Below, piece by piece: positions 1-64,000 of a DNA stretch of 64,000 bases (positions are counted from its first letter, which is position 1; each line of letters starts with the position of its first letter). A program made the position numbers and the translations under genes. This DNA is from a virus, in IMG/VR virus record IMGVR_UViG_3300045988_183134, positions 124,565 to 188,564 of that record; one strand, given 5' to 3'. Under the pieces are notes generated by a model, which was not told the DNA's origin, did not search any database, and was given only the letters and a program-made list of their open reading frames with translations.

Positions 1-731
1 TACATATGCACCACATGTTCTACTGGAAAGGAAGACACGGCTACCAGCTTGATGAGTTGGTTACAGCGTGTGAAAAATGCCACACGCCAGCAAATCATCA
101 AAAAGGCGGCAAGCTCTTCGGTTTTGGCGAAGATAAAGAATTTGCCAATCTTTCAGGTGCAGCGTTTATGAACGCTGTTTGCTGGCAGATAGTAGATGCA
201 CTGCACGCCACATACGGTAAGGAATTTGTGACCATCACTTATGGTGCGATGACAAAGGAAAAGCGAATCATTCTTGGCATAGAGAAAACCCACAACAACG
301 ATGCGTATGCAATGGGAGATTATCATCCGGTACATCGTTGCGTGTTTAGGCATTACCAAAAACGACGCAGAAACAATCGTGTGCTGGAAAAATTCTACGA
401 TGCCACTTATATCGACACCCGCACCGGTAACAAAGCAAAAGGTAAAGAACTTTTTAACGGCAGAATTAGCCGTAATCACAAAAAGAATTCTGAAGACCTG
501 CACAAGTACCGCAGCAAAAAGGTGTCGAAGGGGCGTCGCTCTATAAGAAGACAGCGCTATGCAATTCAGCCATACGACACTGTGCGTCTCGAAAGTAAAA
601 CATACATTACAAGCGGGTGCCATAACAAAGGCACAAGACTTTTGATTCCTGCTAATGGGAAAAGTAAGTCCGTAGCAATTTCCAAAGTTCAAGTTGTTTG
701 CCATGCGGGAGCATGGATACAAATCATTTAA
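1..731 (+). CDS. iscB: IscB-like RNA-guided nuclease, C-terminal fragment (5' part lies outside the window)
   Basis: The translation starts inside the HNH motif (HMHHMFYWKGRHG...CEKCHTPANH). It aligns along its length with the full-length 466-aa IscB at 42619-44016, including the THNNDAYAMG RuvC-III-like motif. Confidence 0.8.
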   Translation, partial: HMHHMFYWKGRHGYQLDELVTACEKCHTPANHQKGGKLFGFGEDKEFANLSGAAFMNAVCWQIVDALHATYGKEFVTITYGAMTKEKRIILGIEKTHNNDAYAMGDYHPVHRCVFRHYQKRRRNNRVLEKFYDATYIDTRTGNKAKGKELFNGRISRNHKKNSEDLHKYRSKKVSKGRRSIRRQRYAIQPYDTVRLESKTYITSGCHNKGTRLLIPANGKSKSVAISKVQVVCHAGAWIQII

Positions 732-783
732 ATGTTGAAAGGAGGTAAGCAGGAAATGCTGTATCTTAGTCTTTTCTAAGAAG

Positions 784-846
784 CGCATTCCTCCCCACCT
801 AAGCCTTACGGCTATAGATGGGGTGTCCTGCTCCATAATTATGAAC
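784..846 (+). mobile_element. IS200/IS605-type right-end subterminal hairpin of IscB element copy 1
   Basis: gcattcctccccacctaagccttacggctatagatggggtgtcctgc matches the motif found after the second iscB (44086-44134). It also resembles the left-end hairpin at 42316-42353. Confidence 0.55.
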
Positions 847-1539
847 ATGAAGGCTATCAAGCGCTTTGCTATGCTTTTGGCAGTGCTGTCTCCTTTTCTT
901 TTGAATGTGTCGTTCGGATTTGCCGATACCGCTACACGGACATGTTCGGTCTGTGGGCAGAAATTCACTGTGACAACCCCGGCCGCTGATGACGCCAAAA
1001 CATTCGAGGCGTACAACAAGGTAAACTCGATTAAAGGCGTTGAGTCGGATAAGAGCGCTACTTATACCGCAATTACGGATGCAAATGTCTATGCAACGAC
1101 CATTAACGGAAAGCCTCTGTGCTCGAATTGTCTGAGTACGATGGGCGCTGCTACTTCTACCGGTAAAGGATTGCCGAAAACGGCTTCCACTCAGCTGCTT
1201 GCGAGCGCAACGGCGGTCTATACGATTACGGTTCCCGAAACTGTTAAGCTGACAGGCGTTGACAGTGGCCCTGGCTCATATACGGCTGACATCACCATGA
1301 CTTTGAAAGGTGATGTCGAGGAGAATGCGGTGATTGTGGTATCTGTGGACGGTGGAACCATGACCAACACTGCGGGCAAAACCGCTGCTGTCACGGTATC
1401 CAATCGGACCAAAAGCGAGTGGTCCCGAGCAGATTTGCTGAACGATGGAACGAGTGCAACTTGCAAAGTCTCTGCGGAGCTTGACCCCGGGCACTGGACC
1501 GGCACGGCAACATTCAGCTGCGAGAAACAGTATAAGTGA
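841..1539 (+). CDS. Secreted protein of unknown function, paralog of 1567-2091
   Basis: It has an N-terminal signal peptide (MNMKAIKRFAMLLAVLSPFLLNVSFGFA). The C-terminal beta-rich region ends in PGHWTGTATFSCE, similar to PGDWTGTVTFEC in the next gene. CSVCG...CSNC cysteine pairs are present. Confidence 0.6.
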   Translation: MNMKAIKRFAMLLAVLSPFLLNVSFGFADTATRTCSVCGQKFTVTTPAADDAKTFEAYNKVNSIKGVESDKSATYTAITDANVYATTINGKPLCSNCLSTMGAATSTGKGLPKTASTQLLASATAVYTITVPETVKLTGVDSGPGSYTADITMTLKGDVEENAVIVVSVDGGTMTNTAGKTAAVTVSNRTKSEWSRADLLNDGTSATCKVSAELDPGHWTGTATFSCEKQYK

Positions 1540-1566
1540 TGAATTTCTTGGAAAGGAGGGAACTGT

Positions 1567-2091
1567 ATGCGTTTGAAAGCTGTAGGGGCAGAAATTCTTG
1601 CCGCGCTGACGCTTGCCTGTCCAGTCTTAGCGTTCTCTGAACCAATTGGTTCGGATGACGCTGTCATAGATGCCGATGATACGATTGCGGCAGATACACC
1701 CGACTCGGATTCTAATGACACCGCCTGGCTGAGCGCTTCCAAGGATACTTCAACGCAGGTCACAGCGGAAGTGGACAGCTTTTATACATTGACCGTTCCG
1801 GAAGAAATCACGCTGAATGGTTCGGATGGTACTGGCATCCAGACTGGCACAATTCCGGTCACTTTAATGGGGGATATCCCTCTCAAGGGAACTGTTCAAG
1901 TCAAAACCACTGCTACGCCTCTGCAGGCGAAAGGCTCTGTAGATGTGCCTATGACCATCGCAACACCAAAGGTTGAATGGAATCGCACTGAGATGCTCGG
2001 AGACGGAACGAGTTCAGACTATTCCGTAAGCGCAGTTCTTGCTCCTGGCGACTGGACTGGCACAGTGACGTTTGAATGCTTGGTGCAATAA
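1567..2091 (+). CDS. Secreted protein of unknown function, paralog of 841-1539
   Basis: An RBS (ggaaaggaggg) precedes the ATG and a signal peptide is present. It shares the motifs YTLTVPEEITL / YTITVPETVKL and the C-terminal W-T-G-T-x-T-F motif with the upstream gene. Confidence 0.65.
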   Translation: MRLKAVGAEILAALTLACPVLAFSEPIGSDDAVIDADDTIAADTPDSDSNDTAWLSASKDTSTQVTAEVDSFYTLTVPEEITLNGSDGTGIQTGTIPVTLMGDIPLKGTVQVKTTATPLQAKGSVDVPMTIATPKVEWNRTEMLGDGTSSDYSVSAVLAPGDWTGTVTFECLVQ

Positions 2092-2208
2092 ATGCCAACA
2101 AATCTTATACCGCTTGCCCTTTTGGGTAGGCGGCTTTTTGCTAGGTATTTGTTGTGCGTTCTGAACACGGCAGCTATGGCCTATCTTGTTTCCGGCATAA
2201 AAAGCAGG

Positions 2209-2259
2209 CACAATATATTGTGTTTTGGTATTGCAATATACCATATATTGTGGTACAAT
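2209..2259 (+). promoter_or_regulatory. Perfect 14-bp palindrome cacaatatattgtg followed by a TTGCAA-17-TACAAT promoter whose spacer carries the ATACCATATATT box
   Basis: The palindrome lies at 2209-2222, the -35 ttgcaa at 2231-2236 and the -10 tacaat at 2254-2259. This is upstream of the 2580 gene. Confidence 0.45.
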
Positions 2260-2579
2260 ATATCTACTGGCTCAAATGATAGCAAAGAACCTAAAGTTTG
2301 AGCATTTTCGTGTATGGCTATGAGACCGCTTCCTTCTACTTGAAGATAATATGAAATCATGTCAGCGGTTTCGCTCTCCGTCACGGCTCGAGAACATAAC
2401 AATACGGCTATATATCCGCTTCCTTCATTTCTAGAAGAACAAGGAAGTCGGCTCGCATTTTTTGTGCTGCTGACTTCAACACGTTAGCGGATATGCTTTC
2501 CGTATCTATTACGTGTCTCATCCACCCGTGTCGAGTTTTTCTCGGCGCGGGATTTTTGTTTTGTTAGGAGGTCATTTGA

Positions 2580-4778
2580 ATGCTGACTGTTTATGATTTT
2601 AACCGCGTCACGTTTGCACATCATCGTGGCATCGTACCACCCATGCCCGCACAAGAAGGGAAGAAAGCGGTGGAGAAACGCTATGTCTGTTCAGCGAACA
2701 TGAAATTGATGGAATACGGCTATATTATGGCGCGAGACCTCTTTGATGCCTGCTGCAAGGCCGAATACAATGATTTCCTCAAGACCTGGTCTGCGCTGTA
2801 TGACTGTGTCACGGAGGATGGCAAGGCAATTTCTCAGACTTCTCCCATCTGGCCGAATTTCCCGGACGATGCGATGAAAGCCGACCTTGTGGACCTGTAT
2901 GTTGTCAACTTCCTCAATTATCTGACCTGCGGCGAATGGCAGCCAGACTTTGACCCAACAAAATTTTGCCCGGCACTGGACCGCAGCCATCTTCTTGCTG
3001 TGAAACAGATTCCGGCGTGTGATGAGGAGGAAATCTACCGCTATTCCGTACAGAGCATTACCGGGCATTCTCCTCTGTCTCCTGACGAGGCGTCCTGCGT
3101 TTTCGATACTTTGATGCATGATATTGATTTCACATCTGAGCTGATGGACCGCATGAAACCCAAGCATATTCCATGCAAGGAAAATCTTGCTCTGTATGTG
3201 TCTCGCATTGTCTCTCGTCCCGAATGGCGGGAACAGGCATGCTTCCGGGATTTCAAGAGCTCTACCGATGTGCTGCGCCTGGCCGCAGCAATGAGCGACC
3301 AGGATGTGAGTCTTTCGAAAGCCCCGAAATTCCGGAACTTTAAGCGCGGTGAACGTCGTCAGCTGCTGGAACTTCTGGAACACACTGATAAGAACGAGGG
3401 CTTTGCATTGCATCCCGAAGAGTTCAAGCGATTGGGCGAACGCCTGCATCCGGGTGATTACTCTTATGTCTTCAAGGAAGATTATGAGATTTTTACGAAG
3501 ATTCGCAATGGTGTCAAGATTGAAACCTACAATTCCAAGCTCCAAGAACTTATGAAGAAACCGGTCAATGCTGAACTGCTTTCCGCTCACCTGATGATGC
3601 GGCCCGGTATGTTTGCCCGAAACCTGGACTTTGCACTGCGCAACTGCTCCAATGAACAGCAGATGGAAAATGTTCTGTTCCGATTCATCTCGGTATGCAA
3701 GAGTATTGAACCGCGTGTCCTGGTCCAGCTCATCAACCATTTTCGGAATCGCAACAATCCTGTGCATTTGGCAACCGGCAAGGCAAACGGCGCTGCCAGC
3801 AAAGCTCTGGAACGGGACATTGAACCTTTGTCTGAGGATATCTGCAAACGTGTGGCACGCGATATCTTTAACCAGCTGTGGCAGGTCCTTCGCGCAGAGG
3901 ACACCGAACCGAAGAGCGTGTACATCGACCCGGATTGCCATTGCAATAAGCTGATTTTTCCGGATAATCCCCGTCAGGTCACTTCCGCCGTACGTGCTGC
4001 AGCCTGCGGCTCTCGCACGAATCTGTCGGACGGAAATGTGCTCCGTGCATTCCTTTACTGGAAGGGAAACGATGGCCCTGACCTGTGGAATGGCATCGAC
4101 CTGGACCTCTCGGTTGTGTTCTACGGAGAGGAAAAAGCAAAGTTCGTGTACTACGCGAATCCCAAGGACGAAACACTTGGCGCAATCCACTCCGGCGACC
4201 GCCGCTGCAGCGGTAAGAATGGTGCCGTTGAGTATGTAGATTTCGATATCAAGAAGTGCTTTCAGAATGGGTTCCGTTATGCCGCCCTCACTGTAAAATC
4301 CTACTCTGGGGAGAAGTTCTCTGAGATGGAGAACGCTTTCTGCGGCGTAATGGTTCGGGATGGCAAGACGGGTGAGCAGTTTGAACCTGCGACTGTCAAG
4401 GACCGCTTTGCTCTCACTACGGATTCTGACCAGCTCGTTATGGTCGTTATAGACCTCATGACCCGTGAAGTCATTACGGTGGATAAGAGCGTGGCTCAGT
4501 TCCGTTTGGCGTGCCGGAATGTTGTGACAGACTATGCACCTACAGTAGCAGCCTGCACCTACGCGATGCAGCTGAAGAGCCTGTCTATCAAGGAAATGCT
4601 CGGTATGCGCTATGCACAGTTCCTGAAAAGCGACGACTGGAAACACGCAAGTGTTATCGTATCTGATGAACCTGAAAAGTTCAAGGTGACGAATAAGGAT
4701 ACTCCTGCGCCGCGCATTGTTAGCCCCTATGACATTCCGGGCATTTATGACCTGATTTTTGGCAAGGAAAATCAATAA
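2580..4778 (+). CDS. Large cytoplasmic protein with a C-terminal TerD-like domain
   Basis: An RBS (ttaggagg) is present. The C-terminal roughly 200 aa carry the TerD hallmarks IDLDLSVVFY...AIHSGDRRCSGKNGAVEYVDFDI...ENAFCGVMVRDGKTGEQF. I do not recognise the N-terminal roughly 500 aa. Confidence 0.6.
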   Translation: MLTVYDFNRVTFAHHRGIVPPMPAQEGKKAVEKRYVCSANMKLMEYGYIMARDLFDACCKAEYNDFLKTWSALYDCVTEDGKAISQTSPIWPNFPDDAMKADLVDLYVVNFLNYLTCGEWQPDFDPTKFCPALDRSHLLAVKQIPACDEEEIYRYSVQSITGHSPLSPDEASCVFDTLMHDIDFTSELMDRMKPKHIPCKENLALYVSRIVSRPEWREQACFRDFKSSTDVLRLAAAMSDQDVSLSKAPKFRNFKRGERRQLLELLEHTDKNEGFALHPEEFKRLGERLHPGDYSYVFKEDYEIFTKIRNGVKIETYNSKLQELMKKPVNAELLSAHLMMRPGMFARNLDFALRNCSNEQQMENVLFRFISVCKSIEPRVLVQLINHFRNRNNPVHLATGKANGAASKALERDIEPLSEDICKRVARDIFNQLWQVLRAEDTEPKSVYIDPDCHCNKLIFPDNPRQVTSAVRAAACGSRTNLSDGNVLRAFLYWKGNDGPDLWNGIDLDLSVVFYGEEKAKFVYYANPKDETLGAIHSGDRRCSGKNGAVEYVDFDIKKCFQNGFRYAALTVKSYSGEKFSEMENAFCGVMVRDGKTGEQFEPATVKDRFALTTDSDQLVMVVIDLMTREVITVDKSVAQFRLACRNVVTDYAPTVAACTYAMQLKSLSIKEMLGMRYAQFLKSDDWKHASVIVSDEPEKFKVTNKDTPAPRIVSPYDIPGIYDLIFGKENQ

Positions 4779-4780
4779 AA

Positions 4781-4819
4781 AAGAAGCTGTTCTCCTGAAA
4801 ACGGAGAGCAGCTTTTTCT
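4781..4819. terminator. Bidirectional hairpin terminator between convergent genes
   Basis: gaagctgttctcc-tgaaaa-cggagagcagctt is flanked by A and T runs. Confidence 0.5.
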
Positions 4820-4822
4820 TTG

Positions 4823-5161
4823 TCAGGATGATTTTGCAAGAGAAGCGTTGGCAATATCCTTTTCGATTTCATCAAACTGATACAGCAAAAAATGCTTGCA
4901 ATTTCTTAATTGGATGTCTAACCGTCTTTTGGTCACCTTTTTGTCTTTAACCATGTCGAGATAATCTTTGGCTGGAGACATATCCGGGTTAAAAAGAACA
5001 CATCCCAAATTTACCTGGCACTTGGCATACAGCTCACGCACTTCACAGCAGCGGGTCATATGCTCGTCTTTACGTCTCACACTCCAGCGAGCGGAACGCA
5101 ATGCACGATAGCAGTTTTGCAATGCCGTGGTGCTGTAAATCCTTTTCTCTGCAACCATCAT
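4823..5161 (-). CDS. Small hypothetical protein (112 aa), possible regulator
   Basis: An internal ATG is preceded by a ggaggg RBS. The longer ORF-track start lacks an RBS. No family was recognised. Confidence 0.5.
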   Translation of the reverse strand: MMVAEKRIYSTTALQNCYRALRSARWSVRRKDEHMTRCCEVRELYAKCQVNLGCVLFNPDMSPAKDYLDMVKDKKVTKRRLDIQLRNCKHFLLYQFDEIEKDIANASLAKSS

Positions 5162-5644
5162 TTCCCTCCGACTTTTTATGAGAAAATTATACCATATATT
5201 TATGAATTGACTATGACAAAAGGTGGTAAAACCATCAAATATATGGTAAAAAACGCGAAGGCAAGAAAAATTTTGAAAAAAGTGAAAAAAATGCAAAAAA
5301 AACGTGATGTTTGTGCTTGCGTGGGTGTGCGAGTCGCAGATAATAAAATCAGTGGCTCAGAGCAGTAAGCCCCAGAGCTCCCTGATAAGGGCGAACTCAT
5401 GGTGCATATCTGCGTCATCAAGTCATCACATGGTAGACTGACGGGCCTTGCGGTGTTGCAAGAATGGTCAGGCGAGGGAAGCGATGAATCCCTCATTGCT
5501 GCCAAGTACATCGTGTTTTGATGCAGTCAGCGTCGAGAGGACGCGGATATGCATGGCTTGACTTTTGACCCGATGCATGCAGGAGCAAAGGAATCAAAAG
5601 AGATGGCCTAGTTCGAATCCACTATTTGAAAGGAGATTACCCCA

Positions 5645-7231
5645 ATGAAATGTTACAAGCGCGTTGCAAGCGCTGTGATGGGTATGGCAATGGCCGCCAG
5701 CTGCATGGCTCCTATCACCGCTTACGCAATGGAAGACACCAAACAGCCCACTGACAATACTGCTATTGCCAACCATCCCAATAACGAGACCATGCTGCAC
5801 AGCACTCCCGTTTACCGCATCGGCGCCAAATCCTTCTACAAGGTGAACGACGACGGTTCCGTTGTCTACGCCGACCAGGATGCCGAAGGCTACACTGCAG
5901 TTCCTGCCGCTTATATTGCAGGCAGCCAGTATAACGATGGCGAAGAGTACGGCGTTTATACCACCAAAAAGGCTGATGGCACCTTCCAGATGCATTACGT
6001 CAAGATTTCTGACTGCCAGCAGACTCAGGGTGGCGTGAACTGGAACCACGGCACTGCTGATGAAGCTAAGGTTTCTGACGATACCAAGGCTGAGGGCACC
6101 GACACCGCCACCAACGAAGACCCGACGATGTCCACCCAGTTCTACATCTACCTGGACAACGACACCGAGATTCCTCCCGAGACTCCTCCGACCGAGGAAG
6201 AGCATCCTGGCGTGAAGACCGATGACGGCCGCGTTGAGTACGATATCACCGTTGCTACCGTGAACCATGTCAACATGAAGGCTACTGTTCCTCTGTACGT
6301 CTGCATGTACGGTTTCCGTTCCACCGGCAACGTTGTTACCCCGACCAAGGATGCTTACCAGCTGCGCAACTACTCCACCATCGACAAGAACAGCCGCACC
6401 TACATTGCCGATATCGTGAAGGTTACCCATTACAGCCGCATCTACGATGCCGACCACTCCAACGACGAGCTGTTCTCCATCGCTTACGATGCCACCAGCA
6501 AGACCTACACCTACTGGTACAGCGACCCCTCCACCACTCAGGGTTGGCAGCAGCCTGCTATCTACAAGACCCTGGCTGATGAGCATATCAACGCTTCCGG
6601 TGAGTGCTACGTCATCTACATCGATGGCGAGTGGGACTTCAAGGCCGCTGGTACTCTGACCGGCGACGAGCTGCGCCAGACTGTGAAGGCTATCGACCAG
6701 AACCATCAGCTGTCTCAGGACTTCATCATCGGTGATGGCGATACTCAGTGCAACTTCGGCAAGGCTTTCGCCGTTGGCGACAGCAAGACCGACAACTCCA
6801 AGCGTGAAGGTCTGGCCATCAAGGTTTCTGAGCTGCAGGCTGAGCCCGCAACCTGGCGTGTTGTGCCTATGAGCAACAGCGCCTTGAAGCGCGGCGAAAT
6901 CGCTATGAGCATTGCTCCTGCTTCTGCAATGTACAACGCTTCTGCTATCGACCTGTCCACCTGCTCCGCTCCTCTGGACATCACCGAGAACGGCTGGTTC
7001 ATCGCTGGTGCTGAAAAGGCCAAGGTTGCTCAGGATGGCGCTGGCACCGATGCTGTCAAGCATGACGATGCTCCGGCCCTGCCGCTGATTACCACCGCCA
7101 AGATTGCTGGTTCCAACGTCAACGACGCTGGCTGCACTCCTGTCGTTCGCGTGACCTACAGCATCATCCCGATGTTCGAGACTGGCGATACTCAGACTGC
7201 TACCGCAGGCGGCGTCTCCAGCAACCGCTGA
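5645..7231 (+). CDS. Secreted surface protein sharing a C-terminal module with the giant protein
   Basis: An RBS (gaaaggag) and a signal peptide (MKCYKRVASAVMGMAMAASCMAPITAYA) are present. The motifs KATVPLYVCMYGF, RGEIAMSIAP and CTPVVRVTYSIIP are mirrored at the C-terminus of 26719-35637. Confidence 0.75.
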   Translation: MKCYKRVASAVMGMAMAASCMAPITAYAMEDTKQPTDNTAIANHPNNETMLHSTPVYRIGAKSFYKVNDDGSVVYADQDAEGYTAVPAAYIAGSQYNDGEEYGVYTTKKADGTFQMHYVKISDCQQTQGGVNWNHGTADEAKVSDDTKAEGTDTATNEDPTMSTQFYIYLDNDTEIPPETPPTEEEHPGVKTDDGRVEYDITVATVNHVNMKATVPLYVCMYGFRSTGNVVTPTKDAYQLRNYSTIDKNSRTYIADIVKVTHYSRIYDADHSNDELFSIAYDATSKTYTYWYSDPSTTQGWQQPAIYKTLADEHINASGECYVIYIDGEWDFKAAGTLTGDELRQTVKAIDQNHQLSQDFIIGDGDTQCNFGKAFAVGDSKTDNSKREGLAIKVSELQAEPATWRVVPMSNSALKRGEIAMSIAPASAMYNASAIDLSTCSAPLDITENGWFIAGAEKAKVAQDGAGTDAVKHDDAPALPLITTAKIAGSNVNDAGCTPVVRVTYSIIPMFETGDTQTATAGGVSSNR

Positions 7232-7360
7232 TAGAGTCTCCGGACCTAATATAAAGCAAGCCCAAATGTAAGGGTTGGCTGTCGAGTGACCTGCCGCTCG
7301 GCGGCCAACTTTTGTTAATAACAGCTCAGTCAAGTAATTGACGGAAAGGAATTGAATATC

Positions 7361-7927
7361 ATGGCAACTACAATGACGACCCCTGAAAAGAATTCGAAGA
7401 AGAGTGGTAACAAGCTCCTGCATCGGACCGTTACGATTTGTGTGATTCTCCTGCTTCTCCTGTGCGTGGGTCTGTTCTTCTGGCACAATAAAAATGCTAC
7501 TGCTTCCGACAACCGCCTGGAAGATTCGGTCGCTGCACAGCTTGGCCAGCTCGAAGGCAAGAGCGAGGCAGAGATTCAGGAAGAACTGAACCGCGTCGTG
7601 GAAGAGGGTACAATGGCCATCTCCATCAACGTCAATCCGGTGTTTGATTCCGGCGATTCTGAAGGCACTCTCGAAATCGAGAATGCTCCCGGTAATAAAT
7701 ACGCTCAGGTTGTGAGCATCACCCTGGATGATAGCGGCAAGGAAATCTACAACAGTGGACTTATCCAGCCTAACTATCACATCCAGACAGATAAGCTGTC
7801 CGAGGCCCTGGCTGCCGGTTCTTATGACTGCACCGCTACCTTCACGGCTTATGATACCACCGATGCCGAGAATCCTATCGAGGTTGGCACTGCTGCTGCC
7901 AAGATTACGATTTCTGTGCTGTCTTAA
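7361..7927 (+). CDS. N-terminally membrane-anchored extracellular protein
   Basis: The ATG follows a gaaagga RBS. There is one TM helix (TVTICVILLLLLCVGLFFW) and then a soluble beta-rich domain. Confidence 0.7.
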   Translation: MATTMTTPEKNSKKSGNKLLHRTVTICVILLLLLCVGLFFWHNKNATASDNRLEDSVAAQLGQLEGKSEAEIQEELNRVVEEGTMAISINVNPVFDSGDSEGTLEIENAPGNKYAQVVSITLDDSGKEIYNSGLIQPNYHIQTDKLSEALAAGSYDCTATFTAYDTTDAENPIEVGTAAAKITISVLS

Positions 7928-7933
7928 CGATTC

Positions 7934-7971
7934 GCCCCGGTGCAGACTTCGGTTTGCCCCGGGGCTTTTTT
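7934..7971 (+). terminator. Rho-independent terminator
   Basis: A gccccgg...ccggggc stem is followed by tttttt. Confidence 0.6.
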
Positions 7972-8003
7972 GGAACTTGTGATGCTGCAAAGGAGGCATT
8001 CCC

Positions 8004-8390
8004 GTGAAACAGCTTGCGAAAGTTCTCGCGTCTTTCTCGCTGGCCGCAACGATGTGTTTGGGCGTTGGCTTTGCAGCCGATTCTCCGCATCCTGGTGAGC
8101 ATGGCACGGTTGACAAGGCTATGGTCTCTGAAGAAACCGATAAGGCTTACGATGAGAAGCCGAACATGGGTACAAAATTCAATTTGTATCTTGCGCCTGA
8201 CATCCCCGAAACGGTTCCTCCTATTAAAAAGGATGTTCCTAAGATGGGCGATACCGGCATTCCTCAGGAATCCCTGCTCCAGGCCCTGCTGGTAGCGGGT
8301 GGCTGCTATCTTGTGAGCGATGGCGTGGCTGTTGCTTGCAAGGGTGGACGCCGTAAACCTAAGAAGACTGCGGAACTGAAAAACGCATAA
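8004..8390 (+). CDS. Small surface protein with a C-terminal cell-wall sorting signal (VPKMG), likely sortase substrate
   Basis: It has a GTG start with an aaggagg RBS and a signal peptide. The C-terminus has VPKMGDTG, then a hydrophobic stretch (LLQALLVAGGCYLVSDGVAVA), then a basic tail (KGGRRKPKK). Confidence 0.65.
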   Translation: MKQLAKVLASFSLAATMCLGVGFAADSPHPGEHGTVDKAMVSEETDKAYDEKPNMGTKFNLYLAPDIPETVPPIKKDVPKMGDTGIPQESLLQALLVAGGCYLVSDGVAVACKGGRRKPKKTAELKNA

Positions 8391-8395
8391 GAAGA

Positions 8396-8427
8396 GCCCC
8401 GGTGCTGAAATGCATCGGGGCTTTTCT
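8396..8427. terminator. Hairpin terminator between convergent genes
   Basis: gccccggtgc-tgaaat-gcatcggggc is followed by ttttc. Confidence 0.55.
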
Positions 8428-8441
8428 TTATATTAGGAGGC

Positions 8442-9635
8442 TTACTGCCAATTCACCGGGTACTCATAAATGTCATAGCTGTCTGCGCTTTTGTCAATTT
8501 CATTCTTCTTAAACGCATCGATACTATCGTATACCGTCATCGTGATGCTGTTGGCGTGACCATCTACATCCACCGAACCATCGCTGTCGATGATGACGTT
8601 CTTAATCCAGAAGCCGAGAACTGCTGTTCCGGTTTCTTCGGTTTTGTCATCGATGTATTCGACTTCGTAGGGGATGAACAAGTCGTTGTATTCGCTAGAG
8701 AAGTTGCGTTCACCGTCTCCGCCTCTCCAGGAAATCATGTATCCGACATCTGCCCAACGCGGCTCACCAACATTTTCTCTCGAAAAGCCAATTTCGTTGT
8801 GGTCTGCATCAAACACCGATTCTTTGTGAACGTTGTAGTCAGAACCGGCACTGTCTTCCAATCTGGCAACGGCAATCGGCTTGACGGCATCCAGAACGTC
8901 CTGAGTCACTTCGTCCACAGAGCGAATATATTTGGGTGCTCCCTTAACGGGAATCTCAATCGTGTCGCGGGTGAGTGCATATTTTTTAGCAAAATCTTGT
9001 GGAGCTTTTGGTTTTACATGTAAGGCGATGGTGTCGTCTTCGCTGTATTCCTTGTACGTGTCGAAATCATCCACATAATATTGTAGATTTTTAAGCGGAC
9101 TATCTTCGGGGGCATCATTTATAAGGTTGAGTCTCAATTCAGGGATTGTCCCGATGATTTCAAACGAAACTTTGCCTTCTTCAGGATTTTCGCTAAAAAT
9201 TGTTGTGAATATCGAATCATCAAACGGGTCAACCATCTCGGGCTCTTTCAAACCCGATACTGTGATTTCCTTGCTTGCTGCTTTGGCGGTTACTTTGTTC
9301 TCTTTTTGGAAGTAATCGGAAACCTCAACACTCAGGGTAACGGTATCGCCGTTTGACAGGTTCTCGGATGGCGTGACCTCGTAGTTCACTTCGCCCATCA
9401 TGGCCGTTTCCGTGCGAGCTTCATCCATGTCAGTTTGACTCTTGCCTTTGCCGAAAACATCCGTTCCGATTTTATTGTAATCGACATTGACGGTTGCAGT
9501 TGCCTGACCATTTATCCCGTCGAACGTGACATCCGCATATTGCAGGAAATCAACAGTCTTGGAACAGCCTGTGAGCGACAGCGCGAGCCCTGCGGTTGCT
9601 GCTGCAACCAAAAGTAAACGCCTTAACCCTTTCAT
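8442..9635 (-). CDS. Lipoprotein of unknown function
   Basis: The internal start MKGLRRLLLVAAATAGLALSLTGC has a lipobox and is preceded by an aaaggag RBS. Confidence 0.75.
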   Translation of the reverse strand: MKGLRRLLLVAAATAGLALSLTGCSKTVDFLQYADVTFDGINGQATATVNVDYNKIGTDVFGKGKSQTDMDEARTETAMMGEVNYEVTPSENLSNGDTVTLSVEVSDYFQKENKVTAKAASKEITVSGLKEPEMVDPFDDSIFTTIFSENPEEGKVSFEIIGTIPELRLNLINDAPEDSPLKNLQYYVDDFDTYKEYSEDDTIALHVKPKAPQDFAKKYALTRDTIEIPVKGAPKYIRSVDEVTQDVLDAVKPIAVARLEDSAGSDYNVHKESVFDADHNEIGFSRENVGEPRWADVGYMISWRGGDGERNFSSEYNDLFIPYEVEYIDDKTEETGTAVLGFWIKNVIIDSDGSVDVDGHANSITMTVYDSIDAFKKNEIDKSADSYDIYEYPVNWQ

Positions 9636-9803
9636 TTCAAACACTCCTTTTTGTTGGATTTCTGTTGGCGTTGTATTGCTTTTATTATAACATGACACAT
9701 ATTTGCGGTCAACATATCTGCGACAGGTACAATAAATATGAGAAATATTAGGAATTTAGAAGATTTATTGCAGTTTAGAATTTGTATGAGTTTCAACTGT
9801 CAG

Positions 9804-9836
9804 TTGCCGGAATGTGCGAATCTCATACAATAAAAA
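9804..9836 (+). promoter_or_regulatory. Conserved promoter-like box ttgccggaatgtgcgaatc (family copy 1)
   Basis: The box is shared with 39300, 40946 and 57315. It lies about 70 bp upstream of srtB and is flanked by the inverted repeat ttgtatgag/ctcatacaa. Confidence 0.4.
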
Positions 9837-9875
9837 TAGACAATATCGTAATTTGCGCCGTTGTGGGGTGTACAA

Positions 9876-10760
9876 ATGCATACAGATAACAAAACAAAAC
9901 TGACCTGGTTCGGGATTCTTCGATTGATAGTAGGCGGAATCTTTCGGCTTATCAGCATCGTTGCACTTCTGGCTGTGCTTGGAATCAGCTATCTTCTGTT
10001 TCAAAATGTAAAGCAGACAAAGGAAACGCAGGACCTCAATGTTCAGCTGGTTGAGATGCGTCAGGAAGCAGAAACCGAAGAAGACAATACGGACTGGTCT
10101 AAGGGTATGTTGGACGTGAACCCGGATTATAAAGGCTGGCTCACGATTTACGGAACACAAATCTCCGAACCAGTCGTGCAGGGGGAAACAAACGAAACTT
10201 ATCTGCGCACCAACATCAATGGCGAACACGCTGAAGCGGGGACACTGTTCCTCGATGAAACCACTGATTTGACTCAGGATGGCAACCTTATCATTTACGG
10301 CCATAAAATGAACGACGGAACCATGTTCGGAACTCTTGATAAGTTTGAGGATGAAGAGTTTTTTGATAATAATGGAACAGTTTGCTGGGAAAGTGAGAAG
10401 GGCAAAGAGTACTATCAGATTTTTGCGCTCTTGGTTTTACCCGGATACAGTACAGCCCCTGATTTTATCGACCTTCAAGCCTGGAACAACGTTCTGGACG
10501 AAGAGCAAACTGCCGACATGCTCAACACGATTGCAGACCGAGCTTCTATCTTTAGAGGGGAATCCTTTAATCTTGAAAAGGACAAGTACATCTTCCTGGT
10601 GACTTGTGATTACAGCATCAACAACGGCCGCCTTGTTCTAGTGGGCAGGCGGCTCAGCAAGAAGAGCGAGACGGAAGACACCACAGAGGAAAGTACCGAT
10701 AACGCGGAAGAGGTTATATCGGAAGACGGGGCAGAGACGTCATCAGAACCAGAGGTGTGA
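9876..10760 (+). CDS. srtB: Class B sortase
   Basis: It has an N-terminal TM helix, NPDYKGWLTIYGTQISEPVVQ, the catalytic His in LIIYGHKMNDGTMFGTL, the Cys in FLVTCDY and a downstream Arg (LVLVGRR). Confidence 0.85.
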   Translation: MHTDNKTKLTWFGILRLIVGGIFRLISIVALLAVLGISYLLFQNVKQTKETQDLNVQLVEMRQEAETEEDNTDWSKGMLDVNPDYKGWLTIYGTQISEPVVQGETNETYLRTNINGEHAEAGTLFLDETTDLTQDGNLIIYGHKMNDGTMFGTLDKFEDEEFFDNNGTVCWESEKGKEYYQIFALLVLPGYSTAPDFIDLQAWNNVLDEEQTADMLNTIADRASIFRGESFNLEKDKYIFLVTCDYSINNGRLVLVGRRLSKKSETEDTTEESTDNAEEVISEDGAETSSEPEV

Positions 10761-12190
10761 AGAAGGAAATGAACATGGAGCAGAACGTAGCACTAGAAAT
10801 GTTCGGCTATTTGAAAGAACATTTTGTTGGTCTGGCAAAAGACAAAGGCGATGAGGTCATTGAAGGCAGTGAATTTATTCGTGTGACTCGCTCTAAAACC
10901 AATAATGTGTGGGATTGTGAAAAAGAAGTAAAGCAGCTGCTTGATAAAACAGGTGGTAACAATGTAAAAGTTAATTGCCCAACGGATTGTGTGATTATCA
11001 ACTATAGTTCAAAGGTTCAATCGCTGTATGTCGGGCTGTTTTCTGCGCGGGAAATGTCATACACTTACAGCGGTATTGAAAAAAGCTATTTTGAGATGCT
11101 TGCTACAAACGAAAGACGAGTAAAAGGTTACTCGTACAGCAAGGATGGCGTTTTGTATGCTCATTCAACGCTGCGCCGTAAGGTGAGTCGTTCAAAATCA
11201 AAGATACCAGAATACAATCCACCGTTTTCTATGAACTTTGTTTCAAAAGGGACGAAACATTGGCCTTGCACAATGAAAGACCTGTTCTCCGTTCGGGCAA
11301 TGGGCAGCAGCTTGTTTGATGATTTTATCCGGGCAATGATGCTTTACTGGGGTAAGTCGAATTCGATTTGGAACGACCTGGAAAAGGATTATGCCGGGAT
11401 GTCTGCCTATGGTGCCATTCCACTTTCGATAATCAAGGAATCTCACACAAGAAAAGAACTCATTGCAAAGTACTACGGGGAAGATAAAGCATTTAATCGC
11501 AACAATCGAGAGCCTATCGGATATGGCATTTTCTTGGCGCGGGCTGCAAGGGTTGTGAAACCGGAGGAACTTCAAAAGCTGTTTGGATACAATCCGGGCT
11601 TTGTATTTATTGGTAGGGCTAAAAACGATTTGGTTGAGCCGCTGGTTCGGTTCATTGGAAACAGCATCCCGGAAGAAGATAACAAACGATACTCGTCTAT
11701 CGATGCGAATATAAAAGATGCCATTTTAATGAGCTTCAAGAAGAGAAAGCTCATTCCGGTGTCTTTTAAGTCTGTAAATGGATTCGTCAAATGGCATGAT
11801 GAATTGGCTTTGACATATATATATTCTGCGGCTGAAAAAATGCAAATTAAAGAAGATTCTAAGTTCAACCAACTGAAGCTGCCGGAAGATTGTGTTAAAT
11901 TGACAACAACTAGGCAGATGGTGGAAGAAGGTATATTCCAGCATAATTGCGTTGCTTCATATATCGATAGGGTAAACAATGATTACTGTTCGATTTGGTC
12001 ACAGAGAAAAGCAGATGGGACGCGAAATACCATTGAAATCCAAATGAAAAACAAAAAGTACTGTATTGTTCAAATGTGTGCTTTTGCCAATCAACGCCCC
12101 TTGGAAGAGGACTATAAAAAAGTCAAATGCGCTGTTGATGAATGCAACAAGGCAAAGAAAAGAGAATTATTGCCTCCAACAGTTAGTTGA
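10757..12190 (+). CDS. PcfJ-like protein (conjugative-plasmid associated)
   Basis: The C-terminal region FQHNCVASYIDRVNNDYCSIWSQRK...TIEIQMKNKKYCIVQMCAFANQRP resembles the PcfJ domain. The start could be GTG 10757 or ATG 10769/10775. Confidence 0.65.
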   Translation: MKKEMNMEQNVALEMFGYLKEHFVGLAKDKGDEVIEGSEFIRVTRSKTNNVWDCEKEVKQLLDKTGGNNVKVNCPTDCVIINYSSKVQSLYVGLFSAREMSYTYSGIEKSYFEMLATNERRVKGYSYSKDGVLYAHSTLRRKVSRSKSKIPEYNPPFSMNFVSKGTKHWPCTMKDLFSVRAMGSSLFDDFIRAMMLYWGKSNSIWNDLEKDYAGMSAYGAIPLSIIKESHTRKELIAKYYGEDKAFNRNNREPIGYGIFLARAARVVKPEELQKLFGYNPGFVFIGRAKNDLVEPLVRFIGNSIPEEDNKRYSSIDANIKDAILMSFKKRKLIPVSFKSVNGFVKWHDELALTYIYSAAEKMQIKEDSKFNQLKLPEDCVKLTTTRQMVEEGIFQHNCVASYIDRVNNDYCSIWSQRKADGTRNTIEIQMKNKKYCIVQMCAFANQRPLEEDYKKVKCAVDECNKAKKRELLPPTVS

Positions 12191-12240
12191 CCCTATGATT
12201 ATTACCGGCTTTGGAAAAGCACTAAGATAAAAGCTAGAAA

Positions 12241-12825
12241 GTGATAAAAATGCTAAACCTTTTACATAATAAGCCCCAGCTGCACCTGTTTGCACCTGAA
12301 CCGTTGTCCGTGACGGTCCTTTCGAGACAGGATACTGAAGAACAGGCTTCGACATTTGGTTTCAATGACTTCGTTGTGAGCATCGGGAATCCCGAACAAG
12401 CTGAGCTTCATTTCCCGTGCCCGTCTCTTCACCTGCATTTCTTCGACAAGGAAGACGAGCGGTGCATCACAGAGGAACAAGCAGAGGCTCTTGCGGCGTT
12501 TGTCCGAAAAGAAATCGGACTTGGCCGTCATCATTTCATTGTTCATTGCAACCAGGGGATATCTCGAAGTGCGGGTGCTGCAGCAGCGTTCCTACGAGCG
12601 TTTGGGTTTGATGAAGGAATCATCCTGGATGATGGCCGATACTGCATCAATGGTTGGTGCTATCTCCATGTATGCCGTGCGTTTGGCTTGAAGGTTTCTG
12701 AGGAAGAAGCGACCGCTGCAAGGCTCCGGAGCAGACGGGCATATCTGCTGACCTGGTCCGTGGTAGGCGACGAAGAGGAAACGAATGATTCTGAAGATAC
12801 AACAACAGATGTAGATTTGACTTGA
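12241..12825 (+). CDS. Cys-based protein phosphatase-like protein
   Basis: It carries a CX5R signature (HCNQGISRSAG). Confidence 0.6.
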   Translation: MIKMLNLLHNKPQLHLFAPEPLSVTVLSRQDTEEQASTFGFNDFVVSIGNPEQAELHFPCPSLHLHFFDKEDERCITEEQAEALAAFVRKEIGLGRHHFIVHCNQGISRSAGAAAAFLRAFGFDEGIILDDGRYCINGWCYLHVCRAFGLKVSEEEATAARLRSRRAYLLTWSVVGDEEETNDSEDTTTDVDLT

Positions 12826-12841
12826 AAGGCGGGAATATAAA

Positions 12842-13213
12842 ATGCAACTCGAAAAGATGCTACTGGAATACGATTGCTTTCCGATTTTGGCTATATACGT
12901 TGAGGATGGCAAGCGCTACTTTTGCAATGGTACTGAACTCCGGACATATGACCGCATTGTTGCGTATCCGGCTACGGCGTCTCAGTTAATTCGGGTTCTC
13001 ACCAATGAAGCTACACTTGCCGGAGTATTCGGAAACGCGGAGACTGTGTGGGTAGCAACTCAAGAACCTGGTTCCGATGACTTCAAAATCGAAAAGAAAT
13101 CTGCAGCAGACTTGGACAAATACGACAAGCTGCCAGAAGGGGTGTATGCGTCGTCTCACCCTGAACGATTAGCGAAATATGTAGAGTTCTTAACGAGCGT
13201 TGATGCAGAATAA
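12842..13213 (+). CDS. Hypothetical protein, paralog of the N-terminal half of 23494-24156
   Basis: Shared blocks are LEYD.(F/I)P(I/L)L, G.RYFCN.TE(L/F)RTY, KYD(K/R)LP and SHP.RL.KY. Confidence 0.55.
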   Translation: MQLEKMLLEYDCFPILAIYVEDGKRYFCNGTELRTYDRIVAYPATASQLIRVLTNEATLAGVFGNAETVWVATQEPGSDDFKIEKKSAADLDKYDKLPEGVYASSHPERLAKYVEFLTSVDAE

Positions 13214-13304
13214 TAAAGAACGGCACGAAAGCTAAAACCGAAACTACTGTACCTAAAAAAACAGTAGGGTAATAGCTAACGTGCCGTTTCTTGTGCGATG
13301 ATTG

Positions 13305-13676
13305 TCAGACGTGCAATTTTTCCTTGAGCCCTTCCTGAAGTACCTGCGAAAAATCGATGTTTTCTTTTTCAGCAAGCTCATTGAGCCAGCAGGGGATTGC
13401 AATGCTCTTCTGAACCATACGTTGTTGCTCCTCAAGAGACACATCAACGAGTGTGACGATTTGTCCGGATTTAGCAGCTATGCCGTTGGTCGAGAATGGC
13501 TTCGGTATTGACTTTTCTGCGTTTTCTTCGGAAAAAGCCCACATGCAAATGGCGTTTTTCGCGGCGCTAATGGCGTCGGATTGCTGCTCACCTTTAACAG
13601 TTAGGTTGAAGTCTGGAATGTATGCTGTGTATCCTTCTTCTGTAGAAGTCAATACGATGGGGTAGGCTGTCTTCAT
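13305..13676 (-). CDS. hicB: HicB-family antitoxin-like protein (RNase H-like fold plus C-terminal RHH)
   Basis: MKTAYPIVLTSTEEGYTAYIPDFNLTVKGEQQSDAISAAKNAI is a typical HicB N-terminus. The C-terminal KSIAIPCWLNELAEKENIDFSQVLQEGLKEKL looks RHH-like. The start is set at the internal ATG 13676. Confidence 0.75.
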   Translation of the reverse strand: MKTAYPIVLTSTEEGYTAYIPDFNLTVKGEQQSDAISAAKNAICMWAFSEENAEKSIPKPFSTNGIAAKSGQIVTLVDVSLEEQQRMVQKSIAIPCWLNELAEKENIDFSQVLQEGLKEKLHV

Positions 13677-13728
13677 ATATACCTTTAATTCAAATAATTC
13701 AATCGATTGGACGTTCTGAAACTGATAT

Positions 13729-14439
13729 TTAGCGGATAATATAGTCTCTAATGTGGCGGACAGTTTCTGGATGTTTCTCCAAATGGTCACACTGTTGTGC
13801 GAGGAGACAGGCAAAAACGAAGCGCGGGTCCGAATGAGGCCAAATAATGTTGCCTTTTTCATCTGAAAAGTAAAAGTCTATGGTGCTGTACAGAGGAGAC
13901 GTTGCGGGAAGTGGTATGATTGACCCGTTGAAATCAATTTCAAAGATAGAATTCGTCGCCTGAGCTGCGGCAACATGATGACGATGGTTAGTCACTACCA
14001 CTAAGTTGAGCTCCGGATAATATTTGCCCTTAGGAATCTCCTCAGCCAAATTAAAACCCTCCTGCTCAATATCTTTCATTGCGTCAATCAATTTGCCTGT
14101 GGTGTCAGGAAATACTATGATATGGTTTTTACTTGCTGAAAAGTGCCCTTTCGTTGAATTCATTTCAAATGCAGGAGGGAGCTTTACCAGTTCTTGAAGT
14201 TCGGTGAGATATTGAGAATTCGTGCGGTAGGCGTAAAAGCCTGCCATTTCATGAAGCAGGCTGTCAATGTAGAAGCGACCATACAAGATTCTTTCGTCTA
14301 CAGGCATTGTATCGTCGTCCATCATTGCAATTGTTGTTGCAGCATCTCCGAGCCAAGAATTGTTGCGTAGAGCTTTTTCAATGTCAACAACAGGGTCGTG
14401 ATAGTTTGGAAGATATTTGAAAATCTCAGTGTTATTCAA
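13729..14439 (-). CDS. Hypothetical protein (236 aa) in an operon with hicB
   Basis: The long ORF overlaps the upstream gene by 8 nt and ends 53 nt before hicB. No family was recognised. Confidence 0.6.
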   Translation of the reverse strand: MNNTEIFKYLPNYHDPVVDIEKALRNNSWLGDAATTIAMMDDDTMPVDERILYGRFYIDSLLHEMAGFYAYRTNSQYLTELQELVKLPPAFEMNSTKGHFSASKNHIIVFPDTTGKLIDAMKDIEQEGFNLAEEIPKGKYYPELNLVVVTNHRHHVAAAQATNSIFEIDFNGSIIPLPATSPLYSTIDFYFSDEKGNIIWPHSDPRFVFACLLAQQCDHLEKHPETVRHIRDYIIR

Positions 14440-14794
14440 TGTTAAGGACCTCCAATTCTTGATTTAACGTGTCCAAAATAATGGGGACGCAGTATGCGTT
14501 TAGTGCTCTCTCACTACCAAAACTGATGTAGTTCAGTGCTGAGATGAGCTTGCCACATCCTCCACGATAGTCTCGCTTCTTCATCTTTTGCTTGAATGCA
14601 TAAAGGGATTCGATGTACTTCATGTTTGTGGCGACGCGATAAGTGGTCAATTCAGGGGTGGACTCATTCATGCGCTTGCGGCATTCGATGAGTGCTGCCA
14701 GGAAGTCGTTGGTTCTGTAGGCAGCGTCCAGAGGCTCCATGATATAGGCGTGAATAGGGTCGCTAATGCCTTTTACAATATTGTAGTTGTCCAT
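14432..14794 (-). CDS. Hypothetical protein (120 aa), first gene of the hicB operon
   Basis: The ATG at 14794 is preceded by an aaaggag RBS. Confidence 0.55.
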   Translation of the reverse strand: MDNYNIVKGISDPIHAYIMEPLDAAYRTNDFLAALIECRKRMNESTPELTTYRVATNMKYIESLYAFKQKMKKRDYRGGCGKLISALNYISFGSERALNAYCVPIILDTLNQELEVLNIE

Positions 14795-14929
14795 GGCAAA
14801 TATCTCCTTTGTATTGAATCTACGTACAATTCTACGCAAATCGCAATAAAAAGGAACACGCTATGACATAAACTACCATAAATATACCATATATTTTACT
14901 TTTATAAAAGCCTGATTTCCTGTATCTTG

Positions 14930-14958
14930 TTTACAAATTGACAGTTTCATCGTATAAT
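14930..14958 (+). promoter_or_regulatory. Sigma70-like promoter TTTACA-17-TATAAT for the XRE/HipA-like operon
   Basis: The hexamers lie at 14930-14935 and 14953-14958. The gene starts at 14983. Confidence 0.5.
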
Positions 14959-14982
14959 GTAAACAAGAAGGGGAGGACTGTC

Positions 14983-16002
14983 ATGAAAATAGGCAAGAGC
15001 ATCCGATACTTTCGTTCCCAGAAAGGCGTGTCTCAGCAATGGCTGGCTGATGCCATCGGCATAAGCAAAATGAGCATTTCGTATTTTGAGAGTGACAAGC
15101 GCCGCCCGGACATTGCGACTGTCAAGCGCATCTGTTCGGCGCTGGATGTGTCTTTGGGCAAATTCATGGCGTTCAGTGACGGTGTTACCCTCTCTGATGG
15201 CTCTTTCGAGAAAACGGATGAACTGTCAGCAGCTCAGAAAAACGCCATCCTCGCACAGATTCGCTATGCAGTACAACGATACTGTGATGCGTGTGCTTGC
15301 GCAAACGTGGATTGCAGCGAGTGTGCGCTGCCAAAAGATAAAGTGCCGATGCTTGATAGTGCAGCAGATGCTGCCGTCTATATGCGTGAAGCGTTTGGCC
15401 TTCCTGTGAATGGTCCTATCGGCAATCTCACGCGGGTTCTCGAAAGCAAAGGCGTCTGCGTTGCCATAGTAAAGCAAGAGGATTCCGGAGTGCCCATCGA
15501 AAACTTTTCCGGGTATCATGCCGTATCAAACAAAGGCTTTCGCCTTATCGCTTTTAATGAGGAATTGACTTACGGCTACCAACGCATGACCATTGCGAAA
15601 GAAACTGCACGCTCACTCTTCTCTAACGCGAGCGAACGGCAAATCAGCAGCGCAGCAAGACATTTCCTGCTTCCGAGTTCTGACTTGGTACGAGAAATCG
15701 GAGAGAAACGGCCAAATATCAGCTTCAAAGAAATACAGCTTGTAGGAGAAGAATACGGCGTGTCTGACCAGTGCGTGGTATTGCGAGCAAGGGAAGAAGG
15801 TATCATCACCCGCGAAACATATAGCCGTATCCAGAACGGAAAGCACTATCCAGCGGATGCGTATAAGAACGATGAGCAGCCTGTGAGATTACTGCAATTG
15901 GTATGTAGAGCATATACCGACAATCTCATTGGTATCTCTAAGGCCGCTGAGCTGCTAAACACCAATACAAGCTATGCGACAGAGCTGTGCGAAGGCAAAT
16001 AG
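14983..16002 (+). CDS. XRE-family HTH regulator with an extended C-terminal domain (degenerate ImmA/IrrE-like?)
   Basis: A gggagg RBS is present. The N-terminus IRYFRSQKGVSQQWLADAIGISKMSISYFESDKRRPDIATVKRICSALDV is a classic HTH_3. No intact HEXXH is seen in the C-terminal domain. Confidence 0.75.
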   Translation: MKIGKSIRYFRSQKGVSQQWLADAIGISKMSISYFESDKRRPDIATVKRICSALDVSLGKFMAFSDGVTLSDGSFEKTDELSAAQKNAILAQIRYAVQRYCDACACANVDCSECALPKDKVPMLDSAADAAVYMREAFGLPVNGPIGNLTRVLESKGVCVAIVKQEDSGVPIENFSGYHAVSNKGFRLIAFNEELTYGYQRMTIAKETARSLFSNASERQISSAARHFLLPSSDLVREIGEKRPNISFKEIQLVGEEYGVSDQCVVLRAREEGIITRETYSRIQNGKHYPADAYKNDEQPVRLLQLVCRAYTDNLIGISKAAELLNTNTSYATELCEGK

Positions 16003-16083
16003 TAAAATTCATGGACAACACTTATAAATTGAAGTATACTTTTGTTAAGGCAAATGCTCTTGTAAAGTGAGGTGTGATTTCGC

Positions 16084-17175
16084 GTGCGATTTTTGTTGAT
16101 GAATAAAGATACCAAGTGGCTCTTGTTTGACTGTTATGAGGACGAGTTTGGCTTTACGGCTGGCAAAGAAATCGAATGGTATACTTCGTTCAGACCGATT
16201 CAATACAACAATATTGGTGACTTCCTTGATGCACGCAAAGCGCCTAAGCATAGAAAGCACATCGCTGAGCTTCTGAAAAAGTACGGTTGTGAATCCACTG
16301 AAAATTTTTTGCGATTAACGCATGCACTGTCACTCAATGATACTTTCTGGGTAAAAGAGCCAGAAAGCCCTTTGACATGGAACGAAGTTTCCTTATACAG
16401 AAACGAATTTGATGAACTGGTTTCTAACGCGGCCTTTGATGGAATTATATCCTCTACCACTCTTTCTTCGACATCCCCTGAATTCGGGACAGATGGTGCT
16501 TATGCAAAGTGCTGGCAACGTGAAAACGGCACGGTCTATCTGTATAAAAGCGGCAGCGACACTTATGAAATCGAACCCTTGTCCGAATTTCTTGCGTCAC
16601 AGGTAGCTGATATACTTTGCCATAACCACGTCGAGTATGGCCTTGCCTTTTATCATAGACGACTGGCATCAAAGTGCAAGCTGTTTACCAGTGAACAATT
16701 CGGTTTGGCTAAAATGTCGGCACTTCCAGTTACTAATCGTAAAAATCCCGCTGCCTTCCTAAAATTTGCTGAGCAATATGGTAGTGAAGACTTAATGCGC
16801 AGGATGTTCATTTTGGATGCTCTTATTCTCAACATCGACCGTCATTTAGGTAATGTCGGATTTCTTTTCGATAATGATACAATGCAAATTACCGAAATGG
16901 CTCCCATTTACGACAACAATCGCAGCCTACTGTTTCAATTCGATACAGAAACCATCGAAAACAACCCGGAATGGTGCATATCAAAGTGTGAGCCAAGAAT
17001 AGGTGAAGATTTCATTAAGACCTCACAAGCAGTTCTTACCGATGAATTGAGAGTGGAATTAAAAAACATGAATGGCTTTGAATTTCATGCACCGAAAGAT
17101 ATTGGCGTTCCTATGGATAGGCTGGTGGCGTTGAGCCGAATCTTAAATATACAACTGAACAAAATCTTACAATAA
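16084..17175 (+). CDS. HipA-like kinase family protein (putative toxin partner of the XRE gene)
   Basis: The catalytic-loop-like motif LILNIDRHLGNVGFLF followed by APIYDNNRSL resembles the HipA C-terminal domain. The gene sits directly downstream of the HTH gene. Confidence 0.65.
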   Translation: MRFLLMNKDTKWLLFDCYEDEFGFTAGKEIEWYTSFRPIQYNNIGDFLDARKAPKHRKHIAELLKKYGCESTENFLRLTHALSLNDTFWVKEPESPLTWNEVSLYRNEFDELVSNAAFDGIISSTTLSSTSPEFGTDGAYAKCWQRENGTVYLYKSGSDTYEIEPLSEFLASQVADILCHNHVEYGLAFYHRRLASKCKLFTSEQFGLAKMSALPVTNRKNPAAFLKFAEQYGSEDLMRRMFILDALILNIDRHLGNVGFLFDNDTMQITEMAPIYDNNRSLLFQFDTETIENNPEWCISKCEPRIGEDFIKTSQAVLTDELRVELKNMNGFEFHAPKDIGVPMDRLVALSRILNIQLNKILQ

Positions 17176-17177
17176 CA

Positions 17178-17215
17178 AAGGGGAGTCGCGATTCACGACT
17201 CCCCTTCTTGTTTTG
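17178..17215 (+). terminator. Rho-independent terminator
   Basis: aaggggagtcg-cgattca-cgactcccctt is followed by a T-rich tail. Confidence 0.65.
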
Positions 17216-17372
17216 TCGAAGTGAGTGTATAAAAAATCAGCTTGAACGCTGAAATTGTGTTGGCAATTGGCCAAAAGCACTAAATTGATAGCATAAAATC
17301 AAAATTTGCGATAAAATCAATTGAATTTCCTTAATTTGCAGCGTATACTATTAGAAGGAAGGGAGTAGTATT

Positions 17373-18671
17373 ATGCTGATTGAGTTTACTGTAAAAAATT
17401 ATCGGTCTTTTCGAGACGAAGCAGCTCTCTCGATGGAAGCAACGGGAGCAAGCACGCTGAAAAGTGTGCTCATTCCATATGGCGGAATGCGGATTCTGCC
17501 GGGTGCTGCCATTTACGGGAAGAACGGTGGCGGTAAGAGCAATGTTATCCGAGCTTTTTGGCTTTCGGTTCAATTCATCAGAAACGCACAAAAGACACAG
17601 CATGAGAAAGCAGCTATCCCCGTTGTTCCGTTTGCATTGAATGACTACTCGGCATCTGAGCCGACAGAGTTTTCGTTTGTATATACCTTGGATGGAATCA
17701 GGTATTGGTATGCCTTTTCTGCCACAAAAGAAAAGGTATATGCTGAGTCGTTGTATCATGCACCGAAAGGGCAGAAGGCACTGGTTTTTGCTAGAGAAGG
17801 GCAGGAATTCACCTTTACCGAAGAGAAGGCTCGTAGAAATCTGATTAGTCAGGTTGTTGCCGAAAATCAACTGTTCTTTTCTGTAGCATGTACCATGAAC
17901 GACGTTGCCTGCTCCAAAGCTATGACTTGGTTCCGGGAGAAAATCTATTTTTCAAGAGACTATTCGGATATTCCCCGGCAGCTGCTTGAATATTCGAACG
18001 ACTCTAATATGCTGAAAGCGATTTCCGATTATGCGAAGGCTGCAGATGTTGGTATCGAAGATATGAAATTCGAAATCAATAGTAAAGAAATTAACGAAGA
18101 AGCTGATTTGCCTGCAAACATTCCCGAAGAAGTTAAAGCTGCACTTGTACAGTTCATGCATGTGCTTTCGGAAACCTCTAACAATTCGGAAACACACCTC
18201 AAGATGGGGCAGGTTAACGCAACATCCATGCATCAAGGCCAAAACAAGGACGGAACAAGCCATATGTTTTCGATGGAGCTGGCAGACGAGTCTGATGGCA
18301 CAAGAAAACTGATGGCCATTGCTCCTGCAATTGAGTCCGTGCTGTCAAAGGGCGGCCTTTTGCTGGTAGATGAAATCGAAAAAGAACTGCATCCTGCTCT
18401 GGTAGAGCTTATTGTTGCCAAATTCCAGAGCAAAAAGACAAACCCGAATGAAGCACAAATTGTCTTTACGACACACAACACCGACCTGTTGAGTATGGAG
18501 CTGCTGCGTAAAGACCAACTCTACTTTGTTGATAAGAACAAAGATGATGGTGCTTCAGAACTCTACAGCATCAGCGATTTTTCCACTCGCACGACCGAAA
18601 ATGTTCGCAAGGGCTATCTCCTCGGAAAATATGGCGCGGCTCCCAATGTCGAAATTGAGGAGGTTGAATAA
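17373..18671 (+). CDS. AAA_15/AAA_21-like (ABC/SMC-type) ATPase typical of abortive-infection or defence modules
   Basis: MLIEFTVKNYRSFRDEAAL, Walker A (YGKNGGGKSN), Walker B (LLLVDEIEKELHP), the FTTHNTDLL motif and the C-terminal YLLGKYGAAP are all present. Confidence 0.75.
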   Translation: MLIEFTVKNYRSFRDEAALSMEATGASTLKSVLIPYGGMRILPGAAIYGKNGGGKSNVIRAFWLSVQFIRNAQKTQHEKAAIPVVPFALNDYSASEPTEFSFVYTLDGIRYWYAFSATKEKVYAESLYHAPKGQKALVFAREGQEFTFTEEKARRNLISQVVAENQLFFSVACTMNDVACSKAMTWFREKIYFSRDYSDIPRQLLEYSNDSNMLKAISDYAKAADVGIEDMKFEINSKEINEEADLPANIPEEVKAALVQFMHVLSETSNNSETHLKMGQVNATSMHQGQNKDGTSHMFSMELADESDGTRKLMAIAPAIESVLSKGGLLLVDEIEKELHPALVELIVAKFQSKKTNPNEAQIVFTTHNTDLLSMELLRKDQLYFVDKNKDDGASELYSISDFSTRTTENVRKGYLLGKYGAAPNVEIEEVE

Positions 18672-18698
18672 TGGCTTGCAAGCTGAAGAAATCCAAGG

Positions 18699-19040
18699 TC
18701 AGTCTAATGAGTGTGACGATTCGTCCGGGCTTTGCGACGATTCCGTTTGCCTAAAATGGTTTTGGAATGGGCTTTTCTGCATTTTCTTCAGAGAGAGCCC
18801 ACAAATAGACAGCTTTTTTTGCAGGATATCGAGCGTGACGATGTCCCCAAAGTCATCACAAAGTTTCTGCAGGGATTCATTTGATTCAGCCTGAAGAGCA
18901 CTGCGCAATGTTTGGAGCTGCCCACTGAATACGGCGTACAAAAACAATGGTTCTCGCAACTTTGGAAAATCGCCGCAACAGGAAGCAAGCCTTTTTATGC
19001 TAAGGGTGCTTTCTCCCGAAAGCTCTTTCACAAAACCCGC
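18699..19040 (-). pseudogene. Possible 3' remnant of a gene truncated by the TnpB element insertion
   Basis: A coding-looking minus-strand frame runs into the predicted left end of the element at about 19040-19085. No plausible start lies outside the element. Confidence 0.25.
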
Positions 19041-21220
19041 GCCAAGGAAGCCCACTGCGTGAGCGGTGGGAGGAATTGGTGCATGAGTTTTTAAGAAAGA
19101 CGAATGTGTACAATCTGTAAATAAGAAAGCTACTTGATTTCTTTTTGCATCAAAAAATATTATAATACCGATATAATCAATCAAAGAAAGGAGGGCTATT
19201 ATGGCTTTCGGAAACAAGAACAGTACGCCGTCGTTTGCGTTAACTCTTCCTATGAAAGTAACCGAACAGGATGAAATTTTTCTTTCCAAAAAGTTTCGCG
19301 TTGGATGTACGATTTACAACCAAATGGTTAAGAAAACCACAAAAATGTGGCATCAGCTGCGCAAGACGCGAGAATACAAAAATCTTATAAAAGCCATAAA
19401 AGCCGCTCCTGTCAACAGTGATGAACGGAAAGCACTGTTGATACAGCGTTCCAATTTGATTAAGCAAGCAAGCTTTTCAGAGGGAGCGTTCCATAAGCTG
19501 GTCGTGCCTTACCAGAAAGCGTACAACGTAAATTGCGATGTCGCTCAAAAAGTGGCATCCGCTGTCTGGAAAGCGTGGGATGACTTCTTTTATGGAAAGG
19601 GAAAAACCGTACACTATAAAAAGTTGAACGATTTTGTAACCCTTTCCGGGAAGAAAAATAACAGCGGTATATTCTTTCGTCCAGCAAATCATACGGTGAG
19701 TTCTTTGGAATCCGCTAAGCGAAAGGCGAAAAACTCTATCGAGAAAAGATACTTCGACGCATATAGAAAGCCAGATGCCAAAGAAGGTGAAGAGGTAGTT
19801 CTTCCCGATGAGGTGAAAGCGCAAATGGACAAAGAGGTCACCGACGCTACGGCGAAAATCAAACCGTGTATCGGAGAAGGCAATCTGCGCATCATTTACG
19901 AAAAGCACGAATTCCTTGTCAAATTGCGAAATCCCGATATACAAACGGGATGGTATCAACAGGAAGCACTTAAATGCGGCGTCAAATATTGCCGGATTGT
20001 TCGTTCATGGGTCGGCACCAAGTGGAAGTATTACGCTCAACTTGTTCTGGAAGGTTATCCGCCCATCAAATGCGACAGCAACGGTGTTGTAAAGCACCAT
20101 GTAAAGCAGGGGCGTGTCGGCATAGATATCGGCACACAAACCATTGCTTTTTGCGGCAAAGATGTTTGCGACCTTCGTGTGCTTGCACCGTCTGCTATAG
20201 CGGAAACTCGCAATGGTCTTACAAAGGAAATCGCTCGCGTTATGCGGCAAATGGACCGTTCGCGCCGTGCGATGAATCCGCGGTATTATAACGAAAACGG
20301 AACCATTAAACGGCTGAAACGCAAGAACGGACATAAGCAAATTCGTCATTGGAACTACAGCAAGAACTATTATCGGCTGCTGTATAAACTGCGGGACTTG
20401 AACCGCAAACTTGCCGCTGTACGCAAGACGGAGCATTATATTCTCGCTAATGAAATGCTGACATACGGCAACGAATTCGTAGTTGAAGATATGAACTACA
20501 AAGCTTTGCAAAAGCGCAGCAAGAAGACGAAAATCAATCCCAAAACCGGTAGAGCGCATACCAAAAAGCGGTTCGGTAAAACTATCGGACGCTGCGCTCC
20601 TGCTTTGTTTATCACCATTTTGGGGCAAAAAGCAAGTCGATACGGCGGCAGCGTTATCAAGGTCAGCACCTTTGAAACAAAGGCTTCGCAGTTTGACCAT
20701 ACCGATGATAGCTACACCAAGAAGAAATTGTCCCAGCGTTTTGCTAAACTTTCAGACGGAACCGTTGTTCAGAGGGATTTGTATTCTGCATTCCTTTTAT
20801 TGCACCTTAGAAAGAACCTTCAATCCTATAACAAGAAAACCATTAAGAAAGACTTCCCGCAGTTTAAGAAGCTGCACAACGAAACAAAAGAACGCTTGCA
20901 AAACAACCACGAGTGGTTGCCTGCAAGCGTAGGATTCTAAAACACTTAAATTTTTTAAAGGGTTTCGACGTAGCCCTATTGATTGCCTTGATGTACTGCT
21001 TTCAGCAGCACTTGATAGGTGAAACCCTAATTTAGGGGATATCTACACTTTTTATGCTGGCTTTTCGGGCATTTTGCCCTGCCTTTAAGCTTCGCTTTGG
21101 GTAGTAAGTACATTGGTCTATCGAAAGATAGTGTATCCGGCGGTTTTTGCTGTTGGAAAACCCTGTAACTGCATTGCGTCAGCATAGAATCCCTCTCCGT
21201 AAGGGGTGGGAGTACGTCAA
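19040..21220 (+). mobile_element. IS200/IS605-like element carrying only a large TnpB-like gene
   Basis: The left-end hairpin is cccactgcgtgagcggtggg (19051-19070). The right end is agaatccctctccgtaaggggtgggagtacgtcaa (21186-21220). Both are related to the ends at 52226-52246, 52821-52855 and 63953-63972. Confidence 0.6.
19201..20940 (+). CDS. tnpB: Large TnpB-like RuvC nuclease (579 aa) without an obvious zinc finger
   Basis: An aaaggaggg RBS is present. The RuvC motifs are RVGIDIGTQT (D), FVVEDMNY (E) and VVQRDLYSAFLL (D). No CxxC...CxxC lies between RuvC-II and RuvC-III. Confidence 0.8.
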   Translation: MAFGNKNSTPSFALTLPMKVTEQDEIFLSKKFRVGCTIYNQMVKKTTKMWHQLRKTREYKNLIKAIKAAPVNSDERKALLIQRSNLIKQASFSEGAFHKLVVPYQKAYNVNCDVAQKVASAVWKAWDDFFYGKGKTVHYKKLNDFVTLSGKKNNSGIFFRPANHTVSSLESAKRKAKNSIEKRYFDAYRKPDAKEGEEVVLPDEVKAQMDKEVTDATAKIKPCIGEGNLRIIYEKHEFLVKLRNPDIQTGWYQQEALKCGVKYCRIVRSWVGTKWKYYAQLVLEGYPPIKCDSNGVVKHHVKQGRVGIDIGTQTIAFCGKDVCDLRVLAPSAIAETRNGLTKEIARVMRQMDRSRRAMNPRYYNENGTIKRLKRKNGHKQIRHWNYSKNYYRLLYKLRDLNRKLAAVRKTEHYILANEMLTYGNEFVVEDMNYKALQKRSKKTKINPKTGRAHTKKRFGKTIGRCAPALFITILGQKASRYGGSVIKVSTFETKASQFDHTDDSYTKKKLSQRFAKLSDGTVVQRDLYSAFLLLHLRKNLQSYNKKTIKKDFPQFKKLHNETKERLQNNHEWLPASVGF

Positions 21221-21240
21221 ATACTGGCGAAGAAAACCTA
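20941..21240 (+). ncRNA. Predicted omega-RNA/reRNA scaffold plus adjoining guide of the 579-aa TnpB
   Basis: A roughly 280-nt non-coding stretch runs from the tnpB stop to the right-end hairpin. Blocks are conserved with the remnant copy (ggtgaaac, ggaaaacc..taact.gc, ggaatccc...gtgggag..gtcaa). The exact 5' end is unknown. Confidence 0.5.
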
Positions 21241-21251
21241 AAAATGTCAGA

Positions 21252-22631
21252 TTACTTCTCATGGCTTTTCCTGATTCCAAAAACGTCATTTCCGTCCAGA
21301 TAAATGAAAGGCTTTTCATGCTCGTTGAATCCGTTGATGGCAACGAAACCGAGTTGCTTAACTTTGAGCTCTTTGATAGCCTCTACTTGCTGGGCCTCGT
21401 GATGAATCTCATCCAGAGTCATGGGCTGGGCATAGTACTTTGCTTCGAAAATCTCATAGCCATCAGCAAACTCTAAAGCAACATCGAATTCACCGTTCGT
21501 GCGGTGGACTGGGTCATCGTAATAGTAGCTGCCAATGTTGCGTACACCTTTCAACTTTCCAGAACGGACCTGCAAGCTGAAATAGTCACGGCAGATGCCT
21601 TCAAAACGTCGGGAGATGAAGTCTGTCAGAACGGGACTGATGTACTCGTCATAGAATGCCTTGGCTCCTAGCACTTGGAGTGCGCTACTGTTCTTATATA
21701 CAAAGGTGAAGTAGAATCTCAGAAGATTGTCGTTGATTTCAAAAGCAGACTTTTTATTGTCGTTCAGCCTGTTAATGGGATTATTTCGGGAAAGAATCTC
21801 TAAGTCAAGCAGGGGCTTGATTTGCTTTGCGAGGTTGCCGGTCTTCCTCGCATCCAGTTTATCTTCGATTTCGGTATAGCGCTTCTTCCCATTTCCAATG
21901 ACAGAAAAGATACGTTCTGCATTGATGCTTACCGAGTAGTCCGAAAGCAGCAGCTGGCTGGCATACAGATACACTGCGCTCGTAGGATTGAGAACGGTGT
22001 TGATAATATTTTCTCGGAGAGTGGCTTCAGGGTTTAGTGCTTGATTAACAAATGGGGAACCGCCAAAAACGGCATAATGGCCAACTTTGTCGTAGGGTGT
22101 TTTGTCAGGATAGAACTTGGCAGCATCCAGATAACTCAACTCATTTAACTTGATTGTGACAGCAAACCGACCATATAGAGCGTTCTTCTCTTGCAACGCA
22201 TCCTTCATAATACCGATGTGAGAACCAGAAAGGATAAGTTCGATGTTAGAGAGTCGGTTGTCGATAATGCTCTGGAAGATGGAATCAACCGCAGCGGAGT
22301 CCGTCATGGATTTGAGATAGGGGTACTCATCGATGACGACAACAATCTTTTGGGGCAGCGCATTGAGATAAGTGAATACATCCTGCAGCGTGCTAAAGCT
22401 CAGAGGCACAGGCAGAACCTTGGCACGGACAAGCTCCTGCACAAAGCCATTGATATTGTCCTGCATTATGCTTTTCAAGCACTCAAAGTACACCTTCTGA
22501 TACTGGCAGCTCTCAAGTGCTTTTCGAATGAGAGTAGTCTTTCCAACGCGGCGCTTGCCGTAAACCATAATGGCCTTTCCGATATAATCTTCCTGCAAAA
22601 GAGCCAGCTCTTTCTCGCGGCCAATAAACAT
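21252..22631 (-). CDS. ATPase with an archaeal-ATPase-like N-terminus and a DUF234-like C-terminal region
   Basis: MFIGREKELALL...VYGKRRVGKTTLI (Walker A), VVVIDEYPYL (Walker B) and a long C-terminal domain are present. Confidence 0.7.
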   Translation of the reverse strand: MFIGREKELALLQEDYIGKAIMVYGKRRVGKTTLIRKALESCQYQKVYFECLKSIMQDNINGFVQELVRAKVLPVPLSFSTLQDVFTYLNALPQKIVVVIDEYPYLKSMTDSAAVDSIFQSIIDNRLSNIELILSGSHIGIMKDALQEKNALYGRFAVTIKLNELSYLDAAKFYPDKTPYDKVGHYAVFGGSPFVNQALNPEATLRENIINTVLNPTSAVYLYASQLLLSDYSVSINAERIFSVIGNGKKRYTEIEDKLDARKTGNLAKQIKPLLDLEILSRNNPINRLNDNKKSAFEINDNLLRFYFTFVYKNSSALQVLGAKAFYDEYISPVLTDFISRRFEGICRDYFSLQVRSGKLKGVRNIGSYYYDDPVHRTNGEFDVALEFADGYEIFEAKYYAQPMTLDEIHHEAQQVEAIKELKVKQLGFVAINGFNEHEKPFIYLDGNDVFGIRKSHEK

Positions 22632-23035
22632 AGCACACCTCCAATAACACTGAAGCGAATTTCACTGAATTTATTTTCAATGTTATTTTACCATACGGAC
22701 GCGCGAAAATCAAATGTTAATCCAGCTGAAACGAGCAGAGAAAAAGAGCAGGCTCATCTTTGACAATGAACCTGCTCTGAAAAGTATCAATAGCCTACCG
22801 AGCGACGCCAACATATGACGCTTGCCTCGAATATAGCACTTCGAAAGGACTTACTTTTGGTATAATTCTAGTGTATGATTCGTGCAAAGCAAAGGCAATA
22901 CTGTTTTTGAAAAAAAGAAGCTCGAATTTCTTTGCTAAAATTATGTCTTTATGTTGTTTATACATTACGGTTGGTTGAAAACTCTACAAATATATGGTAC
23001 TATATTTATAGCAAATATAGACAGGATGAATAACA

Positions 23036-23497
23036 ATGAATGCACATTATCCAAGTGATTATCCAGATGGGTTTGAGGAAAAACTAATTGCTGCTGGTGC
23101 TAAAACGCAAACAATCACTCCCGTATACAGAATACTATATGATGGTAAGCTGAACGCCTTCAACTTTGAGTCAACGTATATTAACTATAGGAGAAGACAC
23201 AAAACACTTACTAAAAGGAAGTTACAGCACTTGGGGACATATTCGACTTCCTGCTTTGCGGAACTCGATGACGTTGCATATACAATTCAATATTCAATGA
23301 AAAATCCGCCATTTGCGAAAATCTGTAAAGGCGTAATTACACAAACTTCAGGTTACAGTCAAAGGACGGTGGATAGAGAGCCAGAAACAGAAAGCTCACA
23401 TGTTGATTGGTGGATTTATTCTGATATTGACGTTAATTCTGAAGTTCTCACTAATTTTTCTATCTGTTCTTTCGAGAAAGAAGGCGAGAAAGTATGA
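23036..23497 (+). CDS. Hypothetical protein (153 aa)
   Basis: This ORF is first in a three-gene overlapping operon. The promoter-like TTGAAA-17-TACTAT lies at about 22970-22998. Confidence 0.5.
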   Translation: MNAHYPSDYPDGFEEKLIAAGAKTQTITPVYRILYDGKLNAFNFESTYINYRRRHKTLTKRKLQHLGTYSTSCFAELDDVAYTIQYSMKNPPFAKICKGVITQTSGYSQRTVDREPETESSHVDWWIYSDIDVNSEVLTNFSICSFEKEGEKV

Positions 23498-24156
23498 GTT
23501 ACAAAGGAGAACTGTTGTTCGAAGGGACAAAGTTCAAGTCTTATTTTAAGCAAGACTTAATAATTGAACAGACTTTTCTGGAATATGATGAGATTCCATT
23601 GCTGTGTGCGTGCCTGGACGAGGAGGGAAATCGCTACTTTTGTAATTGTACCGAATTTCGCACATATGAAAAATGGGCTATATATCCGGTAAGTATTCTT
23701 CAACTTTTGAAGATGGTAAAAAATGAAGTTACTCCGGCTGATACTTTTGATGCTTCCACAGTTGTATATGTCTTTACAATCGATTGGGAAAACGAGAGTG
23801 AAAAGTTCGAAAAAAAGACAGTATCTGAGTTAACGAAATATGACAGATTGCCAGACAATATATATTTGACTTCGCATCCAAATCGACTCGAAAAATATGC
23901 AGATAGCCTTCAAACTGTTTACAAAGCTCAAACTGCGTTGTGCTGCAGTAAGCGTTACGTTGCCTGCTGTGTCCGAAGCGTTGACGTGACCAATGAACTC
24001 CTTAGTAGCCTTATATTGTCAAAGGCGAACTATCCGGTACGATTGAACGTAGAGATTAGTATTGGCAAAAACCATAGAGATATTCAACTGCAAGAAACAA
24101 ACAACATCGACATTATACACATGACAAAATCGGATTATGCATGTGTTAGCGTATGA
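23494..24156 (+). CDS. Hypothetical protein, N-terminal half paralogous to 12842-13213
   Basis: A 4-nt overlap with the upstream ORF suggests translational coupling. The shared motifs are listed for 12842-13213. Confidence 0.55.
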   Translation: MSYKGELLFEGTKFKSYFKQDLIIEQTFLEYDEIPLLCACLDEEGNRYFCNCTEFRTYEKWAIYPVSILQLLKMVKNEVTPADTFDASTVVYVFTIDWENESEKFEKKTVSELTKYDRLPDNIYLTSHPNRLEKYADSLQTVYKAQTALCCSKRYVACCVRSVDVTNELLSSLILSKANYPVRLNVEISIGKNHRDIQLQETNNIDIIHMTKSDYACVSV

Positions 24157-24590
24157 GGACGCGTAATTATATGGAACTCACCAAATTGGCTTTAATAAAA
24201 ACTGTGATGCCATGTGTTAAATTGGAAATCGCAGAGCAAGCTTTACAAAATGAAAGCAATCCACGTGAACAACTTCATCAAAAAATCAATATACAGGGTG
24301 GCGTTGAAGACGAAGAGGAACCGTCAACCGTAAAAGTTAGAATTAAAATTTCTGTCTCTACAGACTCTGGGAATGTTGCTTTTGAAGCGTGCAGAGAAAG
24401 CACATTCCAAAATGAGTCTGGCGAAAAATGGAAAAATCGCGAAGATGCTATGCAAGATGTCAAAAACACTGCTATCCCATTGGCATATGAAGATATGCAG
24501 CGATTTGTTGAAGAATTGTCCAAAAGTGCCGGGATTTCTCCGTTTCCAATCCCGGGCTATGATACTATCCAAAAGGATGAGAGTGAGTAA
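24153..24590 (+). CDS. Hypothetical acidic protein (145 aa)
   Basis: This ORF has a 4-nt overlap with the upstream gene. Confidence 0.5.
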   Translation: MRTRNYMELTKLALIKTVMPCVKLEIAEQALQNESNPREQLHQKINIQGGVEDEEEPSTVKVRIKISVSTDSGNVAFEACRESTFQNESGEKWKNREDAMQDVKNTAIPLAYEDMQRFVEELSKSAGISPFPIPGYDTIQKDESE

Positions 24591-25011
24591 AACGGGCTTT
24601 GACTGATGTTCACGCCTCGTAAGCTCAGAACGTGTAAAGCAATTCAAGAAAGTTATATCTCAAATATCGCAATAGCGTATAGGCTATACCAGCCTGTGCG
24701 CTTTCTTTTTGCCATATTTCGTCATAATCAATAAAAGCATTTATTGCTTTTTGTTAATCATGTAATTGACTTTGCAAAACAGTGTCGGTAAAATAAAGGT
24801 ATTCGATAGACCGCATTAACAATCTGTGAACTTTTTGGGGTTCGTATTGTGCGATTGCCACATAAATGGTATTATGCAATTGTACAGAAGGATAGGCGGC
24901 AAAAGAGTCCACAGCATCGTCGATGACGAAATCCAAAGCTGCGTAGGGCTGACGTCGAACCTATTAGTTGAATGTGGCCCCCGGCACTAGACGCCGGGAT
25001 GTAAAGGAGAA

Positions 25012-26208
25012 TTGAATATGAAACGTAAGACTATCATTTTAGCAGTGGTAGCAGCCGCTGCGATGGCGCTCAGCCTGGTAGGGTGCGGCGTGAAAATCAC
25101 GAACATCGCGGTTCCGGAGTCTGCGATGGTGGAGAAGGGTGAAAGTATTACCCTGCCTGTTGTGTACGGCACCGACGATGCTCCGGCCGTAACTCCTGAG
25201 ACTGCTGCAACCGGTGAAAGTGCTGCAACGGATGAGAAAGTAGCCAAGGCTGCCGAAAAGCTCACCATTGAGTGGACCTCCTCCGATGAGAGCGTTGCGA
25301 CGGTCGATGCCACTGGCATGGTGGTTGCTGTCTCTGCAGGTGAAGCTGACATCACTGCAAGCGTCACGGATTCTGAGATGAGTGCTGTCTGCAAGGTTAC
25401 GGTTAAAGTGGCCGCGAAAGACATCACCGTTCCCGACAACCTTGACGTCAAGCTCAACGATGGAAACGAAACCACTGTCGAGACAACGGTAAGCCCGGCT
25501 GATGCCACCGATGTGAAGGTAAGTTACGCTTCTACTGATGAGGCAGTGGCCACCGTCGATAAAGACGGCAGGGTTCAGGTCTTGCAGCCTGGTGAATGCG
25601 ACATCACCACGACCCTCATGCAGGATGGCGAAAAGGTCACCGAGAAGACGACTCATGTGAAAGCATTCTATGAGGTTGAAAGCATCACGCTCGATTCCAA
25701 CGAAGGCAAGTTGACGGTCGGTAACTCTCACACCATTAAGGCGATGGTTGCTCCCGAAGAGGTTGCCGCCGAAACTACCATCGAGTGGTCGTCCAGCAAC
25801 GAGAAGGTCGCTACAGTCGATGAGAACGGTAAAGTCACTGCAATTGCGGCCGGTGAGGCAACCATCACCGCAACTGCCGGTGAGGAAAGTGCCAACTACG
25901 AAGTGACGGTTGAACAGCCGAAGAAGGTCACGACCAGCAACAAGACTTATAAAAGCAGCAGTTCCAGCAACAGTTCTGCTGCTGTGACGCCTTCCAACCC
26001 GGCACCTGTTGCCCCGGCTCCCGCACAGCCTGACCCGGCACTGGCACAGCCTGACCCTCAGCCGGAACAGCCCGCGCAAGACTCTCAACCCAGCGGGGGC
26101 ACTGATAACTCTGGCGGTAATAGTGAGGATGACTGGTGGCATGGTCCTGTTCTTTCTGCGCCGACTGATAACGGTTGCCCTCCTGAGGATGTTGGCATTC
26201 TTTGCTGA
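25012..26208 (+). CDS. Lipoprotein with repeated Big_2 (bacterial Ig-like) domains and a Pro/Gln-rich tail
   Basis: A lipobox is present (MALSLVGCG). There are three Big_2-type repeats (SSDESVATVDATGMVVAVSAGEADITA, STDEAVATVDKDGRVQVLQPGECDITT, SSNEKVATVDENGKVTAIAAGEATITA). Confidence 0.8.
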   Translation: MNMKRKTIILAVVAAAAMALSLVGCGVKITNIAVPESAMVEKGESITLPVVYGTDDAPAVTPETAATGESAATDEKVAKAAEKLTIEWTSSDESVATVDATGMVVAVSAGEADITASVTDSEMSAVCKVTVKVAAKDITVPDNLDVKLNDGNETTVETTVSPADATDVKVSYASTDEAVATVDKDGRVQVLQPGECDITTTLMQDGEKVTEKTTHVKAFYEVESITLDSNEGKLTVGNSHTIKAMVAPEEVAAETTIEWSSSNEKVATVDENGKVTAIAAGEATITATAGEESANYEVTVEQPKKVTTSNKTYKSSSSSNSSAAVTPSNPAPVAPAPAQPDPALAQPDPQPEQPAQDSQPSGGTDNSGGNSEDDWWHGPVLSAPTDNGCPPEDVGILC

Positions 26209-26308
26209 TGGCTTTTTCGCCGACTGATAACGGTTGTACTGACGAAGAAAGAGCAGCTGCATTGTGTTAAATAAGTTGCTTGAGTAAAATTATTCTATCC
26301 AATGAAAA

Positions 26309-26338
26309 GGAGACTCCGTTTTGGGGTCTCCTCTTTTA
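26309..26338 (+). terminator. Rho-independent terminator
   Basis: aggagactcc-gttt-tggggtctcct is followed by ctttt. Confidence 0.6.
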
Positions 26339-26718
26339 TATTCTTCCGCCCCAAAAAGCCCGTTTCAAAAGAAAAGCTAATGCCTAAGCTTTCAAAAACT
26401 TCTTGCAAATAATATACCATATATTTGACTGCTAATTTTCACAAGTTTTCCTCCCCACGTTGTCGTAATTGCACAAAGACCCATATGCAAAGAAGAAGCC
26501 GTCCCACAAAGGCTCGGCTTCTTTTTTCTATTTGTGTCGTTGAAAAGTCATTTTTTACTTTCCGCGAAATTTGTTTTTCTGGCTTATTGCCAAGGCTTGC
26601 GAATCGCATATGATAGAAAATGTACGGAAGCAAAAAGCAATGCGTGCAGGGGCGTTGAAGCGTGGCGCTCAGCCAAAGTGCCTGCAAAAACGCCGCTGTA
26701 CAGAAAGGAAATCGCATT

Positions 26719-29700
26719 ATGCAGAAAATTATGCAAAAAGTGACCTCCGTAGCATTGGCCGCCAGCATGCTGTTTTCGATGATGTCTACGACCGCACTTG
26801 CGTTCGCAGACGAAACCGGAGACAGCACCTCTGTTTCGACCGATGTTACGGATGCCCCGGCTGCGGAAGAGGCAGATGCGGTGGATTCCGGTAGTTCAAA
26901 TGATGCCGACTCCTCTGATGCCACTTCCGCGCCGACTATCACGGATGTTGTGGACCTGACGCATGAATCGTATGAGGATACCAACTCTAACGATGAAACT
27001 ACTCAGGATGCAACGTCTGATGTGGTGGATGGGGAAGAGACTTCTGAATCGGATGCCAACGACACAGAAGTCTCTACTCCTGAAACTGCAGAACCCACTT
27101 TCGTCGGTTTGCAGACAGTAACGCCGGAATACGGCGACAAGCTAACCGCAAATGTCGGCGATTCTGTCACTCTGGATGCTCTGCTGAATCGTGACGATGT
27201 AGCAGTCACCTATCAGTGGCAGCGCAAGCAGAACTTTGCTGTTGATACGGCGTTGGCTCTCTACAACTACGAAGAGGATGAGCCTACCTGGTACAACTTC
27301 GTTATCGAAGATACCACAGAGCACACCGTCCTTGAAGAGCGTCCCGACTATGTCTGGCAAGGCTGCGAGATGTACTACGCTGTAGTCGATGCACTCGATG
27401 AAATCGGTGCTGATTCCAGCGATGTCCAGATTGCATACCACACTCCCAACTTCGTTCTGGATGGCTACACCATCACCGCTGCCAATGCCGAAGACGGCAC
27501 CGTTGAAGTCTATGCTTCTAACGGAGAGAGCACCTACACCGCACATCTCAACGATGACGGCAAGTGGGAGTTCGGTGATGAAGCTGCTGCCAGCCAGGAT
27601 ACGGATTGGCAGGATATTGAGGGCGCAACGGAATCCACCTACACTTTTGAAGTGACGGAAGATGACCTGTCCGCCAACTATCGCTGCCGCATTGTTGTGA
27701 CCGATGAAGCATACCGCGAGGAAAACTTCAAGGCTCTCGAGGATTTGGGCAATGAGCTGACCGACGAGGACAAGGCCGGAGATATCATTCTCCAGACAGC
27801 TCAGTTCAGCATCAGCCTGCCGGAAGACGAGAACAGCAGTGACGTTGCTACTCAGAACATGCCTGATACGGTTGTTATGCTGGCAGACACGTTCTCTTCT
27901 CGCTCCGCTGACAGCATTGCCATTTCCTCGGATAACCAGTGGATTACGGGTCTTAACGGCAACTACGAGTACATCACCAAGAACATGTACGACCAGGTGA
28001 CTGAATGGTTCAAGGCTGGTAAGATTGATAAAGCCACCGCAGACCGTTACTGGACTCAGATTGGCGGTGCTTGGAGTGGCTCAAAGGTCGGAACTGCCAA
28101 TGTTCTGGATGATAACGGCTTCCCCACTGGTGCAACTCGTCAGTACATGGAGTTCCCGCTGACGGATGGCAATATGTTGGAAGTCAACTCTGAATGGTAT
28201 GGTCAGACCGTTTATTTCCGTCCACACAACAACAGTAACGATTGGAATCTGACTGGCACTGCGGTCAATGTTCCCGCTTACACTGCTGTTCTTCGCAACA
28301 ATGGTAGTTATGGCACTGGCGCATCCGGTACAAAATACAAGGATGCTGTTGTGTTTTTGAATCCTTGGGTATCTGATGCAGGTCGTATGTATGCAAATTT
28401 CATCAATTTTGTATCAGATAACGGTTGGCTGCGTAACACAAGTGGAAGTGGCCATTTGAGTCAACATATTACAGTTCTTTCAGTTAAAGCTGAGCAATTC
28501 AACCAGGACCCTGACCAGTATATGATGGATGCTGAGGGTAACTACCGTATCGACTCTATTGGCTGGGGCGTCTGCGTTAATCAGGAACCTGACCTTTCCG
28601 GTAAAGCCTATTATGCTATCAAGGCATTCCTGAGCCAGGGCTACGGTATGTGTATCGGCCACGATACAATGTATGCCTATGCTGGTTCCTGGTATGATGC
28701 CCATGAAGCTGGTTACACCGACCCCGGCTCTCGTGACTATTACGAGGGTGGTCGTTATGGCCCTGATAAGAATGATACCTCTACCCGCTATTACGTTCTT
28801 AACAGTGTTCCTAACATTGACAATGGCCATTGGAACATGAATGCTCTGATGGGTGCGAACGGTGGTAACATCGATTCTGGTACAGTTCTTCCTACTGACG
28901 CTATCTCGATGATTCTGTCTACCGGTGGTTCTCACAGTTCCTACGGCAAGGCTGGTATTATGTACGGCTCTGACCAGCTGAGTGTGAAACTGAAGCCTTA
29001 CTCCAATTCTCAGGCTCAGAGCACTGTCAAGTATCGTAATCCTACCAACTTCCCATATGATGTGCCGACTGGAACCACACTCGAAGCTTCCAAGACTCAC
29101 TCCAACTCGCAGGTTGCTTTCGGCCCTATCTGGGTTGAATACGCTGGCGGTAACGTGACTGGTGCTGAGTTCGGTTACAATCCGGACCCGACAACCAAGA
29201 CAATTACCGATGAAGAGACTGGTCAGTCCTGGTTTGGCACAAGCAACTTTTACTTGTCTGGTACTGGCAACTTCCTGATGAACCAGATTGGTCACTTGCC
29301 GGACAACAAAGCGACCAAGGCCGAAGCTTCTCTGTTCGCCAACACTGTCATGTACATCTCTCAGCGTAAACAGTGCGAGATTTGTGCAGCACAGCAGAAT
29401 GGCCAGGAAGATGTCCATTTCGTGATTCGTGTTTCCTCTGTCAACGCGCAGCAGGTTCTGTCCGCTTTGCAGAATGGCGGTACTTTCTGGTATCCGCTGA
29501 ATGGCTGCTATCAGCTGACGGATGACCTGACTCTGCCGGAAGGCTGGAAGCCCATCAAGAACTTCTCCGGTCACTGGAACGCAGATGTCTATAAGGTGAA
29601 GCTCGCAAGCAACAATCAGCCTGTGTTCGATAACACAAGCGTGACTGCAAACGGTATGTATACCAGCGGCAAGAACAACGGCTGGAACTTGGGTTCTGAT

Positions 29701-32700
29701 ATGACCAAAGGTACGCTGCCGATTCTGAAGCTGGACAATCAGCCGGATGTTCGCATCACCGGTGTTGCCCGTGTTGTTGGTGACCTGAATGCATTGTTCC
29801 CGACCTCTTACGGCGTAACCGATTATACCGGTTACAAAGTTGTTGTTCATGGCTCTGATGGCGTTGACTATAACTGTGTTGTAAACAGCGATAGCAAATA
29901 CGTTATCTCGAACCTGCCGACCACCGGTATGATGCGTGCCGATGTCATTGACAAGAGCGGCAACAAGGTCACTCAGTTTGGCATGATTACGGTCGATGTT
30001 CCGAACCATTTCTGGAACGACACTGAAACCCATCCTCTGCAGCTGATGACCCCAACCGCTGACCCGATTGATGACTATAAGGACTGGGAAGGTCCGGTCA
30101 ACAAGACGGTTGACAGTAAGCTGTATTACAATGAACAGCTGAAAGCCTCCGATGTTACCTGGTATTACCGCATTATCTCCGTTGACAACCAGGTTGGCGA
30201 TTGGGTGAAAATCGGTAATCCTGGCACTTCCTTCGATACCTCTGACGGCACTGTGAGCGGCAAGATTAACAGCCTGACGTTCACTGCAGCAACGGACAGC
30301 GACTTGCCTTATACGACAAGCTCTGTAAGTTACTCCAAGTTGGATTACACCACGAACCGTATTCAGTTCAAGTGCGAATACAACGTGAGTGGTACTGTAT
30401 ATTCCAGTATGGATAAGGCTGAGGATGGCCGCAACGGTTATGTTGACGTTGAAATCCGCCCGATGTATATCGAGCAGGCTTTTGACCGCCGCATCTCCGT
30501 TGGTGGCAGCACTTCCTTCTCCTTCGATGCGTTCTACTGGAAGGGTGTTGAGGATGGCCTGACCTACGAGGTCCAGTACCGTGATGCAAGCGGTAACTGG
30601 GTTGCCGTTGGCAGTGATTCTACTCTGTTCCCGTCCTCTAAGTACAAAATCAGTTATGTAACCAAGACTGATGATAATGATGCTTTGGGCGGTGGTGTCT
30701 GGTATCCGTCCGATTTCTGGGTTCCTGATTCCTTCACTGGCAGTGATGCGAAGATGAATGCAGGTAAATCTACATTCAATAAGCACACCACTGTTACGCT
30801 GGAACTCTCGAATGCAGCGATGGATTGGGATGGCACGGATTTCCGCTGTGTCTTCACCTATAAGTCTACCGGGCATACCATGAGCACCGATACTACCACG
30901 GCAAACGATATTGCACAGGCTCGTACTGGTCACCTTATCATCTATGCACCGCCCATTGAGATGACGCCATTGAAGGCTCAGTCTCTGCTGCTGAATAACT
31001 ACGATTCCAGCAACGGCAACCTTGCATGGACAACCCCGGCTTCCAACCCGAATAATGGCCGTAGCCCGAAGGAAATTCCTTTGGATGCTATCAATCCTGA
31101 TAAACTGGGCCAGGGTGGTAAAGCCTATGGCGCAGCAGGTGATAACAAGGCCATTTATACCACAAAGATTACCTATTACGGTAATAAAGACAGTGCTCCC
31201 ACCATTAAGTGGTTGTACAGTGATGTGGCAGGCGGCGGCAGCCTCTCTCAGTTCAAGGATGTCGGTGATGCCGTCACATTGAAGTACAGCGATGTTGGCA
31301 AGAAGATTGGCAACATCAGCAAGCTGAACAGCCGAGTGGCTGAACTTGAAAAGAGTTTCATGTCCAGCGGCAAAGCATTCAATAAGTTCAGCGGCTACAT
31401 TAAGCTGGAAGCAATGTATCCGACTGAATCCAAGGACCTGAACAACAGTTCTTATGCGGAATGGAACGCTATCGTGTCTCTGTACATTGATAACGCTACC
31501 AACCCGATGGATTACGGTAACACGCACTTCTATTTCCGTTGCCAGGCTGAAGCTCAGTACATGCAGAACTGGGATAGCGCCGATATGAAGCCCTATACCA
31601 CTGCTGCAACTGATGCCTACAACTTTAATCGTGACGTGAACTCCAGCAATCCGGAAGACCATCTGTATAAGGATATCAGCCAGTCCTCTTACGGCGCTGA
31701 ACTGGTTTTGGATTACAACATTTCCATTAAGGCCAATGTTCCGAACAAAGCTACGAAGAAGCGTAATACTATTACGACTGCAAATGGCAGCGCAAAGGAC
31801 ATTTCGACCCTGCGGAATGAAATTTCCGAAATCAACACAGCTCTGAATAACGGCGGTGCGGTTTACAACTACAAAGACCTGGCGATTATCGCTCCGAATG
31901 GTCTGCGTTACATGGAAACCTACTTCATCGCGGGGAATGGCGTAAATAACCGCTCCGGTATCGATTCCCGCGACACTGTGGTTATCGATAACAAGATTCG
32001 CAACTCTGACGGTAAGTGCTTTACGGACCTCTTCGAAAAGGTTACGGATGATGAATTCGTCAACAAGCGTCAAGGCTTCGCTTACCGTTCTAAGAGCGGC
32101 AACACGATTCCGAAGGAAACTTGGGAATGGTTCTGGCGTAATGCTATCTACTACATCTGCTATGATGCTCCGACCACAAAGGCCAACATGGACCAGGTGT
32201 ATTTCTACATTGATGAACAGAACAGCGGTGCATCCTCTTCTCAGGTCTACTCCGAACCCAACAGCACTTCGAAACCCTATTCTATGTACACTGCTCCGTA
32301 TACCGGTGAGTATATCATCACTCTGAACGGTGCAGGCGGCGGCGTTGATAACCAGTTTGGTCTGTCTCCCGAACGCACTTCGCTTGGCGGCAAGACCACG
32401 ATTCGCGTCAAGGCGGAAAAGGGCGCGACGCTCTATTTCGTCAACGGCGGTGCTGGTTCTCATGACCCGACACACTACGTCAACGGTGCATCGAGCCCCG
32501 ATGCTAACGCAAAAGTTGTGGTCCAGGGCGGCTACAACGGCGGTGGTAACGGCGGTATCATGATGCAGGAGCGCTACGCTCACTGGAGCTTGAAGGGCGC
32601 TTCTGGCGGCGGTGCTACTACCGTGGCTGTCGGCATCATCGGCACAGGTCGTTTGGCTGAGTACGGCGATGAAAACACGGCTAAGAAGTATGTTCTGGCT

Positions 32701-35637
32701 GTTGCAGGCGGTGGTGGTGCTAACCAGCACGGCGCTTGCGATGCTACTGGCGGTTCCGATAACAACGGCGTCCTGCATGTCTGGGGCGGCCAGCTTGGCG
32801 GCGGTGGTCCGTTTGGCCAAGGTATGTCTGGCGGCGACTTCTCTATGTTCCTCGGTGGTATTACTGATGGTTCTTCTGAGGTTGGTGTTGAAGGCCCTGG
32901 CGGTGGCGGCGGCGGCTGGTACGGCGGCTACGCTAACGAGTCCTCTAAGCTCGCCAATGCAGATGGCTGGGGCAGCTGTAAGCGCGACGGCAATGGCGGT
33001 TTGAGCTGGGCTGCAGGCGTTGGTACTACTCTAACTGATGCAGGCGGACACAAGGTTCAGGTCTTGGAAGTCAACATCAGCAATGATGGCGGCGGTTCCG
33101 GTTCTGAGCAGGCTGGTAATTCCAGCATTGAGCTGGTCAAATCCTCTGTTTCTCGTTTCTCTCGTAACGGCAAGAATGCTTTCGATACCGCATACGAAGA
33201 TACCGACCCCGATTCCGGTATTGAGGAACAGCATGTAACCATTACTATCACTGCAGCCAATAAGCTGTATGATGGCAACCCCGATGAAGCTTCCATCAGC
33301 GTTTCCGGCAACCTGTCTTCTACCGATATGGACAATATCGTGAAGAACACCACTATCGTCTATGCTAACCGTAAAGGTACATTGACGAAGGCTCCAAGCG
33401 ATGCGTCTACGGACAAGAACCAGTATCCGCGCTCCGATTGCGGTTCCTATACCGCAACAGCAAAATGTACGGTGTCGGGTTACATCATCACATATCGCTA
33501 CGAGAACACGAACCCCGGTCATACTTATGACGGCAGCAGTCCGAGCGGTATTGGTGATACCGTCAAGTTCGATATCTATCCTCGCGGATTGACGATTATC
33601 GGTACTGGCGATAAACCCTACGACCGCACCAGCAAGGCAACTCTGGAAAATGTTCATATTGCTTCTGGCGGCTTGATTGCGAAGGACGAGAACACTGTGA
33701 AGCTGAGCACCACTACGGTGACTGGTAACTACACGGTTGATGGCAAGAATGTCAGCGATGCTGGCGGTCCCTATGTCGTCATCCGAACCAGTGAACTCTC
33801 TCTCGTTGGCAACAGCGCAGGCAACTACTACATTGAGAAGGAAGACTTGTCTGGCTCTATCACTCCTCTGGATTTGTACGTTCACAGTATTTATCTGGAA
33901 GACCCGACCTATCCTCGCAACGTCAAACACTATGACGGCACGACCAAAGCCACCATTAAGGATATCCTGATTGATGGCGTGCTTGAAGGTGATGACGTTA
34001 AGATTAAGGAAGAAACCCTTCCCGGCAATTATAAGACCAAGGATGCTGGCCAGAAGCTGAATGCAGATGGCACGGTAAGCTCCAACTGGCCTTATGAGTT
34101 GGACGAGAATCCGATTACGGCAGATGCTCATCCGACACTGACTGGTAAGGATGCCAAGAACTACCGTATCACAAAGGAGAAGTATTCCGGCGCTATCGCA
34201 CGCGCCAACCTGACCGCACAGGTTGCAAGTTGGCGTGGATTGTATGGTGACGGCGTAGGGGAGAAGCCCTGGCATGACAAGAAGGCTTACGGTTACGGTA
34301 CTGCAGCTTCTGCAGGCTGCTGGCTGGAAATCGATGGTCTGGTGCAGGGTGATACCTTGACTTTGGACCAGAGCTACAAGAAGTCTTATTTCAAGACTCT
34401 GGTAAGTGGTCATGAAAGTCTTGTTCCTGATGAATCGACTCCTGTTGGCACTTATCCGTTAACTTATGTTGGCTTGACTGAAGCCAATTACCCCGTTCTG
34501 AAGAACTATATTGTCATGGTTCTGAATGGCCGCTTTGTCGTTGACCCGCGTCCGCTGCATGTGACGGTTCTTGACAGCGATAAGATTATCTACAACGAGA
34601 ACCCGAACTTCCATGTGAACATTCAGATGGAAGATGATGATGCAAATCTGATTGATGTCGTGAGCGACGTTGACGCCACTCCGATTCTGGATGCAAAGCT
34701 CAAGGCGAAAGATACAGTCAGCAGCGTCTTGTACGTTGCGGGCGGTAATCCCTCCAACCTGACTCAAGAATTTGTGGATGCCTACGATTATCGTAAGCAG
34801 GAAAATGTCAAGGAAAGCAAGACCAATATCCCGTTTGTGACCGATTGCACCATCAGCTCCCTGCCTCTGTACGCAGATGGTACGAGCACCGATGATGATT
34901 TTGAGTGGAACTACGAGGATAAGACCTGCGATTTCTGCCATTATAACCACAAGCTTCTGGCTCCGTATCTGGTAACTATCAACACCGACACCAAGAGTGG
35001 TCCTGCATTGGATGTTCATACGGTCGTTAACCCGAATGGTGAAACGGTTCGCAACTACGAGCTGATTATCCATGATGGCGGCCTGTATGTGCATCCGGCT
35101 CTGCTGAAGGCTACGGTTCCTCTGTACGTCTGTATGTATGGCAACACCACAAGTGGTGAGGTCAAAGAGCCTACCAACTATCGCATCACGAACTACTCTA
35201 CTGTGGCTATCCAAATCAAGAATATCAAGGCCAATGGTCCTTGGCTGATGCGTGATATGCCTGGCATGGAGTACTACCCTGACGGCGAGTATGGCAACTC
35301 GGTATACGACATGACAAAGAACCGTCTGCGCCGTGGCGAGCTGTACATGCGTCTGCGCGATACCGTCCTGACTCAGGGTGATAACGCAATTGACCATAGC
35401 GATACGGCTTGGGTCATTCCGAAAGCTACCGGCGATTTCATCAACAACAACATCACTGGCCGCGCAATGCAGGTGCCTATGGCAGTCTACATTGCAACCG
35501 GTAATGTGAATGAATCCGGTGTCTGCACTCCGGTCACGAAAGTGACCTACACGATTGCTCCGTACGGTGGCGTGATGCCGAACGATGCGGACTTCGAGAA
35601 AGTGCAGTCTCAGCCGTGGCTCAAAGACGCAAAATGA
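26719..35637 (+). CDS. Giant secreted surface protein (2972 aa) with a glycine-rich GRD-like block and YDG/MBG-like repeats
   Basis: The start is set at the ATG after a gaaagga RBS and gives the signal peptide MQKIMQKVTSVALAASMLFSMMSTTALAFA. A Gly-rich block follows (YTGEYIITLNGAGGGVDN...GGYNGGGNGG...GPGGGGGGWYGGY). Repeats contain YDG/YDR (KLYDGNPDEA, KPYDRTSKATL, KHYDGTTKATI). The C-terminal ATVPLYVCMYG module is shared with 5645-7231. Confidence 0.85.
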   Translation: MQKIMQKVTSVALAASMLFSMMSTTALAFADETGDSTSVSTDVTDAPAAEEADAVDSGSSNDADSSDATSAPTITDVVDLTHESYEDTNSNDETTQDATSDVVDGEETSESDANDTEVSTPETAEPTFVGLQTVTPEYGDKLTANVGDSVTLDALLNRDDVAVTYQWQRKQNFAVDTALALYNYEEDEPTWYNFVIEDTTEHTVLEERPDYVWQGCEMYYAVVDALDEIGADSSDVQIAYHTPNFVLDGYTITAANAEDGTVEVYASNGESTYTAHLNDDGKWEFGDEAAASQDTDWQDIEGATESTYTFEVTEDDLSANYRCRIVVTDEAYREENFKALEDLGNELTDEDKAGDIILQTAQFSISLPEDENSSDVATQNMPDTVVMLADTFSSRSADSIAISSDNQWITGLNGNYEYITKNMYDQVTEWFKAGKIDKATADRYWTQIGGAWSGSKVGTANVLDDNGFPTGATRQYMEFPLTDGNMLEVNSEWYGQTVYFRPHNNSNDWNLTGTAVNVPAYTAVLRNNGSYGTGASGTKYKDAVVFLNPWVSDAGRMYANFINFVSDNGWLRNTSGSGHLSQHITVLSVKAEQFNQDPDQYMMDAEGNYRIDSIGWGVCVNQEPDLSGKAYYAIKAFLSQGYGMCIGHDTMYAYAGSWYDAHEAGYTDPGSRDYYEGGRYGPDKNDTSTRYYVLNSVPNIDNGHWNMNALMGANGGNIDSGTVLPTDAISMILSTGGSHSSYGKAGIMYGSDQLSVKLKPYSNSQAQSTVKYRNPTNFPYDVPTGTTLEASKTHSNSQVAFGPIWVEYAGGNVTGAEFGYNPDPTTKTITDEETGQSWFGTSNFYLSGTGNFLMNQIGHLPDNKATKAEASLFANTVMYISQRKQCEICAAQQNGQEDVHFVIRVSSVNAQQVLSALQNGGTFWYPLNGCYQLTDDLTLPEGWKPIKNFSGHWNADVYKVKLASNNQPVFDNTSVTANGMYTSGKNNGWNLGSDMTKGTLPILKLDNQPDVRITGVARVVGDLNALFPTSYGVTDYTGYKVVVHGSDGVDYNCVVNSDSKYVISNLPTTGMMRADVIDKSGNKVTQFGMITVDVPNHFWNDTETHPLQLMTPTADPIDDYKDWEGPVNKTVDSKLYYNEQLKASDVTWYYRIISVDNQVGDWVKIGNPGTSFDTSDGTVSGKINSLTFTAATDSDLPYTTSSVSYSKLDYTTNRIQFKCEYNVSGTVYSSMDKAEDGRNGYVDVEIRPMYIEQAFDRRISVGGSTSFSFDAFYWKGVEDGLTYEVQYRDASGNWVAVGSDSTLFPSSKYKISYVTKTDDNDALGGGVWYPSDFWVPDSFTGSDAKMNAGKSTFNKHTTVTLELSNAAMDWDGTDFRCVFTYKSTGHTMSTDTTTANDIAQARTGHLIIYAPPIEMTPLKAQSLLLNNYDSSNGNLAWTTPASNPNNGRSPKEIPLDAINPDKLGQGGKAYGAAGDNKAIYTTKITYYGNKDSAPTIKWLYSDVAGGGSLSQFKDVGDAVTLKYSDVGKKIGNISKLNSRVAELEKSFMSSGKAFNKFSGYIKLEAMYPTESKDLNNSSYAEWNAIVSLYIDNATNPMDYGNTHFYFRCQAEAQYMQNWDSADMKPYTTAATDAYNFNRDVNSSNPEDHLYKDISQSSYGAELVLDYNISIKANVPNKATKKRNTITTANGSAKDISTLRNEISEINTALNNGGAVYNYKDLAIIAPNGLRYMETYFIAGNGVNNRSGIDSRDTVVIDNKIRNSDGKCFTDLFEKVTDDEFVNKRQGFAYRSKSGNTIPKETWEWFWRNAIYYICYDAPTTKANMDQVYFYIDEQNSGASSSQVYSEPNSTSKPYSMYTAPYTGEYIITLNGAGGGVDNQFGLSPERTSLGGKTTIRVKAEKGATLYFVNGGAGSHDPTHYVNGASSPDANAKVVVQGGYNGGGNGGIMMQERYAHWSLKGASGGGATTVAVGIIGTGRLAEYGDENTAKKYVLAVAGGGGANQHGACDATGGSDNNGVLHVWGGQLGGGGPFGQGMSGGDFSMFLGGITDGSSEVGVEGPGGGGGGWYGGYANESSKLANADGWGSCKRDGNGGLSWAAGVGTTLTDAGGHKVQVLEVNISNDGGGSGSEQAGNSSIELVKSSVSRFSRNGKNAFDTAYEDTDPDSGIEEQHVTITITAANKLYDGNPDEASISVSGNLSSTDMDNIVKNTTIVYANRKGTLTKAPSDASTDKNQYPRSDCGSYTATAKCTVSGYIITYRYENTNPGHTYDGSSPSGIGDTVKFDIYPRGLTIIGTGDKPYDRTSKATLENVHIASGGLIAKDENTVKLSTTTVTGNYTVDGKNVSDAGGPYVVIRTSELSLVGNSAGNYYIEKEDLSGSITPLDLYVHSIYLEDPTYPRNVKHYDGTTKATIKDILIDGVLEGDDVKIKEETLPGNYKTKDAGQKLNADGTVSSNWPYELDENPITADAHPTLTGKDAKNYRITKEKYSGAIARANLTAQVASWRGLYGDGVGEKPWHDKKAYGYGTAASAGCWLEIDGLVQGDTLTLDQSYKKSYFKTLVSGHESLVPDESTPVGTYPLTYVGLTEANYPVLKNYIVMVLNGRFVVDPRPLHVTVLDSDKIIYNENPNFHVNIQMEDDDANLIDVVSDVDATPILDAKLKAKDTVSSVLYVAGGNPSNLTQEFVDAYDYRKQENVKESKTNIPFVTDCTISSLPLYADGTSTDDDFEWNYEDKTCDFCHYNHKLLAPYLVTINTDTKSGPALDVHTVVNPNGETVRNYELIIHDGGLYVHPALLKATVPLYVCMYGNTTSGEVKEPTNYRITNYSTVAIQIKNIKANGPWLMRDMPGMEYYPDGEYGNSVYDMTKNRLRRGELYMRLRDTVLTQGDNAIDHSDTAWVIPKATGDFINNNITGRAMQVPMAVYIATGNVNESGVCTPVTKVTYTIAPYGGVMPNDADFEKVQSQPWLKDAK

Positions 35638-35678
35638 CCTTCCCAGTGTGACCTGATGGTCGCTTCTGTACAACAATT

Positions 35679-35714
35679 GAGGGCAGTCGAGAAATCGGCT
35701 GCCCTCTCTTTTTG
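35679..35714 (+). terminator. Rho-independent terminator of the giant gene
   Basis: gagggcagtcga-gaaa-tcggctgccctc is followed by tctttttg. Confidence 0.65.
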
Positions 35715-35778
35715 TTTGTGCTAAATAAAAAAGAAAAGGACAGTGTGAAAATCACTGCCCTTTTTTGTTAAATATATG

Positions 35779-36393
35779 TTATGGTATTGGAAGTGCTCCG
35801 TATTCCTTTGGCATATCAACTGTTTCCCAGACAACTTTTTTGGCTGAATATACTATTTCAGTATATTGACTTTCTTCGCGGTACTTTCTATATGTAACAA
35901 GTATTCTACTTGTGCTACCTTTTATCATCTTTCTTATGTCGCCTTCCAACACGGTATTGGGGACATAGCGTCCTTGCCCACCGTTTCGAACAAAACCGAC
36001 GCAAGCACTAATTGACCCGGCGAGTTTGTCAGTATATAATTTGGGATGGGTCATGTCATAGTCTCCAACCATCTTTGCCGAGAGATGTTTTTGAACTAAA
36101 TCTGGTAAAACACGTAATTTCATTTCTGTTGTACCGTCTGCCGCAAATTCAAAATCCGTTTCAGACAAACGCTTGTCACAACACATACTGAGAAAATTGT
36201 TTGCTCCGATTTCTTTATTGCTTAATTTGAATCCAGTCATATGCAGAAAGTTGCTGCTATCGAATGTTACCTCTAAACCGCGTACAACTTTATGCTTGTC
36301 TGCCGTAACAAATAAGAGACTTCTTCCGGCCAAGTTCTCTTTGTAAGAGATTGCACAAGAGAAAACAATGTTTAGTGCATCTTTTTTTGTCAT
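35779..36393 (-). CDS. 204-aa protein, candidate toxin/RNase of a type III TA-like module
   Basis: This is a clean ORF. Its context is promoter, repeats, terminator, then ORF. The FLHMTGF motif weakly recalls barnase/EndoU/RelE-like (PBECR-type) nuclease domains. This comes from memory only and is not verified. Confidence 0.6.
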   Translation of the reverse strand: MTKKDALNIVFSCAISYKENLAGRSLLFVTADKHKVVRGLEVTFDSSNFLHMTGFKLSNKEIGANNFLSMCCDKRLSETDFEFAADGTTEMKLRVLPDLVQKHLSAKMVGDYDMTHPKLYTDKLAGSISACVGFVRNGGQGRYVPNTVLEGDIRKMIKGSTSRILVTYRKYREESQYTEIVYSAKKVVWETVDMPKEYGALPIP

Positions 36394-36423
36394 TATGAGT
36401 TTCCTGCAACTTTCTGCGTTTTA

Positions 36424-36474
36424 CCAAAAATAAAAGGACACCTACAACACCGTAGTGCTGTCCGATGTCCTTTT
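36424..36474 (-). terminator. Hairpin with U-tract between the tandem repeats and the 204-aa ORF (terminator/attenuator)
   Basis: On the minus strand the sequence reads aaaaggaca-tcggacagcactacggtgttgtagg-tgtcctttt followed by atttttgg. Confidence 0.55.
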
Positions 36475-36481
36475 GTGACTG

Positions 36482-36578
36482 GTTTTATCGTTGTCCGCCA
36501 ACCGACAGGCCCTTACGTCCTGCATCTCTTTCGAGTTTTATCGTTGCTCGCCAACCGACAGGTCCTTACGCCCTGCAT
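36482..36578 (-). ncRNA. Two 44-nt tandem repeats (53-nt period), candidate antitoxin RNA
   Basis: ttttatcgttgtccgccaaccgacaggcccttacgtcctgcatc (36482-36525) and ttttatcgttgctcgccaaccgacaggtccttacgccctgcatc (36535-36578) match at 40 of 44 positions. No ORF is present. Confidence 0.55.
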
Positions 36579-36634
36579 CAGAACGGATTTAAGGTGCCAG
36601 TCCACCAGCAGAATGTCGTCTGCTTTCCTACTAA

Positions 36635-36663
36635 TAGTATACACAACCCAGGCTAAAAATGCA
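36635..36663 (-). promoter_or_regulatory. Sigma70-like promoter TTGCAT-17-TATACT reading into the repeats
   Basis: On the minus strand the -35 is the reverse complement of 36658-36663 and the -10 is the reverse complement of 36635-36640. Confidence 0.5.
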
Positions 36664-36876
36664 ATATTTATTTACAAATAATGTTTAACCAATTTGCAAT
36701 TTAGCCGTAAGCCAAGACTTGGATGATACTACGCGATTTCACAAACGTCGTCGTTTTATGGTCCATAACGGTGAATGAAACCAGCTTCGACTCTAACTAA
36801 CTGAATGGCAGCTGCTCCAATTCTGGAGTGGCTGATTTTTTTGCGCATAACTTCTGAAAGAATCTCCGGTGAACTA

Positions 36877-37054
36877 CTCGGCAATTGAATTGCCGAGCAT
36901 CAAACGGAGAGGTTTGACGCTCGATTCTCCAAGAGCCTAGTCCTTTGGGAATAAAGCCGCAACACGTCCAAGGCGTGCAGCAGAAATATCTCCTCCGGCT
37001 ATCCGCATATAGTCAAGCTATAATACAGAATCGCAGTTCATATGTTCCCAGGGT
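36877..37054 (-). ncRNA. Predicted omega-RNA region downstream of the 565-aa tnpB
   Basis: This is the non-coding interval between the tnpB stop and the end hairpin. Its position matches known TnpB reRNAs. The boundaries are not determined. Confidence 0.4.
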
Positions 37055-38752
37055 TCAGGTTGCCGAAGCGGCCTGTTCCTCGGAATTCTGCTTTTTAACA
37101 AATTTTTCGGGATGCTGTTGCTTATAAAGTTCGTTTTTACGAGAATAATACCCACTCAGCTTAGACTGCAAGACTTTATGATTGTACTTGTTGTCTTCAC
37201 AAATCTTAGAGAGGTTTTTATCCAGATAACGAGCCTTAATGTTAATGCCAGCAGTATGGTCAGCATCGCCTTTGTAACCACAGCAAGTGCAAAGGAAGCT
37301 CTTCCCATTTCGATTTGCCTTATCGAGATTACTGCACTCTGGACAAACCTGACTGGTGTAATCAGGCACGACTTCAACGAAGTCGAAGCCTTTCCAGTTA
37401 AGGGTTTGCATCAACTTCTGCTGTGCTTTACCTCTCGCAAAACAGGAGAACATACCATTAACCCGTCTACTTTTGTTGAACTCACGAATGTCGAGCAACT
37501 CCAAGACGGTAATGGTTTCCTTGTCCAGCGATGAGACGTAAGAAAGAACAGCATCCTTGATTTCTTTGTCCAGCATTTGGTAGTAGTGGCGTTTCTTGCG
37601 ATAAGGGGCATTTGCCTTTTGAATCATGCGATTTAGTTTATCCATCTTTTTGATGAGAGAACGTCTCACATCATCAGGTAGATTTTTATGCTTCCGCAGG
37701 AAATGGCGAATTTTGCGCTTCTTGTTTCGTAAGGAAGAGAACTCTCCAAAAGATTTTTCCACTTCCTTGTGATAGAAGTCGAGAACCTCGCGCATAGAAC
37801 CAAAGTGTTTGCCATCAGACAGGTAAAACAAATCAGCAATGCCAGTGTCTACACCATTTACTTTTGAAGTCGCAGGTTTAGCAACAGTTTTTGTGTAAGA
37901 CCAACCAATACGCAAAACACCTTTGTCAATAGAGCAAGTCACGGCCCTTGCCATTTTACAGCTTTTGGCTTTATGCAAAGAGTGCTTGCTTGTGTCCAAG
38001 GGCACAGTAATCCGTTTACCCTTTTCCGTTGGATTTGTGACTTCGATTACATAAGGAGCTTTAATGTCGTTGGATTCTTCGAGCTTCATCAAGCGACTAT
38101 CCAACGGAATTCGAGCCTTTGAGATAACGGGAACCTTATATTCCAACGAAAGCATGGCAAAAGAATCGTTGATTTCTTCCATGCGGAAGGCAAACTCTTC
38201 GTCAGGCATCTCACTCAGCGTTTTGGCACACTTTTCGTAAAAATCTTCTTTGTCCTCAGGTTCAGGTTTGCCTTCCTTGGCAGCCTTCGCCTTGCGCTTT
38301 GTTTTGGCTTCCAAAGAGATTTTTAGCATGGCATCAATCATTTCAGCCTTTGTTGCGTGGTCAAGAGTCATACCGAACAAAACCTTAGACGACGTAAAAA
38401 CGTCATCGTGTTCACGGTACATGTCGTCCTTGATTGTATTCAAACGATTCGAAAGATGCGTAAACGCTGTATCAAAAGCAGCTTGGCAAAAGGCAGAGTT
38501 CACCCCTTTGGGACGAATAGACTTTTCGTAAGCACGAACCTGAGGGTCTTTCTTATCATTTTTGATAAGTTGAACATGCATCCACTCACAATTGTTAATA
38601 CCTTGTATATTATTGTTTACAAGTCGAGTAAATAATTTTTGGATTGATGCAATGATAGAAGCCTTTTCTTTGTTAGGATGTCCATAAAGAAAAACAGACT
38701 TTGTTTGACTGGCTTCGAACCCTGTATCTTTGCGCTTTTTTGCTTTTGGCAT
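37055..38752 (-). CDS. tnpB: Large TnpB/Cas12-like RuvC nuclease with zinc ribbon (565 aa)
   Basis: RuvC-I is NGVDTGIADL, the RuvC-II Glu is in ITVLELLDIRE, the zinc ribbon is CPECS...CTCCG and RuvC-III is GDADHTAGINI. Confidence 0.8.
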   Translation of the reverse strand: MPKAKKRKDTGFEASQTKSVFLYGHPNKEKASIIASIQKLFTRLVNNNIQGINNCEWMHVQLIKNDKKDPQVRAYEKSIRPKGVNSAFCQAAFDTAFTHLSNRLNTIKDDMYREHDDVFTSSKVLFGMTLDHATKAEMIDAMLKISLEAKTKRKAKAAKEGKPEPEDKEDFYEKCAKTLSEMPDEEFAFRMEEINDSFAMLSLEYKVPVISKARIPLDSRLMKLEESNDIKAPYVIEVTNPTEKGKRITVPLDTSKHSLHKAKSCKMARAVTCSIDKGVLRIGWSYTKTVAKPATSKVNGVDTGIADLFYLSDGKHFGSMREVLDFYHKEVEKSFGEFSSLRNKKRKIRHFLRKHKNLPDDVRRSLIKKMDKLNRMIQKANAPYRKKRHYYQMLDKEIKDAVLSYVSSLDKETITVLELLDIREFNKSRRVNGMFSCFARGKAQQKLMQTLNWKGFDFVEVVPDYTSQVCPECSNLDKANRNGKSFLCTCCGYKGDADHTAGINIKARYLDKNLSKICEDNKYNHKVLQSKLSGYYSRKNELYKQQHPEKFVKKQNSEEQAASAT

Positions 38753-38777
38753 AAGGATGATTTACCTCCTTTCTTTG

Positions 38778-39188
38778 CTAGTATTGTTTGTTTTGTTTTT
38801 GGATGTACTTTCGAATGTTTTCTTCCGAAACAGAGCCAACTGTTTCTACATAATATGAGTGATTCCAAAGTTGTCCTTTCCACAACTTTTGTCTTATTTC
38901 TGGAAAACGCTCGTAAAGTTTCCGCCCGGAAATACCTTTTAGATATTTTACTATCTGAGTAATGGATAATTTCGGCGGGGCGGAAACAAAACAGTGAACG
39001 TGGTCCATTTGACTGCACTCGAACTCATGTACAGTAAACCCTTTTTCGGCAGCAGTTTCATACACGACTTGGCGCATATAATCTTCAATCTCTTTGGTCA
39101 AAACCTTTCGTCTGTATTTGACTGACCATACCACATGGTAGTTGATATTGCATACGCAAGTCCTGTAATGTATGAGGTTTTCCTTCAT
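38778..39188 (-). CDS. tnpA: IS200/IS605 family Y1 (HUH) transposase
   Basis: YHVVWSVKYRRKVL, the HUH motif in DHVHCFVSAPPK, and the YxxxQ motif in YIQKQ. Confidence 0.9.
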   Translation of the reverse strand: MKENLIHYRTCVCNINYHVVWSVKYRRKVLTKEIEDYMRQVVYETAAEKGFTVHEFECSQMDHVHCFVSAPPKLSITQIVKYLKGISGRKLYERFPEIRQKLWKGQLWNHSYYVETVGSVSEENIRKYIQKQNKQY

Positions 39189-39299
39189 ACATATAGTATA
39201 GCATAAATCTCATCATAAATCAAGTTTTTCCTAATTGGCGCTTTCATCTCGGCAATTGAATTGCCGAGGATTCCCGCGCCGTTATCCTAAAATCAACCG

Positions 39300-39328
39300 T
39301 TGCGAATTCGTGCGATTCGCGGACAATA
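39300..39328 (+). promoter_or_regulatory. Promoter-like box ttgcgaattcgtgcgattcgcggacaata (diverged member of the TTGCGG..GTGCGAATC family)
   Basis: It lies about 60 bp upstream of the Big_2 lipoprotein gene with TTGCGA-17-ACAATA spacing. Confidence 0.3.
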
Positions 39329-39388
39329 AAGCTTGTAAGCATGAATGTACCAATTTGAATAGTATTTACACCTAATAGAAAGGATTGT

Positions 39389-40384
39389 ATGACTGTGAAA
39401 CGATTGAAACAAATTGTCACAATCGGCTGCGTTGCGGTGGTCGCTGCGCTGCTGATGGCTGGATGCGGTGAGCATCGGCTGGTATCGATTTCAATGCCGG
39501 AAACGATAGATTTGAAGCTCGGTGAAAGCACCGCAATTGAACTGACCGGAACTCTTAAAAATGGCACTGAGGTGACGGGAGACCAGCTCACGCAGCTTCT
39601 CGAACATCGAGGAATGACATTTGAGAGCTTTGCGCCGAGCGTTGCATCTTTGGATGACACGCTGCGCTTGACGGCCAACTCGTCCGGCAGAACGGAAATC
39701 AATATCTATAGCCGGGATAACAAGCTGAACTGCAGCGCGGAAGTGACTGTCGTATCTCCGCTTGAAGGCTTTGAGATGGATGATATTATCACTACTACTG
39801 ATAACAATTTAGTGAATCCCGAATACACCACAATTCCCGAAACGGCTGATGTGGGTGAAGTTACGGTAAGTGTGGGGGATGAATCGATTGCCCGAGTGGA
39901 GAACAATAAGATTGTTCCTCTGAAAGCCGGAACCACCACGGTCACTATCACGGCAGATAATGGTGTGTCCAAGACTGTGAAACTCAAGGTCAAGCAGGCT
40001 CCGAAAGAGCTCTATGCCGACAACCTGGAAGTCGAAATCGGAGAGACTAAGACGATTCATGTCTATACTGATGTTCCTGACCCTGATACGGATAACGATA
40101 ACAGCCTGTATGAGTTTGAGAACACCGACAATTCGGTTTGTGCCGTCAACGTTAAGGGTGAAGTGACGGGCATTTTGGTCGGCACCAGCAAGGTCAAGGT
40201 TACGAACAGCAGCGGCCTTGAGACAACAATGACGGTAAATGTTGTACCGAAAACCGCACACATGACGCTGACTTTTGGCGCATCTGAGGATACCGAAAGC
40301 ACCAACGAAAACACTGAAAATCAGCCCGCAGAAGCCACTGACAACGCCGATTCCAGCCAGGATAGCGTGGGAGGTAATGAATGA
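39389..40384 (+). CDS. Lipoprotein with Big_2 domains
   Basis: A lipobox is present (ALLMAGCGE). Big_2-type repeats include VGDESIARVENNKIVPLKAGTTTVTITA and NTDNSVCAVNVKGEVTGILVGTSKVKVT. Confidence 0.8.
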   Translation: MTVKRLKQIVTIGCVAVVAALLMAGCGEHRLVSISMPETIDLKLGESTAIELTGTLKNGTEVTGDQLTQLLEHRGMTFESFAPSVASLDDTLRLTANSSGRTEINIYSRDNKLNCSAEVTVVSPLEGFEMDDIITTTDNNLVNPEYTTIPETADVGEVTVSVGDESIARVENNKIVPLKAGTTTVTITADNGVSKTVKLKVKQAPKELYADNLEVEIGETKTIHVYTDVPDPDTDNDNSLYEFENTDNSVCAVNVKGEVTGILVGTSKVKVTNSSGLETTMTVNVVPKTAHMTLTFGASEDTESTNENTENQPAEATDNADSSQDSVGGNE

Positions 40385-40878
40385 TGAGACATATCAAGAA
40401 GTTCGCAGCACTGCTCCTTGCAGCTATCTGCACCATGATGGTTCTGACTGGATGTGTGGATAAGGCTTCTCTGTATGATGATACGCAGCAGATTGCGGCC
40501 GGAAGGACGGCATACTCTGCGACCGGGTATCAAGGTAGCTATGTGATGGGCGACGGGTCTTTTGATTTCACGGCAAGCGCTGATAAGCTTGTAGGAGCCG
40601 TTGAAGCGTTTGATATTGATGTCAAGAACGAGTCCACCCTCGTTGATTGCTATACGACCGTTGATACCACAAATGGCGAATTCAAAATTCTGTTCATCCA
40701 CACTGACAACAAACAGATTATTGCTGAGTATATTGATGACGCATACAGTGACCTGGTTCTTCCTGTCGGCAACTACAAGGTATATCTTGTGGGCAAAGAC
40801 GATGCAGCGTTCGACGTTGGTATTGGTCTTTACAGTTTCGGTGAGAATGTGAGCTGGTATGAACCTTCCAAAAAATAA
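40381..40878 (+). CDS. Small lipoprotein
   Basis: A lipobox is present (MMVLTGCVDK) and there is a 4-nt overlap with the upstream gene. Confidence 0.7.
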   Translation: MMRHIKKFAALLLAAICTMMVLTGCVDKASLYDDTQQIAAGRTAYSATGYQGSYVMGDGSFDFTASADKLVGAVEAFDIDVKNESTLVDCYTTVDTTNGEFKILFIHTDNKQIIAEYIDDAYSDLVLPVGNYKVYLVGKDDAAFDVGIGLYSFGENVSWYEPSKK

Positions 40879-40945
40879 AATGTGACTTTTTCCGTGCCCT
40901 GGGACGAAAAATCCTGGGGCAATTTTTAATTTTTCATAAATATTG

Positions 40946-40974
40946 TTGCGGAAATGTGCGAATCAAAGATAATG
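40946..40974 (+). promoter_or_regulatory. Conserved promoter box TTGCGG-aaatgtgcgaatcaaag-ATAATG
   Basis: The 19-nt core ttgcggaaatgtgcgaatc is identical at 57315. The hexamer spacing is 17 nt. Confidence 0.45.
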
Positions 40975-41138
40975 AAAACATAGGGCAAAAAAGCACGTTA
41001 ATCGCTGAAAAAAGTGACTGCCTTTTCTTTTTTTGTCTTGTTTCTGGAAAGCAAATGTGTCTTTTCGAGAGCATCCAAAAAACGGTGTCACAAGAACAAA
41101 TTACAATGTACCTTTTCAAAAATAACAAGGAGGTTTTT

Positions 41139-41657
41139 ATGAAATCCACCAAAAGCGTCAACAGCAGCGTGAGCAGTGCCATTGCGGGTGAATGGGAAAC
41201 CCCGGATGAACTGTTCCAGGAACTTGACCGCGTTTATCATTTCACTTTGGATGCCTGTGCCCGCCCCGAAAATGCCAAGTGCCAGAAGTTCTTTACCAAG
41301 AAGGAAGATGGTCTTGCACAGGATTGGCGCGGCAATGTCGTGTATTGCTGCCCTCCGAGCGGGACCCGAAATCTGCGCCTGTGGGTTGCGAAGGGTGCTG
41401 CTGAAGGGAAAAAGAAGAACACGACCGTTGTCATGCTGCTGCCGGTATCGACTGATGCTGCCTGGTTTCAGGAACACATCTATCTCCAGCCTGGCGTTCG
41501 GGTGCATTTCCTGCCGGAACGAGTTAAGTTCACCAACCGCCTGCTGCCGTCCTATGCAAAGTATGGTCAGAACGGAACGAAGGACCCTGCCGGTGGTATG
41601 CGGCCCTCAATGGTGGTTGTGTTCACCGGCTCGAAGCGCAAGTTCTGCTGTGAATGA
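41139..41657 (+). CDS. Phage/plasmid Dam-like N6-adenine DNA methyltransferase (orphan)
   Basis: A ggagg RBS is present. EWETPDELFQELDRVYHFTLDACA...NAKC..FFTKKEDGLAQDWRGNVVYCCPPSG fits the small Dam (PF05869-like) family. Motif IV reads CPPS rather than NPPY. Confidence 0.65.
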   Translation: MKSTKSVNSSVSSAIAGEWETPDELFQELDRVYHFTLDACARPENAKCQKFFTKKEDGLAQDWRGNVVYCCPPSGTRNLRLWVAKGAAEGKKKNTTVVMLLPVSTDAAWFQEHIYLQPGVRVHFLPERVKFTNRLLPSYAKYGQNGTKDPAGGMRPSMVVVFTGSKRKFCCE

Positions 41658-41680
41658 ATAGGGAAAGGAGATAGAAAACC

Positions 41681-42289
41681 ATGAAAAAGAAAATCACGAT
41701 TGTGGATAAGGACCTGAACCAGCTTGTGGTTGTTGCAGATTGCAGTAGTGCTCTGTATCAGGACCGGGGCACGAAACTCGGTGAACAGAATCTTCTTTCC
41801 GATACTGCCGTCACCTTTAAGGTCTATGATGGAACGGCTCAAGTTGCTGTAATGATGGCAGACATCCTTCAGGTTCCGACCAAGCAGGGAACGATGGCGA
41901 ATATCTGGCCTACTCCTGCTTACCCGCTTCCCGACAAGCAACTTGCCATCAATTATCTCTGTGCTCGAAATGCCGAACGTCAGATGTTGTGCGACAAAGA
42001 CCCGAAAGACAGCGTTGCAATGGTCCTGCCTATTACGACACATCTTTATATCGACTCTATCAAAGTCGAGAACGCCTATAAACGGCGCGGGATTGCTACC
42101 GGTATGCTGGACTTTGCTGTGAGCCTTGCTTTGCCAGAAACCATCGGCTTGTTCTGCGCCAATGAGGACGCAGAGATGAAAGCAATGCTGAAAGCCCTCA
42201 AATTCGCTCAGTCCCCACTCAAGGCACAGAACATGCCCTGGAAAGAAAAGTTTTATTACTACAAGCGCCTCAAGCGCCTGGCACGTTGA
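41681..42289 (+). CDS. Hypothetical protein with a GNAT-like C-terminal motif
   Basis: LYIDSIKVENAYKRRGIATGMLDFAV resembles acetyl-CoA binding motif A (R-x-x-G-x-A). Confidence 0.45.
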   Translation: MKKKITIVDKDLNQLVVVADCSSALYQDRGTKLGEQNLLSDTAVTFKVYDGTAQVAVMMADILQVPTKQGTMANIWPTPAYPLPDKQLAINYLCARNAERQMLCDKDPKDSVAMVLPITTHLYIDSIKVENAYKRRGIATGMLDFAVSLALPETIGLFCANEDAEMKAMLKALKFAQSPLKAQNMPWKEKFYYYKRLKRLAR

Positions 42290-42295
42290 AACATT

Positions 42296-42609
42296 AGGAG
42301 GCTTTTATTGGTCAACAACCCCGCCTAAACCGGCTCGCCGGTTATAGACGGGGCTTGCGGGGCAACCCGTAAGCCCGGTTGATTAGCCTAAGTCTGCTGC
42401 TCCAGCGGCAGGAAACTACGTTGTGTACTAATAATATAGGCACCTTACTCATGCTCCACAAGTGGTGAGCTCTGCGGATGTTTGTTAAAAATCTCTGAGG
42501 GTAGGAGACGTGCAAACATCATACCGAAAGGTAAAACAGTACAACAACATTGGCGATGTGGACCACAGGGCGCAAGCCCTGACTTATTGATTCATTATTT
42601 ACGAAAGGA
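42296..42609 (+). ncRNA. IscB omega-RNA (HEARO-type) candidate
   Basis: A 314-nt GC-rich non-coding region lies directly 5' of iscB. It has several stable hairpins, including two with GCAA tetraloops (gggcttgcggg-gcaa-cccgtaagccc at 42351-42377 and cagggc-gcaa-gccctg at 42566-42581). Confidence 0.6.
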
Positions 42610-44147
42610 GTGCCTTGCATGAGCACTTGTGTTTGTGTTCTCAGTAAGAATGGCGAACGCCTGATGCCGACTATCCGTCTTGGCAAGGTGCGCCATCTTC
42701 TGAAAGACGGAAAAGCAAAAATTGTTAAGCATCATCCATTTACTATTCAGTTACTGTATGACAGCAAAACAAACACGCAGCCTATCGAAATCTGCGAGGA
42801 TGTTGGATACAACTACATCGGCATCAGTGTGAAAAGCGAATCTCACGAATATGTGTCTGCCCAGTATGATACATTGCAAGACGAGAAAAGCTGTCACGAT
42901 GCTTGCCGTAGAATGCGCCGAACTCGCAGAAACAGGCTACGTTACCGCCAAAAGCGCTTTGACAACCGCAAACGTGACAAAGGCTGGCTTGCACCCTCTC
43001 TTAAACATAAGAAAGAACTCAACGTCAATGTCATTAAAATGTATTGCGAAGTTGTGCCTATTACGCATGCAACCGTTGAAGTTGGCTCTTTCGATACGAT
43101 GCTTGTAAAAGCAATCGAGGAAGGCAAAGCCACACCAGAAAGCGCAGATTATCAAAAAGGTCCCCGCTACAAGTTGGCAACTCTGCGGGAGGCGGTATTC
43201 TATCGGGATAACTACACTTGCCAGGTTTGTGGGCGCAAAGCTACCGAAGGTGCAATTTTGCACGTGCATCACATGTTTTATTGGAAAGGTCGCCATGGCA
43301 ATAGTCTCAGCGAGCTTATAACAGTATGCGAGAAGTGCCATACACCAGCTAACCATCAAAAAGGCGGCAAGCTCTATGGATTCGGTGAAGATATAAAGTT
43401 TGCCAACCTTTCTGGTGTAGCATTTATGAACACTGTACGCTGGCAAATCGTTAATGAACTTTACGCTGCTTTTGGAAAGCCGTTCGTCACATTCACTTAT
43501 GGCGCGATGACCAAGGAAAAGCGAATTGCCCTTCATCTTGAAAAGAGTCATAACAACGATGCGTATGCAATGGGCGAGTTTCATCCAAACTGCCGCTGTA
43601 CGTTTGAACATTATGAAAAGGTAAGGCGTAATAATCGCATCCTTGAAAAGTTTTATGATTCTCGCTACATTGACATTCGTACAGGAGAAATAGCTACTGG
43701 AAAAGAGCTCTTCAACGGTAGAATCAACCGCAGCCATAAAAAGGATTCTGAAAATTTGCACAAATACCGTGGAAAAAGGATTCGTAAAGGCTATCGTGCG
43801 CTACGTCGCAAGAAAGTGGCCCTCAATCCCGGTGATTTGGTTTCTCTCAACGGAGAAATTCTTGTTGTCCATGGCACTCATACCAAAAAGAATGGTTCTG
43901 TAAACGTGGAATTCAAAACTCCATCGAGAGGTGGTAAAAAATCCGCAAGCCTTAAAAAGCTGAAAATTGTTAAAACGTCAAACCTCATGCATTCTGCGTG
44001 GACTAAAGTATCTTAAAAAACTAAAGAAAGGAGACGCGGGGTATTTGGACTTACTAAGTGTGCCTCAAATGTACTCTTAGTCAACGCATTCCTCACCGCC
44101 TAAGTCGCAAGCGACTATAGACGGTGTACCCTGCGCACAAATTTTAT
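42306..44147 (+). mobile_element. IS200/IS605-like element carrying iscB and its omega-RNA (no tnpA)
   Basis: The left-end hairpin is caaccccgcctaaaccggctcgccggttatagacgggg (42316-42353). The right-end motif lies at 44086-44134. ttttattgg / ttttatgg is present at the two borders. Confidence 0.6.
42619..44016 (+). CDS. iscB: IscB RNA-guided nuclease (PLMP, split RuvC and HNH)
   Basis: An aaaggag RBS is present. The N-terminus is VLSKNGERLMPTIRLGKVRHLLKDGKAKIV. RuvC-I is EDVGYNYIGISV, the HNH is CQVCGRK...HVHHMFYW...CEKCH and RuvC-III is SHNNDAYAMG. Confidence 0.85.
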   Translation: MSTCVCVLSKNGERLMPTIRLGKVRHLLKDGKAKIVKHHPFTIQLLYDSKTNTQPIEICEDVGYNYIGISVKSESHEYVSAQYDTLQDEKSCHDACRRMRRTRRNRLRYRQKRFDNRKRDKGWLAPSLKHKKELNVNVIKMYCEVVPITHATVEVGSFDTMLVKAIEEGKATPESADYQKGPRYKLATLREAVFYRDNYTCQVCGRKATEGAILHVHHMFYWKGRHGNSLSELITVCEKCHTPANHQKGGKLYGFGEDIKFANLSGVAFMNTVRWQIVNELYAAFGKPFVTFTYGAMTKEKRIALHLEKSHNNDAYAMGEFHPNCRCTFEHYEKVRRNNRILEKFYDSRYIDIRTGEIATGKELFNGRINRSHKKDSENLHKYRGKRIRKGYRALRRKKVALNPGDLVSLNGEILVVHGTHTKKNGSVNVEFKTPSRGGKKSASLKKLKIVKTSNLMHSAWTKVS

Positions 44148-44595
44148 GGAATCTAATAAACCGCTTCGTACACATCCCAAGATGACGAAAGTTTTGCTCG
44201 GCCAGATTGATTCACTGGATAAGGCAGGCCGCTCGGTTGAAGACATTGCCGCTGCGCTGAATACTACTCCGGAAGCTGTACAGCGTGGCATCGATAAGTT
44301 GATTGACCGGCGACGCTCTGAGATTCGTGCAACGCCTGGTGGTGCATTTACGGTGGCTGCTCAAAAGAAAACGGTCCGCGCCGTATGTGCCGAACGGAGC
44401 TGCCCGTGGCGCTGTGACGCGAAGGACTACTGCGTTTGGCCGACTTGCCTGAAGCAGGCTGTCAATCTTGACAAGGCCGTTCCGGTATGTGCCAGCATCG
44501 TGAGCAGTGAGACAATGTCCAATAATGCAATGCCTGGTGCTGAGCCCAAAGTTGGGCCCAGTGCTGAAGCTAATACTCAAGCCCCGAATGTTTGA
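44146..44595 (+). CDS. Hypothetical protein with an HTH-like segment
   Basis: GRSVEDIAAALNTTPEAVQRGIDKLIDRR resembles a sigma region-4-type HTH. No Shine-Dalgarno is present and the ATG abuts the IS end. Confidence 0.45.
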   Translation: MESNKPLRTHPKMTKVLLGQIDSLDKAGRSVEDIAAALNTTPEAVQRGIDKLIDRRRSEIRATPGGAFTVAAQKKTVRAVCAERSCPWRCDAKDYCVWPTCLKQAVNLDKAVPVCASIVSSETMSNNAMPGAEPKVGPSAEANTQAPNV

Positions 44596-44613
44596 GAAGG
44601 AGGATTATGAATT

Positions 44614-45873
44614 ATGTCTGAGAACCGCAGTTTGAACAGCTTGTTTGCTCGGCTGGATGAATCGAAAGCAAACCGCGCAAATGAAGCAAACCGTGAACAT
44701 GAAAAAGCCGCAGAGGAAGCTGAAAAGGAACGCCAGAAAAAGAAGGTAGAGGAATCCGCTGTTGAGAAGTACCGCGTGTACGATGACGATTACGAGCCGG
44801 AAGTTATGATTCCGAAAGGAAACCCTGGCGCTATGCAGCAGCCTGCCAAGCCGAAGAAGGAAAAGAAGGAAACTAAGGAACAGGAGATGGATGAAATTAC
44901 GGACGGAAATCCGTTTATCAATACTTTGTTCCGCCGCAGCAATAAAACCCAGAGCCCGACAGCTGCCGCCAAGCCCTCTGCGCAACCTGCTGCACCTGCA
45001 CAGCCTGCATCGGCACCGCAGCCTACGCCTGCCGACGTTCCTTCCCTGGACAATGAGCAGGAAGATGACACCCTCGTATTCCAGCACATTCTGGACGGTG
45101 CAAAGAGCCCTGACGCAAATGCCGCTCAGAGCGTTTCTCAGCCCGAAAACGATGGGATTGAAATTGACCTGAGCGATATCGAAAACGACGCTGCAGAGCC
45201 TGTCAAGGGGGATGATGAGCCGATTGAAACCTCTTTGAGCTTCTCTCAGAACGAGCCTGAAGCCCCTGCTGCTCCGGATTCTTTCTCTTCGGAGATTCCG
45301 AACGAACAGTTTGTTATGCCGGATACCATGTCGGATGATGACGGGGCGCAGGGAGAATTGGCTCAGGAAGATGAAGCAGCAGAATGGCCGAGCGGCATGA
45401 GCGCTCCTCATTTCAGCGAGGAAGAAAGCTCTTCCAGCGATGTCAAGCCTGTGGGCGATGAGGAAGCCAATGCTTTCCTGTATGCCCGATTTGACAAGAA
45501 CAATCAGTATGGCGCGTTTGGTCTGTGCATTGATACCGGCAAGAATCTGATTCAGAGCTCTTACAGCGGAGATGCAGGCGATGAAGTGGAATATGCACTG
45601 CGCGGCGCTATCGAGATGTTCCGGATTCTGGAAGAGCATGATATCCATGCTGTGACCGTCTATACGGAGCCGGAACTTTCCAAGGCGATGAAAGAGAACG
45701 CTCGCCGTCTTATTAACGGCAAGTCCGAGATTTGCCGCAAATACATCGAGATGTCCTGGAAGACTATGACTAATATCGGCATTGAGTTTGATACAAACCG
45801 GGATATCCACAGCGAGTATGCACAGCTTGCACTTGCAACGGCTCGTTACCTGGCATATCGTGATGTTGTGTGA
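44614..45873 (+). CDS. Highly acidic hypothetical protein (419 aa)
   Basis: An aaggagg RBS is present. A long low-complexity Asp/Glu/Pro-rich centre is followed by a folded C-terminal domain. Confidence 0.55.
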   Translation: MSENRSLNSLFARLDESKANRANEANREHEKAAEEAEKERQKKKVEESAVEKYRVYDDDYEPEVMIPKGNPGAMQQPAKPKKEKKETKEQEMDEITDGNPFINTLFRRSNKTQSPTAAAKPSAQPAAPAQPASAPQPTPADVPSLDNEQEDDTLVFQHILDGAKSPDANAAQSVSQPENDGIEIDLSDIENDAAEPVKGDDEPIETSLSFSQNEPEAPAAPDSFSSEIPNEQFVMPDTMSDDDGAQGELAQEDEAAEWPSGMSAPHFSEEESSSSDVKPVGDEEANAFLYARFDKNNQYGAFGLCIDTGKNLIQSSYSGDAGDEVEYALRGAIEMFRILEEHDIHAVTVYTEPELSKAMKENARRLINGKSEICRKYIEMSWKTMTNIGIEFDTNRDIHSEYAQLALATARYLAYRDVV

Positions 45874-45891
45874 TAAGGAGGAAAAGGAATT

Positions 45892-46848
45892 ATGAATCCG
45901 TTGGTCATTGCCGTTGATACCGGTAACAAGAACATCAAGACGCCGCATACTGAGCCTTTCAATTCAGGTCTTATCTGCCATGGTGCAATTCCTCCAGCAG
46001 TAAAGTCCGATACGCTTCTCTTTGACGGCAACTATTATACCCTTACTCAGTCTCGTATCCCTTATATGTACAATAAAACGACGGACTGGTCCTATTACGT
46101 TCTGACTCTCATTGCGATTGCCAAAGAGATGATGGCGATGGGATATGTACGTCCTGGCCAGAAGCAGGTAAAGCAGGATGTGTGTCTTGCGATGGGCCTT
46201 CCTCCGACTCACATTCACGACCTTGCTTCGGAGTACGATAAATATTTTGGTCGTGATGGTCGCCGTGTGGTGTTCACTTACAATAATGTGGATTTTGAAA
46301 TCCGCATCGTTCGTGTCATGGTCTTCCCGCAGGGCGTTGCCGCGATTGCACCTTACATGTCCAAAATCATGGCTCGCCCGGAAGCCTATACCTATATCAT
46401 TGATATTGGCGGTTATACCACCGACGTTGTGAAGTTCAGTCGTGGTGGTCAGGTTGATATGGCTTTCTGTGAGAGCTTCAACAACGGCGTTATCAAGATG
46501 TACGATGAGGTTCAACGTGCGGTTCGTAATCGCTTTCAGCTGGATGTGGACGACTATACCATCGACAACATTCTGCGCTGCGGTTACAATCCCGGCAAAG
46601 AACTCAATGATGTGGTTCACACGACCGCTCAGAACTATGCCCACACTCTGATTCGGTCCCTGAAAGAGAAAGGCGTTGACTTGACGCTATCTTATCCCGT
46701 GTTCATCGGCGGCGGCTCTATCTTGATGCGTCCCGTCATTGAGAGCGAACTCGGTCGTGATGATTATCTCTTCATCGACGACCCTCGCGCCAACGCAGTT
46801 GGCTACAAAATGATGGCAGAAAGCAGGTTGGCTGCCGAAAATCGTTGA
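45892..46848 (+). CDS. parM: ParM/StbA-like actin-type plasmid segregation ATPase
   Basis: IAVDTGNKNIKT (phosphate 1), IIDIGGYTTDV (phosphate 2) and VFIGGGSILM (adenosine) are present. Confidence 0.8.
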   Translation: MNPLVIAVDTGNKNIKTPHTEPFNSGLICHGAIPPAVKSDTLLFDGNYYTLTQSRIPYMYNKTTDWSYYVLTLIAIAKEMMAMGYVRPGQKQVKQDVCLAMGLPPTHIHDLASEYDKYFGRDGRRVVFTYNNVDFEIRIVRVMVFPQGVAAIAPYMSKIMARPEAYTYIIDIGGYTTDVVKFSRGGQVDMAFCESFNNGVIKMYDEVQRAVRNRFQLDVDDYTIDNILRCGYNPGKELNDVVHTTAQNYAHTLIRSLKEKGVDLTLSYPVFIGGGSILMRPVIESELGRDDYLFIDDPRANAVGYKMMAESRLAAENR

Positions 46849-46865
46849 TTGCGGGGTGATACACC

Positions 46866-47345
46866 TTGGCATCATCGAAACAAGACAAGGGTAATCAGGT
46901 GAGACTTCCAGTTTCTTTTGACCTCACAGACCCGAAACAGAAGGCGGCTTACGATATTCTGAAAAACGCAGGATATGGAAAGCGGACACCGACTATCGTA
47001 GATGCGCTTTTGAACTCTCTTCAAAGTGTTCCTGAGAGCGTCAGCCTCGAACAACGCCCTTCCTCAACGGAACTCCGAAATGCGATAGAAGAAGCTGTTG
47101 AAACTGCATTGCGCAAGTATCAGCTTTCTGGTTCTGCAGTTCAGACTCCCGAACCGCAAGTTTCGGTCCAAGACGTTGTGGCAAGGAAACCTTCTAAGGC
47201 ACATAAATCCGTGCCTTCTTCATTGCCAAGACAGCCAAAGCCTCTTGAACGTCCCATGGGCAAGCAGATGCCAGAACCGGATAGACCGGCGGCTTCCGAT
47301 GGAAATATGGATGTGCTGCTATCTATGGCGGACGCTTTCTATTAA
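46866..47345 (+). CDS. Possible ParR-like centromere-binding adaptor
   Basis: The call rests on its position directly after parM and a short N-terminal RHH-like segment (VRLPVSFDLTDPKQKAAYDILK). The start is uncertain (46866 or GTG 46899). Confidence 0.35.
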   Translation: MASSKQDKGNQVRLPVSFDLTDPKQKAAYDILKNAGYGKRTPTIVDALLNSLQSVPESVSLEQRPSSTELRNAIEEAVETALRKYQLSGSAVQTPEPQVSVQDVVARKPSKAHKSVPSSLPRQPKPLERPMGKQMPEPDRPAASDGNMDVLLSMADAFY

Positions 47346-47348
47346 ACA

Positions 47349-47396
47349 AAAAGAGCCTCGTACACCAGATAAACTGGATTGTACGGGGCTCTTTTT
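47349..47396. terminator. Bidirectional terminator
   Basis: aaagagcctcgtaca...tgtacggggctcttt is flanked by A and T runs. Confidence 0.6.
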
Positions 47397-47406
47397 GTTT
47401 GTCGAA

Positions 47407-47937
47407 TTACTTGCTTTGCTCTTCTTTGACTTTTTCCTCGTTCTGAAGATTCTGCGCAAAAGCGGTGAGAACTTGCGAGCAGCGGCGTCTTACCATAGCA
47501 GAGGAAGGGCCTTCTTGATTAAGATTGGCGATATCTGCGGCAGCGTTATAAATGATATGTGGGCCGAGAGCTTCGATGGATGCACCAATTTGCATGTAAT
47601 CGGCGAATCTCTCTGCTCTGTTTTTTTCACTCTGAATGTTGATGAGTTCTGAAATGTCGTAGTGGAAAACATAGCAGAACGCCAACACCAACTCGAGCGG
47701 CATCTGCTTTGTGCCTTCCCGAATGTGCTGGATGGTTTTATAAGAGCATGTAGAGCCTAGAAGCGTGTTGTAGAATGTCGTAACATTTAGCCCTGACGCT
47801 ATTCTCTGAGCTTCCATTACAGACAATATCTGTTTCTGAGTTTCTTTGTTCCACGAATCAAGCGGCATCCGAATTTGATTTGCGTATTGAACAACGTTAT
47901 CCATGGAAATGTCTATATCTTGATTTGTCAAACTCAT
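47407..47937 (-). CDS. XRE-like HTH regulator
   Basis: An HTH segment is present (GLNVTTFYNTLLGSTCSYKTIQHIREGTKQMPLELVLAFCYVFHYDISELI). The gene is divergent from an operator-rich intergenic region. Confidence 0.55.
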   Translation of the reverse strand: MSLTNQDIDISMDNVVQYANQIRMPLDSWNKETQKQILSVMEAQRIASGLNVTTFYNTLLGSTCSYKTIQHIREGTKQMPLELVLAFCYVFHYDISELINIQSEKNRAERFADYMQIGASIEALGPHIIYNAAADIANLNQEGPSSAMVRRRCSQVLTAFAQNLQNEEKVKEEQSK

Positions 47938-48116
47938 GCACCTCCTGACAGTATTTCATGGGAGCATACCCCTATATACAGTATATCACAAAGTTGTATG
48001 AAACGCAATTTAATTCAATAGTATCAACAGTTTTGCGACCGCTGTCCATCATATTGCAACGTTCAGAATTTTGCTAGACAACAAGTTGTACATATAATGT
48101 GCTCAAAATTTGGATG

Positions 48117-48181
48117 CACACTATATATTGTGGTCAGATATGCGTTTTTCTATTGCAAACCACTATATATTGTTGTATAAT
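48117..48181 (+). promoter_or_regulatory. Two direct copies of cactatatattgt(g/t)g overlapping a TTGCAA-17-TATAAT promoter
   Basis: The sites lie at 48117-48133 and 48160-48175. The -35 is at 48153-48158 and the -10 at 48176-48181. They are related to the palindrome at 2209-2222. Confidence 0.5.
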
Positions 48182-48382
48182 GCAAATATGATACAAGATA
48201 TAGTGTCCGGGACATTAAAAAGTATTCTTGCGCGTCTGTGCGAATTGGCTATCATTTGAGGTAGTATCCTGTTAAAGATAGCGAGGAACAATGCTTTGAG
48301 CTAAGCCTGAACATCGAAGACAAATCATGGCGACAACGAAACCTGAAATAATAACAATCATTTGAGTCGAGGAAGTGCGTTT

Positions 48383-48880
48383 ATGATATCAAGTAAAAGA
48401 CCTATCGTTGTATACATTGAACAGGCAAGAATCCCGGACGAGACAACAAGCATCACGAGAAGCGAAGTGCCCATCACCGGCGATATCGTGGTCCACCATC
48501 GTATTCAGAACGGAGCCAATAACAAAGCTATGGGTGATGGCTTTTTGAAAGAATTGTATGACGTCCTTAATGGAGCGGTCGGCGAGAACCTGAGATTTGA
48601 AGATGGGGCTTCTGTTTTTGTCTATACTTCCTGTGCAAGAAGCATTGAGAATTATGAGAATTTTGAACGAAATATTCGGTTTGGGTCCGATTTACCAGTA
48701 CATAGTTTCCGAGCGTGCCAGAAAATCTTCAATCTTTGCAAAGAAAATCATTATGATTTGCACATGTCTGAAAATACAATGCTTGGTGAAACCATCAAAA
48801 GCGACGCGAGAGCTGAGCTTTTGAATGTTTTGAGGAAAACAGGGGAGAGGGGGAAAATGAATGATGGCACTGGAAAATAA
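48383..48880 (+). CDS. Hypothetical protein (165 aa)
   Basis: The ATG follows a gaggaag RBS. Confidence 0.5.
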   Translation: MISSKRPIVVYIEQARIPDETTSITRSEVPITGDIVVHHRIQNGANNKAMGDGFLKELYDVLNGAVGENLRFEDGASVFVYTSCARSIENYENFERNIRFGSDLPVHSFRACQKIFNLCKENHYDLHMSENTMLGETIKSDARAELLNVLRKTGERGKMNDGTGK

Positions 48881-49958
48881 TCTGGTTGTGGATTCGGATG
48901 CTGAACTGAAAGCTTTCTTGAGTTCCATCCTGTCCTCGGAGGGAATTGTTGTGAACATCAATCGAACTTTTATTGCCTACAACAACGGCACGAACCGCAA
49001 TAGGGTGTTTGCCCGATGCGCGAACCGGATGGCGCAAAAAGGAACCGATGAAAAATTCGTTGTCATTGCCTTGATGTGCTATCCGGCATTGAACTGGATT
49101 CTCAAAGCACGAGATATCGATGCTATGATTGAACAGCTCCATGATATGGATACGGACGGTTCAGTCCGTAACATCTCGGAGATTCAGTCACTGTTGGAAA
49201 ACAGCACAGGTTACGTAAAGCCTCGTTTACATCTGGAAATGCGTAAACTTTTCTTTGCGAGATGCCAACAGCTGGTGGATGCAGTTGATGATGCAATGAA
49301 TCGGGCGGTATTCCGGAGCGCTCAGCCTTGCAAGCCAGCCCGCATTTCACTGGCAATGGCAATGCTTCGTGGCTCTATTTTGGACAGCGACCCGGTATCT
49401 GCCGTTATGATTCGGAATAACTTTGATGGAATCATCGAAGATATTGCGAAAGTCGGCGGCGAAGCCATCAAGGAACTGGTTCTCCAGTTGGCTCCCAACG
49501 AGGGCATGGTTCAGGGCGCTGAAGCTGCTTATCTCTATCACAACACAGAGGTACTGCTTCGTGAGTATTCCCGCATTACACATCCGTCGAGCGTGGATGG
49601 AAACAGTACCCTGCGCTTGATTGCAACTGCTGGCAATCAGTTGGATGCATCTGACCATAAATCGGATGCACGCTATGCTCAGGCACAGATTCTTTTGCAG
49701 TATGCAAAGTTGATTGGCGGCGCAATCGAGCTGCTGAAACAGTTCCCGGACGGTGACTCGAAACTCTACGATGTGCTGATGCTCGTCGTCAATGAGAAGT
49801 ATGGCCCGAACGGAACCGATGAAGCAACTCTTGCCAAACAAGTAGGAATCAACAGCTCTTACTTTTGCGAAAAGAAACATCGCGCATATACCGCACTCTC
49901 TGCTCTTTTGTGGGGATGCGATATTGAGTCTTTGCTATCTTTGCTTAGCAAGGATTAG
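48861..49958 (+). CDS. Hypothetical protein with a sigma-70 region-4-like C-terminal HTH
   Basis: The C-terminus LYDVLMLVVNEKYGPNGTDEATLAKQVGINSSYFCEKKHRAYTALSALL resembles region 4. The N-terminus is not recognisable. Confidence 0.5.
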   Translation: MMALENNLVVDSDAELKAFLSSILSSEGIVVNINRTFIAYNNGTNRNRVFARCANRMAQKGTDEKFVVIALMCYPALNWILKARDIDAMIEQLHDMDTDGSVRNISEIQSLLENSTGYVKPRLHLEMRKLFFARCQQLVDAVDDAMNRAVFRSAQPCKPARISLAMAMLRGSILDSDPVSAVMIRNNFDGIIEDIAKVGGEAIKELVLQLAPNEGMVQGAEAAYLYHNTEVLLREYSRITHPSSVDGNSTLRLIATAGNQLDASDHKSDARYAQAQILLQYAKLIGGAIELLKQFPDGDSKLYDVLMLVVNEKYGPNGTDEATLAKQVGINSSYFCEKKHRAYTALSALLWGCDIESLLSLLSKD

Positions 49959-49969
49959 TTTTCTGTTAC

Positions 49970-50113
49970 CCAAAATCGAGACTGGAGTTTCGACTAATCG
50001 AATTTCAGCTTGGTTTGGTAAATAACCCATAAGTATGTATTAACCTCGTGTCCCATCATCAGGGATATGGGGTCGATAAAACACACGTAAAATCGAGACT
50101 GTAATTTCGACTA
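49970..50113 (+). repeat. Two 27-nt direct repeats aaaatcgagactg..a.tttcgactaat, 117 bp apart
   Basis: The copies lie at 49970-49996 and 50087-50113 and differ at 2 positions. The second lies about 20 nt before the 50134 gene RBS. Confidence 0.6.
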
Positions 50114-50133
50114 ATGGCAGGAGGTTAGCGAAA

Positions 50134-50583
50134 ATGGCAAGCAACAATGGTTATCTTACACACTGCCGCATCTGCGGTACACCGATTTTCAGCCTGGGGA
50201 ACCGTCAATTTTGCTCTGCGTGCTACGCTCAGAACCGGCGCAATGCAGCACATCGCAGCAATGCGGAAGCCAAAATGAGAAGAGAACAGGCAAAGCGTGA
50301 GGAGGAAAAAATGAAAGCATCTAATAAAACTGTTACTAGCGCACAGGAATTGGCTATGAGAGCAAAGCTCTCTGAAATGGGTGGTATCTCTTACGGGGAA
50401 CTGTCCTTGTGGGAAATGTCTCACGGCCTGGAATTCTCTGCATGGGAACACGAATGGGAAAAGCTCAACGGTGGCACGAATTCTGACGGCACCAAGTTCC
50501 CGGACCATCTGCCGGAAGGGTTCCCGAAGCGCCGTGTTCCGCCGGAGCATCCTTGGGTCCATTCGGCTGCCTGCCATGGCTAA
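50134..50583 (+). CDS. Hypothetical zinc-ribbon protein
   Basis: A ggagg RBS is present. The N-terminus carries CRICG...CSAC. Confidence 0.55.
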   Translation: MASNNGYLTHCRICGTPIFSLGNRQFCSACYAQNRRNAAHRSNAEAKMRREQAKREEEKMKASNKTVTSAQELAMRAKLSEMGGISYGELSLWEMSHGLEFSAWEHEWEKLNGGTNSDGTKFPDHLPEGFPKRRVPPEHPWVHSAACHG

Positions 50584-51058
50584 TCACCGGAAAAAGTATA
50601 AACGGTCTGAGGATTACCGATACCTGTATATCTTGAATCATCCCGGAACTTTTGGAAAGTTCTACATGTGCCCGTATTGTGGACGCATTATGACGCGCAA
50701 TTCGATGCAGGTTGACCATATCATTTCCATCAATCTGGCTAACGAGCATCGGGCGTACCGAATCCTTGTTCCGAACGATGACATCAACAATATCCGAAAT
50801 CTAACGGCTTCTTGCCCTGAATGCAATAACAGGAAATCTGATTCGGGCGGCGGCTGGATATTCCTTGGCCGATTCGGCAAGTACATCTTTATTTTGATTT
50901 GGGCAATTCTTCTTTTGTCTTGCTTAGCTTTTGTCCTATGCTGCATGTCTGGGACTCTTAAACGTGGCTTTTTGATTCCATATGTTGCAGATGTTGCAAA
51001 TGTTTTGCTGCACTGGATTTCCGACACGATTGCTCAAATGTTTCGATTTAATACATAA
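50576..51058 (+). CDS. HNH endonuclease with C-terminal TM segments
   Basis: CPYCG...QVDHIISIN...NLTASCPECNNRKSD is followed by a hydrophobic C-terminus. Confidence 0.7.
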   Translation: MANHRKKYKRSEDYRYLYILNHPGTFGKFYMCPYCGRIMTRNSMQVDHIISINLANEHRAYRILVPNDDINNIRNLTASCPECNNRKSDSGGGWIFLGRFGKYIFILIWAILLLSCLAFVLCCMSGTLKRGFLIPYVADVANVLLHWISDTIAQMFRFNT

Positions 51059-51085
51059 CACCACACAAAAACCGAAAGGAGATAT

Positions 51086-52141
51086 TTGTTCATGGAACCG
51101 AATTCGACTCTGGGCGAGCCTATTGGCGTTGTCCACGTTACTATCAACGGCCAGAAAGTTCCGGCCAATGTCTATGCCGACCGCACCTGCATCATGCCGG
51201 ATGGCACGATTCGAAAGGTCAAACAGGAGGTGGTCGATGCACTGCTTGCAAAGAAACGTGCGGCAGAGATTCCGGCTCAGACTCCTGCACAACAGGCCCC
51301 CGCTGCTCAGCCTTTTATTACCCGCGTTCAGTCTCAGCCTGTTGTTCAGCCCGTGCAGCCTGCCGCACCTCAGCCCGCTGTTCAGACTCCGCAGACCACG
51401 ATGCAGTATGGCGTTTCTGCTCATGGCGTCTCTCCTGCACAAGCTCCTGGATATCAAGTGCCTGTAACGGGTTCTGTTGAACAGCCTTCCCAAGCGACTG
51501 CATCCGTTCCCTATATTCCTGACCCCAATGAACTTCCGGACCAGATGACGGCCACTCGCCAGACAATGGTGGCTCAGGAATTGATGCAGCAGGAAGCAAA
51601 CGAAGCGGCCAAGAAGCGTTTCGGGCTTGGCAAGGGCAAAAAGGAAAAGTCTGCAAGCGGCGTTCACCACGCCGCACCGGCACCGACTCAAGCCACCGCA
51701 GAGCCCGCTCGGCCTTCGCAAAAGAAAAAGAGCAGCAAGGTCATTGCAGCAATTCTGGCAGTTGTCATCGTTGGCGGTGTGGCTGGCTATGCTTTCGTAC
51801 CGTCCGTCTATGATGGTGTAAACGGAGTTCTCACTGCTGTAACCGGACATCAGGTTGGCGTACCTCCTGTATCTGAGAACGGCGATAATGATGTCATCAC
51901 GCCTCAGCCGACCGTCAATCAGCCCGCATCCGGCAGTACCGACACCACTTCCAATGAAGTAAACAAGGTTCTCGGCGATATCGACATGAGCGGCGATGTC
52001 ACCATTGAATTTTACGCCAACGTTAAGACTGCAGATGGCAGAGAATATAAAGTTCCTCTGTCTACCGCAAACCTCACCGATGGCACTCTGACCTCGCTTC
52101 TTGATTCTGGCGGCTATCCGTTGACTCAGAATGCTCAGTAA
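51086..52141 (+). CDS. Pro/Gln-rich membrane-spanning protein
   Basis: It has a low-complexity PAQ-rich centre, one TM helix (VIAAILAVVIVGGVAGYAF) and an extracellular C-terminal domain. Confidence 0.6.
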   Translation: MFMEPNSTLGEPIGVVHVTINGQKVPANVYADRTCIMPDGTIRKVKQEVVDALLAKKRAAEIPAQTPAQQAPAAQPFITRVQSQPVVQPVQPAAPQPAVQTPQTTMQYGVSAHGVSPAQAPGYQVPVTGSVEQPSQATASVPYIPDPNELPDQMTATRQTMVAQELMQQEANEAAKKRFGLGKGKKEKSASGVHHAAPAPTQATAEPARPSQKKKSSKVIAAILAVVIVGGVAGYAFVPSVYDGVNGVLTAVTGHQVGVPPVSENGDNDVITPQPTVNQPASGSTDTTSNEVNKVLGDIDMSGDVTIEFYANVKTADGREYKVPLSTANLTDGTLTSLLDSGGYPLTQNAQ

Positions 52142-52214
52142 TTCGGTATCGGCTTACACATACACTTCAAATAAAGGAGGATAAGCGGGGCTGATGCCGC
52201 TTCTTACAAAATAA

Positions 52215-52855
52215 AGGCCGGGAACCCCCACAACTTTAGTCGTGGGATGAAAGGCATCCAAGTAAAAAAAATGGTTGCTGTCTATCTTCGGATAGGCAGC
52301 TTTTGTTTGCCTGTGCTTGCGAATTGCCTATCATGGATAGTAGAGCCCAAATGAAAGGAGGAGGACTTATGGCTTTCGGAAGCAAAGAGAGCACGCCGTC
52401 ATTTGTGTTGACGCTACCGCTGGATATCAATTCTAACGAGCAAGACTATCTATATAAATACTGAAACTCTAAAATACGATACCGAAGCTCTTAAAGCTGC
52501 TTTTCCTGCATTTTTGAAGATGCATGAAAATACAAAAAAGCGCCTGCAGGAAGCTGAAAGCTATCTTCCCGCAAGCGTTGGGTTCTAAAAATAATAGTTT
52601 TCCGGGGGCCTCGACACGTCCCTCGTGAGAGAGCTGCCTCGCAAGAGGTGAAACTCCACAGGAGGATGCACTCAAAAAGTTGGGAACGCAGACAAGTATG
52701 TTGGTCAACCTGCAAAGGCTGGACGCTCACGAAAAAGTCACACCCGTGGCTTTTTGTGGGAAACCGCATAACTCGCTGCCTGGTGTGATGCATGGTGATA
52801 AGCCTTGCGGCTGCCGCCCAGGAATCCCACAGTTTCAATCGTGGGAGGGTGTCAA
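52215..52855 (+). mobile_element. Internally deleted (non-autonomous) derivative of the 579-aa-type TnpB element
   Basis: It has a left-end hairpin at 52226-52246, the first 20-30 codons (MAFGSKESTPSFVLTLPL) and last roughly 35 codons (...RLQEAESYLPASVGF) of tnpB, a full-length RNA region and the right end at 52821-52855. Confidence 0.65.
52369..52588 (+). pseudogene. tnpB: tnpB remnant (N- and C-terminal codons only)
   Basis: The codons align to residues 1-20 and about 545-579 of the 19201-20940 product. A stop follows codon 31. Confidence 0.7.
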
Positions 52856-52875
52856 CGACAAGTAAAGAATGCAGC
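52589..52875 (+). ncRNA. Retained omega-RNA region plus putative guide of the deleted element
   Basis: The length (about 267 nt) and conserved blocks match 20941-21220. Confidence 0.45.
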
Positions 52876-52879
52876 AGTC

Positions 52880-53029
52880 AACTACCCCCACCTAAACGTG
52901 GGGGCTTGAAGTCCCGCAGGACTCCATAAATTCATACTCGACGGACTGTTAGGCACGGTTTCCGTCCGTGCGACCGAGTACAGTATGCTTTCACCGCCGT
53001 TGCAAGCGGCATAGCGGGGGCGGAATGGA
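52880..53029 (-). ncRNA. Predicted omega-RNA region of the 381-aa TnpB
   Basis: A GC-rich structured roughly 150 nt lies between the tnpB stop and the end hairpin (for example cggacggaaaccgtgcc and gcggcggtg...ccgccgttgc pairings). Confidence 0.45.
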
Positions 53030-54175
53030 CTACGCGGGATAGAGCCCTAATAATCCTACAGTGCGAATGTTAATGGCAGCATTGTGGTCACGGTTGTGTG
53101 TGGTTCCACAAGCGCTGCACGTCCAGACACGGTCGGCAAGTGTGAGGTCGTCTTTTATAAAGCCACACACGCTGCATGTCTTGCTGGATGGATACCACTT
53201 ATCGATTTTGGCAAAGGTCTTTCCCTGCGATGCGAGCTTATACTCCAACATCGTGCGAAACATACCGAAGCCATTGTCGTTAGTGGATTTCCCTAACTTC
53301 AGAGAACCGGCCAAACCGCGCAAGTTGATATCTTCTACGAATACGGCATCATACTGTTTGGCTATCGCAGTACTTACCGTATGACAGAAGTTCTTGCGCT
53401 GGTTGGCGGTATGTTCCTGAAGAACTCGAACTCTATAAAGCTGTTTGTCATAGTGATGAGAACCAAACTGCATACGGGACAGCCTGCATTGTGCCCTTGC
53501 GAGTTTTGTTTCACTCTGACGGTAGAATCTTGGATAGTTGGCCACGTTGCCGTTGCTGTCAACATAGAAGTCGTGAGAGGAGTAATCCAGCCCAAGAGAA
53601 GTTTCTTTAGTAGGCTTGATGGGCTGAATGTCTTTCTCAAACTCATACAGCAGCGAAATGAAGTATTTGCCGCTGCAAGTACAGCTTACGGTAGCGCTTT
53701 TCAGCACCCAGTTGGCTTCCGGCTCACGATGTCTTTTCACTTTCACATCGCCAACTTTTGGCAAATGAACAAGATTTCCAACAACATAAATCGTGTCTTT
53801 GATTGTACCGTCCTTACGGCACGTCTTTTGGTTGTTTGTTGTATAAGACATCTTGCTTTTGCGCTTGCTCTTGAGTTTGGGGGCACCACAACTTTTAGGG
53901 TCTTCTCGATGTTTTTTACGTGCTTCTTTCAAATCAAGCTGCGTGTTGGCAAGCGCAAGGCTATCCACTTCTTTCAGAAACGGAAATTCCTTTTTGTATT
54001 TAGCAGGAGTAGGAATAAAAAACTTTCCTGCTTCATTCAAAAATTGCTGTGCATCCATCAACATATGATTCCAAACAAAGCGAACGCAGCCGAAGGTTTT
54101 AGAAAGCAATACCTGCTGCTCGGGTGTAGGATATGCGCGATACATAATTGCTCTATTTAATTTTTGCACAGGCAT
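53030..54175 (-). CDS. tnpB: Canonical TnpB RNA-guided nuclease (381 aa)
   Basis: MYRAYPTPEQQVLLSKTFGCVRFVWN, LGLDYS (D), VFVEDINL (E), CSVCG...CSACG zinc finger and NRDHNAAINI (D). Confidence 0.9.
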   Translation of the reverse strand: MPVQKLNRAIMYRAYPTPEQQVLLSKTFGCVRFVWNHMLMDAQQFLNEAGKFFIPTPAKYKKEFPFLKEVDSLALANTQLDLKEARKKHREDPKSCGAPKLKSKRKSKMSYTTNNQKTCRKDGTIKDTIYVVGNLVHLPKVGDVKVKRHREPEANWVLKSATVSCTCSGKYFISLLYEFEKDIQPIKPTKETSLGLDYSSHDFYVDSNGNVANYPRFYRQSETKLARAQCRLSRMQFGSHHYDKQLYRVRVLQEHTANQRKNFCHTVSTAIAKQYDAVFVEDINLRGLAGSLKLGKSTNDNGFGMFRTMLEYKLASQGKTFAKIDKWYPSSKTCSVCGFIKDDLTLADRVWTCSACGTTHNRDHNAAINIRTVGLLGLYPA

Positions 54176-54186
54176 TGCTTATCACC

Positions 54187-54603
54187 TCACATACAATGAT
54201 TAGATTGTCGCTCTATATAATGAATAATGTTTTCGCTGCTTGCAGAGCCAATACTCTCTACAAAATAGCTGCCGTTCCACAAGTGGCCTTTCCAAAGTTT
54301 TTGCTTGATTTCAGGAAATTCCATAAACAAATGGCGACCCGTAATTCCTTTTAGATAAGAAACAATCGTTGTGATAGAAAATTTCGGCGGAGCCGATACG
54401 AACACATGGATATGGTTGCCATCTCCAACTTTTGCTTCAATTATAGTGAACCCTTTCTCGTTGTCTATGCTGTAAATATCAGCTACTAGGAAATCGGCAA
54501 TTTTTGGCGTTAAGACCTTTCGACGATATTTTACGCACCAAACAATATGATAATTTAGATTGTAAACGCAGGTTCTGGCGTTTACGTAGGGTCATGATTT
54601 CAT
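54187..54603 (-). pseudogene. tnpA: IS200/IS605 Y1 transposase with an in-frame TGA at codon 4
   Basis: The frame reads MKS*PYVNARTCVYNLNYHIVWCVKYRRKVL...GNHIHVFVSAPPKF...IHYIERQ. It is otherwise intact over 139 codons. Confidence 0.7.
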
Positions 54604-54804
54604 ATTGCTGTTATAACATAATTACGATATTTTTTCAAGAGCATACAGTTATAGGCAATTCATCCCCCACATGAATGAGGGGGAATTCTTGCCACGTTTT
54701 CTTAAAATGCTGGATGGTACTGTCGTTACAAACAGTATTACATTCAAATAGCTGCGACTTTTAGAACCTGCAACAAACTATTTAATCGAAAGGATGTGAA
54801 TGAG

Positions 54805-54850
54805 CAATTCCTCCCACGGCTAAAGCCGTGGGTTTCCTGCTCTATATTTT
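54805..54850 (+). repeat. Solo IS200/IS605 right-end-like hairpin abutting the next gene start
   Basis: caattcctcccacggctaaagccgtgggtttcctgctctatattttATG parallels 784-843 (gcattcctccccacc...gtcctgctccataattATG). Confidence 0.45.
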
Positions 54851-55456
54851 ATGAACAATATGATTAACTCGCAGAAAATCAAATACGCTCTCTGTGCTGC
54901 TGGCAGTGCAGCTCTTGGCCTTATCTTTGCTCTGTATACACGAAGGATTGTGCTCATTGCTGCTGGATTTTTCGTGGCCGGGTATTTTGTCGTGGAATAT
55001 CTGGGAGTTGTACAGAGGGCGAAAGACGGGAAATATGTCACGGTAAAGGCTTTGGCCGTCTCGGCTGACCAGCAGCGTGACATGACCGGCATTAAAGAGA
55101 CTTGGCGGTTTGTCCCGGTAGATGAAGAGGGAAATCCGCTTCGTGACACAGCTTCCCACGACATCTTCCTCACCGTAAAGCAAAAGGACCGTGACTACCA
55201 TATTGGTGGAACCTACAACATGCTGTTTTGCCTTGAAGACGAAAAGGGAATGAACAACGAAACGCTCGTCAGTATCGAGCAGTGCTTTCCGGCTTCCTCG
55301 ACCGCAAAAAAGGCACAGGAACCGGTTCAAGAGCAGACCGCAACGCAAGAAGTTGGCGCAAGCGTGAAGAAAGTGAACTTCCAGAACGTAACCAACAAAC
55401 CCAAGCTGATTGTGCTGGATAATCGAAACCGTAAGCAGGACGGTGATACTGAATGA
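54851..55456 (+). CDS. Membrane protein (two N-terminal TM helices)
   Basis: The hydrophobic N-terminus is ALCAAGSAALGLIFALY and VLIAAGFFVAGYFVV. Confidence 0.55.
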   Translation: MNNMINSQKIKYALCAAGSAALGLIFALYTRRIVLIAAGFFVAGYFVVEYLGVVQRAKDGKYVTVKALAVSADQQRDMTGIKETWRFVPVDEEGNPLRDTASHDIFLTVKQKDRDYHIGGTYNMLFCLEDEKGMNNETLVSIEQCFPASSTAKKAQEPVQEQTATQEVGASVKKVNFQNVTNKPKLIVLDNRNRKQDGDTE

Positions 55457-57285
55457 ACTTTCCGATGATTGTTCTTTTGTGCTTCGTGTGCTGTCTGTTC
55501 TCGTGCAGAGTAACGAAAGATAGAAGAACTCTGACGGGAATCGTGGTCATGGGTAGAACCTATAAGCGACGCTGTAAATCGCTGGAAGCGACGGCACTCG
55601 AAATCATTGTGACGGATACAGGAAACACTGCCCTTAAATTGGAAGTTCCGGGGTGCAAGGATTATGTTGCTTTGCGCCTGAACCGCCACGAAGTAAAAAA
55701 ATTCAAGGAAGCCTTGATAGCGTGCGGGAACGAGCCGATGGTCGTGACTCTGTTTCAATATAAAGTCAACGGCAAGCACTGTTATATTCTTTATCATGAG
55801 CCCGGCAAGGAAGACTCGTACCCGAAATTTGACGGCGCAAAAGAAGATGAGCTGAAAACAAAATGCCGCACCGCTCGCAACATTGCCTTTGTGCTCTATG
55901 GCTTCTCTCTTATTCTGTATCCATTAGCGTGGTGGGTATCGGTAATCCTGATAGTAGCTGCTTCCATCCTGATATACCTGAACATTCCCTTGCTGAATGA
56001 TGAACTTTGGTTTGATTCCTGCGAATTCATTAAGCGTCCGAAACAGGTAAAAGGGAAGAACTCAGATTCTGATATAGTTGCTTCTCAGGCATCAATTATC
56101 CTTGAAGAGATTTCTGAAAAATATCAGGACAAAGGGAAATCGGACAAAGACTATGAACAGCATCAGGAAACATCTGCTAAACCGACTGAAAAAGAACCGA
56201 CCAAGAATTCTAAGAAACCCGAAACATCCGCCCCGATTAACAACAACGAACCTGTAAACGTCAAGGTGAACATTCACACCGAAATCAATCCGGAACCCTC
56301 CGAAATCCTTGACGTTCTGGAAGATGAATCTGAACCTATCGTCCCTCCCGCCCCTAAATCTGCATCGGCACCAGAAAGTGCAGATGCCACGAAGCCCTTT
56401 GACGCTGCGGATATCTTTGAGCCGGAACCTGAACTGGAACCGAAGCCTGAAAAAGAGCTGGTTTTTGATTTGCCTGTGGATGATGACGATACGCGGGACC
56501 CCTTCGCTGAAGAAGACTCTGATTCCCCCGCTGGTCTTTCGTTTGACCCCAGTGGGGTTGACATGGACGATGATAAAAAGGACCCGTTTGCGGAGGATGA
56601 CGGTAACGTGTTCAATCCTCCTGATGATGTGAATGAACATGAAGAAGAGCCGGGTATGGATATGATGGACCTTGATGTCCCTGCTCTTCCTGAACCTGAT
56701 ATCGTTGACGCCCCCACATTAGAACAAGAACCATCTATGCAGGACAACGCCCCTGAAATGCCCGCAAAGAAGACGAACGCGTTCGGCACTCTCAAAGCAG
56801 CAGCGACCGAGCCTAAAGTTGAACCTCACGAATCCGCAAAATCCGTTGAGAGCCATCCGACTCAGCCCCGGCCCCAAAAGCCTGATGTTCCTCAGACACC
56901 AAAAGCTGAACCAAAAGTTGAACCGGTAGCACCAGCTCAGCGCCCAAAAGCAGACAGGGAAGCGGCTCTCGCGGGCTTTAACATTACTCGCAAGGTCGAA
57001 CCTTCAAAAGAAGTGAAGAAGCCTAAGAAACCCATCACGGATAAGCGGACGAGCACTTCAAAATCAAGTCCCAAGGAGGATTCGGCAAAGGCACCTGAAC
57101 AGAAGCAGCCATCCAAAGAGGCTCCTGCAAAATCGCAAAAGAAACCGGCAAATGAAAAGCAGCAGAATTCTGACGAACCCAAAAAGGCCCAGCCGTTTGA
57201 CCAGAGCTTCCGAAAGCGTGGCAGAGGCTCTTCCAAAAAGGCCCAGCAGAGCAATGGTCAAATCAGCTTTGAAGAACTTCATTGA
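55453..57285 (+). CDS. Large membrane protein with a long acidic/Lys/Pro-rich disordered tail
   Basis: There is a 4-nt overlap with the upstream gene. TM helices occur around FVLYGFSLILYPLAWWVSVILIVAASILIYL. Confidence 0.6.
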   Translation: MNFPMIVLLCFVCCLFSCRVTKDRRTLTGIVVMGRTYKRRCKSLEATALEIIVTDTGNTALKLEVPGCKDYVALRLNRHEVKKFKEALIACGNEPMVVTLFQYKVNGKHCYILYHEPGKEDSYPKFDGAKEDELKTKCRTARNIAFVLYGFSLILYPLAWWVSVILIVAASILIYLNIPLLNDELWFDSCEFIKRPKQVKGKNSDSDIVASQASIILEEISEKYQDKGKSDKDYEQHQETSAKPTEKEPTKNSKKPETSAPINNNEPVNVKVNIHTEINPEPSEILDVLEDESEPIVPPAPKSASAPESADATKPFDAADIFEPEPELEPKPEKELVFDLPVDDDDTRDPFAEEDSDSPAGLSFDPSGVDMDDDKKDPFAEDDGNVFNPPDDVNEHEEEPGMDMMDLDVPALPEPDIVDAPTLEQEPSMQDNAPEMPAKKTNAFGTLKAAATEPKVEPHESAKSVESHPTQPRPQKPDVPQTPKAEPKVEPVAPAQRPKADREAALAGFNITRKVEPSKEVKKPKKPITDKRTSTSKSSPKEDSAKAPEQKQPSKEAPAKSQKKPANEKQQNSDEPKKAQPFDQSFRKRGRGSSKKAQQSNGQISFEELH

Positions 57286-57314
57286 GTACAAAATTCGCCC
57301 AAACGCTCCGAAAC

Positions 57315-57343
57315 TTGCGGAAATGTGCGAATCGCGAATAATG
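57315..57343 (+). promoter_or_regulatory. Conserved promoter box TTGCGG-aaatgtgcgaatcgcga-ATAATG
   Basis: The 19-nt core is identical to 40946-40964. It lies about 80 bp upstream of the 57424 gene. Confidence 0.45.
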
Positions 57344-57423
57344 GAAAATGTTGAGCCGGTCTCCCATTTTCCAGCTCAATCGTATTATCCGTAAAATGGT
57401 CGCAAGTCAGAGGCAAGCAAAAA

Positions 57424-58218
57424 ATGAAGACTCTCAAACAAATTGTTGCGCTGCTGCTTAGTATTGCTGCTTTGCTCGCATCTATCTTTTCTCTGATGGA
57501 TGTCAAACGAAATGTTGAGCGAAATAAGCAGGCAGCAGATTTCGCAACACAGGCGATTCTTTCGGCTCAGTCATCTACGCTGTTGGAGCCGACACTTGAT
57601 GTGGATGCCAGCCGCCTTGAACTTCTTTCCACTGAGGTTCGGAACACGGAATTAACTCCCGTCAATCAGACTCTTGATGTTCAGGCTTCTATTCAGAAAA
57701 TCGATAACAAGCTGAAGAACATCCAGGAAGAAAAGAATTCCGAAAAAGAAAAGGAAGAAGAAGCAAAGGCCGAGCAGCAGGCAGAAGCGACACCGGCAGG
57801 TCCGAACTATAACGATGATAACGATTACCCGAACTTCTGCGGCCGATTGCATATCCCTGCGGCCGGGGTAGACGTTGCGCTTTATAACAACACGGACCAG
57901 GAAACCTGCAACCGTGAAGACAGCGCATGCGTTTTTCCGAAAGCACCGCAAGATGGCGGCAGCAATATCGTCGCGGATAACGAAATACCGGGCCTGACAT
58001 CCGTGACAATCGGTTCGACCGCATATGTCATCACTCCGTCTGGCGAACAAATCAATTATATCTGTGTGGATGCCTGTGACGGCCACAACGATGTGACTGG
58101 TTTTGATGCTTTGCAGAAAAATGACGGAACGGTTGTTTGGGGTTCTGCGGACCTTATCGTATATACCTGCCTGAGCGATGCCTACAATGTTCGCATTGTC
58201 TGCTTCAACCGGGCTTGA
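57424..58218 (+). CDS. Membrane-anchored sortase-like protein lacking the canonical His
   Basis: It has an N-terminal TM helix, GRLHIPAAGVDVALY, IGSTAYVITPSGEQINYICV and LIVYTCLSDAYNVRIV (a TLxTC..R-like motif). The expected GH position reads ADNE. Confidence 0.4.
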   Translation: MKTLKQIVALLLSIAALLASIFSLMDVKRNVERNKQAADFATQAILSAQSSTLLEPTLDVDASRLELLSTEVRNTELTPVNQTLDVQASIQKIDNKLKNIQEEKNSEKEKEEEAKAEQQAEATPAGPNYNDDNDYPNFCGRLHIPAAGVDVALYNNTDQETCNREDSACVFPKAPQDGGSNIVADNEIPGLTSVTIGSTAYVITPSGEQINYICVDACDGHNDVTGFDALQKNDGTVVWGSADLIVYTCLSDAYNVRIVCFNRA

Positions 58219-58230
58219 GGAGGAAATGCA

Positions 58231-59682
58231 ATGAGCAACGAAAAGAACAGCCAGAACAAGTCTGGCGAATTGAAGAAACCGCCCTATGTGACTCGGACGA
58301 ATCAGCCCTGGACCACGGTTTTTGCGGAGGACCTGAACAAGAAGAAAGAAGAGGATACTCCCGCTGAAACCAAACTCGACCTTTCTCAGTTCGTGAAAGT
58401 TGAAAAGGTCCAGGACGATAAGTTCACTACCATTCCCGCTCCCATGTCGGAAGCCGAGAAGGACAAGGCAGACACCGTGAATAAAGGGAACGTTCAGAAC
58501 GTAACGCCTATCCCCACACCGGAACATAAATTCCGTCCGAAAGGCTCTTCTCAGCAGAGCAAGCCTTCCGATGAGTTTGAAACGAAACCCGTTATGGAAG
58601 CGGCTCCTGCCGCCACTGAGGAAAAGCCTGTCGCTAAACCCGAAAGCAATCAGCAGGATGATGACAGCGACTCTTTTGTCTCTCCTTCGTTTGGTGGATT
58701 CAAGAATCCGTATGCAGATGAAGAACTGGAAGAGAAACCGGAGAAAAAACCTGAAGCGAAAGATACCGAGAAAAAAACTGTTAAGCCTAAAGTGGCTGTT
58801 AAGTCCCACAAAGGCGGCAATGTCATTCTGGGTGTCAGCTGTGTAGTTCTTGCCGCATCCGTGGTCGTTATGGGCATGACGATTGCTGAAAGCCGTAAGA
58901 GTGATTCTATCGTTTATCCGTCTACTGGAAGTACTCTGAACATCTCGGCTGATGTTGCGACGACCGACACTAATTTTGAAAATCAGGAAGCCTTGACTCC
59001 TGTAGTATCTATGACTTCGGATGGAAACACCTGGACGCTGAGTTCCTCGACTTTCCTGATTACTGATGGCGAATCCAAGGTAGCGGTCGCTGTAGACAGT
59101 GCAGACAGCATCAAGTACGATGGCGCGGCCTTGCAGTATGAGCGCAATGGAGTAACCTATCTTGTCCGTATGGTGAGCGACAGCTCTTATCTGGGCAATA
59201 GTACAATGACCGAACACGAAGACGGTGCCACTCATATGATTACCGGCATTGAAGGTATCGGGAACGGTAAAGTACTTGTTGTGATTGCTACATACGGTGC
59301 TACCGGCGATGAGAGCATCAACGATGCAGCAAATGAAGAAGTAACCGCTTTGCTGAGCAGTGCCGCACCTGCCAATGATGGTGCTTCCTTGCTGCTTGAT
59401 AATGTGCCTGCCGATTTTGATGGACGCACTTTGAGTCTGACGAATGAGCGCGTTCTGGTCAAAGATGGCGATTCTGAGGTCGTGTTTGCACCTGCATCCT
59501 ACAACGCTGATGATATTCAGTTCACGGATACCAAGCAGACACTTTCTGGTTTTACAGTTGCTCGCTCTGATTATGCTGACTCCGACAGCAGCAAGACCTA
59601 TCTCGTGGAAGGCACTGACCGCAATTTCCTGGCCGTCACGAACAATGAAGATTTGCTGAACAGCATTCTGCAAGTCCAGTAA
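58231..59682 (+). CDS. Single-pass membrane protein with a charged N-terminal region
   Basis: A TM helix is present (VILGVSCVVLAASVVVMGMTI) and the C-terminal domain is extracellular. Confidence 0.6.
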   Translation: MSNEKNSQNKSGELKKPPYVTRTNQPWTTVFAEDLNKKKEEDTPAETKLDLSQFVKVEKVQDDKFTTIPAPMSEAEKDKADTVNKGNVQNVTPIPTPEHKFRPKGSSQQSKPSDEFETKPVMEAAPAATEEKPVAKPESNQQDDDSDSFVSPSFGGFKNPYADEELEEKPEKKPEAKDTEKKTVKPKVAVKSHKGGNVILGVSCVVLAASVVVMGMTIAESRKSDSIVYPSTGSTLNISADVATTDTNFENQEALTPVVSMTSDGNTWTLSSSTFLITDGESKVAVAVDSADSIKYDGAALQYERNGVTYLVRMVSDSSYLGNSTMTEHEDGATHMITGIEGIGNGKVLVVIATYGATGDESINDAANEEVTALLSSAAPANDGASLLLDNVPADFDGRTLSLTNERVLVKDGDSEVVFAPASYNADDIQFTDTKQTLSGFTVARSDYADSDSSKTYLVEGTDRNFLAVTNNEDLLNSILQVQ

Positions 59683-59713
59683 AAATAACATTTCAAAAAT
59701 AGGAGAATACCAA

Positions 59714-60877
59714 ATGAATAAACGTAAAACTTCTTTTATCCTTGCAACTGCTCTGGCTGCATCCATCATCATGTCTGGCTGTGCATCGACTGCTGTGTCC
59801 GGCAGTGACAGCTCTTCTACTGCCACTGAAGAATCTGCAACCGTCGAGACTGCGCTGGACATTGATTACAGTGCGGGTCTAAAAAAGGACGGTCACTATG
59901 CTGGTGTCAAGGCCAAGAATATTGTTACTCTTCCGGATGACTATGACCATATGACCTTTAAGACTGAAGACCTGCACATGGAAGACGGCGCTCTGGATTC
60001 CGCTTTGCAGCAGATTAAGCAGACTTACGGTGAACACACCACTGTGGACCGCGCGGCGCAGGAAGGCGATTGCGTGACGGTGGATTATACCGGCTCCTAC
60101 AACGGCGATGAATTCCCGAACGGTTCTGCAAAGGATGCCGAAATCGTATTGGGTCAGGGATATTACGTAGATGGCTTTGAGAGCCAGATTGAAGGACATT
60201 TTGCCGGTGAGAAGTTCGATATCACTGTGACTTTTCCCGACAGCTACCCTGACACCACGGATTCCGAGGGCAACACTCTGAGCCTGGCTGGTCAGGATGT
60301 TCAGTTCCGCATCGAACTCAAGGATGTCTCTGAGCTGACCTTGACGGATGACTCTATCGTGAACTGCTTCGGCGATAACAAGTATTACACCGAGGATGGC
60401 ACTCTGGTCAATTCCGTGGATACGTTCAAACAGTATTACAATGAGCTTTTGACCAAAGATGCTCTGGGCCTTGCCATCTATAACTATATGATGGATAACT
60501 CCGTTGTTTCCGAAATTCCTCAGAACCTCATTGATGACCAGCGTGATACTTACCGCAAGGAAATCGAAGCAAGTGCCGAGAACATGGGTAAGACCATGGA
60601 CGAGTACCTGGAAACCACCGATTACGATACTGAGGATGCCTTGCTCGACAGCTACAATGACCGCATTGAAGAAAGCGTAAAGGCGTATCTGATTTTCCAG
60701 GCTGTGGCTGAAGCAGAGAAAATCAAGGTCACCGATGCCGATGTAAGCGATTATTTTGGTGATGATTCTTTGAGTGTCCAGCAGGCTCAGAAATACTACG
60801 GCGAAGAATATGTGAACCAGACGGTTCTGTACAACAAAGTAGGTGACTGGCTCACTGCTCACGCAACGATTGTGTGA
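59714..60877 (+). CDS. Lipoprotein with a trigger-factor/FKBP-type PPIase-like domain
   Basis: A lipobox is present (SIIMSGCAS). GDCVTVDYTGSYNGDEFPNGSAKDAEIVLGQGYYVDGFESQIEGHFAGEKFDITVTFPDSYP...LAGQDVQFRIELKDV matches the trigger-factor PPIase pattern. Confidence 0.7.
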   Translation: MNKRKTSFILATALAASIIMSGCASTAVSGSDSSSTATEESATVETALDIDYSAGLKKDGHYAGVKAKNIVTLPDDYDHMTFKTEDLHMEDGALDSALQQIKQTYGEHTTVDRAAQEGDCVTVDYTGSYNGDEFPNGSAKDAEIVLGQGYYVDGFESQIEGHFAGEKFDITVTFPDSYPDTTDSEGNTLSLAGQDVQFRIELKDVSELTLTDDSIVNCFGDNKYYTEDGTLVNSVDTFKQYYNELLTKDALGLAIYNYMMDNSVVSEIPQNLIDDQRDTYRKEIEASAENMGKTMDEYLETTDYDTEDALLDSYNDRIEESVKAYLIFQAVAEAEKIKVTDADVSDYFGDDSLSVQQAQKYYGEEYVNQTVLYNKVGDWLTAHATIV

Positions 60878-61063
60878 TTTCATCCCAAAAATGCTTGACG
60901 ATATATGCGAACTCGATACAATGAATATTGTACGATAGATACCATCTACTAGGCGATATATGCGCTCGTACAATTCACAATCTCGTCGTAAGGCAGACTT
61001 CTCATTTGTTTGGGGAGCCTGCCTTTTTTATTTATTAACTGTCTTTTGAAAGGAGACAAAATC

Positions 61064-61825
61064 ATGACTAACGTTAACATTTTCACCATCATCGGCCGTC
61101 TTACTGCTGATGCAGAAGAATTCACTATTGGCAACAACACATACGTTGGGTTTCGTGTTGCGGTAGACCGTGGACAGAATAAGGAGACTTCTTTTATCCC
61201 GGTTCGCGCTCCGAAGAAGTTTATCAGTGACAATCTGCGTGCAAAACTCGTCAAGGGCGCACCAGTGTTGGCCACTGGCCGCTTTGAAGCCGGCTCCTAT
61301 GATAAGGACGGACAGAAAAAGTACTATTCTTATCTGAGTGCCGCAACGATTCAAGCAGATGTCAGTGGCAACTTCTCCGAGGGCCTTCTGATGGGCAATT
61401 TGACCGCAGATGTTACGACCCGCTCTACTCAGAACGGAAATAACATTGCAAACTTGACGGTTGCCAGCAACCGTTCTTACCAGAAGGATGGGCAGTGGGT
61501 TGATGTTCCTTCCTTTGTGGCTGTCGCTGCCTCCGGTAAGCTTGCGGAATTTATTGCAAGTCATTTCCATAAAGGTGACCCTATCATGGTTGCCGGTACT
61601 TTGTCCAGCTATTCTCACAAGAATAAGGACGGTGAAAATCGTACGTTCTACACCGTATGGGCTGACAAAGCATCTTTTGCAAGTCGCGGCAAAGACACTT
61701 CTCAGAACAGCACTCCTGCTCCTGCAGCAACTCCCGCTTCGGCTCCTGCTCCTTCTGCACCGACTTACGGTGAATATGGGGCAGATGAATTCGATGCGGT
61801 TGAAGAGGACGATTTGCCCTTCTAA
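61064..61825 (+). CDS. ssb: Single-stranded DNA-binding protein with two tandem OB folds and an acidic DDLPF tail
   Basis: There are two SSB-like segments (NIFTIIGRLTADAEEF...ATGRFEAGSYDKDGQKKYY and GLLMGNLTADVTTRSTQNGNNIANLTVASNRSYQKDGQW...VAGTLSSYSHKNKDGENRTFY). The C-terminus is EEDDLPF. Confidence 0.8.
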   Translation: MTNVNIFTIIGRLTADAEEFTIGNNTYVGFRVAVDRGQNKETSFIPVRAPKKFISDNLRAKLVKGAPVLATGRFEAGSYDKDGQKKYYSYLSAATIQADVSGNFSEGLLMGNLTADVTTRSTQNGNNIANLTVASNRSYQKDGQWVDVPSFVAVAASGKLAEFIASHFHKGDPIMVAGTLSSYSHKNKDGENRTFYTVWADKASFASRGKDTSQNSTPAPAATPASAPAPSAPTYGEYGADEFDAVEEDDLPF

Positions 61826-61888
61826 TCATCAATTCTAAGCCCCGTGAGCTGTGCTAACAGGCTATACGGGCGATTACACACTAATTCA

Positions 61889-61925
61889 AGTCGAGACTGG
61901 CATTTTTGCTGGTCTCGACTATTTT
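61889..61925 (+). terminator. Hairpin after ssb
   Basis: agtcgagac-N14-gtctcgact is followed by atttt. Confidence 0.45.
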
Positions 61926-61948
61926 AATTTAATCGGAGGTAGAAAACT

Positions 61949-63766
61949 ATGAATACGCAAAATATGTGGTGGACCGGCAAGACCTATGACTTGCTTGACC
62001 CTGCGCTGCCTGCCATTTTCCATGATGTTCAGCTAGGCATCGGAACGAGGTTTATTGATGACCCTACCGCTGCTAGTGTAAAGCAGGCCGGGGTATACCG
62101 GACCAATGGACACTGCGTACCGGGCAAAATAACTGCAGATTTCGCGAAGGCATTGTGCCGCGCTGAGATGATTGAGAATGGACGAAAAGTCGGTGCGTAT
62201 TCTTGCAACAAAGATGGTCGTACAATGGCCGAGTGGGTAGATAACAATATCTACAAAGAATGTGAAACTGACCATTTGGGGAACACGCTGTGCCTGATTT
62301 ATGACAGAAGCACCGGCCAAATGTACGCATCTACTGGATTTAATGGTAATATTTTGGATGTTGCAAAGATTGGACTTGCTCCTTTCTTTTTGCTTCTCTG
62401 GGGTGATTTTCGAAATCGTGTTGACGGTTTTGAAGATATTTTCCAATCTTATGTTGCAGAAACCGACCCCACAAAGAAGGTTAAATACGCCTGCGCTTTG
62501 GCCGGTACTGCGATGGACGCTATGCTGGAGCAAAACACAGAGCTCAAGGCCAAATATCCCAACAACGGCAACTTGAAAAATGTTACTCAAACCCTTGCCA
62601 AGAGCAAGAAGTTCCTTCCGGACATGGTTTGGGGCACTTTCCAGTTTATGAGCGACCAAAAAGGCTCCGGAACCAGCAAGTTCAAGTTTAAGTCCGTGAA
62701 GGACTTCGTTGGCTATTTTGCGGACAACAACCGTATTCTCTCTGATGAAGAGAAGAGCCTGATTCCTCAGCTGGATGACGGATACATTCTCCCTGAAGAG
62801 GTAAAAACGACTTGCTATTTGATTGCTAACACTCGTGACACCAAGCGCCCCATGACTAATATCATGCTGCGTGGCGACCCGTCTGTCGGCAAGACTGCTG
62901 GTGCTCGTGCGATTGCAGCCGGTCTTGGCCTGCCTTACACTTTCATTACCTGCAATGCCGGTACTGAAATGTACAACTTGATAGGCGATATGATGCCTGT
63001 CAATGCTTCTGATTCTGACGATAGCATCAATGAGGAGCTATTCAAAGACCTGCCGACCGCAACTGATATCAGTATGGACCCCGTGACAGCATATGAAGCT
63101 ATTACTGGCGTTTCTAAGGCTGATGCCACTGAAACCGAATGCATGACCGAGCTGTTCCGCAAGCAGATGAAGCTTTGCTCTGAGGCTTGCGGCCAGGGCT
63201 TCCGCTATGTTGAGAGCCCTCTGGTTCGCGCTATCCGCAATGGTTGGGTCTGTGAGCTGCAGGAGCCTTCTCTGATTACGCGTCCGTCCGTCATGCCCGG
63301 TTTGAATGGCCTGCTGGATGAAACTGGCTGCGTCGTATTGCCGACAGGTGAGATGCTGCATCGGCATCCTGACTGCATCATCATCTCCACGTTGAATGTT
63401 GACCTGGAAGGCTGCCGTCCGCTGAACCAGTCGTTCATCGACCGCCACCATCTCATCGTTGACATGAAATGTCCGAATGATGCGGTTATCATCAAACGTA
63501 TCAAGGGTATGACCGGCTGTGGAAATGATGTCCCGCTGCAGACGATGGTAGATTGCGTTCACCAAATTGCCAAGAAGTGCCAGACTTGTGGCGCAACAGA
63601 TGGCAATGTAAACTCGATGCGCTCTCTCGCGAACTGGGTTCAGGCCGGTATGCTGATTGGCGATTATGCTAAAGCTGCCGAATGGACCGTTGTGAGCGGT
63701 GCAACATCTGACCCGCAGACTCGTGAAGAGCTCATGGGAGTTGTTGCAAACTACAGCTTCGCCTAA
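61949..63766 (+). CDS. AAA+ ATPase of the MoxR/CobS-like (AAA_5) type with a long N-terminal extension
   Basis: Walker A is LRGDPSVGKTAGA. VESPLVRAIRNGWVCELQEPSL...LNGLLDETG...IIISTLN resembles the dynein-related AAA_5 subfamily. Confidence 0.65.
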   Translation: MNTQNMWWTGKTYDLLDPALPAIFHDVQLGIGTRFIDDPTAASVKQAGVYRTNGHCVPGKITADFAKALCRAEMIENGRKVGAYSCNKDGRTMAEWVDNNIYKECETDHLGNTLCLIYDRSTGQMYASTGFNGNILDVAKIGLAPFFLLLWGDFRNRVDGFEDIFQSYVAETDPTKKVKYACALAGTAMDAMLEQNTELKAKYPNNGNLKNVTQTLAKSKKFLPDMVWGTFQFMSDQKGSGTSKFKFKSVKDFVGYFADNNRILSDEEKSLIPQLDDGYILPEEVKTTCYLIANTRDTKRPMTNIMLRGDPSVGKTAGARAIAAGLGLPYTFITCNAGTEMYNLIGDMMPVNASDSDDSINEELFKDLPTATDISMDPVTAYEAITGVSKADATETECMTELFRKQMKLCSEACGQGFRYVESPLVRAIRNGWVCELQEPSLITRPSVMPGLNGLLDETGCVVLPTGEMLHRHPDCIIISTLNVDLEGCRPLNQSFIDRHHLIVDMKCPNDAVIIKRIKGMTGCGNDVPLQTMVDCVHQIAKKCQTCGATDGNVNSMRSLANWVQAGMLIGDYAKAAEWTVVSGATSDPQTREELMGVVANYSFA

Positions 63767-63774
63767 ATAACAAT

Positions 63775-63808
63775 AAAGCCCCGACCTTTCTGGTTGGGGC
63801 TTTTTATT
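63775..63808 (+). terminator. Rho-independent terminator
   Basis: aagccccgacc-tttct-ggttggggctt is followed by tttatttc. Confidence 0.65.
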
Positions 63809-63939
63809 TCGCGCTTTTATGGATTAGCTTTGAAAATCAACGAAAAGGGGACTGTATTTTGTTTGATTTCTAGCTTCGCTAAATCTACGTTTAGCGAAAT
63901 ACAGGGAATACTTTTAGCTTTTGGAATCTTTACAAAATG

Positions 63940-64000
63940 AAGGCTGGGAAAGCCCACGGTTTCAACCGTGGGATGATAGGCCGACAATAATGGTTTTCTT
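63940..64000 (+). mobile_element. Left end of another 579-aa-type TnpB element running off the window
   Basis: ggctgggaaagcccacggtttcaaccgtgggatgataggc parallels the remnant left end ggccgggaacccccacaactttagtcgtgggatgaaaggc (52218-52256). Confidence 0.5.

Follow-up and report, generated by a model that had tools for sequence, protein, structure and literature searches.

A pseudoknotted repeat RNA upstream of a PBECR4-domain gene: a probable toxin-antitoxin cassette from an undescribed type III-like family

On the minus strand of the window, i.e. the whole stretch of 64,000 nt that was analysed, a sigma-70 promoter, two repeats, a terminator hairpin with its U-tract and a 204-aa ORF follow one another in that order. 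The region, which a gut bacterium carries on a large mobile element, is probably, with an appreciable share of doubt, a toxin-antitoxin cassette that is type III-like and complete in itself, its family being so far undescribed. Its anatomy, the fold of its RNA, the linkage of that RNA to a PBECR4-domain protein and the lack of a conserved protein partner are the observations from which this reading starts. All four cassette elements that a sequence-only reading had placed on this strand were found, its coordinates being off by 0-2 nt. The features are these.

36664-36636, minus strand: sigma-70-type promoter, recognized by its sequence and its conserved position in homologous loci
36664-36659 and 36641-36636, minus strand: the promoter boxes, -35 TTGCAT and -10 TATACT, with a 17-nt spacer
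36624-36607, minus strand: P0, a 5′ hairpin AGCAGA-CGACAU-UCUGCU, first structured element of the transcript
36606-36584, minus strand: partial unit 0, with hairpin GGUG-[GACUGG]-CACC, A-tract UUAAA and tail UCCG
36482-36477, minus strand: CCAGUC, which with the unit 0 loop GACUGG forms helix P1
Helix P2, minus strand: unit 0 tail UCCG with the unit 2 loop CGGA
36579-36532, minus strand: repeat unit 1, with a variable hairpin CAGG..CCUG at 36575-36559 and an H-type pseudoknot at 36555-36532
Unit 1 pseudoknot, minus strand: stem GUUG/CAAC, 1-nt loop G, and CGAG paired with CUCG past the A-rich linker GAUAAAA
36526-36477, minus strand: repeat unit 2, with a variable hairpin at 36522-36506 and a hairpin GUUG-[GCGGA]-CAAC at 36502-36490
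Unit 2, 3′ part, minus strand: A-rich linker GAUAAAA, then CCAGUC closing helix P1, the loop pairing with the 5′ UCCG
36474-36426, minus strand: terminator-like hairpin between RNA and ORF, with a C(UACG)G apex, then UUUUAUUUUU
36393-35779, minus strand: 204-aa ORF with ATG start, a PBECR4-domain protein and putative toxin
35764-35734, minus strand: terminator-like hairpin ending the cassette, common to the terminator region of a convergent 2991-aa gene

The promoter had been proposed as TTGCAT-17-TATACT, and its place is conserved: the -10 box ends 6-14 nt 5′ of the first RNA hairpin in 31 of 34 homologous loci, with a -35 box also present in 28 of these 31. A generic promoter scan did not list it because its -35 box matches at only 3 of 6 positions. 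The stable hairpin and U-tract expected between RNA and ORF are likewise there, the hairpin having an MFE of -25 kcal/mol (z = -6.2; none of 200 shuffles folds as well) and being conserved family-wide, with covariation between loci (helices 10-11). The strength of the U-tract differs between loci and is weak in many. The ATG lies 32 nt past the U-tract and no promoter is present in those 32 nt, so PBECR4 would be made only by read-through.

The pair of repeats and their 53-nt period stand as first described, with the repeat length, given as 44 nt with 40/44 identity, now measured as 45 nt with 41/45 (36579-36535 and 36526-36482, minus strand, 8-nt gap). Pattern statistics together with the CM score rule out chance, the 21-nt core pattern of the repeats having 2 occurrences in the window versus 0.05 expected. 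Tandem Repeats Finder reported nothing for this two-copy repeat, two copies scoring too low. Real as the repeats are, the RNA is not just two of them; it is one fold of ~150 nt, 36624-36475 on the minus strand (CM score 160 bits, E = 4e-37), in which a partial third unit takes part.

This fold holds three hairpin-loop pseudoknots backed by strong covariation. Over 24 loci 95.4% of its cells are paired, versus 31-49% with partners slid, and changes on both sides are seen in 40 of 56 pairs, a figure that 0 of 500 shuffles reached. In P0 all six pairs have changed on both sides across the 24 loci, with 93% of cells paired, and the three helices between hairpin loops and tails are 97-100% paired with compensatory changes. 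The same degree of pairing (97-100%) holds for helices 2, 3 and 4, where GACCGA/UCGGUC, GGUUGA/UCAACC, UUCG/CGAA and CCCA/UGGG are compensatory, and 94-100% for helices 5, 6 and 7 of unit 1, whose loop-tail helix has 4/4 pairs changed on both sides; the helices of unit 2 are 3, 4, 8 and 9. Compensation of the P1 type extends to the distant loci L227 (GCUUGA/UCAAGC) and L228 (GAUCGG/CCGGUC). One design is shared by the three copies: a 4-bp hairpin, an A-rich linker (UAAAA or GAUAAAA) and, just past this linker, a tetranucleotide that pairs with the hairpin loop. Of the three pseudoknots the middle one is local; the first and last swap tails, and in this way close the transcript.

A variable hairpin is a further part of both full units, and variable hairpins within one locus are more alike than those of different loci (0.79 versus 0.65, permutation p < 1e-4). 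The four substitutions between the repeats had been judged non-random with respect to the fold, and rightly so: the loop changes, CGAG versus CGGA, fit the partners CUCG versus UCCG, and the A.G to G.A swap, earlier placed within a predicted stem, sits in the apical, variable part of its hairpin. Exactly two units are present in most loci, and conservation is higher in the RNA, with a mean identity to the window of 76%, than in the protein, with 52%. Rfam yielded no family for the RNA of the window, whether 5 kb were searched at E ≤ 1 or 300 nt at E ≤ 10, and in blastn neither the INPHARED phages nor the PLSDB plasmids matched this RNA. With no Rfam hit and the loops fully paired, a known riboswitch class (preQ1, SAM-II or another H-type pseudoknot aptamer) was rejected.

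The ORF is as first described, and the view that its protein belongs to no recognized family does not hold: at full length it is Pfam PBECR4, PF18813 (E = 3.1e-27, 96.6 bits against a gathering cut-off of 27 bits; protein residues 10-186, model 2-188 of 188). A guess at a PBECR-type nuclease, made from the segment FLHMTGF, was thereby borne out, PBECR4 being a predicted RNase. The domain has been defined computationally only, as a predicted RNase of polyvalent proteins of phages and conjugative elements, with a PBECR active site of a conserved His and a C-terminal Thr/Ser (Iyer et al. 2017, PMC5512222). The ORF encodes a stand-alone representative of full length in which the conserved His and the Thr/Ser-type residues are retained. 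Invariant in 24 homologues are H51, T53, T147, R163, T167, R169 and K170; the invariant His, Thr and Arg are candidate catalytic residues, and the protein is predicted to be a metal-independent BECR-fold endoribonuclease.

With an AF2 model of the 204-aa protein (pLDDT 79.5), Foldseek against PDB had a best E of 0.79 and matched no solved BECR or ToxN-like structure, and therefore the BECR assignment rests on Pfam and on Iyer et al. 2017. Against BFVD, Foldseek returned nothing of use, its matches being two viral proteins without names. When the profile was run against every PDB sequence, neither ToxN nor CptN came up, just a chance-level Csm5 at E = 0.24, and PADLOC, NCBIfam and PHROGs had no match for the protein. 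The statement that it is not ToxN, CptN or TenpN thus finds agreement, with Pfam PBECR4 as its one assignment and no likeness in sequence or fold to ToxN or CptN. The PBECR4 family comprises 1620 clusters at 50% identity, and the window's protein is very common in human-gut assemblies (3810 blocks), on elements of 220-270 kb. In the PBECR4 literature found, no RNA partner, toxin-antitoxin role or terminator-separated leader is described.

RNA and protein occur together well beyond the window. Each of the 32 close homologue loci (L001-L032) has a CM match immediately upstream of the gene and on its strand, and the RNA is also upstream in six loci from other sources (L176, L177, L180, L184, L188 and L189). 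The homologue of Erysipelothrix phage phi1605, at 38% identity, has the RNA upstream (CM 77 bits), as does that of the Macrococcoides bohemicum plasmid p19Msa0383-1 at 27.6% identity (CM 64.5 bits), and in the majority of the distant homologue loci examined the pairing is present. Among the loci examined PBECR4 was without the RNA just once, in L190, a 5′-truncated fragment. No conserved neighbouring protein partner was found in the annotated flanks of homologue loci, which hold serine recombinases, Eco57I-type R-M, BrnTA, GmrSD and ParE, i.e. mobile or defence contexts. The proposed check, whether homologues are preceded by repeats and a terminator, thus came out positively for the 32 close loci, the six more and the two distant homologues, and this linkage along with the PBECR4 assignment supports the idea of a type III toxin-antitoxin-like module with a toxin other than ToxN, CptN or TenpN.

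A different origin for the repeats is suggested by what adjoins the cassette directly upstream in the same orientation, namely a Y1 transposase gene and a 565-aa TnpB/Cas12f-like gene: they might belong to an IS200/IS605 element, as TnpB omega-RNA, right end or mini CRISPR-like array, and have nothing to do with the ORF. This has next to no probability. Sister contigs carry the identical RNA-PBECR4 cassette with the IS absent, and comparison with this empty site puts the IS right end at 36869, which leaves 205 nt between it and the promoter. In addition, the RNA accompanies PBECR4 in every related locus listed, no IS is beside the cassette in annotated neighbourhoods, and 45-nt repeats with 8-nt gaps are not a repeat-spacer array. 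Both omega-RNA and CRISPR-like array are ruled out by the empty-site alignment, and the worry that the repeats are part of an unrelated element is answered by the same comparison. The IS605 element is a later, unrelated, polymorphic insertion, and because it is so its adjacency, formerly offered as a sign of accessory or defence context, is no evidence of context.

The type III toxin-antitoxin reading invites comparison with the systems known as of 2025, toxIN, cptIN and tenpIN, with one fold common to their toxins, and AvcID and AbiF (PMC12283969). Closest in layout is CptIN of Eubacterium rectale and Coprococcus (PDB 4RMO), with its promoter, about two tandem repeats (45 nt in CptI), terminator and toxin ORF. 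CptI units fold as H-type pseudoknots in which L1 is a single base and a long, A-rich loop follows the minor groove of stem 1 (PMC4627078); the repeat unit here is a pseudoknot of the same H type, its first loop being 1 nt long and another loop rich in A. The closed-ring logic and hosts among gut Firmicutes are further likenesses. However, the toxin here is PBECR4 and not ToxN/Kid-like, with no profile or Foldseek match to 4RMO, 2XDB or another PDB chain; the units are 52-53 nt and have an extra variable hairpin; and the ring is closed by RNA-RNA pairing in one transcript, with the tails of the first and last pseudoknots swapped. With ToxIN and TenpIN the cassette shares a repetitive pseudoknot RNA, a terminator, an endoribonuclease (predicted here) and a conserved A-stretch, and with TenpI specifically non-identical repeats and an H-type pseudoknot with 1-nt L1 and A-rich loop (PMC12283969). 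It departs from both in toxin family and fold, in an RNA sequence far more conserved across the family and in a repeat number nearly fixed at two, and from ToxI in having one closed fold as opposed to a variable number of near-identical repeats.

From family assignment and analogy with these systems, PBECR4 would have RNase activity and be toxic and the RNA would be its antitoxin. A constitutive-looking promoter would drive the ~150-nt RNA and, with PBECR4 yielded by terminator read-through alone, the RNA would be in excess over the protein. Free PBECR4, as a predicted BECR-fold RNase, would be toxic, with RNA binding holding it inactive. We infer that PBECR4 processes the RNA into units, probably by cutting at the A-tracts to give 52-53-nt pieces that would still be base-paired together; given its single closed fold and the two units in most loci, the RNA could also function intact. 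A stop of transcription, e.g. on phage infection or element loss, would be followed by decay of the RNA and release of the RNase.

A transcription-attenuating riboswitch has the same succession of promoter, structured RNA, terminator and ORF, and a highly conserved and complex RNA would suit a cis-acting leader, riboswitch-like or a protein-binding attenuator, that sets terminator read-through for PBECR4 and is not an antitoxin, the ligand or protein sensed possibly being PBECR4 itself. Related pseudoknot units in 5′ UTRs of phage genes, which resemble the cis-regulatory-annotated GP20-b, lean the same way. We nevertheless consider such a leader unlikely. The 108 RNA loci comprise 53 with intact PBECR4, 11 with truncated or frameshifted PBECR4 and 44 without PBECR4, and the 44 of 108 that have no same-strand downstream gene retain promoter, terminator and covarying fold, which argues for a function in trans. 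Further, inspection of the window by eye showed no antiterminator pairing that overlaps the terminator stem, full pairing of the pseudoknot loops leaves no obvious ligand pocket, and the sole gene ever controlled is a predicted toxin without other partner.

The orphan RNAs keep their fold (97.8% paired, 14 compensatory pairs) and include complete RNA genes in defence islands. The candidate that PBECR4 is hidden elsewhere in orphan-bearing viral loci was rejected, six-frame searches of those loci having found none. Being common (~40% of copies) and structurally maintained, the orphans are pertinent to another view, that the RNA is the primary molecule, a small RNA of mobile elements or phages or an RNP scaffold, and PBECR4 its processing or partner enzyme rather than a toxin; in one version it would be an RNase recognizing pseudoknot-UAAAA tags on phage transcripts. 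The greater conservation of RNA than of protein fits, as does the proposal by Iyer et al. (PMC5512222) that specific RNAs of host or phage are the targets of PBECR domains.

Relevant here too is a second PBECR4 subfamily (26% identity; 9 distinct loci), in which a different RNA is followed by a terminator hairpin and then the ORF; this RNA is built of pseudoknot units of ~33 nt, one or two in number, whose linker is UWAAA. GP20-b (RF03003; Weinberg et al. 2017), two consecutive short hairpin-UAAAA units of Firmicute phages, annotated in Rfam as a cis-regulatory element of phage GP20 genes, resembles the second-subfamily RNA at 28.7 bits, short of the gathering score of 36.2 (E = 1.8e-4 with 301 nt searched), whereas the window RNA gives it no match even at E ≤ 10. 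Related short units are present in the 5′ UTRs of structural genes of phages and in between their tRNAs, in viral loci where six-frame searches found no PBECR4; they resemble GP20-b, and this RNA class may therefore act without PBECR4. Still, an RNA with a non-toxic enzyme as its accessory seems improbable. Given that PBECR4 is never without the RNA in the loci examined, the 5′-truncated L190 apart, dependence runs from protein to RNA, as expected of a toxin needing its inhibitor. Truncated PBECR4 genes adjoin intact RNAs, and the contexts are toxin-antitoxin or defence islands. Loss of PBECR4 with retention of the RNA is decay of a kind typical of toxin-antitoxin loci.

Phages can reportedly carry antitoxin mimics (pseudo-ToxI), a finding that is said to be that of Blower et al. 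in 2012, and the orphan copies here would be the analogue. A wider reading, tentative and on the doubtful side, is that pseudoknot-UAAAA RNAs are a widespread recognition or inhibition module for PBECR4 RNases in Firmicute mobile elements, with the orphans as phage or plasmid decoys that disarm PBECR4-based abortive infection; counted among these orphans are the complete RNA genes of defence islands, the units of phage 5′ UTRs and of tRNA arrays, and probably GP20-b. If this reading is true, there is an RNA-based anti-defence arms race like that of pseudo-ToxI on a family-wide scale, and the tail-swapped triple pseudoknot in a single transcript would be a new build of the closed toxin-RNA ring.

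If the toxin-antitoxin reading of the cassette is true, there is a type III-like family with a BECR-type toxin fold, unlike the fold shared by toxIN, cptIN and tenpIN, and the solution of a repeat-pseudoknot RNA arose or was adopted independently. The ~150-nt RNA, with three interlocked pseudoknots, is a new fold supported by covariation, and through it the uncharacterized PBECR4 domain gains a testable RNA partner, for which the Macrococcoides bohemicum plasmid and Erysipelothrix phage phi1605 are cultured entry points. A functional handle on GP20-b-like phage RNA motifs may also be gained.

The promoter, two tandem repeats, hairpin with U-tract and 204-aa minus-strand ORF picked out by the sequence-only reading are all present in the window, where the cassette and its surroundings comprise the following features.

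Features of the cassette and its surroundings in the window
36664-36659 and 36641-36636, minus strand: promoter, TTGCAT and TATACT with a 17-nt spacer, from sequence
36579-36535 and 36526-36482, minus strand: two direct repeats, 45 nt each, 41/45 identical, 53-nt spacing
36474-36426, minus strand: terminator-type hairpin, then UUUUAUUUUU (MFE -25 kcal/mol, z = -6.2, 0/200 shuffles as stable)
36393-35779, minus strand: 204-aa ORF with ATG start (ORF call)
35764-35734, minus strand: terminator-like hairpin belonging to the PBECR4 ORF, 3' of it
26662-35637, plus strand: 2991-aa ORF converging on the cassette (N-terminus signal-like; Gly-rich and repeat regions also present)
36869-39250, minus strand: IS200/IS605 element (tnpA 39188-38778; tnpB-like gene 38752-37055; right end 36869)
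10757-12187: PcfJ-like ORF
17373-18668: AAA_21 (AbiEii/OLD-type ATPase) ORF
21255-22631: ATPase_2/DUF234 ORF
42610-44013: RRXRR-HNH ORF

The 21-nt repeat core occurs twice in the window versus 0.05 times expected by chance. In the window, Tandem Repeats Finder missed the repeat, likely because two copies score too low, and a generic promoter scan missed the promoter because its -35 matches at only 3/6. A -10 box ends 6-14 nt 5' of P0, the 5' hairpin of the RNA, in 31/34 loci (with a -35 too in 28 of those), so the transcript begins with the RNA. Since the strong hairpin and U-tract are separated from the PBECR4 ATG by only 32 promoter-less nt, the ORF needs read-through.

The ORF product matches Pfam PF18813 (PBECR4) over its full length (E = 3.1e-27; 96.6 bits, cut-off 27; model positions 2-188 of 188), which supersedes its earlier description as a protein of unrecognised family and bears out the weak PBECR-type resemblance suspected at the same time. 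No model in PADLOC, NCBIfam or PHROGs matches it. PBECR domains, whose definition is purely computational, occur in polyvalent proteins of phages and conjugative elements and also as solo genes, with no mention of an RNA partner (Iyer et al. 2017, PMC5512222); beyond this paper, just one other, on an unrelated matter, was found to name PBECR4 in the literature searched. Clustering this large family at 50% identity (E <= 1e-3) gives 1620 clusters, almost all of them stand-alone proteins ~200-230 aa long, and an alignment of 24 homologues has H51 and T53 (motif NFLHxTG), T147 (PNT), R163, T167, R169 and K170 invariant. Foldseek of an AF2 model (pLDDT 79.5, pTM 0.79, residues ~100-160 weak) gave no PDB match (best E 0.79), and a profile search against all PDB sequences returned no ToxN, no CptN and no RNase; the protein is therefore not a ToxN, CptN or TenpN relative, in agreement with first impressions, and the Pfam/Aravind profile is the basis for its predicted BECR assignment.

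In homologue upstream regions the two repeats prove to be a portion of a larger conserved element. Its 5' end has P0, then a hairpin GGUG-[GACUGG]-CACC, UUAAA and UCCG; unit 1 is a variable hairpin CAGG..CCUG followed by GUUG-[G CGAG]-CAAC, GAUAAAA and CUCG, and unit 2 a variable hairpin followed by GUUG-[G CGGA]-CAAC, GAUAAAA and CCAGUC, with the terminator hairpin next. The unit 1 loop pairs with the tetranucleotide past its own A-rich linker, forming a local H-type pseudoknot, while the unit 2 loop pairs with the 5' UCCG and the first-hairpin loop with the 3' CCAGUC, so that the first and last pseudoknots swap tails and close the molecule. The four substitutions between the repeats, already suspected of being non-random, are explained by this arrangement, with CGAG and CGGA being two pseudoknot addresses (CUCG and UCCG) and the A.G/G.A swap lying in the variable hairpin apex. 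The structure was derived by hand and then tested on an alignment of 24 loci (A2), in which standard pairs fill 95.4% of cells, versus 31-49% after sliding partners by 1-3 columns, pairing per pseudoknot helix is 97-100%, and 40 of 56 pairs have changes on both sides; the observed values were reached by 0/500 shuffles. A covariance model that covers the nested part hits the window at 36624-36475 (160 bits, E = 4e-37) with no second copy there, and no Rfam 15 family matches the window RNA even at E <= 10. Conservation is higher in the RNA, which averages 76% identity to the window, than in the protein, which averages 52%. The two variable hairpins are more alike within a locus than between loci (0.79 versus 0.65, p < 1e-4), as expected if both need to suit one partner, although repeat homogenisation would produce this outcome too.

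In every one of the homologue loci L001-L032, which stand for one genome per species, mostly gut or rumen Clostridia, at 38-77% protein identity, the RNA model matches directly 5' of PBECR4 in the same orientation, as it does in six more loci of other origin. Only one unit is present in L028, and L025 has an extra, second RNA. The homologue of Erysipelothrix phage phi1605 (38% identity) has the RNA at 77 bits, and that of Macrococcoides bohemicum plasmid p19Msa0383-1 (27.6% identity, annotated as 'PBECR4 domain-containing protein') at 64.5 bits, with all three long-range helices rewritten in both (GCUUGA/UCAAGC, CUUG/CAAG and UUGG/CCAA in the phage; GAUCGG/CCGGUC, UCUG/CAGA and CGGA/UCCG in the plasmid). 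A second complete cassette with promoter lies directly 3' of the first PBECR4 gene at L021:3790-4640; its RNA also has rewritten helices (UCUG/CAGA, GGAG/CUCC), and its PBECR4-like ORF, which is degenerate, short, split and devoid of the NFLHxTG histidine motif, could be a paralogue that is decaying or inactive.

L033, at 26% protein identity, gave no match to the window-type RNA model. A search of its relatives yielded 271 proteins, and in all nine distinct loci examined (L033, L191, L194, L197, L200, L203, L213-L215) the order is promoter, units, small hairpin then CUAAAAAUC, terminator hairpin and ORF; the suggestion that homologues be checked for repeats and a terminator, whatever the repeat sequence, is thereby answered positively. 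Here the unit, single or in two tandem copies, is a ~33-nt GGUC-[GGNNNGRA]-GACC-UWAAA-[CYCNNNCC], whose loop and tail are mutually complementary and covary (longest helix mean 5.8 for own versus 4.3 for cross pairs). In the loci examined, across these two RNA classes, the occurrence of PBECR4 depends strictly on an upstream RNA. Of 27 viral contigs with the short unit, 22 have no PBECR4 in the contig sequence searched; the unit is placed in phage-gene 5' UTRs and between tRNA genes. Single or double pseudoknot-UAAAA units at or between tRNA genes of phage contigs (L205:3922-3942, L217:4983-5036, L209:3528-3548), with no PBECR4 within the contig sequence searched, could be decoys or processing signals. 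One second-subfamily unit scores 28.7 bits (E = 1.8e-4; gathering score 36.2) against Rfam GP20-b, a candidate cis-regulatory motif, which hints that GP20-b is in the same RNA superfamily as this leader.

In the reverse direction, a scan for the unit-2 core turned up 14 viral loci and at least 120 metagenomic ones. Among the matches listed, 108 loci had enough flanking DNA: an intact PBECR4 starts ~65-100 nt 3' of the RNA in 53, it is truncated or frameshifted in 11, and it is absent from 44. The putative toxin gene decays beside an intact RNA. Many of the 44 orphans are complete RNA genes (promoter, two units, terminator hairpin) with unrelated or convergent sequence downstream, and the fold is preserved in orphan RNAs, with 97.8% pairing and 14 compensatory pairs. 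Given how conserved the RNA is, its closed fold with a fixed two units, and how common orphans and related units in phage 5' UTRs are, there is room for two other readings. The RNA may be a cis-acting attenuator, a reading weakened by the orphans that preserve the structure, or it may have a function for which PBECR4 need not be toxic, the protein then being an enzyme that processes or partners the RNA. Two orphans, each complete with promoter, both units and terminator (L088:7523-7740, L158:2337-2554), are in a defence-island setting, between a GNAT acetyltransferase/SecB-like cluster (possibly a TAC-type TA) and an ATPase_2/DUF234 gene, the ORF after which we take from its N-terminal sequence to be HsdM-like. 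On a viral contig (L039:451-1282), a window-type RNA is followed, in place of PBECR4, by an ORF of 51 aa and the gene for a toxin of the Doc/Fic family.

Public assemblies contain the identical 204-aa protein in 3810 blocks. Synteny is constant in their longest contigs (220-270 kb): one flank has the convergent ~2970-aa gene, which is conserved in all of them and given no Pfam family in their records, and the opposite flank encodes Big_2, Dam, RRXRR-HNH and an actin-like segregation protein. This synteny, with the PcfJ, AAA_21, ATPase_2/DUF234 and actin-like segregation genes, suggests that the window belongs to a large plasmid-like mobile element with several defence-type genes. Other PBECR4 homologues adjoin serine recombinase, Eco57I-type R-M, BrnTA, GmrSD, ParE and SNF2 genes, and no protein neighbor is conserved across the neighborhoods examined. 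The IS200/IS605 element, earlier taken as part of the module's context, is a later insertion outside it, present in only some contigs: alignment to the empty site of sister contigs (...GGTTGATTTTAG|CGGAGATTC...) puts its right end, with hairpin GCTCGGCAATTCAATTGCCGAG, at 36869, 205 nt before the cassette promoter. The same alignment excludes the repeats being IS605/omega-RNA or a CRISPR-like array. The TnpB/Cas12f-like protein is unusually long (565 aa), and the ~185 nt from the tnpB stop to the right end would hold the omega-RNA.

The cassette fits a type III-like toxin-antitoxin, as originally proposed, in its gene order, conserved promoter, pseudoknot repeat RNA, strong hairpin with U-tract that leaves the ORF in need of read-through, protein-RNA linkage, lack of a conserved protein partner, and decay of the putative toxin gene next to intact RNA. 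CptI and TenpI have the same unit design of 4-bp stem 1, one-base L1, A-rich loop and loop-formed stem 2 (PMC4627078, PMC12283969). On the type III-like reading, PBECR4 would be a toxic RNase that the RNA binds and inhibits; it may cut the RNA within the A-tracts into 52-53-nt units that would still be base-paired, and RNA turnover would free the putative toxin. The type III families recognised by 2025 are toxIN, cptIN and tenpIN, along with AvcID and AbiF (PMC12283969), and the literature searched yielded no report of an RNA antitoxin for PBECR4 or for BECR toxins in general. The logic of the cassette is type III, but its putative toxin has a predicted fold unrelated to that of ToxN, CptN or TenpN, and the triple pseudoknot of its RNA, tail-swapped and formed within a single transcript, has no counterpart in Rfam.
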